This document shows positions 1 through 33,426 of a DNA stretch of 33,426 nucleotides, in pieces (positions within the stretch are counted from its first letter, which is position 1; the number at the start of each line of letters is the position of its first letter). The position numbers and the translations under genes are program-made. Origin of the DNA: a virus (lineage: Duplodnaviria > Heunggongvirae > Uroviricota > Caudoviricetes); the IMG/VR virus record IMGVR_UViG_2579778982_000017; one strand, given 5' to 3'. The notes under the pieces are model-generated. The model had not been told where the DNA came from. It saw nothing but the letters and a program-made list of their open reading frames with translations, and ran no database searches.

Positions 1-18
1 GGCGGGACGTCTCCCGCC
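1..18 (+). terminator. Hairpin, possible terminator of an upstream off-window gene
   Basis: Perfect 7-bp inverted repeat GGCGGGA-CGTC-TCCCGCC; followed by AT-rich sequence but no clean T-tract. Confidence 0.3.
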
Positions 19-19
19 G

Positions 20-53
20 TATATAGAATTATATATTTATATAAATATATAAG
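20..53. repeat. AT-rich ~35-bp element, copy A (related copies at 4749-4785 and 5888-5922)
   Basis: Shares ATAGAATTATATA with copy C and the exact 15-mer TTATATAAATATATA with copy B; lies just upstream of the first gene. Confidence 0.5.
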
Positions 54-65
54 GATGCCTCGACA

Positions 66-347
66 ATGAAACGCAAAATTATTAACCCCCAAGATGTGAT
101 TAATTTCCTGACCGATCACCCATGTTCAAAAGTGGACGTAATCGCGGAGCACATTGGTGTATCGCAGAACTCTATGCGTTGCAGACTGAGAAGCATGGTT
201 GCCGAAGGACAGATAACAACCAGGAAAATAAATGGTTGCCTGTACTACTCCGCTAAACCGGAATTGCCATTTGGCATGAATCCTAACTCCATGTTGTTTA
301 ACACCTTATTAGCCAAAGTTAAGCCGTTGAGAGGGGCTGTGGTATGA
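66..347 (+). CDS. Hypothetical small protein, possibly DNA-binding
   Basis: 93-aa ORF, ATG 12 bp after the AT-rich element with AAGGA upstream; stop overlaps next start (ATGA). No motif recognised. Confidence 0.5.
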   Translation: MKRKIINPQDVINFLTDHPCSKVDVIAEHIGVSQNSMRCRLRSMVAEGQITTRKINGCLYYSAKPELPFGMNPNSMLFNTLLAKVKPLRGAVV

Positions 348-1096
348 GCATCAAAACACATACCGGAATAATCATTACCAATGATGGTGAGAAAAGAGTG
401 AAAGAGCGCGGCATGATTTTTAACGATGAGATGGTCAGAGCCATCCTCGAAGGAAGGAAGACGCAGACTCGCCGACCTGTAAAAAATGTCAGGGCCGATA
501 ACTGCCTGGTTATCCGTAAACCGACAAAGAAACGCAATGGTGTCTATACCCACGTTATGGATGCACCTGAACATGGTTTATGCCCGTTCGGTAACGTTGG
601 TGATCGCATATGGGTCCGTGAAGCGTGGGCGATATTAGGCAATGAGGATGGTTGCAGTGTGGACTGGAACGACAACCTTTGTCGTGGCGATGAGAAGAAC
701 GCAGCAAGGATTTATCGGGCCAGTTGCGAGCAAAAACCTGGTGATTACGGCTTATGGTCGATACCCGATGATGCCGACTGGAAACCTCACACTGTGAATG
801 AAAAGTTTGATGGTGGGTGGCGTCCATCAATTCACATGCCGCGATGGGCATCACGCATTCTGTTGGAAATTACCGACGTGCGTGTGGAACGGCTGCATGA
901 CATTAGCGAGGCAGATGCGAAAGCGGAAGGCGCATTTCCGGCGACGTACAAAATTACGCCACCGGAAGCTGTTTATCGCGTTGGCTTTGGTGATATCTGG
1001 CGCGGTATTTACGGGCAAGAGAACTGGCTATCTAACCCGTGGGTATGGGTAATTGAGTTTAAGCGTATTCAGGAGGCAACCAGTGAGCAAGATTGA
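344..1096 (+). CDS. Hypothetical protein with ASCH-like N-terminus
   Basis: 250-aa ORF; N-terminal MIFNDEMVRAILEGRKTQTRRP resembles the first strand of ASCH/PUA-like domains. Assignment from memory of the motif only. Confidence 0.45.
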   Translation: MSIKTHTGIIITNDGEKRVKERGMIFNDEMVRAILEGRKTQTRRPVKNVRADNCLVIRKPTKKRNGVYTHVMDAPEHGLCPFGNVGDRIWVREAWAILGNEDGCSVDWNDNLCRGDEKNAARIYRASCEQKPGDYGLWSIPDDADWKPHTVNEKFDGGWRPSIHMPRWASRILLEITDVRVERLHDISEADAKAEGAFPATYKITPPEAVYRVGFGDIWRGIYGQENWLSNPWVWVIEFKRIQEATSEQD

Positions 1097-1511
1097 CTAT
1101 CAGGTACTGCGTGAGGCAGCAGTAGCAATTGAAACAGTGGCAACGCCTCAAAAATTGCTGGCATTTCGTATGAAAGTCACACCTCAGGTTGTGCTGGCAC
1201 TACTGGATGAACGGGAAGCAGACAAAAAGCGCATTGCAGAACTGGAAGCTCGGGAAATAAAACCAGCCAAAGGTGAAGTTCTTGTCGTTGTTTCTGGTTT
1301 TACTGGTTGCGGAAAAAGCGCCATTGCCGGGGAAATAGAAATCGCGATGAAGGCTATTGGTGTACCGGTTCAGTGGACTAATGGCGATGCGGAAAAGCGC
1401 ATGACAGGAGCTGACTGGCTGACAGAGATTGAGATGTACAAACCAACAGTGCGCATCGTGGAAGTTAATGTGCCACGCGCCGCTGGCATTCGCATCAAAG
1501 GAGGTGAGTAA
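1083..1511 (+). CDS. Hypothetical protein with Walker-A-like GFTGCGKS motif
   Basis: In-frame GTG at 1083 preceded by AGGAGG (1071-1076); the track's TTG at 1053 has no RBS. Motif fits GxxxxGK[ST] but the protein is only ~140 aa. Confidence 0.45.
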   Translation: MSKIDYQVLREAAVAIETVATPQKLLAFRMKVTPQVVLALLDEREADKKRIAELEAREIKPAKGEVLVVVSGFTGCGKSAIAGEIEIAMKAIGVPVQWTNGDAEKRMTGADWLTEIEMYKPTVRIVEVNVPRAAGIRIKGGE

Positions 1512-1687
1512 TGCGTGTGGCATGTATCGGCTTGTTACCGTACCCGACTCGTTTTTGGGCTTCTGCGCTAATTGCAAAGCCACATGTCCTGATGGCTGAC
1601 AACATCATCCCGGCACCAAAGCGCCGCCATACCGGTATTGCATCGGCACGACGAGCAGCAAAGAGACGCAGGAGAGCAAAACGATGA
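1511..1687 (+). CDS. Small basic protein (58 aa), not in the supplied ORF track
   Basis: ATG at 1511 overlaps the upstream stop (TAATG), AGGAGG at 1498-1503; Arg/Lys-rich C-terminus (AKRRRRAKR); stop overlaps next start (ATGA). Confidence 0.4.
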   Translation: MRVACIGLLPYPTRFWASALIAKPHVLMADNIIPAPKRRHTGIASARRAAKRRRRAKR

Positions 1688-1872
1688 AAAACCGTAAAGC
1701 AAAGATTCTGTTAGTTCGTAGAAACGCTCCTGGCGTCTGGCAGTGGGTGAGACTCAGCAACCGACGGATGGGGTTAATGAAACATTACGGGATGATGGAT
1801 TGTGGTTTTTGCAAAAAGCCCAGCGCGGCGCAAAACCGCTGGAAAAACCATTTGCGCACTAAAGGAGAGTGA
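1684..1872 (+). CDS. Hypothetical small protein (62 aa)
   Basis: ATG overlapping upstream stop; part of a tightly coupled chain of small ORFs. Confidence 0.35.
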   Translation: MKNRKAKILLVRRNAPGVWQWVRLSNRRMGLMKHYGMMDCGFCKKPSAAQNRWKNHLRTKGE

Positions 1873-1873
1873 T

Positions 1874-2389
1874 ATGGCGTTAACACACCGCGAACTCTGT
1901 CAGATTGCGTACAAGTTCCTTAAGCGCAACGGGTTCAAGGTTTGTTTTCATGACCGCTTTATAGCTGTAACCAGTACCGGAGAACAGCCAGATGCTATGG
2001 GATTCAGAAATTCAGCATCATGCCTGATAGAGGCGAAGTGTTCTCGTGCTGACTTGTTGGCAGATAGAAAAAAGCGTTTCCGTAAAAATCCCTCACTTGG
2101 CATGGGCGACTGGCGATTCTTTATTAGTGAGCCGGGAATTATTTCAATTGAGGATTTACCTCCTGGCTGGGGATTACTTCACGTTGTTAACGGAAGAGTA
2201 CGGAAAGTACATGGGTGGCCCAAGGGTAATTGCTGTTGGGGTAATCCTGACGATAAGCCATTTACTGGAAATAAGCAGGTTGAATGCGATTACATGTTAT
2301 CTGCATTAAGGCGCATGGAGTTAAGAGGGCACCTTAATGAAATATATGACGGTGTAATTGTTAATAAGAAAGAAGGAAACGCGGCATGA
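1874..2389 (+). CDS. Hypothetical protein with PD-(D/E)xK-like nuclease motif
   Basis: ATG 1874 with AAGGAG 1862-1867; sequence PDAMGF...LIEAKCSRADL gives a D...ExK arrangement. Internal start of track ORF 1802-2389. Confidence 0.5.
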   Translation: MALTHRELCQIAYKFLKRNGFKVCFHDRFIAVTSTGEQPDAMGFRNSASCLIEAKCSRADLLADRKKRFRKNPSLGMGDWRFFISEPGIISIEDLPPGWGLLHVVNGRVRKVHGWPKGNCCWGNPDDKPFTGNKQVECDYMLSALRRMELRGHLNEIYDGVIVNKKEGNAA

Positions 2390-2814
2390 TCACTATTACC
2401 AAAGAGCGACTACTGACAATCAAGCAGTGGCGCGAAACATACGGACCTGGTAGCAACGTTGTACTGCCAGCAGAAGAAGCGGAAGAACTGGCACGAATTG
2501 CTCTGGCATCACTGGAAGCAGAAGCGCCAAATTTGCCTGGTGGTTTCACAATTGAAGAAGCAAAAGAATTACACGAAAATCTGGTAAAAAGTCACGTAAG
2601 CAAGGCTTTAAGTGGCGAAAAAATGAAAAAAGAAAATCGTGATGCCGATTTGCGCTGGATTCATGGCGTAATAGTTCAGGCCGCGTGGTTTGTAAAAGCA
2701 TCACTGGAGCAGACCGCGCTATCGGGCACTCCTCCGGTAACTACGGATGGCTGGATAAGCTGTAGTGAGAAACCATGCGCTTACGAGCAGTATTCAGATA
2801 TTCAGAGCGGGTAA
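2386..2814 (+). CDS. Hypothetical protein, last gene before the late regulatory region (positional candidate late regulator)
   Basis: 142-aa ORF overlapping upstream stop; followed by ~330 bp non-coding DNA and the lysis cassette. No Q-type motif recognised. Confidence 0.5.
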   Translation: MITITKERLLTIKQWRETYGPGSNVVLPAEEAEELARIALASLEAEAPNLPGGFTIEEAKELHENLVKSHVSKALSGEKMKKENRDADLRWIHGVIVQAAWFVKASLEQTALSGTPPVTTDGWISCSEKPCAYEQYSDIQSG

Positions 2815-2939
2815 TGAAGCACATACAACCGAAAACATGGCAGAAACTGGACTCTATGGGAGTTAAGTTGGAGAAGATTACTCAACTTAAGCAGTGGCAT
2901 ATCGGCGAATATTATGGAAGTCCTGGTCGGGATGTTCGG

Positions 2940-3143
2940 TTGGTAAAAAGTTGAACATTGCTTTTTTATTGATCGATTAACCACGATGTGAAGGTTTTTT
3001 TATGGGAAAACCTTGTTTTAGGTGGTAACTGGGTGTAGTGTTTCATTTAACGTAGTAAAACTGCGTTAAGCGATTACCGCGTAATTTGTTGCTTTATGAA
3101 GCCCTGCCTTTTTCGGCGGGGCTTTTTTTTAACGAGGATTTCA
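2940..3143 (+). promoter_or_regulatory. Putative late promoter / antitermination region upstream of the lysis genes
   Basis: Non-coding; TTGAAC at 2951-2956 as possible -35, no convincing -10; hairpin AAGGTTTT/AAAACCTT (2991-3014) and a second hairpin plus T8 at 3101-3130, arranged like lambdoid pR'-qut-tR'. Confidence 0.35.
3101..3130 (+). terminator. Intrinsic terminator (tR'-like) just upstream of the holin
   Basis: GCCCTGCC-TTTTTC-GGCGGGGC stem-loop followed by TTTTTTTT; GAGG RBS and ATG 3144 follow directly. Confidence 0.6.
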
Positions 3144-3539
3144 ATGTCAGCAGAACCAATTTCCGGTACGGCCGTTGCTGCTGGTGGCCTGATGGGTGCC
3201 AGCGTTTTTGGTATTGCAACTGGTATTGATTACGGCGTTGTATTCGGGGCATTTGCTGGCGCTGTTTTCTATGTTGCTACAGCGGTGAATATTAGCCGTC
3301 TCAAGCTGATTGGCTATTTCTTTACATCGTTCATTGTTGGAGTGATTGGAGCGCCGTTAGTTGGCTCATTTCTTGCCAAATGGACCAGCTACAACGATCG
3401 TCCTCTTGATGCACTTGGTGCGGTTATTGTGGCTGCATTGACAATTAAAATCCTCACGTTCGTAAACAGCCAGGATCTCGGTAGCATCTTTGGAATGCTT
3501 TCCCGCTTACGTGGAGGGGGTTCAAATGGTAAGCAGTGA
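3144..3539 (+). CDS. Putative holin (multi-pass membrane protein)
   Basis: First gene after the terminator; 3-4 hydrophobic helices, charged C-terminus; ATG 3144 used because the track's ATG 3096 lies inside the terminator hairpin. Confidence 0.55.
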   Translation: MSAEPISGTAVAAGGLMGASVFGIATGIDYGVVFGAFAGAVFYVATAVNISRLKLIGYFFTSFIVGVIGAPLVGSFLAKWTSYNDRPLDALGAVIVAALTIKILTFVNSQDLGSIFGMLSRLRGGGSNGKQ

Positions 3540-3822
3540 CCCGTCAGCACTGATTAATGCGGTGCTTTGCACAGTAATAGTAATGGCGCTGATGCTTTAT
3601 CGACGGAAAGACTCCAGGCATCGTCCATTTGTTTCCTTTCTGGCTTATATCTACGTCATTGTATACGCCAATGTTCCCTTCCGTTATGTGTTCGGTCTTT
3701 ATCAAGAATCCCACTGGCTGGTGGTTATTGGAAATCTGATTATCTGCATCGTTGTTCTGTATTTCAGGGGCAATCTGGCGCGGATAGTTGACGCATTAGG
3801 GTTTAATCATGACCAAAGATGA
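3526..3822 (+). CDS. Second lysis-associated membrane protein (holin/antiholin-like)
   Basis: ATG 3526 preceded by GGAGGGGG; three hydrophobic segments; overlaps both neighbours. Confidence 0.5.
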   Translation: MVSSDPSALINAVLCTVIVMALMLYRRKDSRHRPFVSFLAYIYVIVYANVPFRYVFGLYQESHWLVVIGNLIICIVVLYFRGNLARIVDALGFNHDQR

Positions 3823-4351
3823 GATTTTTAACAGCGTTCTTGGAAAAGAGGGCGGCTATGTGGATCACCCTGACGACAAGGGAGGCCCAACAAAGTGGGG
3901 CATTACTCAGAACACTGCCCGTGCTCATGGATATCGTGGCGATATGCGCGATTTAACCCGCGAACAGGCACTGGAAATCCTTGAGGCTGATTACTGGTAC
4001 GGACCACGCTTTGATCAGGTGGCCGCATTATCCTCTGATATTGCCGCAGAGCTGTGTGACACGGGGGTGAACATGGGGCCAACAGTGGCGTCAAAAATGC
4101 TTCAACGCTGGCTGAATGTGTTCAACCTGCGCGGGAAGCTGTATCCCGATTTGGATGCAGACGGACGAATCGGTCCACGTACCATTAATGCGCTACGTGC
4201 TTATCTTGGGAATCGGGGAAAAGACGGCGAACGGGTGATGCTGACGTCGCTGAACTGTACGCAGGGCGAACGCTATCTGGAGCTGGCGGAGAAGCGCGAG
4301 GCTAATGAGTCGTTTGTCTACGGCTGGATGAAAGAGCGAGTGGTGGTATGA
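3809..4351 (+). CDS. Endolysin, GH108-type muramidase with C-terminal peptidoglycan-binding region
   Basis: N-terminal EGGYVDHPDDKGGPTKWGIT is characteristic of GH108 lysozymes; sits between membrane proteins and spanins. Confidence 0.85.
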   Translation: MTKDEIFNSVLGKEGGYVDHPDDKGGPTKWGITQNTARAHGYRGDMRDLTREQALEILEADYWYGPRFDQVAALSSDIAAELCDTGVNMGPTVASKMLQRWLNVFNLRGKLYPDLDADGRIGPRTINALRAYLGNRGKDGERVMLTSLNCTQGERYLELAEKREANESFVYGWMKERVVV

Positions 4352-4626
4352 CTGGTTTGAAGGCCGTTTTGTCATTTATTGGCACAATTATATTGGTTGC
4401 ATTCGGCGCGTTTGGTTTTGGTCGTATGAAGGGGCGAGAAAAGGCCGAAGATGAAGCTGAAAAGCAGCGCATTAATGAGAATGCAGCCGCCGTAAAAGCC
4501 ACTGCGGAGCGGCGTATAGAAGTGACAAAAGAGGTGGGGAATGTACAGCAGAGTGTTAACCATATGGCTGATGACGATGTTGATCGCGAGCTGCGGGAGT
4601 CGTGGAAGCGTCCCGGTGGTGGTTGA
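4348..4626 (+). CDS. i-spanin (Rz-like)
   Basis: N-terminal transmembrane helix then charged, coiled-coil-like region; directly after the endolysin; contains the embedded o-spanin. Confidence 0.6.
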   Translation: MTGLKAVLSFIGTIILVAFGAFGFGRMKGREKAEDEAEKQRINENAAAVKATAERRIEVTKEVGNVQQSVNHMADDDVDRELRESWKRPGGG

Positions 4627-4750
4627 TACCGCCTGTGATTGGGTAAAGCCCATCTACCTGACTGATCACGACATCGATGTTATGGACCGCCAGACAAAGA
4701 AAGATATTCTGGCTCATAACAGGGCATGGGAAATCAACTGCCCAAAGTAA
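4541..4750 (+). CDS. o-spanin (Rz1-like lipoprotein), overlapping the i-spanin in another frame
   Basis: Signal peptide with lipobox-like LIASC, short Pro/Val-rich mature part; classic Rz/Rz1 overlap. Confidence 0.6.
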   Translation: MYSRVLTIWLMTMLIASCGSRGSVPVVVDTACDWVKPIYLTDHDIDVMDRQTKKDILAHNRAWEINCPK

Positions 4751-4785
4751 TATATATTTCTGTAATTATATAAATATATAGTTAC
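4749..4785. repeat. AT-rich element, copy B
   Basis: Contains AATTATATAAATATATA, sharing an exact 15-mer with copy A; immediately after the o-spanin stop. Confidence 0.5.
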
Positions 4786-4919
4786 AACATTCTATGCGCT
4801 TTTCTCATGAGCGCACGCATCAACCATGTTTGTCTGATATGCCGCCGCGCCCAAAAATCCTGAATTTATTGGCTGGGATTTTCGTGCGCGGCGCCACACC
4901 AGACAAACAGATCAAATAT

Positions 4920-4995
4920 GGCCCCTTAGCTCAGTGGTTAGAGCAGGCGACTCATAATCGCACGGTCATCGGTTCAAATCCGGTAGGGGCCACCA
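4920..4995 (+). tRNA. tRNA with anticodon CAU, most like tRNA-Ile2 (ileX-type) rather than elongator tRNA-Met; 3' CCA encoded
   Basis: 76 nt, GGCCCCT/AGGGGCC acceptor stem, GTGG D-loop, anticodon loop CTCATAA (CAT at 4953-4955), GGTTCAAATCC T-loop. First ~42 nt match my recollection of E. coli ileX. Confidence 0.85.
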
Positions 4996-5202
4996 ATTCA
5001 CTCTCACACATAAAGATAAGCGCGGTGGAGTTACTTCCTTCGTGCTCATCTTTATGCGTGCCTGGTGCGCATTTCGGGCGAACGTGGGGCTAAGTTACAG
5101 GCAGGGCCTGTTATCCGCAAAGGGGTAAAAGCTGGAGCGGCACGGAACTGTAGCCGTGTTACCAAAACAGCGTTGTCGGGCGATATCCGGCACACAACAG
5201 GC

Positions 5203-5245
5203 AAGGGCATTAATCAGTCTGGTTAGTGCCCTTTTCGTTGTGTTT
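5203..5245 (+). terminator. Possible intrinsic terminator in the tRNA-methyltransferase spacer
   Basis: AAGGGCA...TGCCCTT stem followed by TTTCGTTGTGTTT; loop is long so the call is weak. Confidence 0.3.
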
Positions 5246-5303
5246 GCTGTAGAGCTGGCCAGCGTTATGACTGCCGGAGATAAGCGCCGGAGACACAACT
5301 AAC

Positions 5304-5891
5304 ATGGAGGCAATTGCATTGTTTAATCTGATTTATGCAGATCCCCCCTGGGAATACAAAGACAAGTGTAAGGATGGGAATCGTGGCGCTGGTTTTAAGT
5401 ATCCAACGATGAAAGCTGAGGATATTGCTCGTATTCCTGTCTGGCAGCTTGCTAATCCTGAATCGTGTTTGTTGGCCATGTGGTGGGTTCCGACTCAGCC
5501 AGAAGAAGCGTTGCTGGTGGTGAAAGCATGGGGATTCAGGCTGATGACCATGAAGGGCTTCACATGGAACAAATGTGGTAGCCGACAACCAGATAAGCTG
5601 GTGATGGGGATGGGGCATATGACTCGTGCAAACAGTGAAGATTGCTTGTTTGCAGTGAAAGGCAAACTACCGACACGTCTTGATGCGGGGATCATTCAGT
5701 CGTTTACATCGCCTCGTCTGGAGCATTCTCGGAAGCCTGATGTGGTCCGTGACAAGCTGGTAAAGCTGTTAGGCGATGTTCCTCGTATTGAGCTGTTTGC
5801 TCGCGGTGATTTACCTGATGGCTGGCATGGCTGGGGCAACCAGTGCAACGGAGGTATCCAGTTGCATGATGCTCTCTGGCAAGTGTCATAG
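5304..5891 (+). CDS. DNA N6-adenine methyltransferase, MT-A70 family (orphan, no nuclease partner seen)
   Basis: N-terminal IYADPPWEY (DPPW catalytic motif) in a ~195-aa protein; GGAGA upstream of ATG 5304. Confidence 0.8.
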   Translation: MEAIALFNLIYADPPWEYKDKCKDGNRGAGFKYPTMKAEDIARIPVWQLANPESCLLAMWWVPTQPEEALLVVKAWGFRLMTMKGFTWNKCGSRQPDKLVMGMGHMTRANSEDCLFAVKGKLPTRLDAGIIQSFTSPRLEHSRKPDVVRDKLVKLLGDVPRIELFARGDLPDGWHGWGNQCNGGIQLHDALWQVS

Positions 5892-5922
5892 AATTATATA
5901 ATTATAGATTTATATAAAAAGT
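5888..5922. repeat. AT-rich element, copy C
   Basis: ATAGAATTATATAATTATAGATTTATATAAAAA, sharing ATAGAATTATATA with copy A; overlaps the methyltransferase stop. Confidence 0.5.
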
Positions 5923-6003
5923 GCTTTACAGGTGGGAAAAAATTTCCTATGGTTATACCCGAAACCGAGCGATACCCGCCCTGGTTAAACCGGAGATAAC
6001 CCG

Positions 6004-6273
6004 ATGAAAGTACAAGACCGTGAAGTAGTAAAAAAACTCCTGCAATACCTGACCTCAAAAAACCTGACGGGCAGCGTTGAGTTCCGTGAAGCGTTAAAAC
6101 ATTTCAACGTCACTACGGTTTATCGTTGGGAAAACAAACATTCTGAAAGACCGTATGTGGTGGATGTTTTTGCGCCTGATATTGAGTGCGGTTTTGAGCG
6201 CCATTCATTCAAAAAGAAACATTCCGCTGATGTTTTTTGTGAGGTTGTATGTGCGGCAGGAGATGATGAGTGA
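6004..6273 (+). CDS. Hypothetical protein (89 aa)
   Basis: ATG 6004 with GGAG upstream; stop overlaps the next ORF start. Confidence 0.5.
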   Translation: MKVQDREVVKKLLQYLTSKNLTGSVEFREALKHFNVTTVYRWENKHSERPYVVDVFAPDIECGFERHSFKKKHSADVFCEVVCAAGDDE

Positions 6274-6470
6274 TGCGTATTTCCTTCAAACGTGCGACTG
6301 AGCAGCAACGCAAAGAGTTCCTGGCTGATGATGTTGCGGCCGTTTATGACTTCATGAAAGAGGTTGTGGAATCAGGGAACTACACGGCGGCAAAGATGCT
6401 TAAACTGCAATTCTTGCTGGGCGACCTGAAATACAAATCCGAAGTTGTCGCCGGACGACGCGAGCATTAA
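6270..6470 (+). CDS. Hypothetical protein (66 aa; alternative ATG start at 6273)
   Basis: GTG 6270 / ATG 6273 overlapping upstream TGA, AGGAG at 6258-6262; followed by a strong terminator. Confidence 0.45.
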   Translation: MMRISFKRATEQQRKEFLADDVAAVYDFMKEVVESGNYTAAKMLKLQFLLGDLKYKSEVVAGRREH

Positions 6471-6493
6471 ACCGTAACGATAACGAACAATAA

Positions 6494-6519
6494 GCCTCGG
6501 CAATTGCCGGGGCTTTTTT
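6494..6519 (+). terminator. Intrinsic terminator
   Basis: GCCTCGGCAA/TTGCCGGGGC stem (one G-U pair) followed by TTTTTT. Confidence 0.65.
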
Positions 6520-6544
6520 ACATCCAGACAAAGGAGAACATGGG

Positions 6545-7000
6545 ATGCCTTCGACAAGCACCAAAAAAGAAATGGCGGTTAGTGATGTGCTTTACGCGCT
6601 TTCGACTATATGTGACGGAGCAATGATGAGGATGAAAGTCCTCCATGAAGCATACGGAAAAAGTCACGATGAGGCAGCCAAAGAGTGCCTGAATGAGATT
6701 GTGGACTTCCTTGATAGCCATCGGTCGCTGATAGCTCTCGATAACCAGCCGCAAGCCGAAGAATGCCAGAAGCGCGAGTATAAAACGATATATGGGAATA
6801 AGTTCTCCTGTCTAAGCGAGTTGGCTGCAAAGGTGGCCGACATTCTGGAGAACAACAGCGGTCGAATGCATCAGGTTAGATATCAGTCTGAATATGAAGC
6901 TCTAATCATGTTAGTTGATCAGTTAGTTGATACCGGAGCTTTACAGCTCAACTGCGTAAGGCTATCTGGTCATCCGATAAAAATGAATGGAAGGATATAA
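6545..7000 (+). CDS. Hypothetical protein (151 aa)
   Basis: ATG 6545 with AAGGAG at 6531-6536; no motif recognised. Confidence 0.55.
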   Translation: MPSTSTKKEMAVSDVLYALSTICDGAMMRMKVLHEAYGKSHDEAAKECLNEIVDFLDSHRSLIALDNQPQAEECQKREYKTIYGNKFSCLSELAAKVADILENNSGRMHQVRYQSEYEALIMLVDQLVDTGALQLNCVRLSGHPIKMNGRI

Positions 7001-7002
7001 CC

Positions 7003-7209
7003 GTGGACTTGCCGAGTGATTTGTTCTGGTTTCCGCTTCCAATAAGAGATTTGTTGGTATTTCTGGCTGGCGCTTACGTCTGGAGAAAAGCGAAAGACAC
7101 CTCGTTATCTTTGAGGTTTGTCTTAGCTATATCGGTAGGAACCGCGCTGGGTACGGCGTATCTCTTGATATTACTGGAGGTATTCATTGAAAAATGGATA
7201 GTTTCATGA
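7003..7209 (+). CDS. Small membrane protein (68 aa, two hydrophobic helices)
   Basis: GTG start 3 bp after upstream stop; two hydrophobic stretches; stop overlaps next start (ATGA). Confidence 0.4.
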   Translation: MDLPSDLFWFPLPIRDLLVFLAGAYVWRKAKDTSLSLRFVLAISVGTALGTAYLLILLEVFIEKWIVS

Positions 7210-7358
7210 ATGGTCTTGGCATTTTTCTGATGATTGTGGCCGTGTGTTTCTGTATCTCGCTGGTGGTTATTGCTGGTGTCCTGTGGCGCATCTTAGTGGC
7301 GCAGAGAGCTTTTCGGCTTAAGCGGGAGCAAATGCGCCTTGATTTCTATCGAAAGTAA
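7206..7358 (+). CDS. Small membrane protein (50 aa), not in the supplied ORF track
   Basis: ATG 7206; single transmembrane helix then basic tail (RLKREQMRLDFYRK); ends 8 bp before a terminator. Confidence 0.4.
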   Translation: MNGLGIFLMIVAVCFCISLVVIAGVLWRILVAQRAFRLKREQMRLDFYRK

Positions 7359-7366
7359 CTCTTACA

Positions 7367-7395
7367 GCCTCGCGGTGTCGCGGGGCTTTTATTTT
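7367..7395 (+). terminator. Intrinsic terminator
   Basis: GCCTCGCG-GTGT-CGCGGGGC hairpin followed by TTTTATTTT. Confidence 0.65.
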
Positions 7396-7406
7396 CAGGT
7401 GATGTT

Positions 7407-7817
7407 ATGGAAAAGAAAGAAGATAAACCGATTGCCATTGGTGCAGAGTCTGTTCCGTTTAAGTTTGAATTATCCCAACTGGTAACAATGCGTATCAGTG
7501 AAGAGTGGGGAGAAGTTCAAGCCCGTGCTCAGTATGCAAATGGCGAAAACCAGTATTTGATTCACTATCAGGCGGCTGATGGTCGTGCTACCACAGAGTG
7601 GTTCGGTGAATCGATGTTGATTGCGATGGAAGATGATCGTTATCCAGGCTGCCCTGTTTTTGCCTGTGTTGATTTGCCAGAAGGCGCGGTACTTGAAGAC
7701 GACAAAGAAGAATGCTCGTCTGATGGCGAACTTGTCATTACCGGAATCGTTGATGGTAAGCCGGAATACTCTCGTATTGAGGTAAATAACGGCCGCATCC
7801 GTTTGATCCCTGCGTAA
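7407..7817 (+). CDS. Hypothetical acidic protein (136 aa)
   Basis: ATG 7407 with AGGTGA upstream; no motif recognised. Confidence 0.55.
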   Translation: MEKKEDKPIAIGAESVPFKFELSQLVTMRISEEWGEVQARAQYANGENQYLIHYQAADGRATTEWFGESMLIAMEDDRYPGCPVFACVDLPEGAVLEDDKEECSSDGELVITGIVDGKPEYSRIEVNNGRIRLIPA

Positions 7818-7878
7818 CGCATTACAGCAGCTCTTGTGCTTATCAGGGGCTGCGATAATGCGCAAACCAAAGCTGCCT

Positions 7879-7923
7879 CATTAACTCCAGCTCGCTGTGG
7901 AGTTAATGCTGGTGGCTTTTTTA
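7879..7923 (+). promoter_or_regulatory. Perfect 11-bp inverted repeat hairpin with downstream T-run (terminator or operator)
   Basis: CATTAACTCCA-8 nt-TGGAGTTAATG, then CTGGTGGC and TTTTTTA; in the 234-bp spacer upstream of the first ParB-like gene. Confidence 0.35.
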
Positions 7924-8051
7924 TTACTGGAAGGTGGGCGACCGCCGTCAGTTGCGACCTGACGACAGTCATTCATACCCACAGGGTGCCGTGGATACAA
8001 ACCGAGGCCCACTTGCTTGCACAAGCGAGGGGATTTTAGCGGATAAACGGC

Positions 8052-8675
8052 ATGACAAAACATCTTAATGTGGTTTCTTTACCACTTTCTGTGTTGATTG
8101 GTTATGAAAAGAACGCTCGCACACACTCCGTGGAGCAGGTAGATCAGATTGTTGCCAGCATACAGGAGTACGGATGGACTAATCCGATCCTGATAGACGA
8201 GAACAACGTTGTAATTGCTGGTCATGGTCGAATTGCTGCGGCCACTCAGTTGGGGATGGATGAGGTTCCCTGCATTGTTCTGGAAGGGCTAACGGAGAAT
8301 CAGAAGAAGGCATATCGTCTGGCCGACAACCGTATTCCGCTGAATGCTGGTTGGGATGAAGAGTTGTTAAGCGCGGAGCTTGCAGATCTTGCGGCCGATG
8401 ATTTTGCTCTGGACTCAATTGGTTTTACTCAGCGCGAACTGGATAACTTATTGAGTGCGGCGGTCTACGATGACACAGAGGGTATGGATATCCCATTTGA
8501 GAAGGATGAGGCCAAATCAGGCGTAAAAGTTCAGTACCTGTCATTTGGAGGTCATAAAATCCCGGCAACGGATGAGGAAGCGGATCGTTTTGACTGCGCG
8601 GTGTCTCGTTATGTTGATGATAATGGCAGCTATATCGGATTTGTATCCGCATTGCTGGCTGGGGAGGTGTGCTGA
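8052..8675 (+). CDS. ParB-like N-terminal (ParB/Srx fold) domain protein with acidic C-terminal region
   Basis: PILIDENNVVIAGHGRIAAATQLGMDEVPCIVL and QKKAYRLADN are ParB N-domain-like; stop overlaps next start (TGATG). Confidence 0.75.
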   Translation: MTKHLNVVSLPLSVLIGYEKNARTHSVEQVDQIVASIQEYGWTNPILIDENNVVIAGHGRIAAATQLGMDEVPCIVLEGLTENQKKAYRLADNRIPLNAGWDEELLSAELADLAADDFALDSIGFTQRELDNLLSAAVYDDTEGMDIPFEKDEAKSGVKVQYLSFGGHKIPATDEEADRFDCAVSRYVDDNGSYIGFVSALLAGEVC

Positions 8676-10048
8676 TGCTTCACCTGAATTACGACATAAC
8701 GCACCTACGCGGCGCGGAATATAACCCGCGTTTTATCGGTGAGGATGATCTTGCGAGGCTGGCGGAAAGCGTCAGGGAGCTGGGGCTTGTGAAGCCATTG
8801 ATAGTGCGCGGCGATTTGCTGGTGGCGGGACACCAAAGGACGAAGGCGCTACGTAAGTTGGGAATAACGCGTGCTGCGGTGTATGTGTTGCCCTGTGAAA
8901 CGACGGTATACGATGAAGTACGGTTTAACCAACTGCATAACGGAACGGATTTTGATAGCGGAGATGAGCGTTGCAGGGTGTCCGGTCTGGAAGATAAGCA
9001 TGGTTTTGTTCAGGTATCGGCAAGCCAGATCTCAGGCAATATGCGCGCGAAAATGGCATATGTTCGAAAGAACATAGCGGAACTGGTTATCAAGTATGGT
9101 CCGTGGGGGGGTTGTGTTGCTACTCAGTCTGGTGAGGTTATTCACTGTGCTCAGTATGCATTAGCAGCGAAAATGACGCGCACACCGCTAACGGTGTTTG
9201 TGATCCCTGATGTTGAGAAGGAAAAATACCAAAGTTATCTGAATAAAACTTATGGTGTATTTGAGTATTCTCATCTGGAGAAAACAACATATATCCAGAC
9301 GTATGCGCAGCTTATGCGGTTGCGTAATGGTGGCAGCCTGAAATCAAATCTGTATGAGTCGTTGATCCTCCCGATCATTGCCAAGACGCCAAGAGGAATT
9401 GATTTTGGTTCGGGGCAGGGAGACTACGCGCGAATGCTCAGGGCAAAGGGATATAACCTGCATGATCTCGAGCTTTTTCGCCGTAAGGGCGCTGGAAACA
9501 CTCTGGATAGGACCGCAACAAACCGGATGATTGATACGCTGGTGGACGACTTAAAAACGCGAGGGCGTTACGACTACGTGATTTGCGATAGCGTTTTGAA
9601 CTCGGTCGATAGTGTCGAGGCTGAATGGTCCGTTCTGACGGTTCTGAAAGGCCTGTGTAAAGCTGGTGGGTCAATATTCTTTTCTGGTCGTAGCCGTGGA
9701 GAGCTGGAAACAGTCCTGAAGCAAACACAAGCGGCGAGTTCCAAAAGCCGGCTTTATTTTATTGATCATAACGGTTTTACCGCGTTGTACCGGAAGGGGC
9801 ACTGGTTTTACCAGAAGTTTCACTCTGATGATGAAGTGAAGCAGTTGTGCCGTGTACATGGTTTCAGGATTAAGCGGTCAATATTCAACTGTAAGAGCTG
9901 GTATTTGCACGTCATTAACGATGATTCCCTTAGTTGGGCGAGTCTGGAGAAAGCTGTTCGTTTTGAGTTTGAGTTGCCGTTGCCTGGTGGTTCAACAATC
10001 GGACGATCTGATGATGTGCTGGCGGCTTTCCGGCCGTTGATTAAGTAG
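8675..10048 (+). CDS. Fusion protein: ParB-like N-terminal domain + Rossmann-type SAM-dependent methyltransferase domain
   Basis: ATG 8675 with GGGGAGG 7 nt upstream (track uses GTG 8669). N-terminus PLIVRGDLLVAGHQRTKALRKLGI; C-terminal half has IDFGSGQGDY (SAM glycine loop), HDLELF and DYVICDSVLNSV; no DPPY/NPPY/DPPW motif seen. Confidence 0.7.
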   Translation: MLHLNYDITHLRGAEYNPRFIGEDDLARLAESVRELGLVKPLIVRGDLLVAGHQRTKALRKLGITRAAVYVLPCETTVYDEVRFNQLHNGTDFDSGDERCRVSGLEDKHGFVQVSASQISGNMRAKMAYVRKNIAELVIKYGPWGGCVATQSGEVIHCAQYALAAKMTRTPLTVFVIPDVEKEKYQSYLNKTYGVFEYSHLEKTTYIQTYAQLMRLRNGGSLKSNLYESLILPIIAKTPRGIDFGSGQGDYARMLRAKGYNLHDLELFRRKGAGNTLDRTATNRMIDTLVDDLKTRGRYDYVICDSVLNSVDSVEAEWSVLTVLKGLCKAGGSIFFSGRSRGELETVLKQTQAASSKSRLYFIDHNGFTALYRKGHWFYQKFHSDDEVKQLCRVHGFRIKRSIFNCKSWYLHVINDDSLSWASLEKAVRFEFELPLPGGSTIGRSDDVLAAFRPLIK

Positions 10049-10064
10049 TCTGTAGGAGGCGCTG

Positions 10065-10784
10065 GTGGCTGACAGAATTGAGATAAAGATGGATTTTTCT
10101 TCTCAGGATATTCAACGACAACTCCAGCGCCTTGAAGAACGCGAATTGCCGTTCGCAATGGCGCTTGCGGCAACCAGAACGGCAAAGGCTTCTCAGGCTG
10201 CGATTAAGAATGAAATTAATCGGGTATTTGACAGGCCCACGCCGTGGATTCAGAACTCTACTTACGTTTTGGCCGCAAAGAAGAGCGATCCTACAGCCAT
10301 TGTGTATGCTCGTGAATGGGGAGGAACGCCAGCCCCTGTAACGTTGACCCCGCAAATCGAAGGTGGCCAACGACAGTACAAACGCTCAGAAGGGGCGCTA
10401 AGGGCTGGTGGATATTTGCCTAACGGCTGGCAGCTTGCTCCTGGTCCCGGCGCAAAGCTGGACAAATATGGGAATATTTCGCGGGGGCAATTACAGCAGG
10501 TCTTATCTGGCCTAAGAGTTCAGCGAGATGCGCATCAAAATCGCCGTCAGGGCAAGCCTACGGAGTTTTTTGTTGTTCGACCTGGTACAAGTAACCCGCT
10601 TCAACCAGGCGTCTGGCAGCGCGTTGGGCGGCGTCCTACGTTGATCCTTACGTTTATCCAGCAACCTAACTATTCGCAGCGTCTTGATTGGCATGGCGTG
10701 GCGCTGCGTGCTGGTGAGGATGCGTTTGCTGATGAAGTCACAAAGGCTATTGATGACATTCTTTCTAAGACCTTCTCTCGTTAA
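10065..10784 (+). CDS. Hypothetical protein (239 aa), last gene of the ParB/methyltransferase operon
   Basis: GTG 10065 with GGAGG at 10054-10058, 17 nt after upstream stop; Gln/Arg/Pro-rich; no motif recognised. Confidence 0.55.
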   Translation: MADRIEIKMDFSSQDIQRQLQRLEERELPFAMALAATRTAKASQAAIKNEINRVFDRPTPWIQNSTYVLAAKKSDPTAIVYAREWGGTPAPVTLTPQIEGGQRQYKRSEGALRAGGYLPNGWQLAPGPGAKLDKYGNISRGQLQQVLSGLRVQRDAHQNRRQGKPTEFFVVRPGTSNPLQPGVWQRVGRRPTLILTFIQQPNYSQRLDWHGVALRAGEDAFADEVTKAIDDILSKTFSR

Positions 10785-10975
10785 TCATCGTGTGGTTGAT
10801 GGTGTTGTTATGCAGAGTGTATTCACTGTGTTCTGTAGCGTCGCTCGCTGGCTGTCTGTGGGGGAGCACGAGCATCGTTTCATCGTCCGGCAGAATTGGG
10901 TCCTTCTGGCCAAAAGCGTTGGATGCGGGTCATTCGAACCCCGATGTTCGGCTAGCTAAACGTGAAAAAAGTTAG

Positions 10976-11341
10976 GTTAAAAGTTGCGGTAAAAGAAATT
11001 TACTCATCTCATTGAAAAATATCGGGAAAACGTGATTTTTTGCTGTATTTGTGCTGGTAAAAAGAAAGTAGAAAATTTTCTTTTAGATCATCAAGATACG
11101 CGCAGATCTTTAACCAATGTGATGTTGTTCTGATAAAAATAGTTATAAATCATGCAAATACATCCAATCTTTTAACCAAAACACCATCGCAAGATCCTTT
11201 TTACTTATAAAAACTTAATAAAATCAGATAATTATGCTGGTTTGTGTGATTTTTTATGAGTAAAAAGATCGTCATTTTTCTCTTTTAGTATCAATAAGTT
11301 AAACAGTTTTCTTTAACCTGTTGTGTTATGGCGGTTAAAAA
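10976..11341. promoter_or_regulatory. Long AT-rich non-coding region with clustered GATC sites and short repeats (promoter or packaging-site candidate)
   Basis: ~365 bp without a credible ORF; GATC at 11086, 11105, 11193 and 11267; CTTTAACC-type repeats at ~11108, ~11168 and 11312; lies upstream of the packaging genes. Confidence 0.35.
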
Positions 11342-11932
11342 ATGGCTCTAAAAATCGAATATTTACCAGTCGGTAAGCTGCTCAGATACGCCAAAAATTC
11401 ACGGACTCATTCAGATGAGCAGGTTGAACAGTTGGTGAACAGTATCCGTGAGTTCGGTTTCACTAATCCTGTGCTGATCGATGAAAAGAATGAACTGATT
11501 GCGGGGCATGGTCGGCTTGCAGCAGCCGAAATTCTGGAAATGGATAAAGTTCCGGCGATTCGGTTGAGTAACCTTTCTGAAAAACAGAAGAAGGCGTACA
11601 GGATTGCAGATAACAAGCTGGCCTTAAATGCTGGCTGGGATATGCAGCTTCTGGCCGAAGAAGTCAAAGAGTTAATGGATGATGATTTTGATATTGATCT
11701 GCTTGGGTTTAATGATGCAGAGCTTGACGAAATGTTAAGCGATGAACAGCCGCAGGAAGAAGACGATAATTCTTCCCCTGTTGTTCAAATTAAGTACCTG
11801 GCTATTGATAAAGAACGTATTCCCGCGACGGATATGGAAATTGCATTGTTGCTGGATGTTTATCGTCAGTACCACGACGCGCATGAAACGCATGAGGGAT
11901 TTGTTCAGTATCTTGCTAATGGTTGCAAGTAA
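11342..11932 (+). CDS. ParB-like N-terminal domain protein, paralogue of 8052-8675
   Basis: About half the first ~130 residues identical by eye to 8052-8675 (RTHS-EQV, TNP-LIDE, IAGHGR, QKKAYR-ADN, LNAGWD); stop overlaps terminase start (TAATG). Confidence 0.75.
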   Translation: MALKIEYLPVGKLLRYAKNSRTHSDEQVEQLVNSIREFGFTNPVLIDEKNELIAGHGRLAAAEILEMDKVPAIRLSNLSEKQKKAYRIADNKLALNAGWDMQLLAEEVKELMDDDFDIDLLGFNDAELDEMLSDEQPQEEDDNSSPVVQIKYLAIDKERIPATDMEIALLLDVYRQYHDAHETHEGFVQYLANGCK

Positions 11933-12483
11933 TGGTCATCGTCAGTAAGTCAGAGTTTGCCCGCCGGAAAGGTATTTCTCCGGCAATGGTTACGAAGCTC
12001 TGTCGTTCCGGTCGCATTCCAGTGCTGAAAAGCGGCAAGCTGGATTTTGATAAAGCCAGTGCGGCTTATGAAGCGAGCCGACAGGTTGGCCGTGAGGTAT
12101 CTGCTGAAAATGGAAAAAGAGGGCATGGGATATCTTCGGAACAACCAGAGTTACCCGCTGATGATGCCGGATTAGCTGGTGGTACTTCCGGTGTTGCGGT
12201 GCAATTCAACAAGGCTAAGACCGCAGAAAAAATTTATCAGGCAAAGCTGAAACGCCTTGAATTTGAAGAAAAGGAAGGCTCTCTCATCGCTAAAGATGCG
12301 GTCAGGGATGATGCATTTCTGGCAGCTAATGAATTGCGTAGCCGCTTATTTAGTATTGCTCCAAGAGCAGCTCCCCGTTGTGAAGGCAAAACAGCCAGGG
12401 AGATCGAACGCATTATTGAAGACGAGATTAATTTTGCGCTTCAGGCGCTCCAGGAATCCCGATTTATTAAGCAGGAAGAATAA
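11932..12483 (+). CDS. Terminase small subunit (Nu1-like)
   Basis: Directly upstream of the large subunit; N-terminus SKSEFARRKGISPAMVTKLCRSGRIPV resembles the lambda Nu1 N-terminal DNA-binding pattern. ATG 11932 preferred over the track's TTG 11923. Confidence 0.65.
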   Translation: MVIVSKSEFARRKGISPAMVTKLCRSGRIPVLKSGKLDFDKASAAYEASRQVGREVSAENGKRGHGISSEQPELPADDAGLAGGTSGVAVQFNKAKTAEKIYQAKLKRLEFEEKEGSLIAKDAVRDDAFLAANELRSRLFSIAPRAAPRCEGKTAREIERIIEDEINFALQALQESRFIKQEE

Positions 12484-12488
12484 ACCTC

Positions 12489-14345
12489 ATGGGCGAAACA
12501 GTATGGAGCACCGCTTTTTTCCGTGCGCTTCGCCCTAAATCACGGCTAACTGTTTCCGAATGGGCTGATAAGTATCGTCATGTAGCGCCGGGAACGTCTC
12601 CAGAGCCAGGGCCGTGGTGTACAAGCCGAGTGCCATATTTGCGTGAACCAATGGATGTTATTGGTGACGCTGATACAGAAACAGTAGTGATGCAATGTAG
12701 CTCGCAAATTGGTAAATCCGAATTACAGCTAAATGTTATGGGTTACTTTGCAGATCAGGAGCCATCTCCTCAGTTGATGATTTATCCAACGGTAGAGGCG
12801 GCTGAGGCTTTTTCAAAAGAGCGTATTGATCCGACGTTCAAATATTCCCCTGGTTTGAAACACAAGCTGCATGAAGGGAAAGAGGGGCGCGGTGCAGCCA
12901 AAAAGTCCAGCACGACTATACGTATGAAGCATTACGCTGGTGGATATATAGCACTTGTTGGTGCTAATTCCCCAGCAGGTCTTGCATCCAGGCCAATTCG
13001 AATACTGTTAGCTGATGAGATTGATCGTTACGGTGTGACGCAGGAGGGCGACCCACTAAAACTAGGTATTCAGCGTACTACCAACTTTCATAATCGTAAG
13101 AAAGTTTTTGTTTCTACTCCTGTTTTGGAGGAAACGAGCAAAATCCACAAGTGGTTTAAGCTCTCCGATCAGCGTTACTACCATGTTCCTTGCCCATGTT
13201 GTGGCACCATGCAGGTGATGAAATGGTCGCAAGTCAGATGGGATAAGAGCGATTCAGGTGAGGCGTTACCGGAAACGGCCAGATATGAGTGCTGTGAGTG
13301 CGGCGGGATTATGCGCGGATCTGGTAAACCAGACGTTGATTGGTTGGCGAAGGGGGTTTGGATAGCTGAACATACTGGAGTTAAAGGTATTGTTGGTTTT
13401 CATATTAACAGTCTTTACTCCCCGTGGGTTGCATTGTCAGAGCTGGTTGAAGAATTTACGGAAGCAACCAGAAACCGCGATAAAAATGGATTAATGGAGT
13501 TTATTAACCTTAAGCTGGGTGAGCCATGGAAAGAGGATGCTAAAGACGATATAGATCCTGAATACTTGTTGCAACGCAGAATAAGGTTTGAAGAGTTTTT
13601 ACCAGATGATGTTTTATTGTTAAGTGCTGGTGTTGACGTACAGGACACGTATTTAGTTTGTGAATTGGTCGGTTGGGGAAAAGGTAAGGAGTCATGGGGG
13701 ATAGAATATAAAATATTCCCAGGTGATCCCGCACAAGATGTTGTCTGGAAACAACTTGATGAATACTTACTCCGTAGCTGGTCATTCCGTGACGGTCGAA
13801 AATTACAGATTTCTTCTGTTTGTATTGACTCTGGTGGGCATTTTACGACAGAGGTATATCGCTTTACTAAGCCGAGAGAATCAAGGCGAATATACTCTAT
13901 CAGGGGGCGTGGTGGGGTAGGTTTACCATTTATAGGAAAGCCAAGTAATAATAACCGTGTGGGTGCTATGTTGTTTAATTTAGGGGTTGATGATGGTAAA
14001 GGGACCATCATGGCAAGAATTAAACTACATGATCCTGGTCCTGGTTATATGCATTTCCCATTAGATTCTGACAGAGGATATGATACCGAATACTTTAAAG
14101 GATTATTATCAGAGAAAAAAATATTTGAATATAAAAATGGGCAGACAAAAGAAAAGTGGGTGAAAGTCTACGAGCGTAACGAGCCTCTTGATTGCCGTAA
14201 CTATGCAACTGCCGCGATGGAAATTCTGAACCCTAATTTTAACTGGCTTGCCGAACAGGAAATGCGAGGTAATGTGTATGTGCAGAACTCGTCAGGTATA
14301 CGTAGAAGACGCCGTAGAGTTATAAGTAAAGGCGTAACCATATAG
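12489..14345 (+). CDS. Terminase large subunit (lambda gpA family)
   Basis: 618 aa; N-terminal TVSEWADKYR and C-terminal NEPLDCRNYATAA resemble lambda gpA as I recall it; position before gpW-like and portal genes. Confidence 0.9.
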   Translation: MGETVWSTAFFRALRPKSRLTVSEWADKYRHVAPGTSPEPGPWCTSRVPYLREPMDVIGDADTETVVMQCSSQIGKSELQLNVMGYFADQEPSPQLMIYPTVEAAEAFSKERIDPTFKYSPGLKHKLHEGKEGRGAAKKSSTTIRMKHYAGGYIALVGANSPAGLASRPIRILLADEIDRYGVTQEGDPLKLGIQRTTNFHNRKKVFVSTPVLEETSKIHKWFKLSDQRYYHVPCPCCGTMQVMKWSQVRWDKSDSGEALPETARYECCECGGIMRGSGKPDVDWLAKGVWIAEHTGVKGIVGFHINSLYSPWVALSELVEEFTEATRNRDKNGLMEFINLKLGEPWKEDAKDDIDPEYLLQRRIRFEEFLPDDVLLLSAGVDVQDTYLVCELVGWGKGKESWGIEYKIFPGDPAQDVVWKQLDEYLLRSWSFRDGRKLQISSVCIDSGGHFTTEVYRFTKPRESRRIYSIRGRGGVGLPFIGKPSNNNRVGAMLFNLGVDDGKGTIMARIKLHDPGPGYMHFPLDSDRGYDTEYFKGLLSEKKIFEYKNGQTKEKWVKVYERNEPLDCRNYATAAMEILNPNFNWLAEQEMRGNVYVQNSSGIRRRRRRVISKGVTI

Positions 14346-14356
14346 AGGAAATATAA

Positions 14357-14596
14357 ATGAACAATGAAGCATTTTCTCTGACTGAAGCCAGAGAGATGTT
14401 ATCTGTCTGGCGGGAAGCATATCGCGCTATTGCTATTGGCGGTCAGTCATATAAATTTGGTACGCGGCAGTTAACTCGTGCGGATTTATCAGAAGTCAGA
14501 AAAGAGATGGATTACTGGCGTAATGAAGTAGAAAGATTATCAGCAGGTATACGCCGAGGCCCACGAATTAAACGAGTGGTGATAAGAGATTTATGA
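14357..14596 (+). CDS. Head-tail joining protein (lambda gpW-like)
   Basis: 79 aa between terminase and portal; C-terminal DLSEVRKEMDYWRNEVERL...RRGPR parallels lambda W. Confidence 0.65.
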   Translation: MNNEAFSLTEAREMLSVWREAYRAIAIGGQSYKFGTRQLTRADLSEVRKEMDYWRNEVERLSAGIRRGPRIKRVVIRDL

Positions 14597-16167
14597 ATAT
14601 TCTTGATCGAGTTATTGCGCCGTTTTCACCTCAGAGGGCATTAAATCGAGCTTTGGCAAGAAAACGGTTAGAAGCACTTGAAGGTATTAATAACCTTGGA
14701 TATTCACGTCATGGTGCAAGCACTCATAAAAAATCATTAAGGGGTTGGTTTAGTAAAGCTGGTTCTCCTGATGATGATATTGTTAAAAATATAGATAAAT
14801 TGCGTGAGCGTTCTCGTGATCTCTTCATGGGAAACCCGCTATCGGTTGGCGCAATAAAAACTATCAGGACAAACGTTGTTGGTTCCGGTTTAAAACTAAA
14901 TGCGAACATTGATGCCGATTTCTTGGGGATGACGCAGGAAGAAGCGCGAGCATGGGAAAAGCATGTTGAGCGTGAGTTTAGATTATGGGCTGATTCTCCA
15001 AATTGTGATGCATCAAGAATGTGTACTTTTGGACAATTGCAATCATTGGTTCAAATATCTGCTTTAACATCTGGCGATATATTTGCTGCGCTACCAGTTA
15101 TTAAGCGTAAGGGTGTTATATATGATTTGTGCGTCTATTTAATTGAAGGTGATCGTGTTTGCAATCCAGAGGATCGTTTTATACCAAATCTTTACGGTGG
15201 CGTAGAGGTTGGTGAATTTAGCGAGCCTGTGGCGTACTGGGTTGCAAAACATCACCCAGCCGGGACTTCTGGTTTTGTAACCCGCAAGTGGGAACGTATT
15301 CCCGCATATGGGAGTAAAACAGGAAGAAGAAATATTCTGCATGTCATGCAGGATTTTGAAAGGCCTGGGCAACGCCGTGGCGTTCCTGTCCTTGCTCCTG
15401 TAATTGAAGCATTGAAGCAGTTAGGACGATACACCGATGCTGAATTGGTTGCTGCGGTTGTGTCAGGGATGTTTACTGTCTTTATTAAAACAGACGCTCC
15501 TGATGGACCAGTCGGTGAATCGGGTATCCCTCAGTACGAGCAGATCGATAACCATGATGATAACACCCAAGAAATGGGGAATGGCTCCATAGTAAGTTTG
15601 GGTGAAGGTGAGTCGATAGATACAGCAAATCCCGGGCGACCAAATACGGCATTTGATGGTTTTGTTGTCGCCATATGCCGTCAAATTGGGGCTGCTTTAG
15701 AACTCCCTTACGAACTCTTGGTAAAGCATTTTACAGCAAGTTATAGCGCAAGCAGGGCCGCATTACTTGAAGCCTGGAAAATGTTCCGTATGCGACGTGA
15801 CTGGATGGTTCAGTCATTTTGCCAACCGATCTATGAGGAATGGTTGGCCGAAGCCGTTGCTAAAGGTCGTGTTATTGCCCCTGGTTTTTTTTATGGGCCT
15901 GAATATCGCGCTGCATGGAGTGGCGCTCAATGGTATGGCCCATCACAAGGCCAATTAGATCCCCTTAAAGAAGTCAAAGCTGCAAAACTGCGTGTTGAGG
16001 AAACATTCTCTACCCGTGAAAAGGAAGCGGCTGAAATGTCAGGTCTTAACTGGGAAGAAACCGCACAAATTTGTGGCAGAGAAGAGAATGCTCGCCGTGA
16101 ATTGGGGCTGATTACGCCTCCTGTTTCTGAGGTAAATGAACAAAATATGGAGACAGATGATGCCTAA
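14593..16167 (+). CDS. Portal protein (lambda gpB family)
   Basis: 524 aa; position and segments such as MTQEEARAWEKHVEREFRLWADSPNCD are consistent with lambda-type portals. Confidence 0.85.
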   Translation: MNILDRVIAPFSPQRALNRALARKRLEALEGINNLGYSRHGASTHKKSLRGWFSKAGSPDDDIVKNIDKLRERSRDLFMGNPLSVGAIKTIRTNVVGSGLKLNANIDADFLGMTQEEARAWEKHVEREFRLWADSPNCDASRMCTFGQLQSLVQISALTSGDIFAALPVIKRKGVIYDLCVYLIEGDRVCNPEDRFIPNLYGGVEVGEFSEPVAYWVAKHHPAGTSGFVTRKWERIPAYGSKTGRRNILHVMQDFERPGQRRGVPVLAPVIEALKQLGRYTDAELVAAVVSGMFTVFIKTDAPDGPVGESGIPQYEQIDNHDDNTQEMGNGSIVSLGEGESIDTANPGRPNTAFDGFVVAICRQIGAALELPYELLVKHFTASYSASRAALLEAWKMFRMRRDWMVQSFCQPIYEEWLAEAVAKGRVIAPGFFYGPEYRAAWSGAQWYGPSQGQLDPLKEVKAAKLRVEETFSTREKEAAEMSGLNWEETAQICGREENARRELGLITPPVSEVNEQNMETDDA

Positions 16168-17224
16168 TTGGTGGGAAATAAAAAATAGCACGGGTGAAGA
16201 TGACTCTCCGGCTGAACTTTTAATCTACGGATATATTGGCGAATTTGATGAGGTTTCTTCTTCTGACATAGTTAATAAATTAAAGGATATATCATCAAAT
16301 GCTATCAACGTAAAAATTAATAGTTATGGTGGTTCTGTTTTTACTGCTCAAGCTATTCTTTCTTCATTAAAACGTCATAAGGCTAATATTACTGTTTATA
16401 TTGATGGTATTGCTGCATCGGCTGCAACCATTATTGCAATGGCAGGTGATAAAGTCGTTATCCCATCTAATGCTATGATGATGATCCATAATCCGTGGAC
16501 ATTTGCTGCTGGTGATGCGGATGAACTACGTGATATTGCTGAGATGATGGATAAGATACGAGATAGTATTTTATCTGCATATAAGGAGAAAACAGGGCTT
16601 TCTGAGGATAAATTAATTGAACTAATGGATCAGGAAACATGGCTAAATGCAGAAGAGGCTGTAGAGCTTGGATTTGCTGACGAAGTTGAAAAACCAATGC
16701 GCTTATCCGCTTCTATAAATGAAGGGATGCTTTCGCTCAATGGAATAACTTTTGAAGCATCAAGGTTTTCAAAATTACCTGATTCGCTCGCAAAGTTGCC
16801 ACAAAATAAAAATGAATTATCTACTGAATTAAATGAACAAAATGAGGACGATGTTGTGACTCTTGATGAATTAAAAAATAAACATCCAGAATTATACAAT
16901 CAGGTTTTTAATGCTGGTAAAGACGAGGGCGTTAAATCAGAACGCGAGCGCATTGAAACAATCGAGAATAGCGTAATTCCAGGTCATGACGACCTGGTTA
17001 AGAATGCAAAGTTCAAAACGGGAATTTCTGCGGCTGAACTTGCTTTAGAAATTATGAATGCAGAGCGAGCGCGTAACAAAAACTTTCTTAATCAACGGCA
17101 AGAAGACGCAAATGAGGTGAATGATTCAGTTGATGTTAATCAACCAGAAAACAACGGCGATAAACAAGCTGAAGTAGTAAAAAATGTTATTGGGTCAGTA
17201 TTTAAAAACCGCGATAAAAATTAA
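16157..17224 (+). CDS. Prohead protease (ClpP/S49-like) with C-terminal scaffold-like extension
   Basis: N-terminal ~200 aa have ClpP-like signatures (YGGSVFTAQAI, IDGIAASAATIIAMAGD, MMMIHNPW); C-terminal ~150 aa charged and helical. ATG 16157 after GGAG, overlapping the portal stop. Confidence 0.8.
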   Translation: MMPNWWEIKNSTGEDDSPAELLIYGYIGEFDEVSSSDIVNKLKDISSNAINVKINSYGGSVFTAQAILSSLKRHKANITVYIDGIAASAATIIAMAGDKVVIPSNAMMMIHNPWTFAAGDADELRDIAEMMDKIRDSILSAYKEKTGLSEDKLIELMDQETWLNAEEAVELGFADEVEKPMRLSASINEGMLSLNGITFEASRFSKLPDSLAKLPQNKNELSTELNEQNEDDVVTLDELKNKHPELYNQVFNAGKDEGVKSERERIETIENSVIPGHDDLVKNAKFKTGISAAELALEIMNAERARNKNFLNQRQEDANEVNDSVDVNQPENNGDKQAEVVKNVIGSVFKNRDKN

Positions 17225-17233
17225 GGTGAGTTT

Positions 17234-17617
17234 ATGCGAGAGTCTTTTTCATTTGAACCAGATAATCTGATTATTTCTGGTGGTATGCCAGCAATTACAA
17301 CAAGTATTAAACTTGCCAGCGGTAAAGTAAATCGAGGTGAGTTGCTTGCTTTTGTCAGTATTGATCAGACAACAAATGTTGTCACTGTGGCACCAATAAA
17401 TCTCTCTGGTGAGGGGGTGGCAAAAGAACCGTATTGTATCGCTCAACATAGTATTGATGCGACTGATTCAGCGCAAGTTGGAACAGCATGGCTGACCGGA
17501 ATGTTCAATGCACATGCGGTTATCCTTCCTGAATCAGCAAAGATTGCCGATGTATATCTGGCTTGCCGGAAGGTTGGGATATTCCTTAATACCGCACAAC
17601 AAAATCCATCTGCATAA
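17234..17617 (+). CDS. Putative head decoration protein (by position between protease and major capsid)
   Basis: 127-aa protein in the lambda gpD position; no clear sequence match recalled. Confidence 0.5.
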   Translation: MRESFSFEPDNLIISGGMPAITTSIKLASGKVNRGELLAFVSIDQTTNVVTVAPINLSGEGVAKEPYCIAQHSIDATDSAQVGTAWLTGMFNAHAVILPESAKIADVYLACRKVGIFLNTAQQNPSA

Positions 17618-17637
17618 TATAAAGAGGTCGTATTTTT

Positions 17638-18681
17638 ATGCCGAATATTGATATTTTTGAACGACGTACAATGCTTGAGCCTGTTATTCAGAATTTCAAG
17701 GCTCGTCGTTTTCTTCTTCGTACCTTTTTTCCTGGTGTTCAGACCTTTAATACAAAGAAAGTTGATCTGGATTTTGTTCGCGGTGGCCGTACTATGGCTC
17801 CGTTTGTTGGTAAAGGTTTTGGCTCAAAAACCGTTGAGCGACGCGGCTTTGTAACGAGAACTCTGGAGCCACCACTTGTTGCACCTGATTTGGTAACAAC
17901 AGCCGAGCTGCTTTTAAACAGGCTTCCGGGTGAGAATATTTACAACGCAAAATCGCCAGCAGAACGAGCCGCCGAGCAATTAGGTAAAGATTTGCTTGAG
18001 CTTGATGAAATGGTTAACCGCCGTGAAGAATGGATGTGTGCACAAGTCTTGTTTACGGGGCAGGTTGATATTGTTGGTGAAGGAGTGGATGACACAGTTT
18101 ATTTTTGGCCTGAAGAGGAAGGAGATAAACCATATCTTGAACTGACAGGTGATGATTTATGGAGTGCAGCAAAATCAGATCCGTTGGTTAATGTTCGCAA
18201 CTGGAGACGTCGGGTATCACTAACTTCAGGTTTTACACCTCGTGTTGCCGTAATGGGCGCAAAAGTTGTTGATGCCTTCGTTAAAAATGAAGCAGTAACT
18301 AAATATCTTGAGAATCGCCGAAAAGAGCTTGGGTATATTGAGCCTAAGGAGTTAGAAGAAGGCGTAACTCATTATGGCAATCTTGAAGGTGTCGATTTTT
18401 ATGGTTACGACGAACTTATTCGCAATGATAAAACAGGAAAACCAGAACCATTAGTACCGGAAGATAAGATCCTCTTTGGCTCTCCTGGTCGAGGAACGAT
18501 GCTGTATGGTGCTGTAGAGCTTGTAGATGACGCCGAAAAGACTCTAACGATTGTTGAGTCACCGCGAGTTCCAGACACCTGGGTAACTCGTAAGCCGGCT
18601 GGCCGTTATGTTGCCATGAAGTCATCTCCACTGCCTAATCCAGGTGTGGCTGATGCCTATCTGGTGGCTAAGGTGGTTTAA
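17638..18681 (+). CDS. Major capsid protein (lambda gpE family)
   Basis: 347 aa; N-terminal RRFLLRTFFPG parallels LFLRLFFRESYPF of lambda E; correct size and position. Confidence 0.85.
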   Translation: MPNIDIFERRTMLEPVIQNFKARRFLLRTFFPGVQTFNTKKVDLDFVRGGRTMAPFVGKGFGSKTVERRGFVTRTLEPPLVAPDLVTTAELLLNRLPGENIYNAKSPAERAAEQLGKDLLELDEMVNRREEWMCAQVLFTGQVDIVGEGVDDTVYFWPEEEGDKPYLELTGDDLWSAAKSDPLVNVRNWRRRVSLTSGFTPRVAVMGAKVVDAFVKNEAVTKYLENRRKELGYIEPKELEEGVTHYGNLEGVDFYGYDELIRNDKTGKPEPLVPEDKILFGSPGRGTMLYGAVELVDDAEKTLTIVESPRVPDTWVTRKPAGRYVAMKSSPLPNPGVADAYLVAKVV

Positions 18682-19074
18682 ATGGCCAGACTGATTAAAA
18701 ATATTGATACGATAAGCCACGGCTCGCTAAAAGCGGGCCGTTTGCTTAATGGGCTAATGGATAACTCCAGAATTGCTGAACTGATTGCGTCAGGACATGC
18801 TATTGCCACCGAAGAGGATGGGGATTTGGCATCGGCCGGGGGCTATGATGCTGCTAAGTTAGCTTTTGAGCATGGATACGCATCTGCTGTTAATGATGCT
18901 GTGGACGCGGGGTTGATTACGCGAACGGAGGCGGGTAGCTGTGTATTCGAGGTTGAGTTTGAGGATGATGGCGGCAATGAGGAAACGGTTGCTGATGATT
19001 CATCTGAATCTGTAGCTACTTCTGATACCAGTAATGCGAAAAAATCAACGCAAAAAAAAGGTAATAATAAGTAA
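18682..19074 (+). CDS. Hypothetical head-associated protein with acidic C-terminus
   Basis: 130 aa, starts 1 nt after the capsid stop; function unassigned. Confidence 0.5.
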   Translation: MARLIKNIDTISHGSLKAGRLLNGLMDNSRIAELIASGHAIATEEDGDLASAGGYDAAKLAFEHGYASAVNDAVDAGLITRTEAGSCVFEVEFEDDGGNEETVADDSSESVATSDTSNAKKSTQKKGNNK

Positions 19075-19418
19075 TGAACTCCTTCAAAGAGGTTATAGCG
19101 CAAGATATTTCTGCAATATTCCTCAATGAAAAAGAGTTTGCCAATACATATAACATAGACGGCAAGGATATCCTTGCCGTTATTGATACAGACCTTATTC
19201 ATGAGCGGAATAAACGCTCATATGCTGAGTTTGCAGAGGGAATAAATCAGGGGCAAATAATATTATTTGTTTCAAGAAAAGATTTTCCTGTTCTCCCAGT
19301 CAAAGACCAGTCAATGAAAATCAACGGTAAAAATTATATTGTTGATGAAGTATCAGATAATGTTGGTGTATTGGAAATAACTCTCACTGTTAATACTAAC
19401 AGAGGAATGCCGATTTGA
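19074..19418 (+). CDS. Putative head-tail connector/completion protein
   Basis: 114-aa ORF overlapping neighbours, between capsid and sheath genes; positional inference only. Confidence 0.45.
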   Translation: MNSFKEVIAQDISAIFLNEKEFANTYNIDGKDILAVIDTDLIHERNKRSYAEFAEGINQGQIILFVSRKDFPVLPVKDQSMKINGKNYIVDEVSDNVGVLEITLTVNTNRGMPI

Positions 19419-19900
19419 TTAATCTTTTGATAGATGCAATAAAAAATCGGTTGGAACATGAGGTTTTCCATGATTTATTAGTGCAGGGACCTCCTTATGA
19501 TGAAACAGACAGCGATATTAAATTGTTTGTTCCAACAATATTTAAAGGGTACTTGCCTCCTAAATCACAACCATCTCCAGATAAACCGCCAGAATTTCCT
19601 CATGTGATTATCAGGCCCACGGAAGGAGGAATGCAGCCTGAAACGGATGAAGTTAAGGTTAAGTTTCTTCTAGGTGGTTTTTGTGAGGACCATACTGGAT
19701 ATGAATGGGTAATGGCTCTTCTTGAAAGGATGATGTTTCATTTTCAGGAGAGGCCTTTACTTGAAGAGAAATTTCTTTTTCAGGGCGATATCAGATGGCG
19801 AATGTTTGATGATCAACCGTATCCATATTGGATAACGGAAGCAACTGGAACGTGGCTAGTATTAAAGCCTCAGAATATTCAGTCTCAGGAGTTTATCTAA
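19415..19900 (+). CDS. Putative head-tail connector / tail completion protein
   Basis: 161-aa ORF in the same coupled array; positional inference only. Confidence 0.45.
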   Translation: MINLLIDAIKNRLEHEVFHDLLVQGPPYDETDSDIKLFVPTIFKGYLPPKSQPSPDKPPEFPHVIIRPTEGGMQPETDEVKVKFLLGGFCEDHTGYEWVMALLERMMFHFQERPLLEEKFLFQGDIRWRMFDDQPYPYWITEATGTWLVLKPQNIQSQEFI

Positions 19901-20191
19901 ATGGCTAATAAGAAAAGTAGTAAAGAAGATATAGAAAAGAAGGAAGATGTTGCTCAAACATTTGTATATATAGGACCAACAATCCCTCAACTCTCAATTT
20001 TGAAGCATAAATTATTTAAGAATGGCTTATCTCCAGAGTGTAAAAAATTAATATCACATATTCCTGGTGCAAAGTGTTTGTTTGTGGCAACCAGTGATTT
20101 TGCAGATGCAGAGAAAAGACTTTCTGATAAAACCAGTGTCGAGTATGTAATGTACTCTAGAGTTTCTTCTTCTATCATGGAGATTAAATAA
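19901..20191 (+). CDS. Hypothetical protein preceding the tail sheath
   Basis: 96-aa ORF; stop overlaps the sheath start. Confidence 0.4.
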   Translation: MANKKSSKEDIEKKEDVAQTFVYIGPTIPQLSILKHKLFKNGLSPECKKLISHIPGAKCLFVATSDFADAEKRLSDKTSVEYVMYSRVSSSIMEIK

Positions 20192-21654
20192 TGGGATATC
20201 GCCACGGTATTTATATATCTGAGCTGGCTACATCTATAACTCCTCCAGTGCAAGTTAGTGCTGGGTTGATTGTCGCATTTGGTACGGCTCCTGTTAATCA
20301 GTTAGAAGATCCAGCCTCAGCGGTAAATAAACCTATCATTGCTTATACATACGCAGAGGCCGTATCTAAAATAGGATATAGCACAAACTTCGAGAAATAT
20401 ACTTTAAGCGAAGTAATTAAAGTCGCATTTGGAATATATGGTGTTGCGCCAGTTGTATTTATCAATGTGCTTGATCCAGCAAAGCATAAGAAAGACGTTA
20501 CTGATGAGTTAGTAAAACTTTCTGGCGGGAAAGGTACGCTCTCTAACGATGGTGTCTTATATAAATCTGTTGTTGTGAAAAAAGCAGATGGTGATTCGCC
20601 TGGGTTAACGGTTGATACCGATTATGTGCTGGCGCTGGATGATAATGGCTATACGGTCATTACAGCTATTAGCGGAGGAAAAATTACCGAAAAAGACGCT
20701 ACTCTTAAGGTTAGTTATACGCATCTTGATCCCGGTGCCGTAACTAAAAATGACATTATCGGTGGTGTGGATTCCAACACTAAAGCCAATACAGGGCTTG
20801 AGTTACTGTCAGATGTGTATCCCCGCTTCAAGTTAGTTCCTGGACAAGTGATTGCACCTGGATTTAGTTCTGATAGTGAAGTTGGTCAGCTAATGGCGGC
20901 TAAAGCCGCGCTGATTAGTGAATTGTTCAAAGCAGAAGCTATAACGGATGCGCCGACCGATAAATCTACTATCAGTGATTACTCGGCTGTTCCTGAATGG
21001 AAACAGAACAATAATCACATGGCCGCTAACCAGACAGTGTGCTGGCCGATGGTGAAACTTGGTGACAATATTTACCATCACTCAACCCATTTAGCGGCCG
21101 CAACATGCTTGCTGGATAGTCAGTATGGTGATATTCCATCACGTTCTCCGTCAAATATAAAACTACAGATGGACGGTGCTGTACGTAAAGATGGCAGTGA
21201 AGTATGGCTTAACATTAGCCAGGCAAACTACTTAAATGGACAGGGGATTGTAACAAGCCTTAATTTTGATGGTTGGAAATCATGGGGAAACCGTAATGCT
21301 ATTTATCCAACATCTACAGACCCCAAAGACGCATTTCGTGTTTGCCGACGTATGTTTAACTGGGTGGGTAATACGTTAATTCTTTCGCATTGGTCAAAAA
21401 TAGACAATCCTGCAAACCGTCGATTAATTGAATCGATTGTTACAAGTGCGAATATTTGGCTTAACGGCCTCACAGGTAATCAGGATATTGCAGGTGGTGT
21501 TGTTACCTTTGATCAGTCTGAAAACACGATTACGTCATTGATGGACGGGATTGTTAAATTCCATGTAAAAATGACACCATTCTCACCTGCCAGAGATATA
21601 GAGTTCGTCATGGAATATAATCCTGATTATCTGCTGAACTTGTTTTCTGAATAA
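20191..21654 (+). CDS. Contractile tail sheath protein (P2 FI-like)
   Basis: 487 aa, N-terminus MGYRHGIYISEL like sheath N-termini (P2 FI begins with a YHHG-type motif as I recall); followed by tube, chaperone and tape measure. Confidence 0.85.
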   Translation: MGYRHGIYISELATSITPPVQVSAGLIVAFGTAPVNQLEDPASAVNKPIIAYTYAEAVSKIGYSTNFEKYTLSEVIKVAFGIYGVAPVVFINVLDPAKHKKDVTDELVKLSGGKGTLSNDGVLYKSVVVKKADGDSPGLTVDTDYVLALDDNGYTVITAISGGKITEKDATLKVSYTHLDPGAVTKNDIIGGVDSNTKANTGLELLSDVYPRFKLVPGQVIAPGFSSDSEVGQLMAAKAALISELFKAEAITDAPTDKSTISDYSAVPEWKQNNNHMAANQTVCWPMVKLGDNIYHHSTHLAAATCLLDSQYGDIPSRSPSNIKLQMDGAVRKDGSEVWLNISQANYLNGQGIVTSLNFDGWKSWGNRNAIYPTSTDPKDAFRVCRRMFNWVGNTLILSHWSKIDNPANRRLIESIVTSANIWLNGLTGNQDIAGGVVTFDQSENTITSLMDGIVKFHVKMTPFSPARDIEFVMEYNPDYLLNLFSE

Positions 21655-21670
21655 ATAATAGGAGGTTGCT

Positions 21671-22192
21671 TTGAGCAATCAAATTCCTGAGAGACTTATT
21701 AACTTTACAGTATACGGTGAGGGAAACCGTATTATCGGTGTTGCTGACGCAAAGCTGCCATCAATCGAGATGATGACAGAGACAGTTAGTGGTGCAGGTA
21801 TTGCTGGAGAGCTTGAGAGCGGAACGCTGGGGCATTTCAAACCAATGACCGTCTCTCTTAAATGGCGAACCCTAACCTCTGCTGGTACAAAATTATTTCT
21901 ATCCTCATCGCATCAGGTAGATTTTCGTGGTAGCCAGCAGGTTTATGATGCCGGAACAGGAAAATATAAAACGGTTCCCATTCGGGCTTCAATGAAGCTA
22001 AACCCTAAAAAACTGGATTTAGGTTCGCTACAGGTGGCAAAGGCTACTGATTCAGAGAATGAATTTGAAGTTCTCTATATCAAATTATTTATTGATGGAA
22101 AAGAAGTCCTGGAAATTGATAAATTGAACTTTATTTGTATCTTCGATGGTGAAGATATATTAAAAAGCGTTCGTGATGATTTAGGTTTATAA
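21671..22192 (+). CDS. Tail tube protein (P2 FII-like)
   Basis: 173 aa directly after the sheath; TTG start 5 nt after GGAGG. Confidence 0.75.
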   Translation: MSNQIPERLINFTVYGEGNRIIGVADAKLPSIEMMTETVSGAGIAGELESGTLGHFKPMTVSLKWRTLTSAGTKLFLSSSHQVDFRGSQQVYDAGTGKYKTVPIRASMKLNPKKLDLGSLQVAKATDSENEFEVLYIKLFIDGKEVLEIDKLNFICIFDGEDILKSVRDDLGL

Positions 22193-22201
22193 GGTGACAA
22201 A

Positions 22202-22483
22202 ATGGAAACCGTTAAATTAAGTAAAGAGTATCGTTTTGAAGACTTCGAGCCGGTGACTGAACTCAACCTTGATTTAGACAACCTAAAAGGCAGCGATATT
22301 TTAGAAGTATCGGACTTACTACAATCTCAAGGGCATGTTACAGTTCAAACATCACTTGATCATAAAGTCCACGTTGCTCTGGCTGCTCGCTGTATTGGCC
22401 GTCCGATAGAGTATCTGAATGGATTGCCAGCGAAAGACTTTGTTAAAGTTTGCCAAAAGGTACAGAATTTTTTGCTCTCGTAG
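22202..22483 (+). CDS. Tail assembly chaperone (P2 gpE / lambda gpG analogue); -1 frameshift would extend translation to 22632
   Basis: 93 aa between tube and tape measure; slippery T_TTT_TTG at 22468-22474 enters the overlapping -1 ORF (22450-22632) that ends 6 nt before the tape measure start. Confidence 0.7.
   Translation: METVKLSKEYRFEDFEPVTELNLDLDNLKGSDILEVSDLLQSQGHVTVQTSLDHKVHVALAARCIGRPIEYLNGLPAKDFVKVCQKVQNFLLS
22468..22474 (+). other. Programmed -1 ribosomal frameshift slippery heptamer (T TTT TTG)
   Basis: X_XXY_YYZ heptamer in the 0 frame, 7 nt before the chaperone stop; the -1 frame stays open for ~50 further codons. Confidence 0.6.
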
Positions 22484-22637
22484 GTTTTGATGAGCAAAAA
22501 CCTATTGATAAGCAAATAATGAGGGCCGCGAGTTCTCTATCTCAATCATCTCAATCAACACCTATATCCTACTGGCTTTCGCTTCGGTTGAGGCGAATCG
22601 TCGCATGGATTGACGTGTTTAATGAGGATTAATACTA

Positions 22638-25430
22638 ATGGCCAGCAATAAGAACTTTAAGCTGGCTTTTGAAATTGGCGGCAAAGTTGCCGCCTCTCTC
22701 CCCAAAAGTTTTACTACAGCTAATCAGGCTGTTGCTAAATTAAATGCCGAGCTTGCTGGATTAACGAAAGAACATGGGGAAATTCAAAAGCTACAATCTG
22801 TAAAAGTAAAGGTTGGACAGACTGCCCTCGAATATCATAAAGCTGCCGCTCGCGTTGAAGAGTTACAGAAGCAAATAAAAAACACGGCCAATCCAACCAG
22901 AGCGATGCTTCGTGACTTTGAGAAGGCAAAAACACATTCATCAAATTTACGAGCATCACTACGTTCTCAGCGTGAAGAACTGGCCGCTTTAAAGTCTGCG
23001 TATCAGGGAGCTGATACATCTGCCAGAGCTTTGGCCTCAAGAGAGAAAGAGCTTAAAGCAAGCATTGATCGTAATCGTGAGGCTCAGGCCCGTAGCGTTG
23101 AGCAGGTTAACCGCTACAGAACAGCTTTGGCTTTAGCCAGAGCAAATGTTCAGCAAGTGAAAAAACAGCAGGAGGAACTTAACCGGGCATTAGAAAAACA
23201 ACGTATTGATAAAATTAACAGCTATAAAAATGCGTTGGCTGAAGCACGGAAAAATGTTCTTGCAGTAAAACGTGCTCAGGAGGAGTTAAACCGCGCGTTG
23301 GAAAGGCAGCGTGAATTGAAGCGAGAGCATCTTGGTGAGGCAAAGAGTCAACTTGTAAGGTCAGGATTACAAACTGGTGCTGTAGCGGCTGGTGCATTTG
23401 CTGCTGCTAACAATGCAGCAAATTTCAATCGTGAAAACAAAATGATTGGTCTTACGGCAGATATGAAGCCGGAAGAAGTTCAGGCGATGGGGCAGGCGAT
23501 GCTTGTTACCGGAACGGCCACCAACCAGTTTGCATCTGATATTCAGGCCGCTCAGGGTTTTCTCGTCGCTGCTGGGCAGGATTATAAAGAGGCTCAGGCG
23601 AATCTACTAACTATTGGGCGAACAGCTACAGCTACTGGCTCTGATATCCTCGATGTCTCGAAAGCATCATTTACATTAAGTGACTCATTGAAGATTGATC
23701 CATCTCAAATGAAGTCTGCAATGGGGATTCTGGTTCAGGCAGGGAAAGAGGGAAACTTTGAATTTAAAGATATGGCCAAAAATCTTCCTGTGCTTGGTGC
23801 TCAGTTCCAGGCATTAAAAATGGGAGGTAAAGAAGCCGCCGCGACGATGGGGGCAGCTTTGCAGATAGCTCGCAAAGGTGCTGCAACTTCGGATGAGGCT
23901 GCTAATAATATGAACAACTTTTTGGCGAAAATACTTTCCCCTGAAACACTAAAAAAAGCAAAGAAAAATTTCGGTGTAGATTTATATAAAATTGTCACAA
24001 CAGCGCAGAAAAAAGGGAAGAATCCATTCGAAGCTGCAATGCATTCTGTCATGAAAATGACTAAGAACGGAGATCAGAAGTTACTTGGTGAGCTATTTGG
24101 CGATATGCAGGTTCAGAACTTTGTTCGTCCGATGATTCAAAACTGGAAGGAATACCAGAGAATCAAAGCAACATCTCTTGGGGCTGGAAGTGCTGTTATT
24201 GACCGCGATTTTGCCAATATAACGAAAGACAATGCGGAGCGATTGAAACAATTACGTATTCAGGCTAGCAATGCATCATTAAGTTTTGGTCAGGCCTTGC
24301 AACCAGCTTTGAATGCCGCGCTTAGTGTTTTGGTTCCGCTGATTACAAAAATTAGTGAATTTGTAGCTAACAACCCCAATTTTGTGTCTCAGATTGTGAT
24401 GGCGGCAGGTGCGTTTCTAACCATGAAAAGTGTGGTTATAGCGTGTAGGGTAGCTATGCTGGCTTTATCTGTAGCGACAAAGCTAACACCCTTCGGGTGG
24501 ATTCAGATGGCTATATCTGCACTGGTTGCCGCAGGAATATTGCTCTATCAGAATTGGGATAAGATCAGAGATTATGCTGTCAGAGTTTGGCCTTCTGTTA
24601 AGGAATATACAGTTAAATCATTTGAGGCTATAAAAAACTTTATCTTAAACTTTGACCTCAATGGATGGATTATATCTATGTTTGGTAAAGCATGGGATTA
24701 TCTTTCCAACATAAACTGGAGTTCGGCAGGAGTAAGAATTTACAGTACATTAATTAGTGCTTTTAAATGGATGTCTCCGCTTCCGTTCTTAATTAAAGCA
24801 TTTAAACTTACAACAAATTACCTTTCTGGCATTAACTGGAGCGAAACAGGAAAGAAAATCATAGATACACTGGTATCTGTTTTTATGCGTTTTTCACCAG
24901 TTGGACTCTTTATAAGAGCATTCCAATCTGTAACGGCTTATTTATCTGGAATAAACTGGAGTGAGTCAGGTGCAAAAATAATTGAGACGTTAATCACTGG
25001 GATAAAATCAAAAGCAAATGCTTTAATTAATGAAGTGAAAGGCGTTTTTTCTTCTGTACGTGAGTATTTACCGTTCTCTGACGCGAAAAAAGGTCCATTC
25101 TCACAGCTAACAAAGTCAGGTGGTGCAATAATGACTACTCTGGCATCAGGTGTTAGCAGGAATAACAGCTTACAAAATGCAATAGCAACCAAGTTCGGGC
25201 AATCAAATTTATCACCTCACGGGATATCTGCCGCCGGGACTTCTGGACCTCGCCAGAACGTTAACGCTGTGACTGGTGGAATAACCTATTCACCTGTAAT
25301 CAATCTTCCGGCTGGTTCACCAAAGGAAACTGAGGCGGCAGCTAAAAGAGCATTAGATGCTGGATATTCTGATTTTGAGAAGAAATTGAGTGCTCATATG
25401 TTCCAACAACGGAGATTAAGTTTTGGATGA
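22638..25430 (+). CDS. Tail tape measure protein
   Basis: 930 aa, Ala/Gln-rich coiled-coil N-terminal half, hydrophobic middle, internal tandem repeats (YLSGINWSE..GxKII.TL three times). Confidence 0.85.
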   Translation: MASNKNFKLAFEIGGKVAASLPKSFTTANQAVAKLNAELAGLTKEHGEIQKLQSVKVKVGQTALEYHKAAARVEELQKQIKNTANPTRAMLRDFEKAKTHSSNLRASLRSQREELAALKSAYQGADTSARALASREKELKASIDRNREAQARSVEQVNRYRTALALARANVQQVKKQQEELNRALEKQRIDKINSYKNALAEARKNVLAVKRAQEELNRALERQRELKREHLGEAKSQLVRSGLQTGAVAAGAFAAANNAANFNRENKMIGLTADMKPEEVQAMGQAMLVTGTATNQFASDIQAAQGFLVAAGQDYKEAQANLLTIGRTATATGSDILDVSKASFTLSDSLKIDPSQMKSAMGILVQAGKEGNFEFKDMAKNLPVLGAQFQALKMGGKEAAATMGAALQIARKGAATSDEAANNMNNFLAKILSPETLKKAKKNFGVDLYKIVTTAQKKGKNPFEAAMHSVMKMTKNGDQKLLGELFGDMQVQNFVRPMIQNWKEYQRIKATSLGAGSAVIDRDFANITKDNAERLKQLRIQASNASLSFGQALQPALNAALSVLVPLITKISEFVANNPNFVSQIVMAAGAFLTMKSVVIACRVAMLALSVATKLTPFGWIQMAISALVAAGILLYQNWDKIRDYAVRVWPSVKEYTVKSFEAIKNFILNFDLNGWIISMFGKAWDYLSNINWSSAGVRIYSTLISAFKWMSPLPFLIKAFKLTTNYLSGINWSETGKKIIDTLVSVFMRFSPVGLFIRAFQSVTAYLSGINWSESGAKIIETLITGIKSKANALINEVKGVFSSVREYLPFSDAKKGPFSQLTKSGGAIMTTLASGVSRNNSLQNAIATKFGQSNLSPHGISAAGTSGPRQNVNAVTGGITYSPVINLPAGSPKETEAAAKRALDAGYSDFEKKLSAHMFQQRRLSFG

Positions 25431-25641
25431 TTACAGAACGGTTCAAGGGGACTCATGGGATAGTATCGCGTTAAAGTTGTATGGTAATGAGTACCTGTCT
25501 TATCTTCTTATTGATGCTAATACTGAGCACCGCTTCACGGTGCTTTTTTCTGCGGGAATTATTCTTAAAGTTCCTGATGCTCCGGTTATGCCAATATCAG
25601 TAAACAATTTGCCTCCGTGGAGACGCAATAGTGTTACGTAA
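25423..25641 (+). CDS. Tail protein X (P2 gpX-like, LysM-type)
   Basis: 72 aa; TVQGDSWDSIALKLYG then DAN...LKVPD parallels the P2 gpX pattern; overlaps the tape measure end. Confidence 0.65.
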   Translation: MDDYRTVQGDSWDSIALKLYGNEYLSYLLIDANTEHRFTVLFSAGIILKVPDAPVMPISVNNLPPWRRNSVT

Positions 25642-26632
25642 AACGCTTTTTGATGTTATATATCAGAATGTAAATATTACCGCTCATATGTCACCTGATG
25701 TTTTGTCAATGTCTTATACAGATAATGAAGATGGTCAGGTCGATGATATTTCTATTATATTAAAAAATGATGATGGGAAATGGTCTGGAGACTGGACACC
25801 TAAAAAGGGTGATTTTATTGATTTGAGCTTTAAGCCTATAAATCAAATCGTCCTTGAGTGCGGGAAATTCCAGGTAGATGGCATAACTTGCTCTGGACCA
25901 CCTTCTGTTGTTGAGGTGACTGCTGTTTCTGTTCCTGTTTCATCAGGCATTAGACGTGATTTAAAAAGTAATGCATGGGAAAAAACAACTCTTAAAGATA
26001 TAGCAACTTCTATAGCTAAATTAGCTAACCTTGAACTGTTGTTTCTTATTGATGGTGATAGTAATCCATATTATGCGCGTGAAGATCAAATGGAGGAAAG
26101 CGATTTAAAATTTCTCCATCGACTTTGCCAGGATGAAGGGTTGTCGTTAAAGGTCACTGATAGCCAATTAATAATATTTGCTCAAGAGATGTTTGAGCAA
26201 AAAGATCCTATCGCTACGCTTACGTTAGGTATTGATGAGATAATCAGATATAGCTTTAGCACACAATCTACAGATTTGTATAAAAGTTGCACGTGCAAAT
26301 ATCGCGTACCTAAAAAAAGAAAGTCGCTTTCGTATACTTGGGTAGATCCATCCGTAGAAGAAGGGTCGAATCTTAAGATAAGAAAACTGGTAGCTAATTT
26401 AGATGAAGCAAAACGTAAGGCAAAGGCTGCTTTGCGGCTTAAAAATAGATATCAAAATACAGGATCTTTAGTATTGGTTGGAGACACCAGATTGGTAGCT
26501 GGTGTAACTATAAATCTGGACGGATTCGGTTCATTTTCTGGAAAATATCTTATATCGAAAGCTGTGCATTCAATTGGGGGTAGTGGTTATACCACCTCGA
26601 TTGATGTCCGAAGAGTAATTAATGGGTATTAA
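25631..26632 (+). CDS. Tail protein D (P2 gpD-like)
   Basis: 333 aa following the X-like gene, as in P2-like and R-pyocin tail modules (U-X-D); GTG start as in the track. Confidence 0.6.
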   Translation: MLRKTLFDVIYQNVNITAHMSPDVLSMSYTDNEDGQVDDISIILKNDDGKWSGDWTPKKGDFIDLSFKPINQIVLECGKFQVDGITCSGPPSVVEVTAVSVPVSSGIRRDLKSNAWEKTTLKDIATSIAKLANLELLFLIDGDSNPYYAREDQMEESDLKFLHRLCQDEGLSLKVTDSQLIIFAQEMFEQKDPIATLTLGIDEIIRYSFSTQSTDLYKSCTCKYRVPKKRKSLSYTWVDPSVEEGSNLKIRKLVANLDEAKRKAKAALRLKNRYQNTGSLVLVGDTRLVAGVTINLDGFGSFSGKYLISKAVHSIGGSGYTTSIDVRRVINGY

Positions 26633-26634
26633 TT

Positions 26635-27255
26635 ATGAATGATTTAGAAACATTATTACGTCAGACTATAAGAGTTGGCGTTGTTTCTGATATTGATGAT
26701 GGTGATGTTACAGCAAGAGTTACTTTCGATGATCAGGATAACGTCACTTCGGCAAAGTTATCAGTTATTGTGAAAAATACGGATAAGAATGCTGATTACT
26801 GGATGCCAGATATTGGTGAGCAAGTTTTGTGTATCTTTCATCCCGCAGGGCCGCAACAAGGTTTTATTCTTGGTAGTTTTTATGATGAAACACAGAAGCC
26901 ACCATCTAATACGGTTAATAAACGCGTCATTAGATTTAATAACGGAACTCGTATTGAGGTAGACAGAGAATCTAATTTACTCCTTGTTGATGCTGTCGGA
27001 GATGTAACCGTTAAGGCTACAGGAACCGTAACTATTGATGCTCCAGAAACCATCATTACCGGAAATGCTACAGTTGAAGGATTACTAACCTTCAAAGGTG
27101 GAATGAAAGGATCTTCTGCTGGAGGTGTTGCAGCTACAATTTCTGGGGATGTTAAGGTTGTTGGTGGTGATATAGATGTTGATGGGATTAAATCTAAAGG
27201 CCACCATCACACAGCTCAGGGGGAATACGCTCCGACAACGGAGGCTCAGGCATGA
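26635..27255 (+). CDS. Baseplate spike / assembly protein V (P2 gpV-like)
   Basis: 206 aa; GEQVL, LTFKGG and C-terminal KSKGHHHT resemble P2 gpV features as I recall them. Confidence 0.75.
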   Translation: MNDLETLLRQTIRVGVVSDIDDGDVTARVTFDDQDNVTSAKLSVIVKNTDKNADYWMPDIGEQVLCIFHPAGPQQGFILGSFYDETQKPPSNTVNKRVIRFNNGTRIEVDRESNLLLVDAVGDVTVKATGTVTIDAPETIITGNATVEGLLTFKGGMKGSSAGGVAATISGDVKVVGGDIDVDGIKSKGHHHTAQGEYAPTTEAQA

Positions 27256-27719
27256 TTGTGGGTATGCTTGGTACAATGCCTTTTGTTGCCTCATCAATAG
27301 TGGTGAATACGTTCAACAATTTTAAAAGGACGTCAAAGCGTCGTGTAGCGCGCCATGATGTTATTGGGCTTAAACCTGTTCTGGAGGATATAGGTCCAGA
27401 TCTGGATGAAGTTAGTTTTAATATGCGGTTGGATACAACACTTGGCATTGTTCCATTGGCTGCGCTTTCATTACTTAGGACAATGCAATCAATTCAGGAA
27501 GTAAATCCTGTTGTAATTGGTATTCAGTATTTTGGTAATTTTATAATTACAGATATAGAGGAATCATGGACTTATTTCGGTCCAACTGGGAATCCACGAG
27601 TGATAATCGTCGGCATTAAATTACAGGAAGTCGGACAGACCTCTCTGAAAGAAGCATTAGTTGATATTGCTGGCAATATAGAGTCAAAAACTAGAAGTGC
27701 GTTAGGTAAATTATTATGA
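27252..27719 (+). CDS. Tail protein, possibly P2 gpU-like
   Basis: 155 aa between V-like and W-like genes; hydrophobic N-terminus MIVGMLGTMPFVAS loosely resembles my recollection of the gpU start. Confidence 0.4.
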   Translation: MIVGMLGTMPFVASSIVVNTFNNFKRTSKRRVARHDVIGLKPVLEDIGPDLDEVSFNMRLDTTLGIVPLAALSLLRTMQSIQEVNPVVIGIQYFGNFIITDIEESWTYFGPTGNPRVIIVGIKLQEVGQTSLKEALVDIAGNIESKTRSALGKLL

Positions 27720-28036
27720 ATAATACGTTTACCATATCATCACCTTCTTACTCGATTGATTGGTCGCCCAAAACAGTTGTAGAAGAAGTTTTGCAAAATG
27801 TCTCTACTATTATTAATACTCAGATTGGCACTGTACCATATGCCAGAAAATTAGGAGTTAATTCAAGTCTTGTTGATAGCCTCAGCCCAATTTTTATTGC
27901 TACAGCAACACGAGAAATAATTCAAAAAATTAGTGAGTTTGAGCCTAGAGCGATTATCCATTCTGTTACTTTTGAAAGAACGGACGTTTCTGATGGTTTT
28001 ATTAGGCCAAAACTTGTGATAGGAGTTAGAGAATGA
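27716..28036 (+). CDS. Baseplate wedge protein (P2 gpW / T4 gp25-like)
   Basis: 106 aa directly upstream of the J-like gene; size and order match the gp25/GPW family. Confidence 0.7.
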   Translation: MNNTFTISSPSYSIDWSPKTVVEEVLQNVSTIINTQIGTVPYARKLGVNSSLVDSLSPIFIATATREIIQKISEFEPRAIIHSVTFERTDVSDGFIRPKLVIGVRE

Positions 28037-29157
28037 CGTTGCCGCGCGGTGGTTTGCCAGATATTACTTTCGCAGATTCTAACCCGACTGATATAACAAC
28101 TCGTTCAATCAGGGCTTTTGAGAGTATAACAGGTGAAACATTAGCACCTGCTGATCCACGTAGATTATTCATCTTATCATTGTGTGAGATTATTATACAG
28201 CAAAGAAAAGCTATCGATTTTTCTGCAAAACAAAACCTTCTTACATATGGTGAAGGTGAATATCTCGACCATATAGGCTATCTGACGGATACGCCTAGGC
28301 TGGAAGCTCAATCTGCCTTGACTACATTTGAGTTTAATCTGTCAACAAAATTATCGGGGATATATACAATACCTGCTGGCACTCAAATTTCAACTGGAAA
28401 TAGTGTTATTTTCCAAACAGATGTTTTGTTGGAAATACCAGCTGGGAAAACAGTTGGTACAGTCTCAGGATATGCTGTTATACCTGGTTTATCGGGGAAT
28501 GGCTTTTTACCAGGGCAAATAAATGAGTTGGTGACTCCGTTGCCGTATGTTTCCAGCGTAAGGAATCTAACAACATCTAATTCTGGTGCTGATACAGAGT
28601 CAGATGATAATTATGCTGAAAGAATAAAACTTTCGCCGGAAAAACTATCTACAGCAGGGCCGGAGGATTCTTATAAATATTGGACAAGAACAGCCAATCA
28701 GAATATAAAAGATGTGAATGTATATACACCATCGCCCGGAACTGTAGAAATCCGTTCTTTGTTAGAGAACGGAGATATACCTTCTGATGAATTATTAGAG
28801 CAGATAAATAGCGTTCTCTCTGCAACTAATATTCGACCATTCACAGATAAAGTTCTTGTTAAGAAACCAGAGAGCGTTGAATACGATATAATAATTAAAT
28901 ACTGGATTAACTCATCGGACAAAAACAGAACAACTTTAATTCAAAGTGAGGTTGAGAAAGCTATTGATGAGTATAAACAATGGCAACGTTCGGTTATGGG
29001 AAGAGATATAAATCCAGATGAAATTATTCAACGTTTAAAAAATGCCGGGGCTAAAAGATTAGAAATATCAAGTCCTGTATTTACTGTGGTTGGAGAGACG
29101 CAGGTCGCCAGAGAGAGAAATATAAATTGCCAGTATGCGGGGTTAGAGGATGGCTGA
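28033..29157 (+). CDS. Baseplate protein J (P2 gpJ-like)
   Basis: 374 aa between the W-like and I-like genes. Confidence 0.7.
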   Translation: MTLPRGGLPDITFADSNPTDITTRSIRAFESITGETLAPADPRRLFILSLCEIIIQQRKAIDFSAKQNLLTYGEGEYLDHIGYLTDTPRLEAQSALTTFEFNLSTKLSGIYTIPAGTQISTGNSVIFQTDVLLEIPAGKTVGTVSGYAVIPGLSGNGFLPGQINELVTPLPYVSSVRNLTTSNSGADTESDDNYAERIKLSPEKLSTAGPEDSYKYWTRTANQNIKDVNVYTPSPGTVEIRSLLENGDIPSDELLEQINSVLSATNIRPFTDKVLVKKPESVEYDIIIKYWINSSDKNRTTLIQSEVEKAIDEYKQWQRSVMGRDINPDEIIQRLKNAGAKRLEISSPVFTVVGETQVARERNINCQYAGLEDG

Positions 29158-29731
29158 TATCTTTAATGTTAGCTTGTTGGATGTTTTACCTCCTAACTTA
29201 GCTAGAGATCCCAACGTGATAGCTATGTCGAAAGCTATCGATGATGAACTACAAGCAATTAACAATTTAATATATAAGACAGAAATATATAGCGTTGTTG
29301 ATAACCTGGATTCAGTTGTTCTCGATCATTTAGCCTGGCAATGGAATGCTGATACATGGAGGGATAGTTGGCCTGTATCGTTAAAGCGTTCTGTTTTTAA
29401 ATCAATAATACGAACAAAGCGAATAAAGGGTACAAGGGCAGCGGTTGAAGATGTAGTAAATAGCTTGGGTGGAGAGGTAAACATAACAGAATGGTTTGAA
29501 ACATCACCACCTGGCGAACCATATACAGCCTCAATTGTTGCTTCGATTAACTCTTTTGATGGTGCCGTTCCTTCGAAAGAGATGTTGGAAGATACGTTAA
29601 GAAGTATCAAGAGCGCAAAGTCGGCAAGAACATTATTTACATTTTCGCAAGCAGCCAATGTTTCTGGTGGTGTCGGTATTGTTGGTGCTTGTCAGCCTGT
29701 GTCTTATGTACGATTAATTGGCGAGTGCTAA
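29150..29731 (+). CDS. Tail protein I (P2 gpI-like)
   Basis: 193 aa; LAWQWNADTWRDSWPVSLKRSVFKSIIRTKRIKGTRAAVEDVVNSLGGEVNITEWFE aligns well with the central P2 gpI region as I recall it. Confidence 0.85.
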   Translation: MADIFNVSLLDVLPPNLARDPNVIAMSKAIDDELQAINNLIYKTEIYSVVDNLDSVVLDHLAWQWNADTWRDSWPVSLKRSVFKSIIRTKRIKGTRAAVEDVVNSLGGEVNITEWFETSPPGEPYTASIVASINSFDGAVPSKEMLEDTLRSIKSAKSARTLFTFSQAANVSGGVGIVGACQPVSYVRLIGEC

Positions 29732-29761
29732 TTCGCAATTTGTTAATTCAAGGAATTAAGC

Positions 29762-31996
29762 GTGAGTAAATTATTATTTACGATGACTGACGCCGGGCGT
29801 CAGGAGCTGATTAATGCCAACAAAACAGGAACAAATAAAGTTGAGATTGTTTCTGTTGGTTTAGGTAGTAGATATTATGTCACGTCAACTTCACAAACAA
29901 ATATAACAAACGAAATAAAACGACTTACCACAATAGGTGGCAAAGTTGTTTCCCCTGATACAATTCATGTAACAGCGAAGGATGATAGTAAAGATGAGTA
30001 CGTTGTCCATACAATAGGATTGTATACGAATAAGGGTACGTTGTTTGCTGTATACTCACAAGAACAAGCAATAATAAATAAAGCATCATCTACTATCGCT
30101 TTAATATCAAGTGATATAGCAATTAAAACTCTTGATACTAAAAATATTACATTTGGTGATATTGAGTTTATTAATCCTCCCGCGACCGAAACTGTTGTTG
30201 GGGTGGCAAGATTTGCTAATGAACAAGAAATTGATGCAGGTACAGATGATTCCCTTGCTGTTTCAGCAAAGCGGCTTAAGCAAGCCATTGTGAAACATGA
30301 GCAATCACGTAATCATCCTGATGCAACTTTAACCTCAAAAGGCTTTGTTCAACTTAGCTGCGCCACCAATAGCACGTCTGAAACGCTTGCTGCGACGCCT
30401 AAGGCTGTTAAGGCAGCATATGACCTGGCTAACGCTAAATACACCGCACAGGACGCTACCACAGCGCGAAAAGGGATTGTTCAGCTCAGTAGTGCCACCA
30501 ACAGCACGTCTGAAACGCTGGCAGCAACACCAAAGGCTGTTAAGGCAGCGTATGATCTTGCGGCCGGAAAGGCTCCGTCCAATCACACGCATTCGTGGGA
30601 GCAGATAACAAATGTGCCTGTAGCTTCACTGACTGTAAGGGGAATAACTCAGCTCAGTAGTGCCACCAACAGCACGTCTGAAACACTGGCCGCGACATCG
30701 AAAGCTGTAAAGGTGGTAATGGATGAAACGAACAAGAAAGCGCCCCTGAACAGTCCGGCGCTGACCGGAACACCAACAACACCAACTGCGCCAAAAGGTA
30801 CTAACAATACTCAGATCGCAAGCACGGCTTATGTTATGGCTGCGATCGCTGCCCTCGTGGACTCGTCGCCTGACGCACTGAATACGCTGAACGAGCTGGC
30901 TGCGGCGTTGGGCAATGACCCGAATTTTGCGACCACCATGACTAACGCGCTTGCGGGTAAGCAACCGAAAGATGCCACCCTGACGGCGCTGGCCGGGCTT
31001 GCTACTGCGGCAGACAGGTTTCCGTATTTTACGGGGAATGATGTCGCCAGCCTGGCAACTCTGACAAAAGTCGGGCGGGATATTCTTGCGAAATCGACCG
31101 TTGCCGCCGTTATCGAATACCTCGGTTTGCAGGAAACGGTAAACAGGGCTGGTAACGCCGTGCAAAAAAATGGCGATACCTTGTCCGGTGGGCTTACTTT
31201 TGAAAATGACTCAATCCTTGCTTGGATTCGAAATACTGACTGGGCGAAGATTGGATTTAAAAATGATGCCGATGGTGACACTGATTCATACATGTGGTTT
31301 GAAACAGGCGACAACGGCAATGAATATTTCAAATGGAGAAGCCGCCAGAGCACCACAACAAAAGACCTGATGACGCTGAAATGGGATGCACTAAATATTC
31401 TGGTAAATGCCGTCATTAATGGCAGTCTTGGAGTTGGTACGACGAATGCGTTAGGTGGTAGCTCTATTGTTCTTGGTGATAATGACACCGGATTTAAACA
31501 GAATGGAGACGGTATTCTGGATGTTTATGCTAATAGTCAGCGTGTATTCCGCTTTCAGAATGGAGTGGCTATTGCTTTTAAAAATATTCAGGCCGGGGAT
31601 GGTAAAAAATTCACGCTATCCAGCTCCAACACCTCCACAAAGAATGCAACGTTTAATTTATGGGGTGCTTCAACCCGTCCAGTAGTTGCAGAGTTAGGCG
31701 ATGAGGCAGGATGGCATTTCTATAGCCAGCGAAATACAGATAACTCGGTAATATTTTCTGTTAACGGTCAGATACAGCCCAGCAACTGGGGGAATTTTGA
31801 TTCACGCTATGTAAAAGATGTTCGCCTGGGTACGCGTGTTGTTCAATTGATGGCGCGTGGTGGTCGTTATGAAAAAGCCGGACACGCAATTACCGGATTA
31901 AGAATCATTGGTGAAGTAGATGGCGATGATGAAGCCATCTTCAGACCAATACAAAAATACATCAATGGCACATGGTATAACGTCGCACAGGTGTAA
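29762..31996 (+). CDS. Tail fibre protein (P2 gpH / Mu S-like) with repeats and an invertible C-terminal portion
   Basis: 744 aa; GTG start as in the track; three copies of the (Q)LS.ATNSTSETLAATPKAVK fibre repeat; C-terminus [14 protein letters not shown]...[14 protein letters not shown] also found in the oppositely oriented partial ORF at the window end. Confidence 0.85.
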   Translation: MSKLLFTMTDAGRQELINANKTGTNKVEIVSVGLGSRYYVTSTSQTNITNEIKRLTTIGGKVVSPDTIHVTAKDDSKDEYVVHTIGLYTNKGTLFAVYSQEQAIINKASSTIALISSDIAIKTLDTKNITFGDIEFINPPATETVVGVARFANEQEIDAGTDDSLAVSAKRLKQAIVKHEQSRNHPDATLTSKGFVQLSCATNSTSETLAATPKAVKAAYDLANAKYTAQDATTARKGIVQLSSATNSTSETLAATPKAVKAAYDLAAGKAPSNHTHSWEQITNVPVASLTVRGITQLSSATNSTSETLAATSKAVKVVMDETNKKAPLNSPALTGTPTTPTAPKGTNNTQIASTAYVMAAIAALVDSSPDALNTLNELAAALGNDPNFATTMTNALAGKQPKDATLTALAGLATAADRFPYFTGNDVASLATLTKVGRDILAKSTVAAVIEYLGLQETVNRAGNAVQKNGDTLSGGLTFENDSILAWIRNTDWAKIGFKNDADGDTDSYMWFETGDNGNEYFKWRSRQSTTTKDLMTLKWDALNILVNAVINGSLGVGTTNALGGSSIVLGDNDTGFKQNGDGILDVYANSQRVFRFQNGVAIAFKNIQAGDGKKFTLSSSNTSTKNATFNLWGASTRPVVAELGDEAGWHFYSQRNTDNSVIFSVNGQIQPSNWGNFDSRYVKDVRLGTRVVQLMARGGRYEKAGHAITGLRIIGEVDGDDEAIFRPIQKYINGTWYNVAQV
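30336..30700 (+). repeat. Three imperfect tandem ~115-130-bp coding repeats inside the tail fibre gene
   Basis: DNA repeats beginning near 30340, 30472 and 30640, each encoding the ATNSTSETLAAT...KAVK unit; they generate the spurious ORFs 30335-30592 (-) and 30345-30608 (+). Confidence 0.8.
31110..31135. other. Candidate site-specific recombination crossover site (gix/cix/hix-like) for a Gin/Cin/Pin/Hin-family invertase
   Basis: TTATCGAATACCTCGGTTTGCAGGAA matches the Mu gix sequence as I recall it (TTATCCAAAACCTCGGTTTACAGGAA) at 23 of 26 positions, with the ACCTCGGTTT core identical; it lies inside the fibre ORF. Confidence 0.6.
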
Positions 31997-31999
31997 ATT

Positions 32000-32533
32000 A
32001 TGCAGCATTTAAAAAATATTAAGTCCGGAAATCCAAAAACAAAAGAACAATATCAGCTAACAAAGAATTTTGATGTTATCTGGTTATGGTCCGAAGACGG
32101 TAAAAACTGGTATGAAGAACAAAAGAACTTTCAGGAAGACACAATAAAGCTAGCTTACACAGCAGAGGGAATTATTGTTGCTATTGATAAGGATGTATCG
32201 GCAATTAATCCAGAAGGTTTAAGCGTTGTTGAGTTGCCTGATATAACAGCCAATAGACGGGCTGATATTTCGGGTAACTGGATGTTCAAAGATGGCGCGG
32301 TGATAAAGCGAACTTATACCGAGGAAGAGCAGCGACAACAAGCGGAAAATGAAAAACAAAGCCTGTTGCAACTTGTCAGGGACAAAACCCAGCTATGGGA
32401 CTCACAGCTACGGCTGGGCATCATTTCCGACGAGAATAAACAAAAATTAACCGAGTGGATGCTCTATGCGCAGAAAGTCGAATCTACAGACACCTCCAGC
32501 CTGCCAGTAACATTTCCCGAACAACCTGAATGA
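32000..32533 (+). CDS. Tail fibre assembly protein (Mu U / P2 gpG / Tfa-like)
   Basis: 177 aa immediately after the fibre gene; paralogue on the opposite strand at 32562-33089. Confidence 0.85.
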
Positions 32534-32536
32534 GAC

Positions 32537-32564
32537 AAGGCCCGATAGCGGGCCTTAATTTTTA
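32537..32564 (+). terminator. Hairpin between the convergent fibre assembly genes
   Basis: AAGGCCCG-ATAG-CGGGCCTT perfect 8-bp stem followed on the + strand by AATTTTTA. Confidence 0.55.
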
Positions 32565-33089
32565 TTCAGGCTTTTGTGGCCATTCAGGATTTGCCGTATC
32601 CACACGGTTGACCAGAACACTGTAGCGTTCCCATGCTTCCAGTCGTGTGCGTTCCTCGTCTGTTGCCATATTCAGCCTGACAGCGCGTTCCAGCGGCTGG
32701 ATGACTGATTCAGCTTCGGAAAGCAATGCGGCCTTTTGTGATTCAGCTTGTTGTTGCTGTTCGTCTGCCGTATAAATCCGTTTAACCACAGCACCATCCT
32801 TAAACATCCATTTACCTGAGTCGTCAGCACGTCGGTTGGAGGTAATATCAGGAACCTCAACAACGCTAAAACCTTCAGGATTAAGCGTTGAAGCATCTCT
32901 GGTGATAGCGACTATAATCTGATTTTTATCGTAAACAATCTTTATGGTGTCTGGCTGAAAGTTTTTCACTTCCTCATACCAGTTTTTTTCGTCCTCAGAG
33001 TAAAGCCAGATGACTCCGTGCTTCTTTGTTAACTCATACTGTTCCAGTGTTTTAGCATTACCCACTTTTATGTTCTTTAAGTGCATCAT
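32562..33089 (-). CDS. Alternative tail fibre assembly protein (U'-like), inverted orientation
   Basis: 175 aa on the - strand; about half the residues identical by eye to 32000-32533 ([58 protein letters not shown]). Confidence 0.85.
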
Positions 33090-33090
33090 A

Positions 33091-33426
33091 TTAAACGCTC
33101 GCTATATTATACCAGGTGCCATTTATATACTTTTGAACGGGTCTGTAATAAACGCCCGCTATATTATCGGCAGAGTTGGACCCTGTATCCTGAACATTAA
33201 TACCAGACAATACATGACCTGAAGGGCACTGGAAATTCCATGTTTGCCAGTTGTTCACTCCATAATATTGCTGTGAACCAAGTCGAACATCTTTCACATA
33301 TCTGGAGTCAAAATTGCCATAGTTTCCGGGAATAACTTGCGAGCCGCAAAGCCAGTTCCCGTTATTATCCATGTACGCCTGACCATCGGTGCCATTGGCT
33401 GTCCTTGAGTTATTAATCATGTAGAT
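33091..33426 (-). CDS. Alternative tail fibre C-terminal segment (Sv'-like), 5' end beyond the window
   Basis: - strand ORF stays open to the window edge; encodes [14 protein letters not shown]...[16 protein letters not shown], matching the + strand fibre C-terminus with a different middle part. Confidence 0.75.

Follow-up and report, generated by a model that had tools for sequence, protein, structure and literature searches.

The window analyzed here, a 33,426-nt stretch of IMG/VR virus record IMGVR_UViG_2579778982_000017, carries three closely packed plus-strand genes bracketed by two intrinsic terminators. The first gene, g1 (6545-7000), starts with an ATG located 8 nt downstream of an AAGGAG Shine-Dalgarno sequence and encodes a 151-aa protein predicted to be soluble and mainly helical. 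The second, g2 (7003-7209), begins with a GTG positioned 2 nt past the g1 stop codon and behind a GGAAGGA sequence; its predicted product is a 68-aa membrane protein. The third, g3 (7206-7358), starts within an ATGA overlap with the g2 stop codon and encodes a 50-aa single-pass membrane protein with a cationic tail, predicted to be oriented N-out, C-in. The three coupled reading frames described in an earlier note on this DNA are indeed present. Read from the sequence, they appear to specify three real proteins, carried on one mRNA and translated by coupling: two small inner-membrane proteins, g2 and g3, and a soluble, modular helical protein, g1, as predicted by hydropathy and alignment. The upstream terminator, T1 (6492-6521, plus strand, hairpin 6492-6515), ends about 29-30 nt before the g1 ATG. 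The downstream terminator, T2 (7366-7395, plus strand, hairpin 7366-7387), lies directly 3' of g3 and 20 nt before the neighboring plus-strand gene, g4 (7407-7817), whose 136-aa product belongs to phrog_1935 (function unknown).

DNA searches identified the window as a member of the family of the 48.5-kb plasmid (48,488 bp) of E. coli ATCC 25922. Plasmids of this family are circular, non-mobilizable, and ~46-51 kb in size; their hosts are E. coli, E. fergusonii, E. albertii, and some Salmonella, and they are found in 69-76 of 5,426 complete E. coli genomes. The plaque-forming Yersinia phages vB_YpM_39, vB_YpM_41, and vB_YpM_44 belong to the same family. A complete member encodes RepA, ParA, a RelE/ParE pair, and an XRE repressor, together with one long co-oriented block that runs from early genes through holins, a GH108 endolysin, a tRNA, and the MT-A70 methylase to g1-g3, and continues through ParB-like/methylase genes, the terminase, and head genes to a P2-like contractile tail. 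The combination of RepA/ParA with a phage block of this type indicates a myovirus-type phage-plasmid. As the earlier note had proposed, g1-g3 are located in the late region. The lysis genes precede them, and the packaging genes follow. In the literature searched, we found no mention of the g1-g3 protein accessions; a paper on Yersinia phage HQ103 concerns a different, 32-kb phage, and a paper on ETEC concerns P1-like and SSU5-like elements.

Our key comparator was L017, a Salmonella-type contig of 47 kb from IMG/VR, in which T1 is followed by a 246-aa g1, a 67-aa g2, a 50-aa g3, a terminator, and g4. Relative to the window, the L017 proteins are 76% (MT-A70), 81% (ParB), 49% (g1 C-domain), 51% (g2), and 30% (g3) identical. 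Because both the order and the reading frames are kept at about 30-51% protein identity, we conclude that g1, g2, and g3 are real genes.

The g1 protein contains no hydrophobic segment, and it matches phrog_14707 (function unknown) over its entire length (residues 1-151/151, E 3.6e-102). Its distant family members P0018, P0029, and P0022 match this PHROG as well. In profile searches, homologs were restricted to related phage-plasmids of E. coli, Salmonella, and Citrobacter. Alignment indicated that gain and loss of domains has produced family members of 81 to 323 aa. From the N-terminus, the family build is a helical hairpin, then optional inserts, then a C-domain of ~75 aa, and finally a beta-rich tail (SITVNSPAITVSAPAITITG). 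The protein of the window consists of the hairpin (residues 1-62) and the C-domain (about 72-140), without the beta-rich tail present in longer homologs. The majority form among E. coli plasmids is only 99 aa long and has no C-domain: the C-terminal 90 residues (6726 to 7010) are swapped for 38 others, and the end of the gene overlaps the start of g2; the plasmid of ATCC 25922 (CP009073) has this form, along with g2 and g3. All of these deletion variants are in frame and keep either the overlap or a Shine-Dalgarno sequence for g2. An AlphaFold2 model of the 151-aa protein (pLDDT 63.6) contains four helices, and a fold search with it returned no informative neighbor; the model of the longer homolog P0029 (pLDDT 44.7) was too poor for use. 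Apart from P0019 and P0021, which were rejected as spurious repeat or zinc-finger proteins, a full-library HMMER search with g1 returned family relatives only. On the lambda-like phage contig L026, which is unrelated to this family, the g1 C-domain makes up an entire protein (P0022); its gene lies directly before a g4 homolog and two genes after a holin gene. Since P0022 and the g4 homolog adjoin in L026, g1 and g4 appear to be linked, again within the interval between lysis and packaging.

In g2, hydropathy analysis revealed a clear hydrophobic helix at residues ~38-62 and a weaker N-terminal segment at ~7-27, which carries R15/D16; a basic loop, RKAKD, separates the two. Of the two helices predicted previously, one is therefore certain, but the second is only plausible. 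The g2 homolog in L017 (67 aa) is 45-51% identical, with synonymous sites that are saturated (pS about 0.98) and a pN of 0.36. In the Citrobacter-type relative L023, g2 is missing, and g3 follows g1 directly. Among the 11 close haplotypes, the g2 core LLVFLAGAYVWRKAKDTSLSLRFVLAIS is invariant, and the reading frame is open in 10 of the 11 close loci. The gene was seen on at least 1000 contigs. It has no RefSeq/PGAP annotation, although it is called in GenBank, for example as a 'putative membrane protein' of ATCC 25922 (AIL18660.1).

Hydropathy of g3 agreed with the earlier description of a 50-aa protein with one helix and a basic tail: a single, very hydrophobic segment spans residues 6-27 and is followed by a tail containing 8 K/R residues. 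An alternative ATG at 7194 would yield 54 aa, but alignment with divergent homologs favors the start at 7206. The protein has a conserved juxtamembrane motif, R-I-L/F-V-x-Q-R/K, and within it the segment RILVAQRAFR is invariant across the 11 close haplotypes. The homologs in L017 and L023 are 30-38% identical and have the same architecture; in particular, the L017 protein, at 30% identity, keeps the transmembrane helix, an R-I-L-V-x-Q-R motif, and the basic tail. While the earlier note had considered this ORF to lie below the threshold for gene tracks, PGAP does annotate it (WP_001013684.1); g1 is annotated in RefSeq too, and it is the 68-aa ORF that is the gap.

The search of sequence families provided little guidance as to function. 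No functional family was found in Pfam, PHROGs, NCBIfam, or PADLOC for g1-g3, or for g4 and the upstream ORFs. More specifically, g2 had no match in Pfam or PHROGs, and neither g2 nor g3 had one in PADLOC; g3 gave only sub-threshold matches to the PGG, Vpu, and CcmD profiles, and the sole PADLOC match of g1, to PtuB (13.9 bits, E 0.0067), is not meaningful. Sequence-profile searches of the PDB with g1, g2, and g3 found nothing, and when species-representative genomes were scanned, neither the g2 profile nor the long-g1 profile gave a match. In an Rfam search of 4500-8200, only the tRNA reached threshold.

Within the family, the cassette is widespread. It is present at the same place in all 11 of the Escherichia and Yersinia-phage loci compared, in 5 further loci from IMG/VR, and in two divergent lineages, those of Salmonella and Citrobacter (in L023 without g2). 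Counts of contigs with the exact sequences range from hundreds to more than 1000. In profile and word-indexed searches, homologs of g1, g2, and g3 were found only on 44-54-kb contigs of their own family. Changes in g2 and g3 among the 11 close haplotypes are mostly conservative swaps inside the transmembrane helices. The GC content of 6545-7395 is 0.44-0.48, compared to 0.44-0.56 in the flanks.

The neighborhood, on the other hand, is strongly mosaic. Upstream of T1, other plasmids have exchanged or lost cargo between breakpoints at 6009 or 6027 on one side and 6269 or 6475-6486 on the other. Downstream, some members have lost the last ~8 codons of g3, T2, and g4 (7331-7336 to 7427 or 7819) in exchange for either a DUF2513 gene or a tail-fiber-assembly fragment plus another ORF. 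The only cause of cassette loss, seen in L016 and pN10e, was larger deletions: on one IMG/VR contig a deletion extends from g2 codon 43 into g4, and in the rearranged plasmid pN10e everything from the tRNA to ParB is gone. All three frames are kept in L017. L023, in contrast, has no g2, and in the plaque-forming vB_YpM_41 and vB_YpM_44 a 1-nt deletion cuts g3 to 29 aa. Further frameshifted forms of g3 are present on some contigs. Taking into account the g1 domain changes, the loss of g2, the g3 frameshifts, and the deletions, we conclude that the cassette is conserved but dispensable.

These same observations bear on whether the three genes are decaying baggage, that is, remnants of a longer ancestral operon that are kept by linkage and have little or no present function. 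Consistent with such decay, g1 exists as two different deletion derivatives (N-domain plus C-domain in the window versus N-domain plus tail in most plasmids), g2 was lost in L023, and g3 is frameshifted in some members. Furthermore, purifying selection on g3 is weak (pN/pS about 0.5-0.7), and its close alleles differ by 6 non-synonymous changes versus 1 synonymous change. However, the three frames have stayed open across lineages whose synonymous sites are saturated, invariant protein cores and coupling signals are retained, and the g1 deletion variants are in frame and preserve the overlap or Shine-Dalgarno sequence that serves g2. We consider wholesale decay quite improbable, although the weak constraint on g3 and the deletions in g1 could mean that the cassette is partly decaying.

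Folding analyses confirmed the strong terminator that had been proposed at each end of the cassette. T1 has a 10-bp stem with 7 GC pairs, an AATT loop, and a T6 tail (dG -18.3 kcal/mol, z -5.8), and T2 has a 9-bp stem (dG -16.6 kcal/mol, z -5.2); for both, 0 of 200 shuffled sequences folded as well. Both are among the top four plus-strand terminators in the first 20 kb of the window. The DNA of T1 is near-identical in L017 and L023, where identity of the flanking coding sequence falls to about 60%. At the T2 position, L017 and L023 also have a terminator, but with another stem sequence; comparison of the stems suggests that the change is compensatory at the level of structure. T2 is absent from the DUF2513 and tail-fiber-fragment variants, in which it is replaced together with the g3 C-terminus. 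Because the T1 DNA is kept amid diverged flanks and T2 is kept in place, we conclude that T1 and T2 are functional elements.

T1 is present as a single copy in the window. At least 120 contigs of IMG/VR also contain its exact 24-mer, between flanks that are unrelated, and the idea that T1 is a regulatory site specific to this family was rejected, since the 24-mer is widespread in unrelated phages.

A consensus scan of the plus strand from 5953 to 8500, which by design is blind to non-sigma-70 or activator-dependent promoters, found no sigma-70-like site. In particular, the ~29-nt gap between T1 and g1 has no such promoter. The nearest promoter-like site on the plus strand is located upstream of T1 at 5925-5953 (TTTACA-17-TATGGT). 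It is part of a plus-strand promoter-leader element (5886-6007) consisting of an AT-rich block, the TTTACA-17-TATGGT site, a 45-nt leader, GGAG, and an ATG; the element is also found in the relative L017. It is followed by, and would drive, two plus-strand genes of variable cargo, orf89 (6004-6273) and orf66 (6270-6470), which lie between the promoter element and T1 and match phrog_6143 and phrog_6621, both of unknown function. The stretch from 5886 to 6519 thus has the layout promoter-genes-terminator, whereas g1-g3 do not. We conclude that T1 closes the upstream orf89-orf66 unit and is not part of a g1-g3 unit. Given that there is no promoter between T1 and g1, transcription of g1-g3 would occur only by read-through of T1.

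The promoter-leader element (~115-120 nt) occurs in three nearly identical copies per plasmid genome, each ending at an ATG. This thrice-repeated element and the T1 hairpin, spread verbatim across unrelated phages, were the most unusual sights of the analysis.

By the definition of Juhala and Hendrix, a moron is a promoter-gene-terminator unit whose insertion has separated genes that adjoin each other in relatives. The autonomous, moron-like layout that had been suggested for g1-g3 did not hold up in these terms: the cassette has no promoter of its own, its GC content is ordinary, and it is present in nearly every family member. Like lambdoid morons, g1-g3 have a 3' terminator, are located at a mosaic hot spot of the late region, and encode small products of an accessory type; unlike them, they lack their own promoter, an insertion polymorphism, and a deviant composition.

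A true moron would be transcribed independently from the resident phage-plasmid, and its membrane proteins would provide superinfection exclusion or abortive infection. The terminators on both sides fit this picture, as do the swapped cargo on both sides of what is a recombination hot spot, the concentration of g2/g3 allelic amino-acid variation in the transmembrane helices, and the hypervariability of g1, which would be expected for arms-race genes. The P22-like phage epsilon34, in addition, has accessory genes behind a similar terminator in an analogous post-lysis position. Nevertheless, zero promoters were found between T1 and g1, and in the prophage state T1 would stop transcription coming from upstream. 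Since the cassette is in essentially all members, including the divergent lineages, it does not represent an insertion between genes that are adjacent elsewhere. Its GC content is not deviant, and no exclusion or defense match beyond the 13.9-bit hit of g1 to PtuB was obtained in PADLOC or Pfam. With both the promoter and the insertion polymorphism missing, a classical moron expressed from the carrier state is not supported, and we regard this explanation as rather unlikely.

Small membrane proteins that mediate superinfection exclusion include T4 Imm and Sp, P22 SieA/SieB, and HK97 gp15. These resemble the products of the cassette in that they are very small inner-membrane phage proteins that are non-essential and fast-evolving, but they have no sequence or profile similarity to g1-g3. 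Pfam and PHROGs likewise revealed no homology of g1-g3 to exclusion proteins (Imm/Sp, Sie, Sim, Cor).

The position of the cassette downstream of the lysis genes raises the question of lysis timing, in which g2 and g3 would be antiholin-like or holin-modulating proteins expressed together with the late genes. In favor of such a role, the cassette has the same orientation as the lysis cassette and lies 2.2 kb downstream of it; g2 and g3 are small transmembrane proteins with charged cytoplasmic segments, like holins and antiholins; and the g1 C-domain homolog of L026 is encoded two genes after a holin gene. Nonetheless, neither Pfam nor PHROGs gave a holin-family match, and the canonical lysis set is already whole upstream of g1-g3: two holin-family genes, the GH108 endolysin, and an i-spanin/o-spanin pair at 4348-4750, in which an unannotated ORF for an o-spanin-like lipoprotein overlaps the i-spanin-like gene. 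Because this upstream cassette is complete, canonical lysis does not require g2 and g3. The lysis genes are set apart from g1-g3 by two terminators, a tRNA, a methyltransferase, and two ORFs. The topology predicted for g2 from its basic loop, N-out/C-out, differs from that of class II holins. The comparison with known holin/antiholin pairs is similarly divided, with likeness in size, transmembrane content, charged tails, and co-orientation with lysis genes, but with no family match, a full lysis cassette elsewhere, and a predicted g2 topology that is not class II. We consider a role in lysis timing to be distinctly unlikely. A spanin function for g2/g3 was dropped, as the i-spanin/o-spanin pair at 4348-4750 already accounts for it.

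The carrier element is a plasmid, and g3 is similar in size and shape to a type I toxin (50 aa, one transmembrane helix, and a charged tail). Thus, g3 might be a Hok- or TisB-like toxin that stabilizes the plasmid and is restrained by attenuation, by coupling, or by an antisense RNA, which could be produced from a weak leftward promoter-like site at 7498-7469. However, no match to Hok/Gef or another toxin family and no Rfam antisense RNA was found, and the putative antisense promoter lies inside g4, a gene that is replaced in several variants. Whereas Hok/Gef and TisB share with g3 the ~50-aa length, the single transmembrane helix, the polar charged tail, and, as here, a plasmid location, g3 has no recognizable homology to them and no recognizable antisense RNA or fold-back leader; instead, it is translationally coupled to g2 and g1 in a polycistronic layout of the lytic region. 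In addition, the plasmid already has a RelE/ParE system and ParA, and frameshifted g3 alleles persist. Taken together, these points make an addiction function for g3 highly improbable.

A parallel to g3 is epsilon34 gp67 / Sf6 gp65 (phrog_11822). Like g3, it is a 50-aa protein with an N-terminal transmembrane helix and a polar tail, which is encoded after Rz/Rz1 as the last gene before a terminator of near-identical type (AGCCTCG...CGGGGCTTTTTTACATC), between lysis and accessory genes. In contrast, the two proteins have no detectable sequence similarity and belong to different PHROGs.

Our preferred interpretation, which we hold with moderate confidence, is that g1-g3 form a conserved accessory cassette, found in a single family of ~45-50-kb Enterobacteriaceae myovirus-type phage-plasmids, that is fed by read-through of T1 and acts at the membrane. 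Within 4.3 kb, four strong plus-strand terminators are located just upstream of gene starts: 3098-3125 before the holin start, 5203-5233 before the MT-A70 gene, T1 before g1, and T2 before g4. The region could accordingly be organized as a chain of promoter-less gene groups, each with a strong terminator ahead of it. Polymerase that started at the repeated promoter at 5925-5953, or further upstream, would read through T1 into g1-g3, and this read-through might be partial or might be brought about by a phage antitermination function. No antiterminator gene was recognized among the upstream ORFs, so that a chain of read-through by antitermination is something we can only infer. As g1-g3 can be reached only by reading through T1, T1 and T2 may act as attenuators or antitermination checkpoints, which would keep the membrane proteins at a low level or confine them to lytic development.

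At the protein level, hydropathy suggests that g2 and g3 probably join in a small cytoplasmic-membrane complex, whose cytoplasmic partner would be g1. By analogy with other small phage membrane proteins, the cassette probably alters the envelope in a way that affects competition or timing, for example by excluding incoming related DNA or by fine-tuning lysis. An essential role in virion production is unlikely. An accessory or arms-race role, on the other hand, fits with both the fast allelic turnover and the dispensability of the cassette.

A more far-reaching version of the accessory cassette can be envisioned, although we think it doubtful at best. Here, g1-g3 would constitute a new competition system of phage-plasmids that acts on the envelope, with g2/g3 as a minimal inner-membrane complex, g1 as an adaptor, and expression gated by read-through of T1. 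Specificity would be set by co-varying transmembrane alleles of g2/g3 together with a swappable cytoplasmic tail, the modular g1 would act as the cytoplasmic adaptor, and the gate would be a 'portable' T1, which recurs verbatim in over 100 unrelated phages.

At present, the cassette represents an ordinary, family-specific set of conserved hypothetical genes that belong among the small accessory membrane proteins of phages. The analysis corrects the annotation of g2, which is absent from RefSeq records. We also infer that the terminator-flanked gene groups of this region are links of an attenuated or antiterminated chain, and not autonomous insertions. Phage-plasmids are frequent among clinical E. 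coli, with the reference strain ATCC 25922 as one carrier, and if a phenotype exists, g1-g3 would add a family-specific system of small membrane proteins to the poorly charted accessory repertoire of phage-plasmids.

Four strong intrinsic terminators on the + strand lie within 4.3 kb of the window (3098-3125, 5203-5233, 6492-6515 and 7366-7387); the last two are T1 and T2, which stand on either side of the three-gene cassette g1-g3. Because a gene starts a short distance 3' of each of the four and no promoter separates the two, this layout suggests that the phage uses read-through or processive antitermination. None of the upstream ORFs was recognised as an antiterminator, Q-like or otherwise. 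Separately, we observed a second terminator 3' of the homologue of orf66, the gene preceding T1, in the Salmonella and Citrobacter lineages (L017 4682-4972 and L023 4681-4972). There, a non-coding spacer of ~250 nt separates this terminator from T1; the window has no such spacer.

The T1 24-mer (GCCTCGGCA[N]TTGCCGGGGCTTTT, window 6494-6517) recurs unchanged across IMG/VR: at least 120 viral contigs (L029-L148) contain it, and among the matches listed, only 5 belong to the phage-plasmid family. The remaining listed contigs group into 41 clusters by upstream flank and 27 by downstream flank, with a median GC of 0.58. The T1-type hairpin in the listed contigs is often positioned 10-25 nt 5' of a Shine-Dalgarno sequence and ATG, or 5' of a second long hairpin. 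P22-like phages have ~90% matches to the 24-mer, and the T1-like site of epsilon34 carries a terminator annotation. This distribution may have arisen by convergence, or a 'portable terminator' may have spread horizontally.

The Salmonella phage epsilon34 also encodes gp67 (L149 1315-1530, together with its terminator), which is 50 aa long, has a TM helix at its N-terminus and belongs to phrog_11822 (function unknown). Its gene is the last one after Rz/Rz1, with the terminator AGCCTCGCATTTGCGGGGCTTTTTTACATC directly 3'. This arrangement is like that of g3, the 50-aa TM gene of the cassette, with T2 or T1 in both position and architecture; homology is not detectable.

In the window, a 92-aa i-spanin-like ORF (4348-4626), combining a TM helix at the N-terminus with a charged C-terminal end, is found downstream of the GH108 endolysin gene. 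It is overlapped in a different frame by an unannotated 69-aa ORF (4541-4750), which contains a lipobox (MYSRVLTIWLMTMLIASCGS) and looks like an o-spanin.

Each plasmid genome carries three near-identical copies of a ~115-120-nt element (window 5886-6007; locus L011, 40742-40863 and 31355-31481), composed of an AT-rich block, TTTACA-17-TATGGT, a 45-nt leader, GGAG and ATG. Every copy ends exactly at a start codon, and the three copies suggest three co-regulated transcription units. The genes that follow them are orf89, a 126-aa ORF adjoining RelE/HTH genes, and a DUF3560 gene.

Cargo is swapped at two hot spots. At 6009-6486, plasmids have exchanged the genes that separate the repeated promoter from T1; at 7331-7819, the exchange involves genes between the g3 C-terminus and a conserved spacer (7819-8051). 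Examples of these exchanges are alternative ORFs of 87 and 66 aa, the loss of 241 nt, a DUF2513 gene, and a 141-aa ORF together with a tail-fibre-assembly fragment. The 235-nt non-coding spacer (7818-8051), 5' of the ParB/Srx gene, is kept in every mosaic variant, including those in which g4 is replaced, and may hold a late promoter or other regulatory site; searches of it gave neither a sigma-70 consensus nor an Rfam match.

In pN10e, a family member from E. coli N10 (L151 8212-8872), MT-A70, orf89, orf66 and g1-g4 are all deleted, such that the tRNA directly adjoins a slightly shortened ParB/Srx gene. This plasmid also has a duplicated head-tail block that may stem from rearrangement or from an artefact of assembly.

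The C-domain of g1 is also found alone, as a 94-aa protein, in a Logan contig with a lambda-like terminase (ERR13998665; L026 4113-5935). The gene group, located upstream of the terminase genes, consists of a holin-family gene, a 148-aa ORF, the C-domain protein, a g4 homologue directly next to it, and a small TM ORF. Because the g1 C-domain protein is directly followed by the g4 homologue here, we conclude that the two move together across unrelated phages.

Follow-up and report, generated by a model that had tools for sequence, protein, structure and literature searches.

Gene content and surroundings of the locus

The window analyzed here (a single stretch of 33,426 nucleotides, one strand) is part of an approx. 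48-kb phage-plasmid of E. coli, which was present in 71 of 5,426 complete genomes, that of strain ATCC 25922 among them. Nearly all of the E. coli placements of this element (75 of 76) were plasmid-borne; it is also carried by cultured Yersinia and E. coli phages. A survey of the literature revealed nothing specific on its methylome or phage-plasmid biology.

The locus comprises three genes of the + strand: (i) gene 1 (positions 8052-8675; 207 aa, ATG start), (ii) gene 2 (8669 or 8675 to 10048; 459 or 457 aa), and (iii) gene 3 (10065-10784; 239 aa, GTG start). Genes 1 and 2 were labelled by the depositors as encoding partitioning proteins. The arrangement described in an earlier reading, made from the sequence alone, was confirmed by the ORF list and the DNA sequence: the three genes are co-oriented, a GGGGAGG stretch is followed by TGATG (8673-8677), in which the stop codon of gene 1 and the ATG of gene 2 share one base, and the TAG codon of gene 2 (10046-10048) is followed by GGAGG (10056-10060) ahead of the GTG of gene 3 (10065).

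Gene 1 is preceded by a strongly structured 234-nt spacer (7818-8051), whose RNA fold (−96.7 kcal/mol, z −4.68) was not equalled by any of 200 shuffles. Within it, on the + strand, lies a terminator-like hairpin with a U-run (7869-7927), i.e. a long hairpin at 7869-7919 followed by UUUUUUAUU. This structure may delimit the gene 1-3 unit at its upstream end, or act as a read-through site for antitermination. A scan of the + strand between 7300 and 11500 detected no sigma-70-like promoter, and the sole match in an Rfam search was a tRNA.

An AT-rich spacer of 557 bp (10785-11341) separates gene 3 from a block of packaging genes (GC content of 0.39 in 11001-12000 vs 0.50-0.51 in 8001-9000 and 10001-11000). 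Short repeats are clustered in it, an imperfect inverted repeat of 31 nt lies at 11197-11267, and the spacer is the likely site of the cos (packaging) region, of a late promoter, or of both. The ends of three Yersinia phage records, at approx. 10927-10939, were considered as evidence for cos. These records are declared circular and their ends are therefore arbitrary, so that we only infer the location of cos within 10785-11341. A TCTTTAACC-like motif was not enriched over the whole window (8 matches vs 8.8 expected), and four of the eight matches fall inside 10988-11341.

The block itself begins with a second ParB gene (ParB2; 11342-11932, + strand, 196 aa), which had already been noticed and proved to be a paralogue of gene 1 (48% identity over the full length; Pfam ParB_N, 33.7 bits; phrog_620, E 4.6e-75). 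Its end overlaps by 10 nt the start of the gene for the terminase small subunit (terS; 11923-12483, + strand), which is followed by that for a GpA-type large subunit (terL; 12489-14345, + strand). The assignment of this terminase block (11923-14345) is based on a match to phrog_57 (E 4.5e-42) and on the RefSeq annotation of a 99.5%-identical plasmid; GpA_ATPase and GpA_nuclease domains were found in a near-identical copy (L016).

Gene 3 had been regarded as an ORFan and as part of a three-gene system, possibly including a nearby MT-A70 methylase. The first of these claims has to be abandoned, since gene 3 matches phrog_1924 (E 2.5e-97), has over 100 protein clusters and is matched by at least 572 stretches of viral contigs. 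Its fold is HK97-gp10-like, with no Pfam or NCBIfam match to the gp10 family itself (PF04883 / TIGR01725), and its homologues elsewhere are separated from terS by a gap of approx. 150 nt. Gene 3 is an enlarged HK97-gp10-like protein of the neck or tail-completion type, common directly upstream of terS-terL in lambda-like phages. It differs from the HK97 gp10 family in its roughly doubled length, with long helices at both termini, and in being encoded upstream of the terminase instead of within the head-tail joining genes.

The view that all three genes, possibly together with the MT-A70 gene, form one DNA-modification or anti-restriction system draws on the tight spacing and common orientation of the trio, on the ribosome-binding site ahead of gene 3, and on the retention of the trio in close relatives (L013-L020; 70-100% identity). 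However, of 76 loci just 7 had gene 3 following gene 2, all from close enterobacterial relatives; elsewhere, the fusion gene was followed by a gene for a protein of approx. 144 aa or by terS. Conversely, none of the 75 loci with distant gene 3 homologues had a ParB-methyltransferase gene nearby, though these homologues lie upstream of the terminase. The MT-A70 gene is indeed present (5304-5891; E 4e-23), 2.2 kb away, and we found no evidence tying it to the pair. With the gp10-like fold also speaking against it, a single system is highly improbable, and gene 3 is a bystander to the pair that does not partner gene 2. A relationship between gene 3 and the ~144-aa protein was considered and rejected (BLASTP and hhalign negative).

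The stand-alone ParB and the ParB-methyltransferase fusion

The ParB-like nature of gene 1 was borne out by a match to phrog_620 (E 1.1e-74) and by a Pfam ParB_N score (25.4 bits) lying just below the cut-off of 26.3; the best sequence match in the PDB was Spo0J (E 1.1e-3). In the protein, an N-terminal NTP-binding domain of the ParB type is followed by a helical linker, an acidic stretch and, at the C-terminus, a further small domain. Its GHGR sequence agrees with the GxxR P motif of the ParB/Srx fold, and in the alignment with Spo0J the positions of the CTP-hydrolysis residues Gln (Box I) and Glu (GERR) are occupied by Asn and His; the roles of these residues are taken from PMC13229309. Residues 3-152 also match phrog_498, annotated as "DNA methyltransferase" (E 2.9e-51), and the protein matches the PADLOC model MTase_II PDLC03229 (E 2.6e-38) at model positions 14-158 of 436 only. 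As judged by this homology, gene 1 is the module otherwise found at the N-terminus of ParB-fused type II DNA methylases, but lacks their catalytic domain. Neither Pfam nor NCBIfam revealed a DNA-binding domain (e.g. HTH) in the products of genes 1 and 2.

Gene 2 had been described as a fusion of a ParB/Srx domain and a SAM methyltransferase. All of the peptide motifs named for it (LIVRGDLLVAGHQR, IDFGSGQGDY, HDLELF and DYVICDSVLNSV) were found in the translation, and the Pfam domains together with invariant SAM residues support the fusion: Methyltransf_23 (32.6 bits) exceeds its cut-off of 27, and ParB_N (24.3 bits) falls just below that of 26.3. The ParB/Srx NTP-binding domain (residues 1-90; 8675-8944, + strand) was assigned from Pfam and from residues that are invariant across 42 sequences, namely R19 (Box I), G52-H-Q-R55 (P motif) and N85 (Box III). 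The presence of the invariant GxxR, Box I Arg and Box III Asn supports NTP binding; the positions responsible for CTP hydrolysis in partition ParBs are invariantly replaced (Q by N17, E by H53).

Between this domain and the methyltransferase lies a second alpha/beta unit (residues 110-190; 9002-9244, + strand), recognized from the order of secondary structure in an AF2 model (pLDDT 92.9). Both units show the order E-H-E-E-H-E-H with similar element lengths, which suggests that residues 110-190 are probably a degenerate ParB/Srx-like duplicate, a tentative reading that draws on the repeated order of secondary structure only. The second unit lacks GxxR, with CAQY at the equivalent position. Sequence proof of a duplicated ParB domain (sought at residues 99-205) was not obtained: a Pfam search of this unit gave no match, and hhalign of the two halves gave a probability of 0.4%, which is not significant, with the sole aligned piece in register.

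Residues 225-457 and the stop codon (9347-10048, + strand) correspond to a class I SAM-dependent methyltransferase (Methyltransf_23) with a Rossmann-like fold. Residues D243, G245 and G247 of motif I, the acidic E266 of beta2 and the Asp of beta4 are invariant in the family, as are R339, R373, W377, F378, Q380 and H383 of a family-specific C-terminal lid. The absence of DNA-methylase motifs noted earlier was likewise upheld: the translation contains no PP dipeptide, and therefore no DPPY, NPPY or DPPW; motif IV, (D/N/S)PP(Y/F/W), is absent after beta4, and PF01555 and PF02384 gave no match. As regards C5-type enzymes, there was no Pfam match to PF00145 and no catalytic PC or ENV motif; the sole PC dipeptide (residues 73-74) occupies a variable column of the ParB domain. 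The structures and sequences closest to this half are 3sm3, Trm9, toxoflavin methyltransferase, METTL6 and UbiG. Gene 2, whose SAM site is intact, is thus predicted to belong to the Methyltransf_23 / small-molecule-tRNA type of class I SAM methyltransferases.

The claim that gene 2 has no obvious precedent did not stand, since it matches phrog_5475 from end to end (residues 1-457 on profile positions 1-457 of 458; E 1.6e-265) and has more than 780 homologous clusters, and the same architecture has been catalogued (PMC12704722). Among the matches listed, at least 120 homologues of 440-572 aa share both Pfam domains. The methyltransferase clade is almost confined to the fusion: nearly all of its 392 representatives (E≤1e-3) are 450-490 aa long, with the methyltransferase part at about residues 205-460. 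No characterised family matches gene 2 over its full length, and NCBIfam and PADLOC contain no named family for it except for the ParB part. Matches of approx. 1,940 nt obtained with tblastn in several viral loci were considered as possible inteins or insertions. The ORFs are of normal length (approx. 470 aa), and the long matches arose because the adjacent ParB gene was joined to the fusion gene.

The affinities of the methyltransferase half raise the possibility that the substrate of gene 2 is not DNA but a nucleotide, a small molecule, RNA/tRNA or a host protein (e.g. in order to dampen a defence signal or factor of the host). The ParB domains might then sense NTP or bind the substrate, with gene 1 in a regulatory role. 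Such a substrate would be consistent with the closest relatives listed above, with the lack of DNA-methylase motifs, and with the many invariant Arg residues of the methyltransferase half, which would suit a phosphate-bearing ligand. Moreover, ParB/Srx folds also occur in nucleotide-binding enzymes such as sulfiredoxin and SerK, and ATP binding has been reported for ParB-SAM-methyltransferase fusions (PMC12704722). On the other hand, gene 1 belongs to the ParB subtype that is fused to DNA methylases, no metabolic partner genes are conserved around the pair in the loci examined, and its late, terminase-side position would be unusual for an early-acting anti-defence factor. We therefore regard a substrate other than DNA as possible, but rather unlikely.

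Conservation and genomic position of the pair

The real unit is the pair of genes 1 and 2, which is translationally coupled, widespread among tailed phages, uncharacterised and placed at the head of the packaging operon. Of the 59 viral loci with enough upstream DNA, 50 had a ParB gene of approx. 200 codons no more than two genes ahead of the fusion gene; where the two were directly adjacent, the ParB stop codon overlapped the fusion start by 1-14 nt in 46 of 50 loci. In a set of 44 loci, the terminase large subunits encoded by the first large ORF downstream belonged to at least four Pfam families (GpA in 13 loci, Terminase_6 in about 14, TerL_ATPase in 3 and Terminase_3 in 3). The same gene order was observed in Bacteroides phage BS-TP3, in alphaproteobacterial prophages and in metagenomic phages, and the pair occurred in genomes of about nine bacterial phyla (roughly 400 clusters at 50% identity).

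In most lineages the fusion gene is followed by that of a Cys/His protein of approx. 144 aa, which gave no meaningful match in Pfam, PHROGs, NCBIfam, PADLOC or the PDB; an HNH-like nature is no more than a guess. None of the six frames of the window encodes a member of this family, and the module of this element may therefore be incomplete.

The depositors' labels, together with the plasmid-borne state of the element, would fit a role of genes 1 and 2 as the ParB side of a maintenance system of the phage-plasmid. However, the same pair is present next to terminase genes in integrated prophages and non-plasmid phages, no HTH or parS-binding domain was found with Pfam or NCBIfam, the hydrolysis residues are replaced, and in the 99.5%-identical plasmid parA lies approx. 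12.5 kb from gene 1 and has a small downstream gene of its own. We give hardly any credence to a partition function.

The conserved position next to the terminase genes fits the link to packaging or DNA modification that the sequence-only reading had suggested. One possible explanation is that the pair marks or organises cos/pac, or methylates TerS, TerL or the portal protein, and so times or licenses packaging instead of protecting the phage genome. This would agree with the location of the pair immediately beside terS-terL of four terminase families in several phyla, with the overlap of the gene 1 paralogue ParB2 and terS in the window, and with the finding that phrog_620 ParBs also adjoin terS where there is no fusion gene; in phage P1, pac cleavage is under the control of adenine methylation. 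However, the downstream terminase families are mutually unrelated, which argues against a specific protein-protein partnership. Furthermore, the fusion gene of Brochothrix phage BtpYZU02 belongs to the replication module, approx. 4 kb away from terS, and in Chloroflexota the gene forms tandem arrays that are not obviously beside terminases and whose neighbours contain no informative domains. Control of packaging is, on balance, unlikely.

The reading that we favour, with somewhat less than even confidence, is that the pair constitutes a methyltransferase complex that is gated by NTP, associates with DNA and acts at a late stage, ahead of packaging. From the observed domain composition, SAM and NTP motifs, pairing and coupling, and terminase-side position, we infer that the products of genes 1 and 2 would assemble late in infection via their ParB domains, and that the resulting complex would, shortly ahead of packaging, deliver the methyltransferase either to phage DNA that has been replicated or to a target bound to DNA. 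The mark left there would be other than N6-methyladenine, N4-methylcytosine or 5-methylcytosine, and it might protect or identify the phage genome in the next host.

A link to DNA is suggested by the homology of gene 1 to the ParB domain and linker of type II DNA methylases, and by two systems discussed below, the DNA-nicking ParB-methylase of B. cereus and the stand-alone phage ParB that activates a thymine dioxygenase. The proposed complex is weakened by the affinity of the methyltransferase to small-molecule and tRNA enzymes, and by the lack of known DNA-methylase motifs and of an HTH; the Chloroflexota arrays, and BtpYZU02, in which no separate ParB precedes the fusion gene, also count against it, as does the lack, in this element, of the ~144-aa partner present in most lineages. 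In addition, the region upstream of the terminase is a hotspot for accessory genes (HNH nucleases, methylases), and position alone is therefore weak evidence of function.

A more specific version of the favoured reading, which we consider doubtful, is that a clamp-coupled methyltransferase installs on phage DNA, processively and before packaging, a mark unlike that of any known DNA methylase family, with the ~144-aa protein as a third component in most lineages. Candidate marks would be ring-nitrogen, oxygen or backbone methylation, or methylated DNA ends; the Cys/His protein could be a reader, a nuclease or a specificity factor. If the substrate is DNA, the pair would represent an unrecognised phage DNA modification at the packaging step, with a bearing on restriction evasion and phage methylomes; if it is something else, the pair would be a new late-acting phage effector. 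The presence of the element in E. coli ATCC 25922 and in cultured Yersinia and E. coli phages makes this question directly testable.

Comparison with known systems

It has lately become clear that ParB-fold proteins are NTP-binding switches whose use extends far beyond chromosome segregation. The pair shares with the partition ParBs (Spo0J, Noc, KorB) the N-terminal fold, the Box I Arg, the GxxR and the Box III Asn, and differs from them in having no HTH/parS-binding domain and no adjacent ParA, and in the replacement of the catalytic Gln and Glu. Its TIGR00180 scores (30.3 and 16.4 bits; NCBIfam) are far under the cut-off of 58.45.

Fusions of a ParB-CTPase domain and Methyltransf_23 (PF13489), enriched in phages and prophages, have been catalogued by Kaljevic et al. 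2025 (PMC12704722), and such ParB-SAM-methyltransferase fusions bound ATP in vitro; the Pfam architecture of gene 2 was represented among the purified constructs tested for NTP binding. The likeness of these constructs (uvig_65837_18 and Alphaproteobacteria UBA3002) to gene 2 is at the level of Pfam architecture. The fusions were reported without a function, partner or genomic position, their catalytic domain being termed a "predicted DNA methyltransferase". The present analysis adds the stand-alone ParB coupled to the fusion, the second ParB-like unit, the partner of approx. 144 aa and the adjacency to terminase genes.

In the ParB-fused N6/N4 DNA methyltransferases of prophages and plasmids (phrog_498, PDLC03229, Bce_0392), the ParB domain and linker are homologous to gene 1, and a weaker homology links them to the first domain of gene 2. 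However, their catalytic N6_N4 domain carries (D/N/S)PP(Y/F/W), whereas that of gene 2 is of the Methyltransf_23 type, and the ParB module that is fused in these enzymes has its counterpart here in a separate protein, gene 1. Both kinds of system occur in prophages close to terminase genes; the ParB-methylase of B. cereus (Bce_0392), which sits among terminase genes, nicks DNA (PMC3592412, PMC5512222).

A further parallel is the phage thymine dioxygenase 5mYOX176, which is activated by a stand-alone ParB (ParB176) that it requires on double-stranded DNA only (O'Toole et al. 2026, PMC13229309). ParB176 is encoded beside 5mYOX176, with terminases as frequent neighbours, and has an NBD joined via a short helical segment and a linker to a C-terminal domain, with no DNA-binding domain; by sequence inspection, the layout of gene 1 is similar. 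In this system, the sole tested stand-alone phage ParB activator, mutations of the NTP-binding residues had little effect (PMC13229309), which renders NTP gating of the gene 1/gene 2 pair uncertain. The enzymes themselves differ, 5mYOX176 being an Fe/2OG dioxygenase without a ParB domain of its own. The pair would represent a second, and far more widespread, case after this ParB-activated DNA-modifying dioxygenase, in which the ParB partner is coupled to an enzyme with ParB domains of its own and a methyltransferase unlike the known DNA methylases.

Genes 1 and 2 as the conserved unit

Neighbourhood comparison of 77 viral loci revealed that the conserved unit is composed of gene 1 (8052-8675, + strand), encoding a stand-alone ParB-type protein of 207 aa, and gene 2 (8675-10048, + strand), encoding a ParB-methyltransferase fusion of 457 aa. 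A ParB of approx. 200 aa is encoded no more than two genes upstream of the fusion gene in 50 of the 59 loci with enough upstream DNA, and the stop of the directly adjacent ParB gene overlaps the start of the fusion gene in 46 out of 50 loci, which is a signature of translational coupling.

The sequence-only reading had proposed a three-gene operon without obvious precedent, with gene 3 (10065-10784, + strand; 239 aa) as its last member. The three ORFs and their coordinates were confirmed, and the TGATG overlap of stop and start, a 16-nt spacer containing GGAGG and every quoted motif are likewise present. The interpretation, in contrast, was right only in part: gene 2 does encode a ParB/SAM-methyltransferase fusion, but neither the lack of precedent nor the three-gene unit could be upheld.

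In the case of the latter, gene 3 follows gene 2 in only 7 of 76 loci, all of them close enterobacterial relatives. The gene 3 family comprises more than 100 protein clusters and occurs in at least 572 viral stretches; terL lies at most three genes downstream of the homologue in 56 of the 62 distant loci whose downstream DNA is long enough, and no ParB-methyltransferase was found near the homologues in any of 75 distant loci. The latter result speaks against a system built of genes 1-3, which we regard as highly improbable; gene 3 is a bystander and no partner of gene 2.

A Pfam search with gene 3 gave no match. Its product is most likely, judging from its predicted fold, a virion protein of the neck/tail-completion type, encoded just before the packaging genes in many lambda-like phages. 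Members of this family (HK97-gp10-like fold, approx. 240-300 aa) are very common immediately upstream of terS-terL in phages with GpA terminases (loci L135-L212 and L010-L012), an unusual position for proteins of the neck or tail type. No description of it was found in the literature searched.

The proteins encoded by the pair

The supposed lack of precedent for gene 2 did not survive database searches. Its product matches phrog_5475 from end to end (E 1.6e-265) and has homologues in more than 780 clusters, the best 120 of which are all approx. 460 aa long, contain the same two domains (ParB_N and Methyltransf_23 of Pfam) and show 45-99% identity. When the methyltransferase half alone was searched against 1.84 billion representatives, 392, 275 and 147 proteins were matched at E<=1e-3, E<=1e-10 and E<=1e-30, respectively. 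Almost all of them are 450-490 aa in length and aligned at about positions 205-460, so this methyltransferase clade exists almost exclusively within the ParB fusion. Family members occur in Enterobacterales, Alphaproteobacteria, Bacillota, Bacteroidota, Planctomycetota, Myxococcota, Chloroflexota, Chlorobiaceae and Kiritimatiellae, as well as in Bacteroides and Brochothrix phages.

The AlphaFold model of the gene 2 protein (42 homologues) is confident (pLDDT 92.9, pTM 0.88). Alignment to Spo0J revealed that the phosphate-binding positions (R19, G52-x-x-R55 and N85) are invariant, while the Gln and Glu that serve CTP hydrolysis in partition ParBs are replaced by invariant Asn17 and His53. These residues make nucleotide binding likely and canonical CTP hydrolysis doubtful; participation of genes 1 and 2 in plasmid partition seems very remote. 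In the model, residues 110-190 repeat the beta-alpha-beta-beta-alpha-beta-alpha order with elements of similar length, lacking the GxxR motif; a duplication of the ParB domain was not confirmed by sequence methods, and we therefore only tentatively regard this region as a second ParB-like unit.

A class I methyltransferase makes up residues 225-457, in which motif I (D243, G245 and G247), the acidic residue of beta2 (E266) and D305 after beta4 are invariant. As the sequence-only reading had observed, DPPY-type and C5 motifs are missing: the PP dipeptide is absent and there is no conserved PC motif. N6A, N4C and 5mC methylation of the known kind are excluded as its chemistry.

The gene 1 protein contains ParB_N and matches phrog_620 (E 1.1e-74). 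In addition, residues 3-152 align with the first 150 positions of ParB-fused DNA methylases (phrog_498, E 2.9e-51), and the PADLOC type II methylase model is matched at positions 14-158 of 436 (E 2.6e-38). By these matches, gene 1 is the ParB and linker module of such enzymes, separately encoded. With gene 2 it shares the variant motifs (Asn-x-Arg, GHGR and Asn).

The second ParB copy (ParB2, 11342-11932), also pointed out in the earlier reading, proved to be a full-length paralogue of gene 1 (48% identity), and overlaps the start of terS (11923-12483) by 10 nt. The element thus encodes two stand-alone ParBs, of which the first is coupled to the methyltransferase fusion and the second to terS.

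Genetic surroundings and host element

In most of 44 loci, the first large ORF downstream encodes a terminase (GpA, Terminase_6, TerL_ATPase or Terminase_3). The usual order in viral loci is the fusion gene, a gene for a protein of approx. 144 aa (where present), then terS and terL; in Bacteroides phage BS-TP3 the ParB gene, fusion gene, terS and terL stand in direct succession. The same prophage arrangement was found in genome loci, with the exception of Chloroflexota (Oscillochloris, Chloroflexales and Kouleothrix; L106, L109, L111 and L112), in which two or three fusion paralogues stand in tandem beside one ParB. These arrays do not obviously adjoin terminase genes and may reflect diversification of specificity or non-phage use.

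In 44 of 76 viral loci (e.g. L004:2210-2644, L006:8516-8947 and L002:9419-9883, plus 40 further loci; alignment A4), the fusion gene is directly followed by a member of the approx. 144-aa family, which may contribute a third component to the module. W20, K22, H32, C33, C36, C68, N79, H81, C131, R132, N133 and Q135 are invariant in this family. Adjacency is kept even in one alphaproteobacterial lineage where the gene is inverted. Searches of Pfam, PHROGs, NCBIfam, PADLOC and PDB gave no match, and the window lacks the gene.

In a Bradyrhizobium prophage (L002/L003), the ParB, ParB-methyltransferase and a 154-aa protein form a trio; Amidoligase_2, GGACT/AIG2 and an N6-methylase-like protein are also encoded at a distance of a few kb. 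Iyer et al. are said to have linked such gene types to peptide or nucleotide modification systems.

The window is part of a circular E. coli phage-plasmid of approx. 48 kb. Among 5,426 complete E. coli genomes, 71 contain genes 1-3 at >=95% identity (64 of them at >=99%), with 75 of the 76 places on plasmids; the terminase block is present in 72 genomes, and genes 1-3 are therefore essentially fixed in this lineage. The 99.5%-identical plasmid pP136-7 carries genes for RepA, ParA, a lysis cassette, a GpA-type terminase, portal, capsid and contractile tail, and cultured Yersinia and Escherichia myophages contain the same DNA. The reference strain E. coli ATCC 25922 (Seattle 1946) is also a carrier (99.4% identity over ParB2-terS-terL; NZ_CP009073.1, NZ_CP037450.1 and NZ_CP101926.1, matches H50-H52), which makes it well suited to knock-out and methylome studies.

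The MT-A70 gene mentioned in the sequence-only reading is real (5304-5891). Between it and the lysis genes lies a tRNA with a CAT anticodon (4920-4995), assigned as tRNA-Met by ARAGORN and the phage record and as tRNA-Ile by RefSeq; both features share their rightward gene string with genes 1-3.

The spacer upstream of gene 1 (7818-8051, 234 nt) is predicted to fold with unusual stability (z -4.68; none of 200 shuffles as stable) and contains a long terminator-like hairpin (7869-7919) followed by a U-run; an Rfam search gave no match. The AT-rich spacer between gene 3 and ParB2-terS (10785-11341, 557 bp) contains a cluster of short TCTTTAACC-like repeats (four copies on both strands, 10988-11341) and an imperfect 31-nt inverted repeat (11197-11267). 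The cos/packaging site and/or a late promoter probably lie in this spacer. A fall in GC content here, from about 0.50 to 0.39, points to a mosaic junction.

Possible role and known relatives

We consider it plausible, though short of probable, that the pair forms a complex, associated with DNA and regulated by NTP, which methylates phage DNA, or a DNA-bound target, shortly before packaging. This reading is based on the coupling of a stand-alone ParB to an enzyme that itself contains a ParB domain, the relationship between gene 1 and the ParB modules of DNA methylases, the late, terminase-adjacent position of the pair, and a precedent: a stand-alone phage ParB activates a DNA dioxygenase, and is required only on double-stranded DNA (PMC13229309). 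The simplest route to recruit the methyltransferase would be heterodimer formation via the ParB domains.

The fold neighbours of the gene 2 methyltransferase equally point to non-DNA substrates, and a substrate of this kind retains an appreciable, if minor, chance. A role of the pair in the control of packaging is a further, slightly less likely possibility.

The combination of a ParB-CTPase with Methyltransf_23 is listed among phage/prophage-enriched fusions by Kaljevic et al. (2025; PMC12704722), who purified such constructs and reported ATP binding for ParB and SAM-methyltransferase fusions, assigning no function; no mention of it was found in the further literature searched. The gene 2 family is catalogued, widespread and of no assigned function, and the module of genes 1 and 2, rather than being without precedent, is a variant of ParB-coupled nucleic-acid-modifying systems.

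Follow-up and report, generated by a model that had tools for sequence, protein, structure and literature searches.

The AT-rich intergenic DNA at positions 10976-11341 of the window (the whole 33,426-nt stretch of viral DNA that was analysed) is probably a cosB-like array, on which the terminase small subunit (TerS) and IHF would assemble as part of a cos packaging site. The nicking site itself, cosN, can be placed with high confidence at 10928-10939, where cleavage would leave a 5'-GGTCATTCGAAC overhang. A sequence-only reading of this DNA had offered a cos or terminase-binding region as one of several functions for the stretch, which would put the genome ends inside it. The first part of that proposal is supported in essence. 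The second is not: the ends taken from virion-derived records adjoin the stretch, and with the chromosome ends at 10928-10939 the left end starts 37 bp before it.

What is the source of this DNA? It is a circular ~48.5-kb myovirus phage-plasmid. Positions 10700-11500 are 95-100% identical to 72 plasmids of ~48.5 kb found among 5,426 complete E. coli genomes, one of them being NZ_CP009073.1 from ATCC 25922. For the sub-stretch 10880-11345 there are further plasmid matches in E. fergusonii, E. albertii and Klebsiella aerogenes, and three in Salmonella at ~70% identity. The plasmids carry repA, parA, lysis genes, a lambda-like head module and a contractile tail. The family yields plaque-forming phages on Yersinia pestis, namely vB_YpM_39, vB_YpM_41 and vB_YpM_44, which were isolated on strain EV76. 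It is not among the ten phage-plasmid types that have been defined (PMC12977533), and no packaging signal for it is described in the literature searched. By TerL, the closest virion-characterised relatives (63-65% identity) are X29, phi 2, XM1, PVP-XSN, R19R and Rostov 7; the Vibrio phages X29, phi 2, vB_VpaM_XM1, PVP-XSN and Rostov 7 have been discussed under the proposed 'Weiviridae' (PMC11432961; PMC5690320). The genes around the stretch are as follows.

Left neighbour of the intergenic region: 239-aa protein, PHROG 1924 ('minor tail')
11342..11932, plus strand: protein of 196 aa with a ParB/Srx N-terminal domain (Pfam ParB_N, 3.8e-8; PHROG 620)
11932..12483, plus strand: terminase small subunit (TerS), 183 aa from the ATG (PHROG 57 at 4.5e-42)
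12489..14345, plus strand: terminase large subunit (TerL) of the lambda GpA type (Pfam GpA_ATPase, 5.5e-75; GpA_nuclease, 1.1e-84)

The ParB-like gene follows cos as the first gene and ends in a stop codon that overlaps the ATG of TerS. The sequence-only reading had supposed that insertion of this gene displaced the packaging site from TerS. Some distant relatives do lack the gene and have a cosN-like core directly upstream of TerS, which agrees with part of that idea. A recent insertion does not fit, since the gene occupies the same position in the Vibrio phages X29 and XM1; on gene order, ParB-TerS-TerL is a conserved module common to these phages and the present family.

The genome ends were read from deposited records of virion-derived genomes. 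The GenBank records of the Yersinia phages isolated on EV76 are near-identical to the window and are labelled circular. Those of vB_YpM_41 and vB_YpM_39 start at 10928 (GGTCATTCGAAC followed by CCCG) and end at 10927, while that of vB_YpM_44 starts at 10940 and ends in GGATGCG GGTCATTCGAAC, so the difference between the two kinds of record is exactly a single 12-mer. Similar ends are seen at the homologous spot in the Vibrio phages: the XM1 record has GGTGCTCGCGAC at both ends, with an extra A after the closing copy, that of PVP-XSN starts with the 12-mer, that of X29 ends 11 nt into it, and that of R19R ends 10 nt into it. Altogether, seven virion-derived records, apparently from several depositing groups, end on the homologous 12-mer, and their ends are offset from each other by at most the length of the 12-mer. 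Because the 12-mer is present at both ends of the XM1 record, the overhang would be a 5' one, which end repair fills in; a 3' overhang would be removed. Defined ends have been published for X29 (PMC11432961 and PMC5690320 cover the Vibrio relatives); no cos analysis was found in these two papers, and the XM1 paper has no discussion of termini. A pattern scan of IMG/VR for contigs ending at cos found none at the predicted nick, the matches being mostly chance hits or bacterial assemblies.

The placement of cosN rests on these record ends, on the 12-mer at both XM1 ends and on the GpA-type terminase. We infer nicks at 10927/10928 on the top strand and at 10939/10940 on the bottom strand. It is strongly indicated that the end carrying ParB, TerS and TerL is the left end, as in lambda, and that the AT-rich region would come first on the mature chromosome. 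The following elements lie at or near the nicks.

10898..10907, plus strand: box TGGGTCCTTC, within a conserved block at 10896-10911, 21-30 bp left of the top-strand nick
10925..10943: cosN core GCGGGTCATTCGAACCCCG (GGGT-N8-ACCC, partly two-fold symmetric), unchanged in almost every enterobacterial relative
10928..10939, plus strand: 12-nt cohesive end 5'-GGTCATTCGAAC, from the record ends of the Yersinia and Vibrio phages
10948..10957, plus strand: box TCGnCTAGCT just right of cosN, kept in all lineages, including the Vibrio phages and relative L050

The exact 20-mer core GCGGGTCATTCGAACCCCGA is present in most enterobacterial relatives, and a GGGT-N8-ACCCC core also precedes the packaging genes of the Vibrio phages, of one Methyloprofundus and one Planctomycetota MAG, and of several virome contigs. 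The TGGGTCCTTC box is kept in relatives from E. coli, Salmonella, Vibrio and Planctomycetota; further left, 10790-10895 has diverged with indels. The position and conservation of the box suggest that it may be a cosQ-like termination element. The TCGnCTAGCT box is probably part of an extended terminase contact, given how widely it is conserved.

The stretch itself is AT-rich and non-coding, as had been claimed: its 366 bp have 28.4% G+C (43-55% in neighbouring 300-bp windows) and no ORF of note. The claimed extent of 365 bp does not hold, because the two ORFs to its left, at 10684-10959 and 10790-10975, show indels and low identity in relatives and are unannotated in RefSeq. They were rejected as genes, and the real intergenic region is 10785-11341 (557 bp). 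A structured RNA was also rejected, as no Rfam family matched 10600-11500 at E <= 1. The AT-rich region is ~60% identical between the E. coli lineage and the Salmonella, L014 and L027/L030/L034 lineages, in which the flanking proteins are 79-93% identical. Within this otherwise ~60%-identical DNA, short islands (motif cores and IHF positions) are invariant among 24 distinct relatives. The length of the region also varies, from ~100 bp in the Vibrio phages to 558 bp in L075, which carries a duplication; the viable phage vB_YpM_44 has a 90-bp deletion.

The motif-core islands belong to a repeat, GGT(T/A)AAAAG, whose reverse complement is CTTTAACC and which is present in 8-9 copies. The sequence-only reading had noticed CTTTAACC-like motifs here, and the repeats are real. 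There are seven matches to GGTWAAAR (YTTTWACC) in the 382 bp at 10960-11341, compared with nine in the other 33 kb of the window; the shuffled region contains a mean of 0.09, and none of 3000 shuffles reaches seven. The copies and associated features are listed here.

10975..10983, plus strand: m1, GGTTAAAAG, invariant in 24 of 24 relatives
10988..10996, plus strand: m2, GGTAAAAGA, 13 bp after m1
11056..11064, plus strand: m3, GGTAAAAAG
11066..11155: 90-bp dispensable segment that holds the first two GATC sites and m4, deleted in viable vB_YpM_44
11108-11116, minus strand: m4, inside the 90-bp segment absent from vB_YpM_44
11169..11177, minus strand: m5, GGTTAAAAG
11193..11270: imperfect palindrome GATCCTTTTTAC…GTAAAAAGATC, consisting of m6 and m7 flanked by the third and fourth GATC sites, around an IHF site
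11197-11205, minus strand: m6, left arm of the palindrome around the IHF site
11222..11234, plus strand: IHF consensus AATCAGATAATTA, a perfect WATCARNNNNTTR match preceded by an A-rich tract
11259-11267, plus strand: m7, right arm of the palindrome around the IHF site
11289..11301, plus strand: second IHF consensus TATCAATAAGTTA, a perfect match
11310..11318, minus strand: m8, GGTTAAAGA
11332: ninth copy, overlapping the ribosome-binding region

The three proximal copies are in the forward orientation and the distal ones are mostly reversed. The motif cores are invariant in the 24 relatives, and every lineage has the m1/m2 pair at ~40-55 bp from cosN (here 41 and 54 bp from the centre of cosN). 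The sites must be partly redundant, because vB_YpM_44 is viable without 11066-11155 and the copy within it.

An IHF-type bent region had been suggested, and the sequence supports this, with two perfect WATCARNNNNTTR matches, invariant bases and phased A/T tracts. At the first candidate IHF site the specified positions are invariant in the 24 relatives, and the NNNN between them takes six forms. This AATCAGATAATTA is the centre of the palindrome with one reverse and one forward motif copy; the outer arms of the palindrome are conserved, with compensating changes in Salmonella, and the m6-IHF-m7 arrangement is specific to the E. coli, Salmonella and L014 lineages. The second IHF site is perfect or has one mismatch in L014, L047 and L048 and is weaker in Salmonella. 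The A/T tracts are phased at 10.75 bp, and none of 1000 shuffles matches their power, a score flattered by the mononucleotide shuffle used.

Which protein would bind the repeats? The AlphaFold model of TerS has a confident N-terminal strand-helix-helix-wing (pLDDT ~87). Foldseek comparison of TerS with the PDB returned MerR-like winged helix-turn-helix (HTH) proteins, namely RacA, BldC, the gpNu1 domain 1j9i, Xis and Rpp, all with weak E-values. The gpNu1 DNA-binding domain 1j9i matches with a TMt of 0.60, a probability of 0.90 and E = 0.7, and other MerR-like winged HTH proteins rank similarly. E-values against gpNu1 range from 0.3 to 3 and are weak because the domain is short. Pfam Phage_Nu1 does not match TerS, and a sequence search of the PDB gave nothing significant. 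The N-terminus of TerS is predicted, from the model, to be a MerR-like winged HTH that resembles the gpNu1 DNA-binding domain. TerS appears to be the likelier binder of the repeats than the ParB-like protein, because it has this predicted winged HTH, because the ParB-like protein has a ParB_N/Srx domain only with no recognisable HTH, and because relatives without the ParB-like gene keep the repeats.

There is further evidence in the way the motif changes between lineages. A sister lineage, made up of Yersinia proxima-type and related contigs, has the same cosN and a TerS of 51-57% identity. The motif there is GGTTAACAA, at the same positions, including that of m1, and with the orientations + + + − − − −; each 5.5-kb locus has 7-8 exact GTTAACA matches in its intergenic stretch, and all of them fit this pattern. 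The Vibrio phages and the Methyloprofundus MAG carry GGTTAACAC as their motif, with (A/G)GTTAACAC at the m1 position in the Vibrio phages. The predicted TerS recognition helices pair with these motifs as follows.

E. coli/Salmonella (A): TerS helix GISPAMVTK, motif GGTWAAAAG
Yersinia-type (B): TerS helix GLSRAAITK, motif GGTTAACAA
Vibrio phages and Methyloprofundus MAG, from very different hosts: TerS helix GRSHVWV, motif GGTTAACAC

Across these three lineages, each variant of the motif goes with its own form of the predicted TerS recognition helix. Copy number ranges from five in the Vibrio phages to ten in L075, which has an internal duplication. A profile search of genome contigs with the TerS alignment returned two loci only. 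The L035/L083 locus, with a TerS seemingly only 48% identical, was considered as a natural swap and rejected: its DNA is 98.7% identical to that of L026, and the low figure comes from a frameshifted copy.

Taken together, these observations suggest a mechanism. The GGT(T/A)AAAAG copies are the predicted binding sites for the N-terminal winged HTH of TerS. TerS bound to the invariant proximal pair, m1 and m2, would anchor the terminase, and TerL would nick cosN at two points 12 bp apart. Bending at one or two IHF sites and along the phased A/T tracts could bring the distal copies, which mostly point the other way, back into a larger nucleoprotein complex, which would be a longer and partly redundant analogue of the lambda R3-I1-R2 hairpin. 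Packaging would then run rightward and end at the next cos, where the TGGGTCCTTC box may act as cosQ at termination. At ~370 bp, with sites spaced 50-70 bp apart, the array is three times the length of lambda cosB, and the Vibrio array is ~100 bp; part of the array may serve another purpose, because it is so much longer than either.

One such purpose could involve the ParB/Srx-like protein or another phage regulator, with the array as an operator or loading site for the ParB-TerS-TerL operon or as an aid to cos cleavage. No other gene lies between this one and the array, its translation is coupled to that of TerS, and its position is the same from E. coli to Vibrio. Furthermore, a sigma-70-like TTGCTT-17-TATACT was found by eye inside the array of the Vibrio phages, where the repeats could regulate transcription. 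Since the ParB-like protein also diverges between lineages, the co-variation of motif and TerS leaves some room for it as the binder. We nevertheless consider this unlikely, given that the protein lacks a recognisable HTH, that the ParB-less relatives retain GGTAACA-type repeats beside TerS, that the Methyloprofundus MAG shares the TerS HTH and motif of the Vibrio phages with a ParB match in the N-terminal domain only, and that the window has no promoter-like site in this region. A combination is also conceivable, by analogy with the HNH proteins that accompany HK97-type terminases: the ParB/Srx-like protein, for example as an accessory nuclease or clamp, could share a platform at cos with TerS and IHF, and Dam methylation of the motif-abutting GATC pair could tune assembly in the plasmid-prophage lineage. 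This is a doubtful proposal, with a lower chance of being right than a ParB-type binder; if true, cos packaging would gain an accessory component and a level of control that are both new. It is less probable still that the AT-rich stretch is a spacer without a sequence-specific role, be it curved, H-NS-bound filler or a remnant of duplication and deletion beside cos. The variable length of the region (the 90-bp deletion, the 558 bp of L075, the ~100 bp of the Vibrio phages) and its low identity between lineages outside the islands would suit a spacer. The invariance of motif cores and IHF positions across 24 relatives would not, and the replacement of the motif in concert at the same positions elsewhere is unexpected of neutral filler.

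The four GATC sites within 185 bp that had drawn attention to the region are indeed there, at 11086, 11105, 11193 and 11267, and had led to the suggestion of a methylation-sensitive promoter. More broadly, the region could be a switch that responds to Dam methylation, whether as a promoter or as a regulated cleavage site like P1 pac, with GATC methylation controlling transcription or packaging. Cleavage at P1 pac is controlled by Dam methylation of clustered GATC, which provides a precedent. The local density is above expectation (4 sites against 0.73-0.93, P = 0.003-0.015), and the window as a whole has fewer GATC than expected (81 compared with 124). The local excess does not, however, survive a search of the whole 33 kb, in which some 185-bp window with at least four of the 81 sites would arise by chance with P = 0.47. 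The third and fourth sites, each adjoining a motif copy, flank the IHF consensus symmetrically; 22 of the 24 relatives have the third and 19 the fourth. The first and second are found in only 5 and 6 of the 24, are absent from the Salmonella lineage and are removed by the deletion in viable vB_YpM_44; the first is GATA in vB_YpM_41. Sister lineages of the same architecture have 0-1 GATC in the region, and the motif cores are invariant where GATC varies, with those adjoining the third and fourth sites present in 24 of 24 relatives. In three of the four cases a motif copy runs at its 3' end straight into the site (…AAAGATC), so that the repeats account for most of the clustering. From these comparisons we conclude that GATC is not the selected feature and is largely incidental and not required. 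A scan of 10600-11600 for -35/-10 hexamers at proper spacing, which leaves activator-dependent promoters outside its scope, found no sigma-70-like site (2.0 ± 1.3 in shuffles), and there is no intrinsic terminator in the same interval; both were rejected as explanations. By eye, the start of the ParB-like gene is preceded only by a weak TAAACA-18-TGTTAT with no space for a leader. By analogy with lambda, late transcription probably reads through cos from upstream genes. These results do not support a methylation-sensitive promoter. The terminase is of the cos-type GpA family and not PacA/PacB, and a Dam switch of either kind seems very improbable. Least probable of all, to the point of being negligible, is a replication origin of the oriC or P1 oriR type, whether plasmid or lytic. 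The region is AT-rich, has GATC sites and short repeats, and belongs to a replicon that is kept as a plasmid. It has no DnaA box in it or near it; repA is ~24 kb away in the circular plasmid, with its own AT-rich region and a perfect DnaA box TTATCCACA just downstream; and the same array stands beside the ends of the Vibrio phages, which carry an integrase according to the X29 paper. The origin was rejected on these grounds.

What are the implications of a cos site with a TerS/IHF array in this family? This phage-plasmid family is common: besides the 72 E. coli genomes, it is found in Salmonella, Klebsiella, E. albertii and E. fergusonii. Knowing cosN and the likely TerS sites fixes the natural start of the genome, and it also allows prediction of the DNA that the phage could mobilise, such as plasmids and islands that bear cos. 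The three TerS helix variants with their three site variants, in arrays of 5 to 10 sites, provide a natural series for the evolution of terminase specificity. In addition, the cosN core GGGT-N8-ACCCC is common to phages of Enterobacteria, Vibrio, methanotrophs and Planctomycetota.

How does this site compare with known packaging systems? P1 packages by the headful with PacA/PacB, and GATC-containing hexamers are its repeated element. The P1 pac site and the present region are alike in having clustered GATC in the packaging recognition region of a phage-plasmid. They differ in that the terminase here is cos-type GpA, the repeats are GGTWAAAAG, and GATC is neither conserved nor required. The pac regions of the SPP1/SF6 type have multiple TerS boxes on intrinsically bent DNA (PMC4669245). 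Shared with the present region are several TerS-type sites (putative here) that extend along a few hundred bp of curved DNA beside the cut, an arrangement suggestive of wrapping around a TerS oligomer. However, phages of the SPP1/SF6 type package by the headful (pac), their TerS and TerL belong to unrelated families, and here the nick at cosN would be precise and staggered. The Vibrio phages are the nearest comparison. They have the same order of cos, ParB-like gene, TerS and TerL, a homologous cosN (GCGGGT-N6-GACCCCG), a TGGGTCC box and a TCGTCTAGCT box (the homologous stretch of Rostov 7 reads TTTGGGTCCTCC…GCG GGTGCTCTCGAC CCCGCCTTTCGTCTAGCT), record ends at the homologous 12-mer, and GGTTAAC-type repeats from ~40 bp off the end. 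Their array differs in being compact, with five mostly direct GGTTAACAC copies in ~100 bp, and in being not especially AT-rich, with no IHF consensus noted and with the sigma-70-like promoter inside.

A cos site with cosB is well-known biology. In lambda, cos consists of cosQ-cosN-cosB, with the sites R3-I1-R2-R1 and IHF, and related sites are known from 21, N15 and gifsy-1 (PMC4669245). The present site has 12-nt 5' cohesive ends and a GpA-type TerL, a nicking site with partial two-fold symmetry, and repeated motifs with an IHF consensus that lie, like their counterparts in lambda, between cosN and the terminase genes. An N-terminal winged HTH resembling that of gpNu1 is predicted for TerS, there is a conserved box across cosN where lambda has cosQ, and, as between lambda and 21, both the site sequence and the TerS helix differ between lineages. 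There are also clear differences. The lambda cohesive end is GGGCGGCGACCT, and direct comparison shows that GGTCATTCGAAC matches it at 3 of 12 positions. Because the cohesive end is unrelated, the present site falls outside the 'lambda-like' sites of Feiss et al. (PMC4669245). Moreover, there are 8-9 sites over ~370 bp here and three over 120 bp in lambda, a ParB/Srx-like gene lies between cos and TerS, TerS has no Pfam Phage_Nu1 match, and the virion is that of a myovirus with a plasmid prophage. By analogy of its parts and their arrangement, the region would work like lambda cos.

Two short conserved boxes flank cosN, the inferred 12-nt cohesive-end site of the window.

10898-10907 (within block 10896-10911): box TGGGTCCTTC, left of cosN
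10948-10957: box TCGnCTAGCT, immediately right of cosN

The right-hand box is present in all lineages examined, including the Vibrio phages and a Methyloprofundus MAG, and the left-hand box is kept from E. coli through Vibrio to L051, which is a Planctomycetota MAG. In two contigs that lack the ParB-like gene (L114 and L118), TGGGTCCTTC lies on the other side of the cosN-like core. This box may be an analogue of cosQ.

The repeat array to the right of cosN varies among relatives. In L075 (1350-1908), the array between the genes has grown to 558 bp by internal duplication and carries ten copies of GGTTAACAA; this is the reverse of the change in vB_YpM_44, a viable phage near-identical to the window, which has a 90-bp deletion. 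In L114 (~2420-2470), a distant relative, several GGTAACA copies are found within the TerS coding region, in the part encoding the linker, with further copies immediately upstream of TerS.

Inside 4 kb, the window carries three paralogues with a ParB_N/Srx domain.

8052-8675: ParB_N/Srx gene 1
8669-10048: ParB_N/Srx gene 2, fused to a Methyltransf_23 domain
11342-11932: ParB_N/Srx gene 3, overlapping the TerS start codon; conserved as the first gene after cos

A single Salmonella genome holds two copies of the element (IMGVR_UViG_2880350357_000007, L035/L083, and L026) whose packaging regions are 98.7% identical, and TerS appears to be frameshifted in one of them. The GpA-type large terminase of L049 (1366-3885) is split by a LAGLIDADG_3 domain that probably represents either an intein or a homing endonuclease.

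GATC is rarer than expected from base composition over the whole window (81 observed, 124 expected). The plasmid origin of the phage-plasmid is likely the AT-rich stretch downstream of repA, seen in E. coli plasmid NZ_CP009073.1 (L006, 14050-14700) with a perfect DnaA box, TTATCCACA.

The slot after TerL holds a DUF6148 gene in the window, whereas in Yersinia proxima-type relatives a Transposase_31/Rpn-family gene immediately follows TerL (L045, 4964-5561; L046, 3268-3736). In Vibrio phages X29 (L036, 88-125) and XM1 (L037, 100-140), inspection by eye found a sigma-70-like TTGCTT/TTGCCT-17-TATACT site within the repeat array, overlapping repeat number 4, that has no equivalent in the window.

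Follow-up and report, generated by a model that had tools for sequence, protein, structure and literature searches.

The terminase-proximal region of the phage-plasmid

We examined a ParB-like gene that abuts the small terminase gene in a 33,426-nt stretch of caudoviricete DNA (IMG/VR record IMGVR_UViG_2579778982_000017), the whole of which is referred to below as the window. The region is 99% identical to E. coli plasmids of approximately 48 kb, with 74 of the 75 matching places located on plasmids, and 62 PLSDB records match it. It also matches plaque-forming phages, namely vB_EcoM-613R2 and the Yersinia phages vB_YpM_39, 41 and 44. The element is a phage-plasmid of E. coli, about 48 kb in size; its head is lambda-like and its tail contractile. 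In RefSeq, the complete plasmid of ATCC 25922 is annotated with RepA and with a ParA that has a partner of 82 aa. All of these are encoded far from the late region, and the ParA pair lies approximately 30 kb away from the ParB-like gene. Behind the lysis genes, the late region also contains a tRNA whose anticodon is CAT (4920-4995; tRNA-Ile in RefSeq) and a gene for an MT-A70 family methyltransferase (Table 1). Near the end of the window (32562-33420, minus strand), ORFs for tail-fibre assembly and a tail-fibre C-terminus are found in inverted orientation after the plus-strand tail-fibre genes. A recombinase adjoins these inverted ORFs in the full plasmids. This suggests that the segment determines host range and can invert, in the manner of Mu Gin or P1 Cin.

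Table 1. Genes and sites around the terminase genes, with their positions in the window and the basis of each assignment
Feature	Position	Strand	Basis or remark
MT-A70 family DNA methyltransferase, possible in-trans partner	5304..5891	+	Pfam MT-A70 (E=4e-23); PADLOC MTase_II
ParB#1, 207 aa, Methyltransf_23-linked clade	8052..8675	+	BLASTP, Pfam, PHROG 620, tree
ParB_N-Methyltransf_23 fusion, 459 aa, pI 9.2	8669..10048	+	Pfam; PHROG 5475 ("unknown function")
Probable cosN, 12-nt cohesive end GGTCATTCGAAC	10928..10939	.	Phage record ends
AT-rich non-coding stretch, 29% GC, clustered repeats	10946..11341	.	Candidate cosB-like terminase-binding region
ParB#2, stand-alone ParB/Srx-fold protein, 196 aa	11342..11932	+	Pfam ParB_N, PHROG 620, AF2, Foldseek
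Small terminase TerS, 183 aa, pI 9.1	11932..12483	+	PHROG 57 (E=9e-42); before gpA-type TerL
gpA-type large terminase TerL, own endonuclease domain	12489..14345	+	GpA_ATPase (5.5e-75), GpA_nuclease (1.1e-84)

A first-pass annotation of this DNA had described the ParB-like gene, here ParB#2, as a paralogue of an ORF located further upstream, here ParB#1. BLASTP bore this out, with 96 identities over 201 positions (48%) along the full length of the two proteins (11342-11929 vs. 8052-8672, E=7e-62). Both match Pfam ParB_N (E=3.8e-8 for ParB#2 and 1.5e-5 for ParB#1) and PHROG 620 (E=5e-75 and 1e-74, respectively). The overlap of the ParB#2 stop with the terminase start (TAATG), claimed in the same annotation, is also present: in gcaagTAATGgtc, the TAA at 11930-11932 and the ATG at 11932-11934 have the single base 11932 in common. 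RefSeq places the terS start identically in the plasmid, with the two genes at 42902-43453 and 43453-44043 and again one base in common. The terS gene has no Shine-Dalgarno sequence upstream of its ATG, whereas the neighbouring genes do have one. Given this and the one-base overlap, translational coupling of the two genes is a reasonable inference, and translation of ParB#2 probably drives that of TerS. A scan for sigma-70 promoters and terminators around ParB#2 returned nothing above the expectation from shuffled sequence. At 44%, the GC content of ParB#2 is the same as that of the terminase and head module. No modifying enzyme is fused to ParB#2 or encoded next to it, as its gene is flanked by non-coding DNA upstream and by terS downstream.

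The downstream gene had been called a Nu1-like terminase. Its identity as a small terminase holds, given the PHROG match and its position before a gpA-type TerL, but neither the Nu1 family (Pfam Phage_Nu1, E≤0.01) nor a Nu1 structure in the PDB was matched, so that "Nu1-like" can be kept as an analogy only. The N-terminal winged HTH of TerS gave weak matches to Cox and AbiEi.

ParB#2 starts 403 nt downstream of a probable cosN. The records of vB_YpM_41 and vB_YpM_44 open the circle at break points exactly 12 nt apart, corresponding to 10928-10939 of the window; the first record starts with the 12 nt given in Table 1 and the second ends with them. This is the pattern expected of a 12-nt cohesive end, and from these record ends we infer that cosN probably lies here. 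The left arm would then have ParB#2 as its first gene, with a cosB-like region on one side of it and terS on the other. Two repeated motifs are found in the non-coding stretch that precedes ParB#2: TTGTNCTGNTAAAAA, on the minus strand at 11049, 11125, 11199 and 11251 (three or four copies, spaced by approximately 75 nt), and a TCTTTTAACC-like repeat at 10975, 11056, 11168 and 11333. For each motif, four of the five matches in the whole window fall within 10946-11341, although in so AT-rich a region this enrichment has weak significance. These repeats are candidate cosB-like sites for terminase binding.

Upstream of the probable cos, ParB#1 is followed by a ParB_N-Methyltransf_23 fusion gene that begins with GTG and overlaps the stop of ParB#1. 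The N-terminal domain of this fusion is the third ParB_N domain of the window and was missing from the first-pass annotation. Thus ParB#1, unlike ParB#2, has a modifying enzyme beside it. The same pair stands directly before terS in two unrelated phages (L089 and L092), where the terminases behind it have a gpA-type or a Terminase_6-type TerL; the pair is a mobile two-gene cassette. The GC content of 8052-10784 is 48-52%, vs. 44% in the rest of the late region, and most relatives lack this block within the 4.4 kb upstream of ParB#2. Both points suggest a cassette that was acquired separately. Judging from the sequence, then, the conserved ParB#2 gene is the resident one, and the cassette formed by ParB#1 and its methyltransferase fusion is accessory.

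A 239-aa ORF (10065-10784) stands alone just before cos, apart from the other structural genes. PHROG names it a minor tail protein. In RefSeq it is a hypothetical protein for the ATCC 25922 plasmid, while its Salmonella orthologue, which is 85% identical, is listed there as "glycosyltransferase family 1". The latter name was not reproduced by our searches, in which the ORF matched no Pfam or NCBIfam family.

Fold and sequence motifs of ParB#2

The AF2 model of ParB#2, built with an alignment of 28 diverse homologues, has a pLDDT of 83. It comprises a nucleotide-binding ParB N-domain (residues 1-95), an acidic helical hairpin of three short helices (residues 101-132), a linker that is disordered by the model and its pLDDT profile (residues 137-148), and a small C-terminal domain formed by a beta-hairpin and two helices (residues 151-192). 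With a pTM of 0.59, the model does not fix the placing of these domains relative to one another. Foldseek matched the model to Noc, ParB-CDP, PadC and KorB, with 6sdk, 7bnk and 7nfu at a probability of 1.0, and to many phage "ParB" proteins of about 200 aa over the whole length.

Two phosphate-binding arginines, R21 and R58, are invariant in the ParB#2 family. In a profile alignment to solved ParBs, the family-invariant AGHGR falls on GERR, and H56 takes the place of the catalytic Glu. The retained fold and arginines point to nucleotide binding by ParB#2; members of the ParB-CTPase fold bind CTP, ATP or GTP (PMC12704722). Since the catalytic Glu of Box II is replaced by His, cycling as a CTPase clamp cannot be assumed. 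The protein is acidic, with a pI of 4.5 overall and 4.05 for the helical hairpin and linker. No HTH family was matched in Pfam, and just three short acidic helices follow the N-domain. The acidity and the missing HTH suggest that ParB#2 acts through protein partners.

ParB#2 thus resembles the canonical CTPase clamps (ParB, Noc and KorB) in its N-terminal fold and phosphate-binding arginines, but it differs from them in having GHGR rather than GERR, in being acidic, and in lacking an HTH, a ParA-binding motif and a parA neighbour. A service as the centromere-binding partition protein of a plasmid prophage would suit an element that is kept as a plasmid of about 48 kb, and it would suit a ParB N-domain that some records do annotate as a partitioning protein, yet we regard it as highly improbable. 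The N-terminus of ParB#2, MALKIEYLPVGKLL, contains no LG(R/K)GL ParA-binding motif, and the protein scores 40.1 bits against TIGR00180, below the cut-off of 58.45. Its gene belongs to the late operon. One orthologue lies on an integrase-encoding contig and many others come from viral contigs. Moreover, the phage-plasmid has its own ParA system elsewhere, which makes partition an unlikely task for its ParB-like genes. On the absence of an HTH and the presence of this separate ParA system, we rejected a partition role for ParB#2.

The first-pass annotation had likened ParB#2 to the HNH protein gp74 of HK97, an accessory nuclease that is encoded next to the terminase genes and is reportedly needed for end cleavage in some cos phages. 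Both are small accessory genes beside cos and the terminase genes. However, the fold of ParB#2 is that of ParB/Srx proteins and unrelated to gp74, the protein matched no HNH family, and the gpA-type terminase encoded here has a nuclease domain of its own. An HNH-like role was therefore rejected, on the different fold and on the complete gpA nuclease in TerL. To our knowledge, lambda-type terminases need no extra nuclease.

A broader version of this proposal, in which ParB#2 nicks or cuts DNA at cos as an accessory factor or degrades the DNA of the host or of a competitor, is in our judgement improbable as well. It could draw on the position of the gene next to cos and the terminase genes, on the resemblance of GHGR to the motif of the Srx/ParB-nuclease branch, and on a B. 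cereus prophage ParB-methylase, also encoded next to TerS, that nicks DNA non-specifically in vitro (PMC3592412). The "nuclease" activities reported for ParBs are weak and non-specific, however, and ParB#2 is an acidic protein without a DNA-binding domain. Related TerS/TerL pairs work without any ParB, as in the distant TerS relatives described below, and the partners of the nearest ParB#2 relatives are base-modifying enzymes. In view of these points, the nuclease assignment of the first-pass annotation was not upheld.

The pronounced acidity of the hairpin and linker raises another possibility, that ParB#2 is a factor for anti-defence or host takeover. It might, for example, bind or deplete NTPs, or it might be an acidic mimic of DNA that is packaged together with the phage genome and injected along with it. 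ParB domains do occur in injected polyvalent proteins (PMC5512222), and the ParB#2 gene is expressed late and lies next to virion genes. Nevertheless, polyvalent proteins carry ParB domains of another, DdrB-like family, nothing ties the ParB#2 clade to virions, and strict coupling to terS would be unexpected for an injected effector. We consider such a function quite unlikely.

ParB lineages and their gene neighbours

The family to which ParB#2 belongs is large, with 35,735 clusters (50% identity) matching at E≤1e-3. We surveyed the closest 80 IMG/VR loci, using our own ORF calls. All 38 ParB ORFs of at least 380 aa are ParB_N-N6_N4 methylase fusions. After the short ParBs (n=32), the next gene encodes Mom in 10 loci, a TAGT glycosyltransferase in eight, GNAT in three, an N6_N4 methylase in two and a C5 methylase in one; a gene for Mom, TAGT, GNAT or a methylase follows in 21-24 of the 32. 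Among the nearest relatives of ParB#2, therefore, a DNA-modifying enzyme (N6/N4 methylase, Mom, TAGT or Methyltransf_23) is nearly always present, either fused to the ParB domain or encoded by the gene that follows. Fusions to N6_N4 methylase and Methyltransf_23 are also listed as typical of phages in a 2025 survey of the ParB-CTPase fold (PMC12704722). The N6_N4 fusions, among them the ParB-MTase of B. cereus, are 55-62% identical to ParB#2 over the N-terminal ~140 residues and likewise lie next to terS or terL, but ParB#2 has a C-terminal domain of about 45 residues in place of the methylase domain. Up to three genes beyond the ParB homologue, the first large ORF encoded a TerL in 44 of 48 cases, and these TerLs come from four families. 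The homologue starts no more than 150 nt from the end of a viral contig in 14 of the 80 loci, and it is gene 1 in the records of phage X29, the Rc phages and phiLdb.

A second survey was centred on TerS and used an alignment of five sequences, one of seven being too diverse. It yielded 54 loci, 51 of them informative. A ParB-domain gene lies directly upstream of terS at 33 of the 51, as a stand-alone gene in 32 instances (one of them split by a frameshift) and as a ParB_N-fusion ORF in the remaining one. Where at least 4.4 kb of upstream DNA was available, the ParB#1-Methyltransf_23 cassette was also present at only 4 of about 24 ParB-terS loci. A ParB_N-N6_N4 methylase gene directly follows TerL at 9 of the 51 TerS loci, as confirmed for L130. 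No ParB was found at nine of the 51, and these have the most distant TerS proteins (31-33% identity). A GTDB scan returned six TerS relatives, with a ParB_N gene upstream in all five that were informative. The first-pass annotation had raised the question of whether ParB-like genes sit beside the terminase genes of related phages, and the counts from both surveys (33 of 51 terS loci; TerL downstream in 44 of 48) answer that they do.

The methylase fusion that follows TerL marks a sister TerS lineage, in which it is located between TerL and a gpW-like gene (L130:6597-7832; also L129-L133, L145, L146 and L148).

Stand-alone ParB homologues of full length occur in two settings. In one (L089 and L092), the order is ParB, ParB_N-Methyltransf_23, TerS and TerL. 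In the other (the window, X29, L088 and L094), it is ParB, TerS, gpA-type TerL, DUF6148, portal, ClpP, decoration protein and capsid, with no enzyme between. A neighbour-joining tree places the TerS-adjacent and the Methyltransf_23-adjacent ParBs in separate clades, and a distant relative (L119) has one ParB of each clade, which indicates that the two clades had separated before these phages diverged. Between the clades, it is the C-terminal domain that has changed the most (56% identity within vs. 32% between), as compared to 70% vs. 57% for the nucleotide-binding domain. The first-pass suggestion that the duplication reflects a second role fits with this picture of an old split and of copies that track their neighbour, be it TerS or the methyltransferase fusion.

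An association of ParB genes with terminases is already known; the TerS-coupled, enzyme-free clade, positioned as the first gene after a probable cos, is new. As set out in a 2015 review (PMC4738411), Aravind's group predicted that the ParB-Tls locus modifies DNA as part of packaging. Compared with the locus as portrayed there, the present one is alike in having a ParB-domain gene in the terminase operon of a phage or prophage, across unrelated terminase families, and ParB#1 with its methyltransferase fusion corresponds to the textbook case. ParB#2 departs from that portrayal, as it has no modifying enzyme and belongs to a clade of its own, whose members remain next to terS both with and without a modification cassette.

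The best-studied relative is ParB176, a phage ParB that is the obligatory activator of the thymine dioxygenase 5mYOX176 on double-stranded DNA (PMC13229309, PNAS 2026). By its published description, ParB176 has the same architecture as ParB#2: the nucleotide-binding domain is joined through a helical element and a disordered linker to a C-terminal domain, and there is no DNA-binding domain. The neighbour of ParB#2, in contrast, is a small terminase rather than a TET/JBP dioxygenase, and no dioxygenase of that type was found in the full plasmid annotation or among the ORFs that flank ParB#2 and ParB#1.

These comparisons bring up the main rival to the adaptor reading presented below, namely that ParB#2 purely activates a DNA methyltransferase in trans (MT-A70 or the ParB_N-Methyltransf_23 fusion) and makes no contact with the terminase. 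Its adjacency to terS would then reflect late co-expression and inheritance as a block. Such a function would follow the habit of the nearest relatives, which are fused or adjacent to DNA-modifying enzymes, and of the ParB that a DNA dioxygenase cannot do without. In addition, each complete genome of the clade that we inspected encodes a methylase: MT-A70 in L003 and in pAR-0407-1, and Dam in X29. On the other hand, 5mYOX/ParB pairs are encoded side by side, and those tested are cognate-specific (PMC13229309), whereas the candidate partner in this phage-plasmid lies 5.5 kb away. The C-terminal domain of ParB#2 has also diverged to a clade-specific form that tracks TerS adjacency. Finally, the ParB-bearing genes right after TerL in the sister lineage point to selection for proximity to the terminase. 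On balance, we find activation in trans doubtful. The points for and against make the nuclease, anti-defence and partition functions less likely than either this activity or that of an adaptor.

A possible role at the packaging step

The explanation that we tentatively favour is that ParB#2 is an NTP-binding adaptor which, together with TerS and the terminase, acts on DNA that is soon to be packaged, and which may tether modifying enzymes. Four lines of evidence lead us to prefer it: the fold with its retained arginines, the acidity without an HTH, the history of the family and the coupling to terS. The family history suggests a link with DNA-modifying enzymes, and the way in which this particular clade is coupled to terS, with no enzyme between, suggests one with the terminase. 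As the product of the first cistron behind the probable cos, ParB#2 would work on concatemeric DNA when it is packaged, as an adaptor or regulator that binds NTP, and would act via protein partners instead of reading the DNA itself. Basic proteins bound to DNA are the candidate partners: TerS, at the repeats near cos, and enzymes that modify DNA. Where the ParB_N-Methyltransf_23 protein is present, pairing of the ParB N-domains may engage the modifying enzyme. The outcome would be a marking or handling of phage DNA that is coupled to the start of packaging.

Several observations weigh against an adaptor function. The conserved adjacency could reflect inheritance as a block and common late expression, and the TerS relatives at 31-33% identity that have no ParB indicate that terminases of this type have no general need for one. 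Even in the 5mYOX system, nucleotide-binding mutants still function and no stable complex was trapped (PMC13229309).

A more specific form of the adaptor proposal, which we think rather unlikely, is that ParB#2 constitutes a third component of the gpA-type terminase. As an NTP-gated protein made in a fixed ratio with TerS, it would sit at the cos-proximal repeats and would either license the start of packaging or tether modifying enzymes through pairing of ParB N-domains. If true, it would be the first ParB-fold switch shown in virus genome packaging. ParB-fold proteins are general nucleotide-dependent switches with uses beyond chromosome segregation, and most of the uncharacterised ones are found in phages; their linkage to terminases has so far been noted from comparative genomics alone. 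The ParB#2 clade is free of a confounding modifying enzyme and is represented in a tractable E. coli phage-plasmid, available in ATCC 25922 and as plaque-forming Yersinia phages. It offers a clean system for asking whether a ParB module communicates with the packaging motor or with DNA-modifying enzymes only, with ParB#1 and the ParB_N-Methyltransf_23 fusion of the same genome as a built-in comparison.

In its early region (28000-29058), the related Salmonella phage-plasmid pAR-0407-1 (L153) also has a gene for a protein with a DGQHR domain, a domain that we count among the DndB-like members of the ParB superfamily. In Escherichia phage vB_EcoS-673R7 (L087) and in L009-L013, Rac-like lambdoid prophages, a 263-aa ParB-like gene and a partner of about 311 aa lie between trkG and the terminase genes. 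The truncated ynaK of the Rac prophage in E. coli K-12 may, we presume, be a remnant of this 263-aa gene.

Follow-up and report, generated by a model that had tools for sequence, protein, structure and literature searches.

The stretch of DNA analysed here (the window; 33,426 nt, the entire contig JICA01000183.1) very probably ends inside an invertible host-range segment of the Gin/Cin/Pin type (Din family), carried by a temperate myovirus of about 48 kb that persists in E. coli as a plasmid. The window contains most of a segment of the Mu/P1 type and is cut off before the second crossover site and the invertase gene. A preliminary description of this DNA had recognized the layout of the Mu G segment, the P1 C segment and the e14 P region, and all of the parts in question (constant fibre region, site, tip, chaperone, inverted chaperone and inverted tip) were found to match.

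Fibre gene, left crossover site and the two arms

The tail-fibre gene (S/H-like, 744 aa; 29762-31996, + strand) is a single open reading frame, with three Phage_fiber_2 matches (E = 1e-54) and one to Gp34_trimer in Pfam. Its constant part, Sc, comprises codons 1-454 on the + strand up to the crossover, and is fused in frame, in the window itself, to the variable tip now expressed, Sv (codons 455-744; 31124-31996, + strand), which is P2 H-like. Over residues 176-744 the fibre shows 84% identity to P2 gpH, and the entire protein is 98.8% identical to the fibre of the Yersinia phage vB_YpM_44. A tandem-repeat finder returned nothing in the fibre region.

The left crossover site is of the gix type and is located at 31110-31135 on the + strand, with outer half TTATCGAATACC, core TC at 31122-31123 and inner half GGTTTGCAGGAA. 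The whole 26-bp sequence (TTATCGAATACCTCGGTTTGCAGGAA) shares 23 of its 26 positions, including the core, with Mu gix (TTATCCAAAACCTCGGTTTACAGGAA), which bears out the gix-like 26-mer within the fibre ORF that had been reported earlier. This is the sole match in the window at up to three mismatches, with none expected (100 shuffles). The site spans fibre codons 450-458, and the core forms bases 2 and 3 of the codon for Leu454 (...VIEYLGLQE...). The G-segment boundary annotated in the Mu record is the same central TC, and the 15 nt that adjoin the site on its segment-inward side (ACGGTAAACAGGGCT) are identical in Mu. In the phage-plasmid of ATCC 25922, for which inversion is documented, the left site is the same at all 26 positions. 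However, the site alone is not diagnostic, because the non-invertible gene H of P2 keeps almost the same 26-mer (TTATCGAATATCTCGGTTTACAGGAA, two mismatches from that of the window). The 26-mer was therefore rejected as stand-alone proof of invertibility, and the argument is carried by the layout and the inverted duplicate genes. No second site, including secondary sites of the Min or shufflon type at the chaperone genes, was found in the window at up to eight mismatches (with the left site, Mu gix, the right site of the family and P7 cixR as queries), because the contig stops about 0.7 kb short. The contig passes unbroken through the left site, and thus one orientation dominated the sequenced culture.

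Downstream of the fibre gene is U (177 aa; 32000-32533, + strand; Pfam Caudo_TAP, E = 3e-35), which serves the expressed tip as assembly chaperone. The protein is a chimera: residues 1-40 are identical to P2 G, and residues 101-177 are 100% identical to Mu U'. The inverted paralogue U' (175 aa; 32562-33089, - strand; Caudo_TAP, E = 5e-38) is intact in the window, shows 56% identity to U and is silent in the present orientation. U' is 88.6% identical to P2 G and likewise to Mu U, and its first 60 residues show 92% identity to SfMu U'. The two chaperone genes form inverted repeats, in which 31999-32158 pairs with 32931-33090 and 32171-32347 with 32742-32918. Between these convergent genes, a terminator scan found a G+C-rich hairpin (AAGGCCCGATAGCGGGCCTT; 32537-32556) followed by a T run, which is probably the terminator for whichever arm is read; terminators are annotated at the equivalent place in the D108 record.

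The last feature of the window is the 3' end of the alternative tip, Sv' (33091-33426, - strand), which consists of 111 codons and a stop, intact, without an internal stop or a start of its own. In the list of open reading frames it starts at an internal ATG (33091-33420), but the reading frame, which matches that of Sc, really stays open as far as 33426, the final base of the window. Sv' is 97% identical to the tip of the SfMu fibre after inversion in silico (G(-)-type) and 65% identical to the Mu S tip, and the DNA of this region is 97.4% identical to tail-fibre genes of E. coli prophages. Promoter-like sites, tested for a promoterless tip on the opposite strand, were not enriched (four found, nine expected). 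The earlier claims of a + strand fibre assembly gene followed by a - strand paralogue, and of a - strand alternative fibre C-terminus running off the window, thus both stand.

Relatives, the right site and the two orientations

The structural genes of the window are 98.9-99.8% identical to those of the Yersinia phages vB_YpM_39, vB_YpM_41 and vB_YpM_44, and the region 26000-33426 is 95-97% identical to repA-bearing E. coli plasmids of about 48 kb. The identity to vB_YpM_44 is unbroken across 29700-33195. Six distinct complete relatives were used, namely the three Yersinia phages and three E. coli phage-plasmids (pFDN11_2, pGPT24-02-C and the ATCC 25922 plasmid, the last covered by five records), with 95-99.8% identity where compared. 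Another plasmid, pSLy3, was excluded from the family, as it belongs to the SSU5 supergroup and is unrelated. In the searchable literature we found no account of this family of ~48 kb phage-plasmids or of its switch, and no experiment on the family.

Exactly two sites, inverted to each other, exist in all of the complete relatives. The right site is TTCGCAAAAACC|TC|GGTTT[A/G]CAGGAA, inverted and 3.05-3.13 kb from the left site. The outer half-sites are constant among the relatives, always TTATCGAATACC on the left and always TTCGCAAAAACC on the right. A serine recombinase gene begins about 65-80 nt beyond the right site in every complete relative. Its product (184 aa) has Resolvase (E = 4e-44) and HTH_7 domains, keeps Ser9 and Met114, and is 55% identical to Gin; among solved structures its closest match is Gin (3uj3; E = 2e-61), and gamma-delta resolvase gives 1e-30.

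Since the right site and the invertase are absent from the window, for this element they are only inferred. By proxy, scaled from the relatives, the right site would be about 0.67-0.8 kb and the invertase about 0.75-1.5 kb past position 33426; these estimated positions fall within the bracket of 0.5-1.5 kb predicted in the preliminary description. Past the missing ~690 nt of Sv', we would expect TTCCTG[C/T]AAACCGAGGTTTTTGCGAA, a recombinase gene of about 555 nt and then repA. No Fis-binding enhancer was recognized by aligning the 5' ends of the relatives' invertase genes with gin and cin, an alignment in which only coding conservation was seen and for which Fis sites are too degenerate. Exact-match scans with the last 44 bases of the window gave no match among genome contigs and 67 loci among viral contigs, none of which is this element beyond 33426; the best viral matches are other phages with the same fibre tip.

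Inversion itself is recorded in NZ_CP032086.1, in which the ATCC 25922 plasmid occurs twice, head to tail. The two copies are offset by exactly 48,488 bp and share 99.97% identity. They are collinear apart from one block of 3,071 bp, which is reversed, and so both orientations of the segment were present in one culture. A SNP in the inner half-site changes sides between the copies, with the outer halves unmoved, and therefore the crossover occurred at site positions 10-19, core included. The four single-copy assemblies of this plasmid share one orientation, that of copy 1. When the segment was inverted in silico with the cut at the core, an intact full-length alternative fibre ORF (772-831 aa) resulted in five family members, and an intact alternative ORF was also left in Mu and SfMu. 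It is in these close relatives only, and not in the window, that the right site, the invertase, the intact post-inversion fibre ORF and both orientations in one culture are seen.

Comparison of other members and of other elements also speaks for inversion. The segment of pFDN11_2 matches that of vB_YpM_39 in reverse orientation (94% over 2,272 nt). The Sv tip of the window is also found in pFDN11_2, in pGPT24-02-C, in a P2-like chromosomal prophage and in a P1-like plasmid, each time in the inverted slot, which is silent. In the latter two, the window cassette is flipped relative to Sc at 95-96% identity; homology to the prophage sets in at the site (window base 31106), and homology to the plasmid at about 31172.

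According to the model that we favour, the fibre gene would be read from its own upstream signals through Sc, which is joined at the 26-bp site to whichever tip and chaperone face it. The gene for a small serine recombinase would lie beyond the contig, immediately past the distal end of the segment. Dimers of this enzyme would bind the two inverted 26-bp sites, cut the central TC/GA dinucleotide, rotate and religate, and so turn over about 3.05-3.1 kb. Sc would then be fused in frame to Sv', with U' co-transcribed, and the progeny phage would carry a different receptor-binding tip (SfMu S'-like in place of P2 H-like). The cleavage chemistry and the dependence on Fis and its enhancer would be those established for Gin and Hin.

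Alternative explanations and known systems

The segment might instead be a locked relic, in which the 26-mer persists solely because it encodes ...IEYLGLQE..., either the invertase or the right site has been lost, and U' and Sv' are passengers that are never expressed. P2 H, without an invertase or an inverted duplicate, does retain its slightly altered 26-mer, the window includes neither a second site nor a recombinase, and the contig is unbroken at the left site. We nevertheless regard such a relic as improbable, as neither U' (175 codons) nor the Sv' fragment (111 codons) is disrupted and every complete relative examined has kept the right site and the invertase. In addition, action in trans between elements is documented for Din-family invertases (PMC12529663). 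As is also well established, those of co-resident prophages can act in this way, and loss of the invertase in cis would thus not necessarily lock the segment.

More improbable still is an inversion by RecA-dependent homologous recombination between the inverted repeats of about 75 bp around the sites, with no part for a serine recombinase. These repeats reach about 57 nt into the segment past the 26-bp site, and the inverted chaperone paralogues of the family have evidently undergone homologous recombination with each other. However, the crossover between the two ATCC 25922 copies is confined to the outermost 10 nt of a 73-nt homology, exactly where the core lies, an interval that a uniformly placed homologous exchange would hit about one time in seven; a Gin-like invertase adjoins the site in every relative, and the homology with other phage types begins at the site. 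The explanation to which we give the least credence is an assembly chimera, in which the contig end joins the fibre genes of two prophages in the same genome and the inverted genes are foreign to the element. Fibre-tip and chaperone sequences are indeed repeated in E. coli (1-5 copies per genome for a query of 887 nt and 1-10 for one of 7.4 kb), and the contig ends inside such a repeat, but family members known as closed circular plasmids or as complete phage genomes show the identical gene order, and the identity to vB_YpM_44 is continuous up to 33195.

The gene order expected for the invertible segment (Sc, site, Sv, U, U', Sv', site, invertase) is that of the G segment of Mu and SfMu, which is served by Gin. 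The U'-Sv' arm of the window shows 88-91% DNA identity to SfMu, the segment of the relatives is 89% identical to SfMu G over 3.1 kb, and U and U' of the window are 86-89% identical to Mu U' and Mu U, respectively. Whereas Mu is a transposable phage, the segment here belongs to a plasmid-prophage whose baseplate and tail are of the P2 type. Sc comprises 454 aa, compared with about 165 aa in Mu; in the relatives, the invertase has only 55% identity to Gin, the right outer half-site is TTCGCAAAAACC, and the invertase gene is followed by repA in place of com and mom. The C segment of P1 and P7, with Cin acting at cix, is likewise an invertible fibre segment of a plasmid-prophage with the site inside gene S, and the U'-Sv' arm of the window is 90-94% identical to the DNA annotated there as U' and 'Sv prime'. 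However, cix differs at six of the 26 positions and has a TT core region (CCTTGG), cin is on the opposite strand, the C segment amounts to 4.0 kb in the P7 record, and the P1 genome (~94 kb) is otherwise unrelated.

The H-G region of P2 is 90% identical at the DNA level, the start of U is the start of gpG, and the baseplate order V-W-J-I-H-G is common to both; P2, however, has neither the inverted U'/Sv' arm nor an invertase, and shows what a relic site looks like. The e14 P region (Pin) and p15B (Min) resemble the present case in that Din-family invertases flip fibre C-termini in E. coli elements, but e14 is a defective chromosomal prophage, and p15B has six sites and many isomers, whereas only two sites per element were found in this phage-plasmid family.

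Possible further shuffling and host range

It is conceivable, though we consider it rather doubtful, that the family has more than two fibre states, through the invertase flip combined with homologous exchange between the inverted chaperone paralogues. The first layer of such a system may be the flip itself, by a separate invertase lineage (55% identity to Gin) that acts on gix-type sites, the right one of which has a divergent outer half. In the second, the exchange may re-sort the C-terminal modules of the chaperones and, among some members, the terminal codons of the tips as well; the chimeric U of the window may be one product, and the U/U' core, flipped reciprocally between vB_YpM_41 and vB_YpM_44, another. 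If the chimeras work, the segment would represent a small, site-independent shuffling system, and shuffling of this kind, if real, could broaden the host range of a plasmid-borne phage over Escherichia, Shigella and Yersinia.

In other respects this is a textbook inversion system, and the understanding of DNA inversion systems is unchanged by it. Relatives were isolated as plaque-formers on Yersinia pestis and the plasmids reside in E. coli, and therefore the switch is a plausible contributor to the spread of the plasmid-prophage across genera. For annotation and host-range prediction, the fibre of this phage-plasmid is best treated as two alternative proteins; the pseudogenes annotated in the RefSeq relatives as 'partial tail protein, missing N-terminus' are the silent arm of the switch.

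Fibre gene, crossover site and inverted arm

The fibre ORF of the window (29762-31996, + strand, in the ORF listing) contains the left crossover site, a 26-mer read directly from the region as TTATCGAATACCTCGGTTTGCAGGAA at 31110-31135 (+ strand). The site spans codons 450-458 (VIEYLGLQE), with its core within codon Leu454, at which the constant part of the fibre, Sc, is joined in frame to a variable tip, Sv, resembling that of P2 H. The chaperone gene U begins 3 nt past the stop codon. Based on the ORF listing and a domain search, both U (32000-32533, + strand; 177 aa) and U' (32562-33089, - strand; 175 aa, 56% identical to U) encode Caudo_TAP proteins, and a terminator scan found a G+C-rich hairpin with a T run at 32537-32556, between these convergent genes. 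Besides this intact second chaperone, the opposite strand carries the 3' end of a tip similar to S' of SfMu, Sv', which lacks its own start codon; its translation (33091-33426, - strand) consists of 111 codons and the stop, with a frame still open where the window ends. The site within the fibre ORF (by direct reading, ORF listing and mismatch scans), the assembly gene on the + strand, its paralogue on the - strand and the open - strand tip are thus all confirmed as first described.

With up to three mismatches allowed, TTATCGAATACCTCGGTTTGCAGGAA occurs once in the window (and not at all in 100 dinucleotide-preserving shuffles), and scans allowing up to eight mismatches, with the window's own site, Mu gix, the family right site and P7 cixR as queries, again returned 31110-31135 alone. 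The two sites in the Mu record are TTATCCAAAACCTCGGTTTACAGGAA, with the annotated G-segment boundary on the central TC; 23 of the 26 positions of the window site equal those of Mu gix, the core is shared, and the next 15 nt inside the segment are also equal. The left site of the ATCC 25922 plasmid equals that of the window at all 26 positions. Phage P2 gene H, which lacks both an inverted arm and an invertase and is not invertible, nevertheless carries TTATCGAATATCTCGGTTTACAGGAA (L077, the P2 gene H locus, 2096-2121), with only two mismatches to the window site. A gix-like 26-mer within a fibre ORF is therefore by itself no evidence of inversion: the site from which the preliminary description argued is real, but alone it is not diagnostic, and the argument for inversion rests on the intact inverted arm of U' and Sv' and on the family context. 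The 26-mer of P2 gene H resembles a remnant left by an invertible ancestor or donor.

The system is a switch of a known type, that of Mu G, P1 C and e14 P, as had been proposed, and its cassettes share DNA homology with those segments. It differs from them in its carrier, a plasmid-prophage of roughly 48 kb with P2-type tail genes, in its long (454 aa) and mosaic Sc, and in the invertase of its relatives, which lies on a separate branch of the family. A search of the accessible literature found no paper on the switch in this phage-plasmid family, which is absence of evidence only. Near 30,300 (between about 30,200 and 30,400), the G+C content of the fibre gene steps up from about 0.38 to about 0.53, close to the onset of similarity to P2-family H genes, at about 30,330 for P2-like phages and about 30,650 for P2 itself; the span of about 30,330-30,720 contains three Phage_fiber_2 repeats. 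Judging from the sequence, the G+C step is a mosaic junction at which a native, AT-rich N-terminus gives way to a fibre shaft and tip acquired from elsewhere.

Right site and invertase in complete relatives

The complete relatives have exactly two sites each, inverted to each other and 3.05-3.13 kb apart, with outer half-sites TTATCGAATACC on the left, within the fibre gene, and TTCGCAAAAACC on the right. About 65-80 nt past the right site begins a 555-nt gene annotated as 'DNA-invertase hin' or 'recombinase family protein'. Its product has Resolvase and HTH_7 domains, keeps Ser9 and Met114 and is 55% identical to Gin; of the solved structures, Gin (3uj3) matches it best, at E = 2e-61, with gamma-delta resolvase at 1e-30. 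A comparison with 50,697 phage records placed the invertase at 95% identity or more in the Yersinia phages vB_YpM_39, 41 and 44 only, and P1 Cin and Mu Gin at 55-56%. With SfMu and the P2-like prophage of E. coli C311, which share the Sv' tip of the window, as proxies, the right site of the window is estimated to lie about 0.67-0.8 kb, and its invertase about 0.75-1.5 kb, past 33426. Alignment did not reveal any recombinational enhancer.

Going by these relatives and by the established mechanism of Gin and Hin (e.g. PMC3575834), invertase dimers would bind both sites, synapse with the aid of Fis and an enhancer, cut the 2-bp core via Ser9 and, with a 180-degree rotation completed, reseal the DNA; Sc would then be fused to Sv' and U' co-transcribed. 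The invertases of co-resident prophages may also work in trans (PMC12529663).

Inversion and its alternatives

When the DNA between the cores was reversed in silico, each of the five family members tested was left with an uninterrupted alternative fibre of full length (772-831 aa); Mu and SfMu likewise gave an intact one. The segments of pFDN11_2 and vB_YpM_39 match at 94% over 2,272 nt in reverse orientation between collinear flanks, and the expressed tip of the window is the silent tip in pFDN11_2 and pGPT24-02-C. Both orientations occur within one culture, in the record NZ_CP032086.1 (pL25922_3 of ATCC 25922, 94,204 bp; comparison loci L079, 8207-11292, and L082), which consists of two head-to-tail copies of a 48,488-bp phage-plasmid with fibre gene starts exactly 48,488 bp apart. 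Save for one reversed block of 3,071 bp, the fibre segment, the copies run collinear at 99.97% identity. RefSeq lists two distinct full-length fibre proteins (WP_341485483.1 and WP_145772481.1) and two distinct 'partial' pseudogenes for this record, and likewise calls the silent Sv' arm a pseudogene ('incomplete; partial in the middle of a contig; missing N-terminus') at three comparison loci (L070 10812-11819, L071 11177-12202 and L078 10265-11191). In the plasmids of the relatives, this 'pseudogene' is the promoterless alternative exon of the switch.

The same record bears on whether RecA might have inverted the segment by recombination between the repeats of roughly 75 bp. The outer half-sites are unmoved between the copies, and the one base that differs in the inner half-sites (G or A, site position 20) switches sides; the exchange therefore took place between site positions 10 and 19, core included. 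A homologous crossover placed uniformly in the 73-nt repeat would hit these positions about one time in seven, and the mapped crossover makes a RecA-mediated inversion very improbable. An assembly chimera is the least probable explanation, being contradicted by the closed relatives. Somewhat less remote, although still unlikely, is that this individual element is a locked relic like P2 H; its silent arm is intact, and site and invertase are uniformly present in its relatives, both of which speak against a relic.

Exchange of modules and the carrier element

The Sv-U-U'-Sv' cassette of the window recurs at 95-96% identity in the P2-like chromosomal prophage of E. coli C311 (L086) and in a P1-like plasmid, pMB5646_3 (L085). 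Both carry it inverted with respect to the constant fibre part and beside a recombinase gene of their own; homology to the window sets in at the site (base 31106) in the prophage and at about 31172 in the plasmid. With one cassette in two unrelated phage backbones, the module has been exchanged horizontally as a whole, with the site as its boundary. Exchange within the segment is also indicated. The window's U is chimeric, with aa 1-40 identical to P2 G and the last 77 residues (aa 101-177) 100% identical to Mu U', so that a P2 H-like tip is paired with a chaperone whose C-terminal module is of the other chaperone type. Between vB_YpM_41 and vB_YpM_44 (L001 and L073), the U/U' core is flipped (97% identity in reverse) while the tips on either side are collinear, and vB_YpM_44 has a 216-nt, 95% inverted repeat over its tip ends and chaperone starts (L001 8243-8458 and 9231-9446). 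These patterns suggest homologous exchange or gene conversion between the inverted paralogues or arms. According to the published model of Mu Tfa (PMC9608196), the fibre is bound by the N-terminal domain, whereas trimerisation depends on the conserved C-terminal one as its driver; chimeric chaperones may thus stay functional.

The window is the complete contig JICA01000183.1 (assembly GCA_000691105.1), and its end falls 336 nt into the silent tip, in sequence of which many E. coli prophages have copies that are up to 97% identical; the break was thus probably caused by an assembly repeat rather than by the crossover site. Positions 10,928-25,000 are 98.9-99.8% identical to vB_YpM_39, 41 and 44 (49 kb circular genomes), and positions 26,000-33,426 match, at 95-97% identity, a set of E. 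coli plasmids (about 46-49 kb) that have repA beside their tail genes, the 48,488-bp ATCC 25922 plasmid among them. The element is therefore a plasmid-prophage with a P2-type baseplate module, which has the order gpD, V, a GpU-like protein, a small ORF, J and I before the fibre. The lysis genes are a holin (3096-3539) and a GH108 endolysin (3809-4351), and directly downstream of them is a tRNA-Met gene (anticodon CAT; 4920-4995). An ORF for an MT-A70-type methyltransferase occupies 5304-5891, and two adjoining ORFs at 8052-10048 have weak ParB_N matches slightly under the Pfam cut-off, the second also matching a methyltransferase domain; these ORFs may serve anti-restriction or epigenetic functions of the phage-plasmid.
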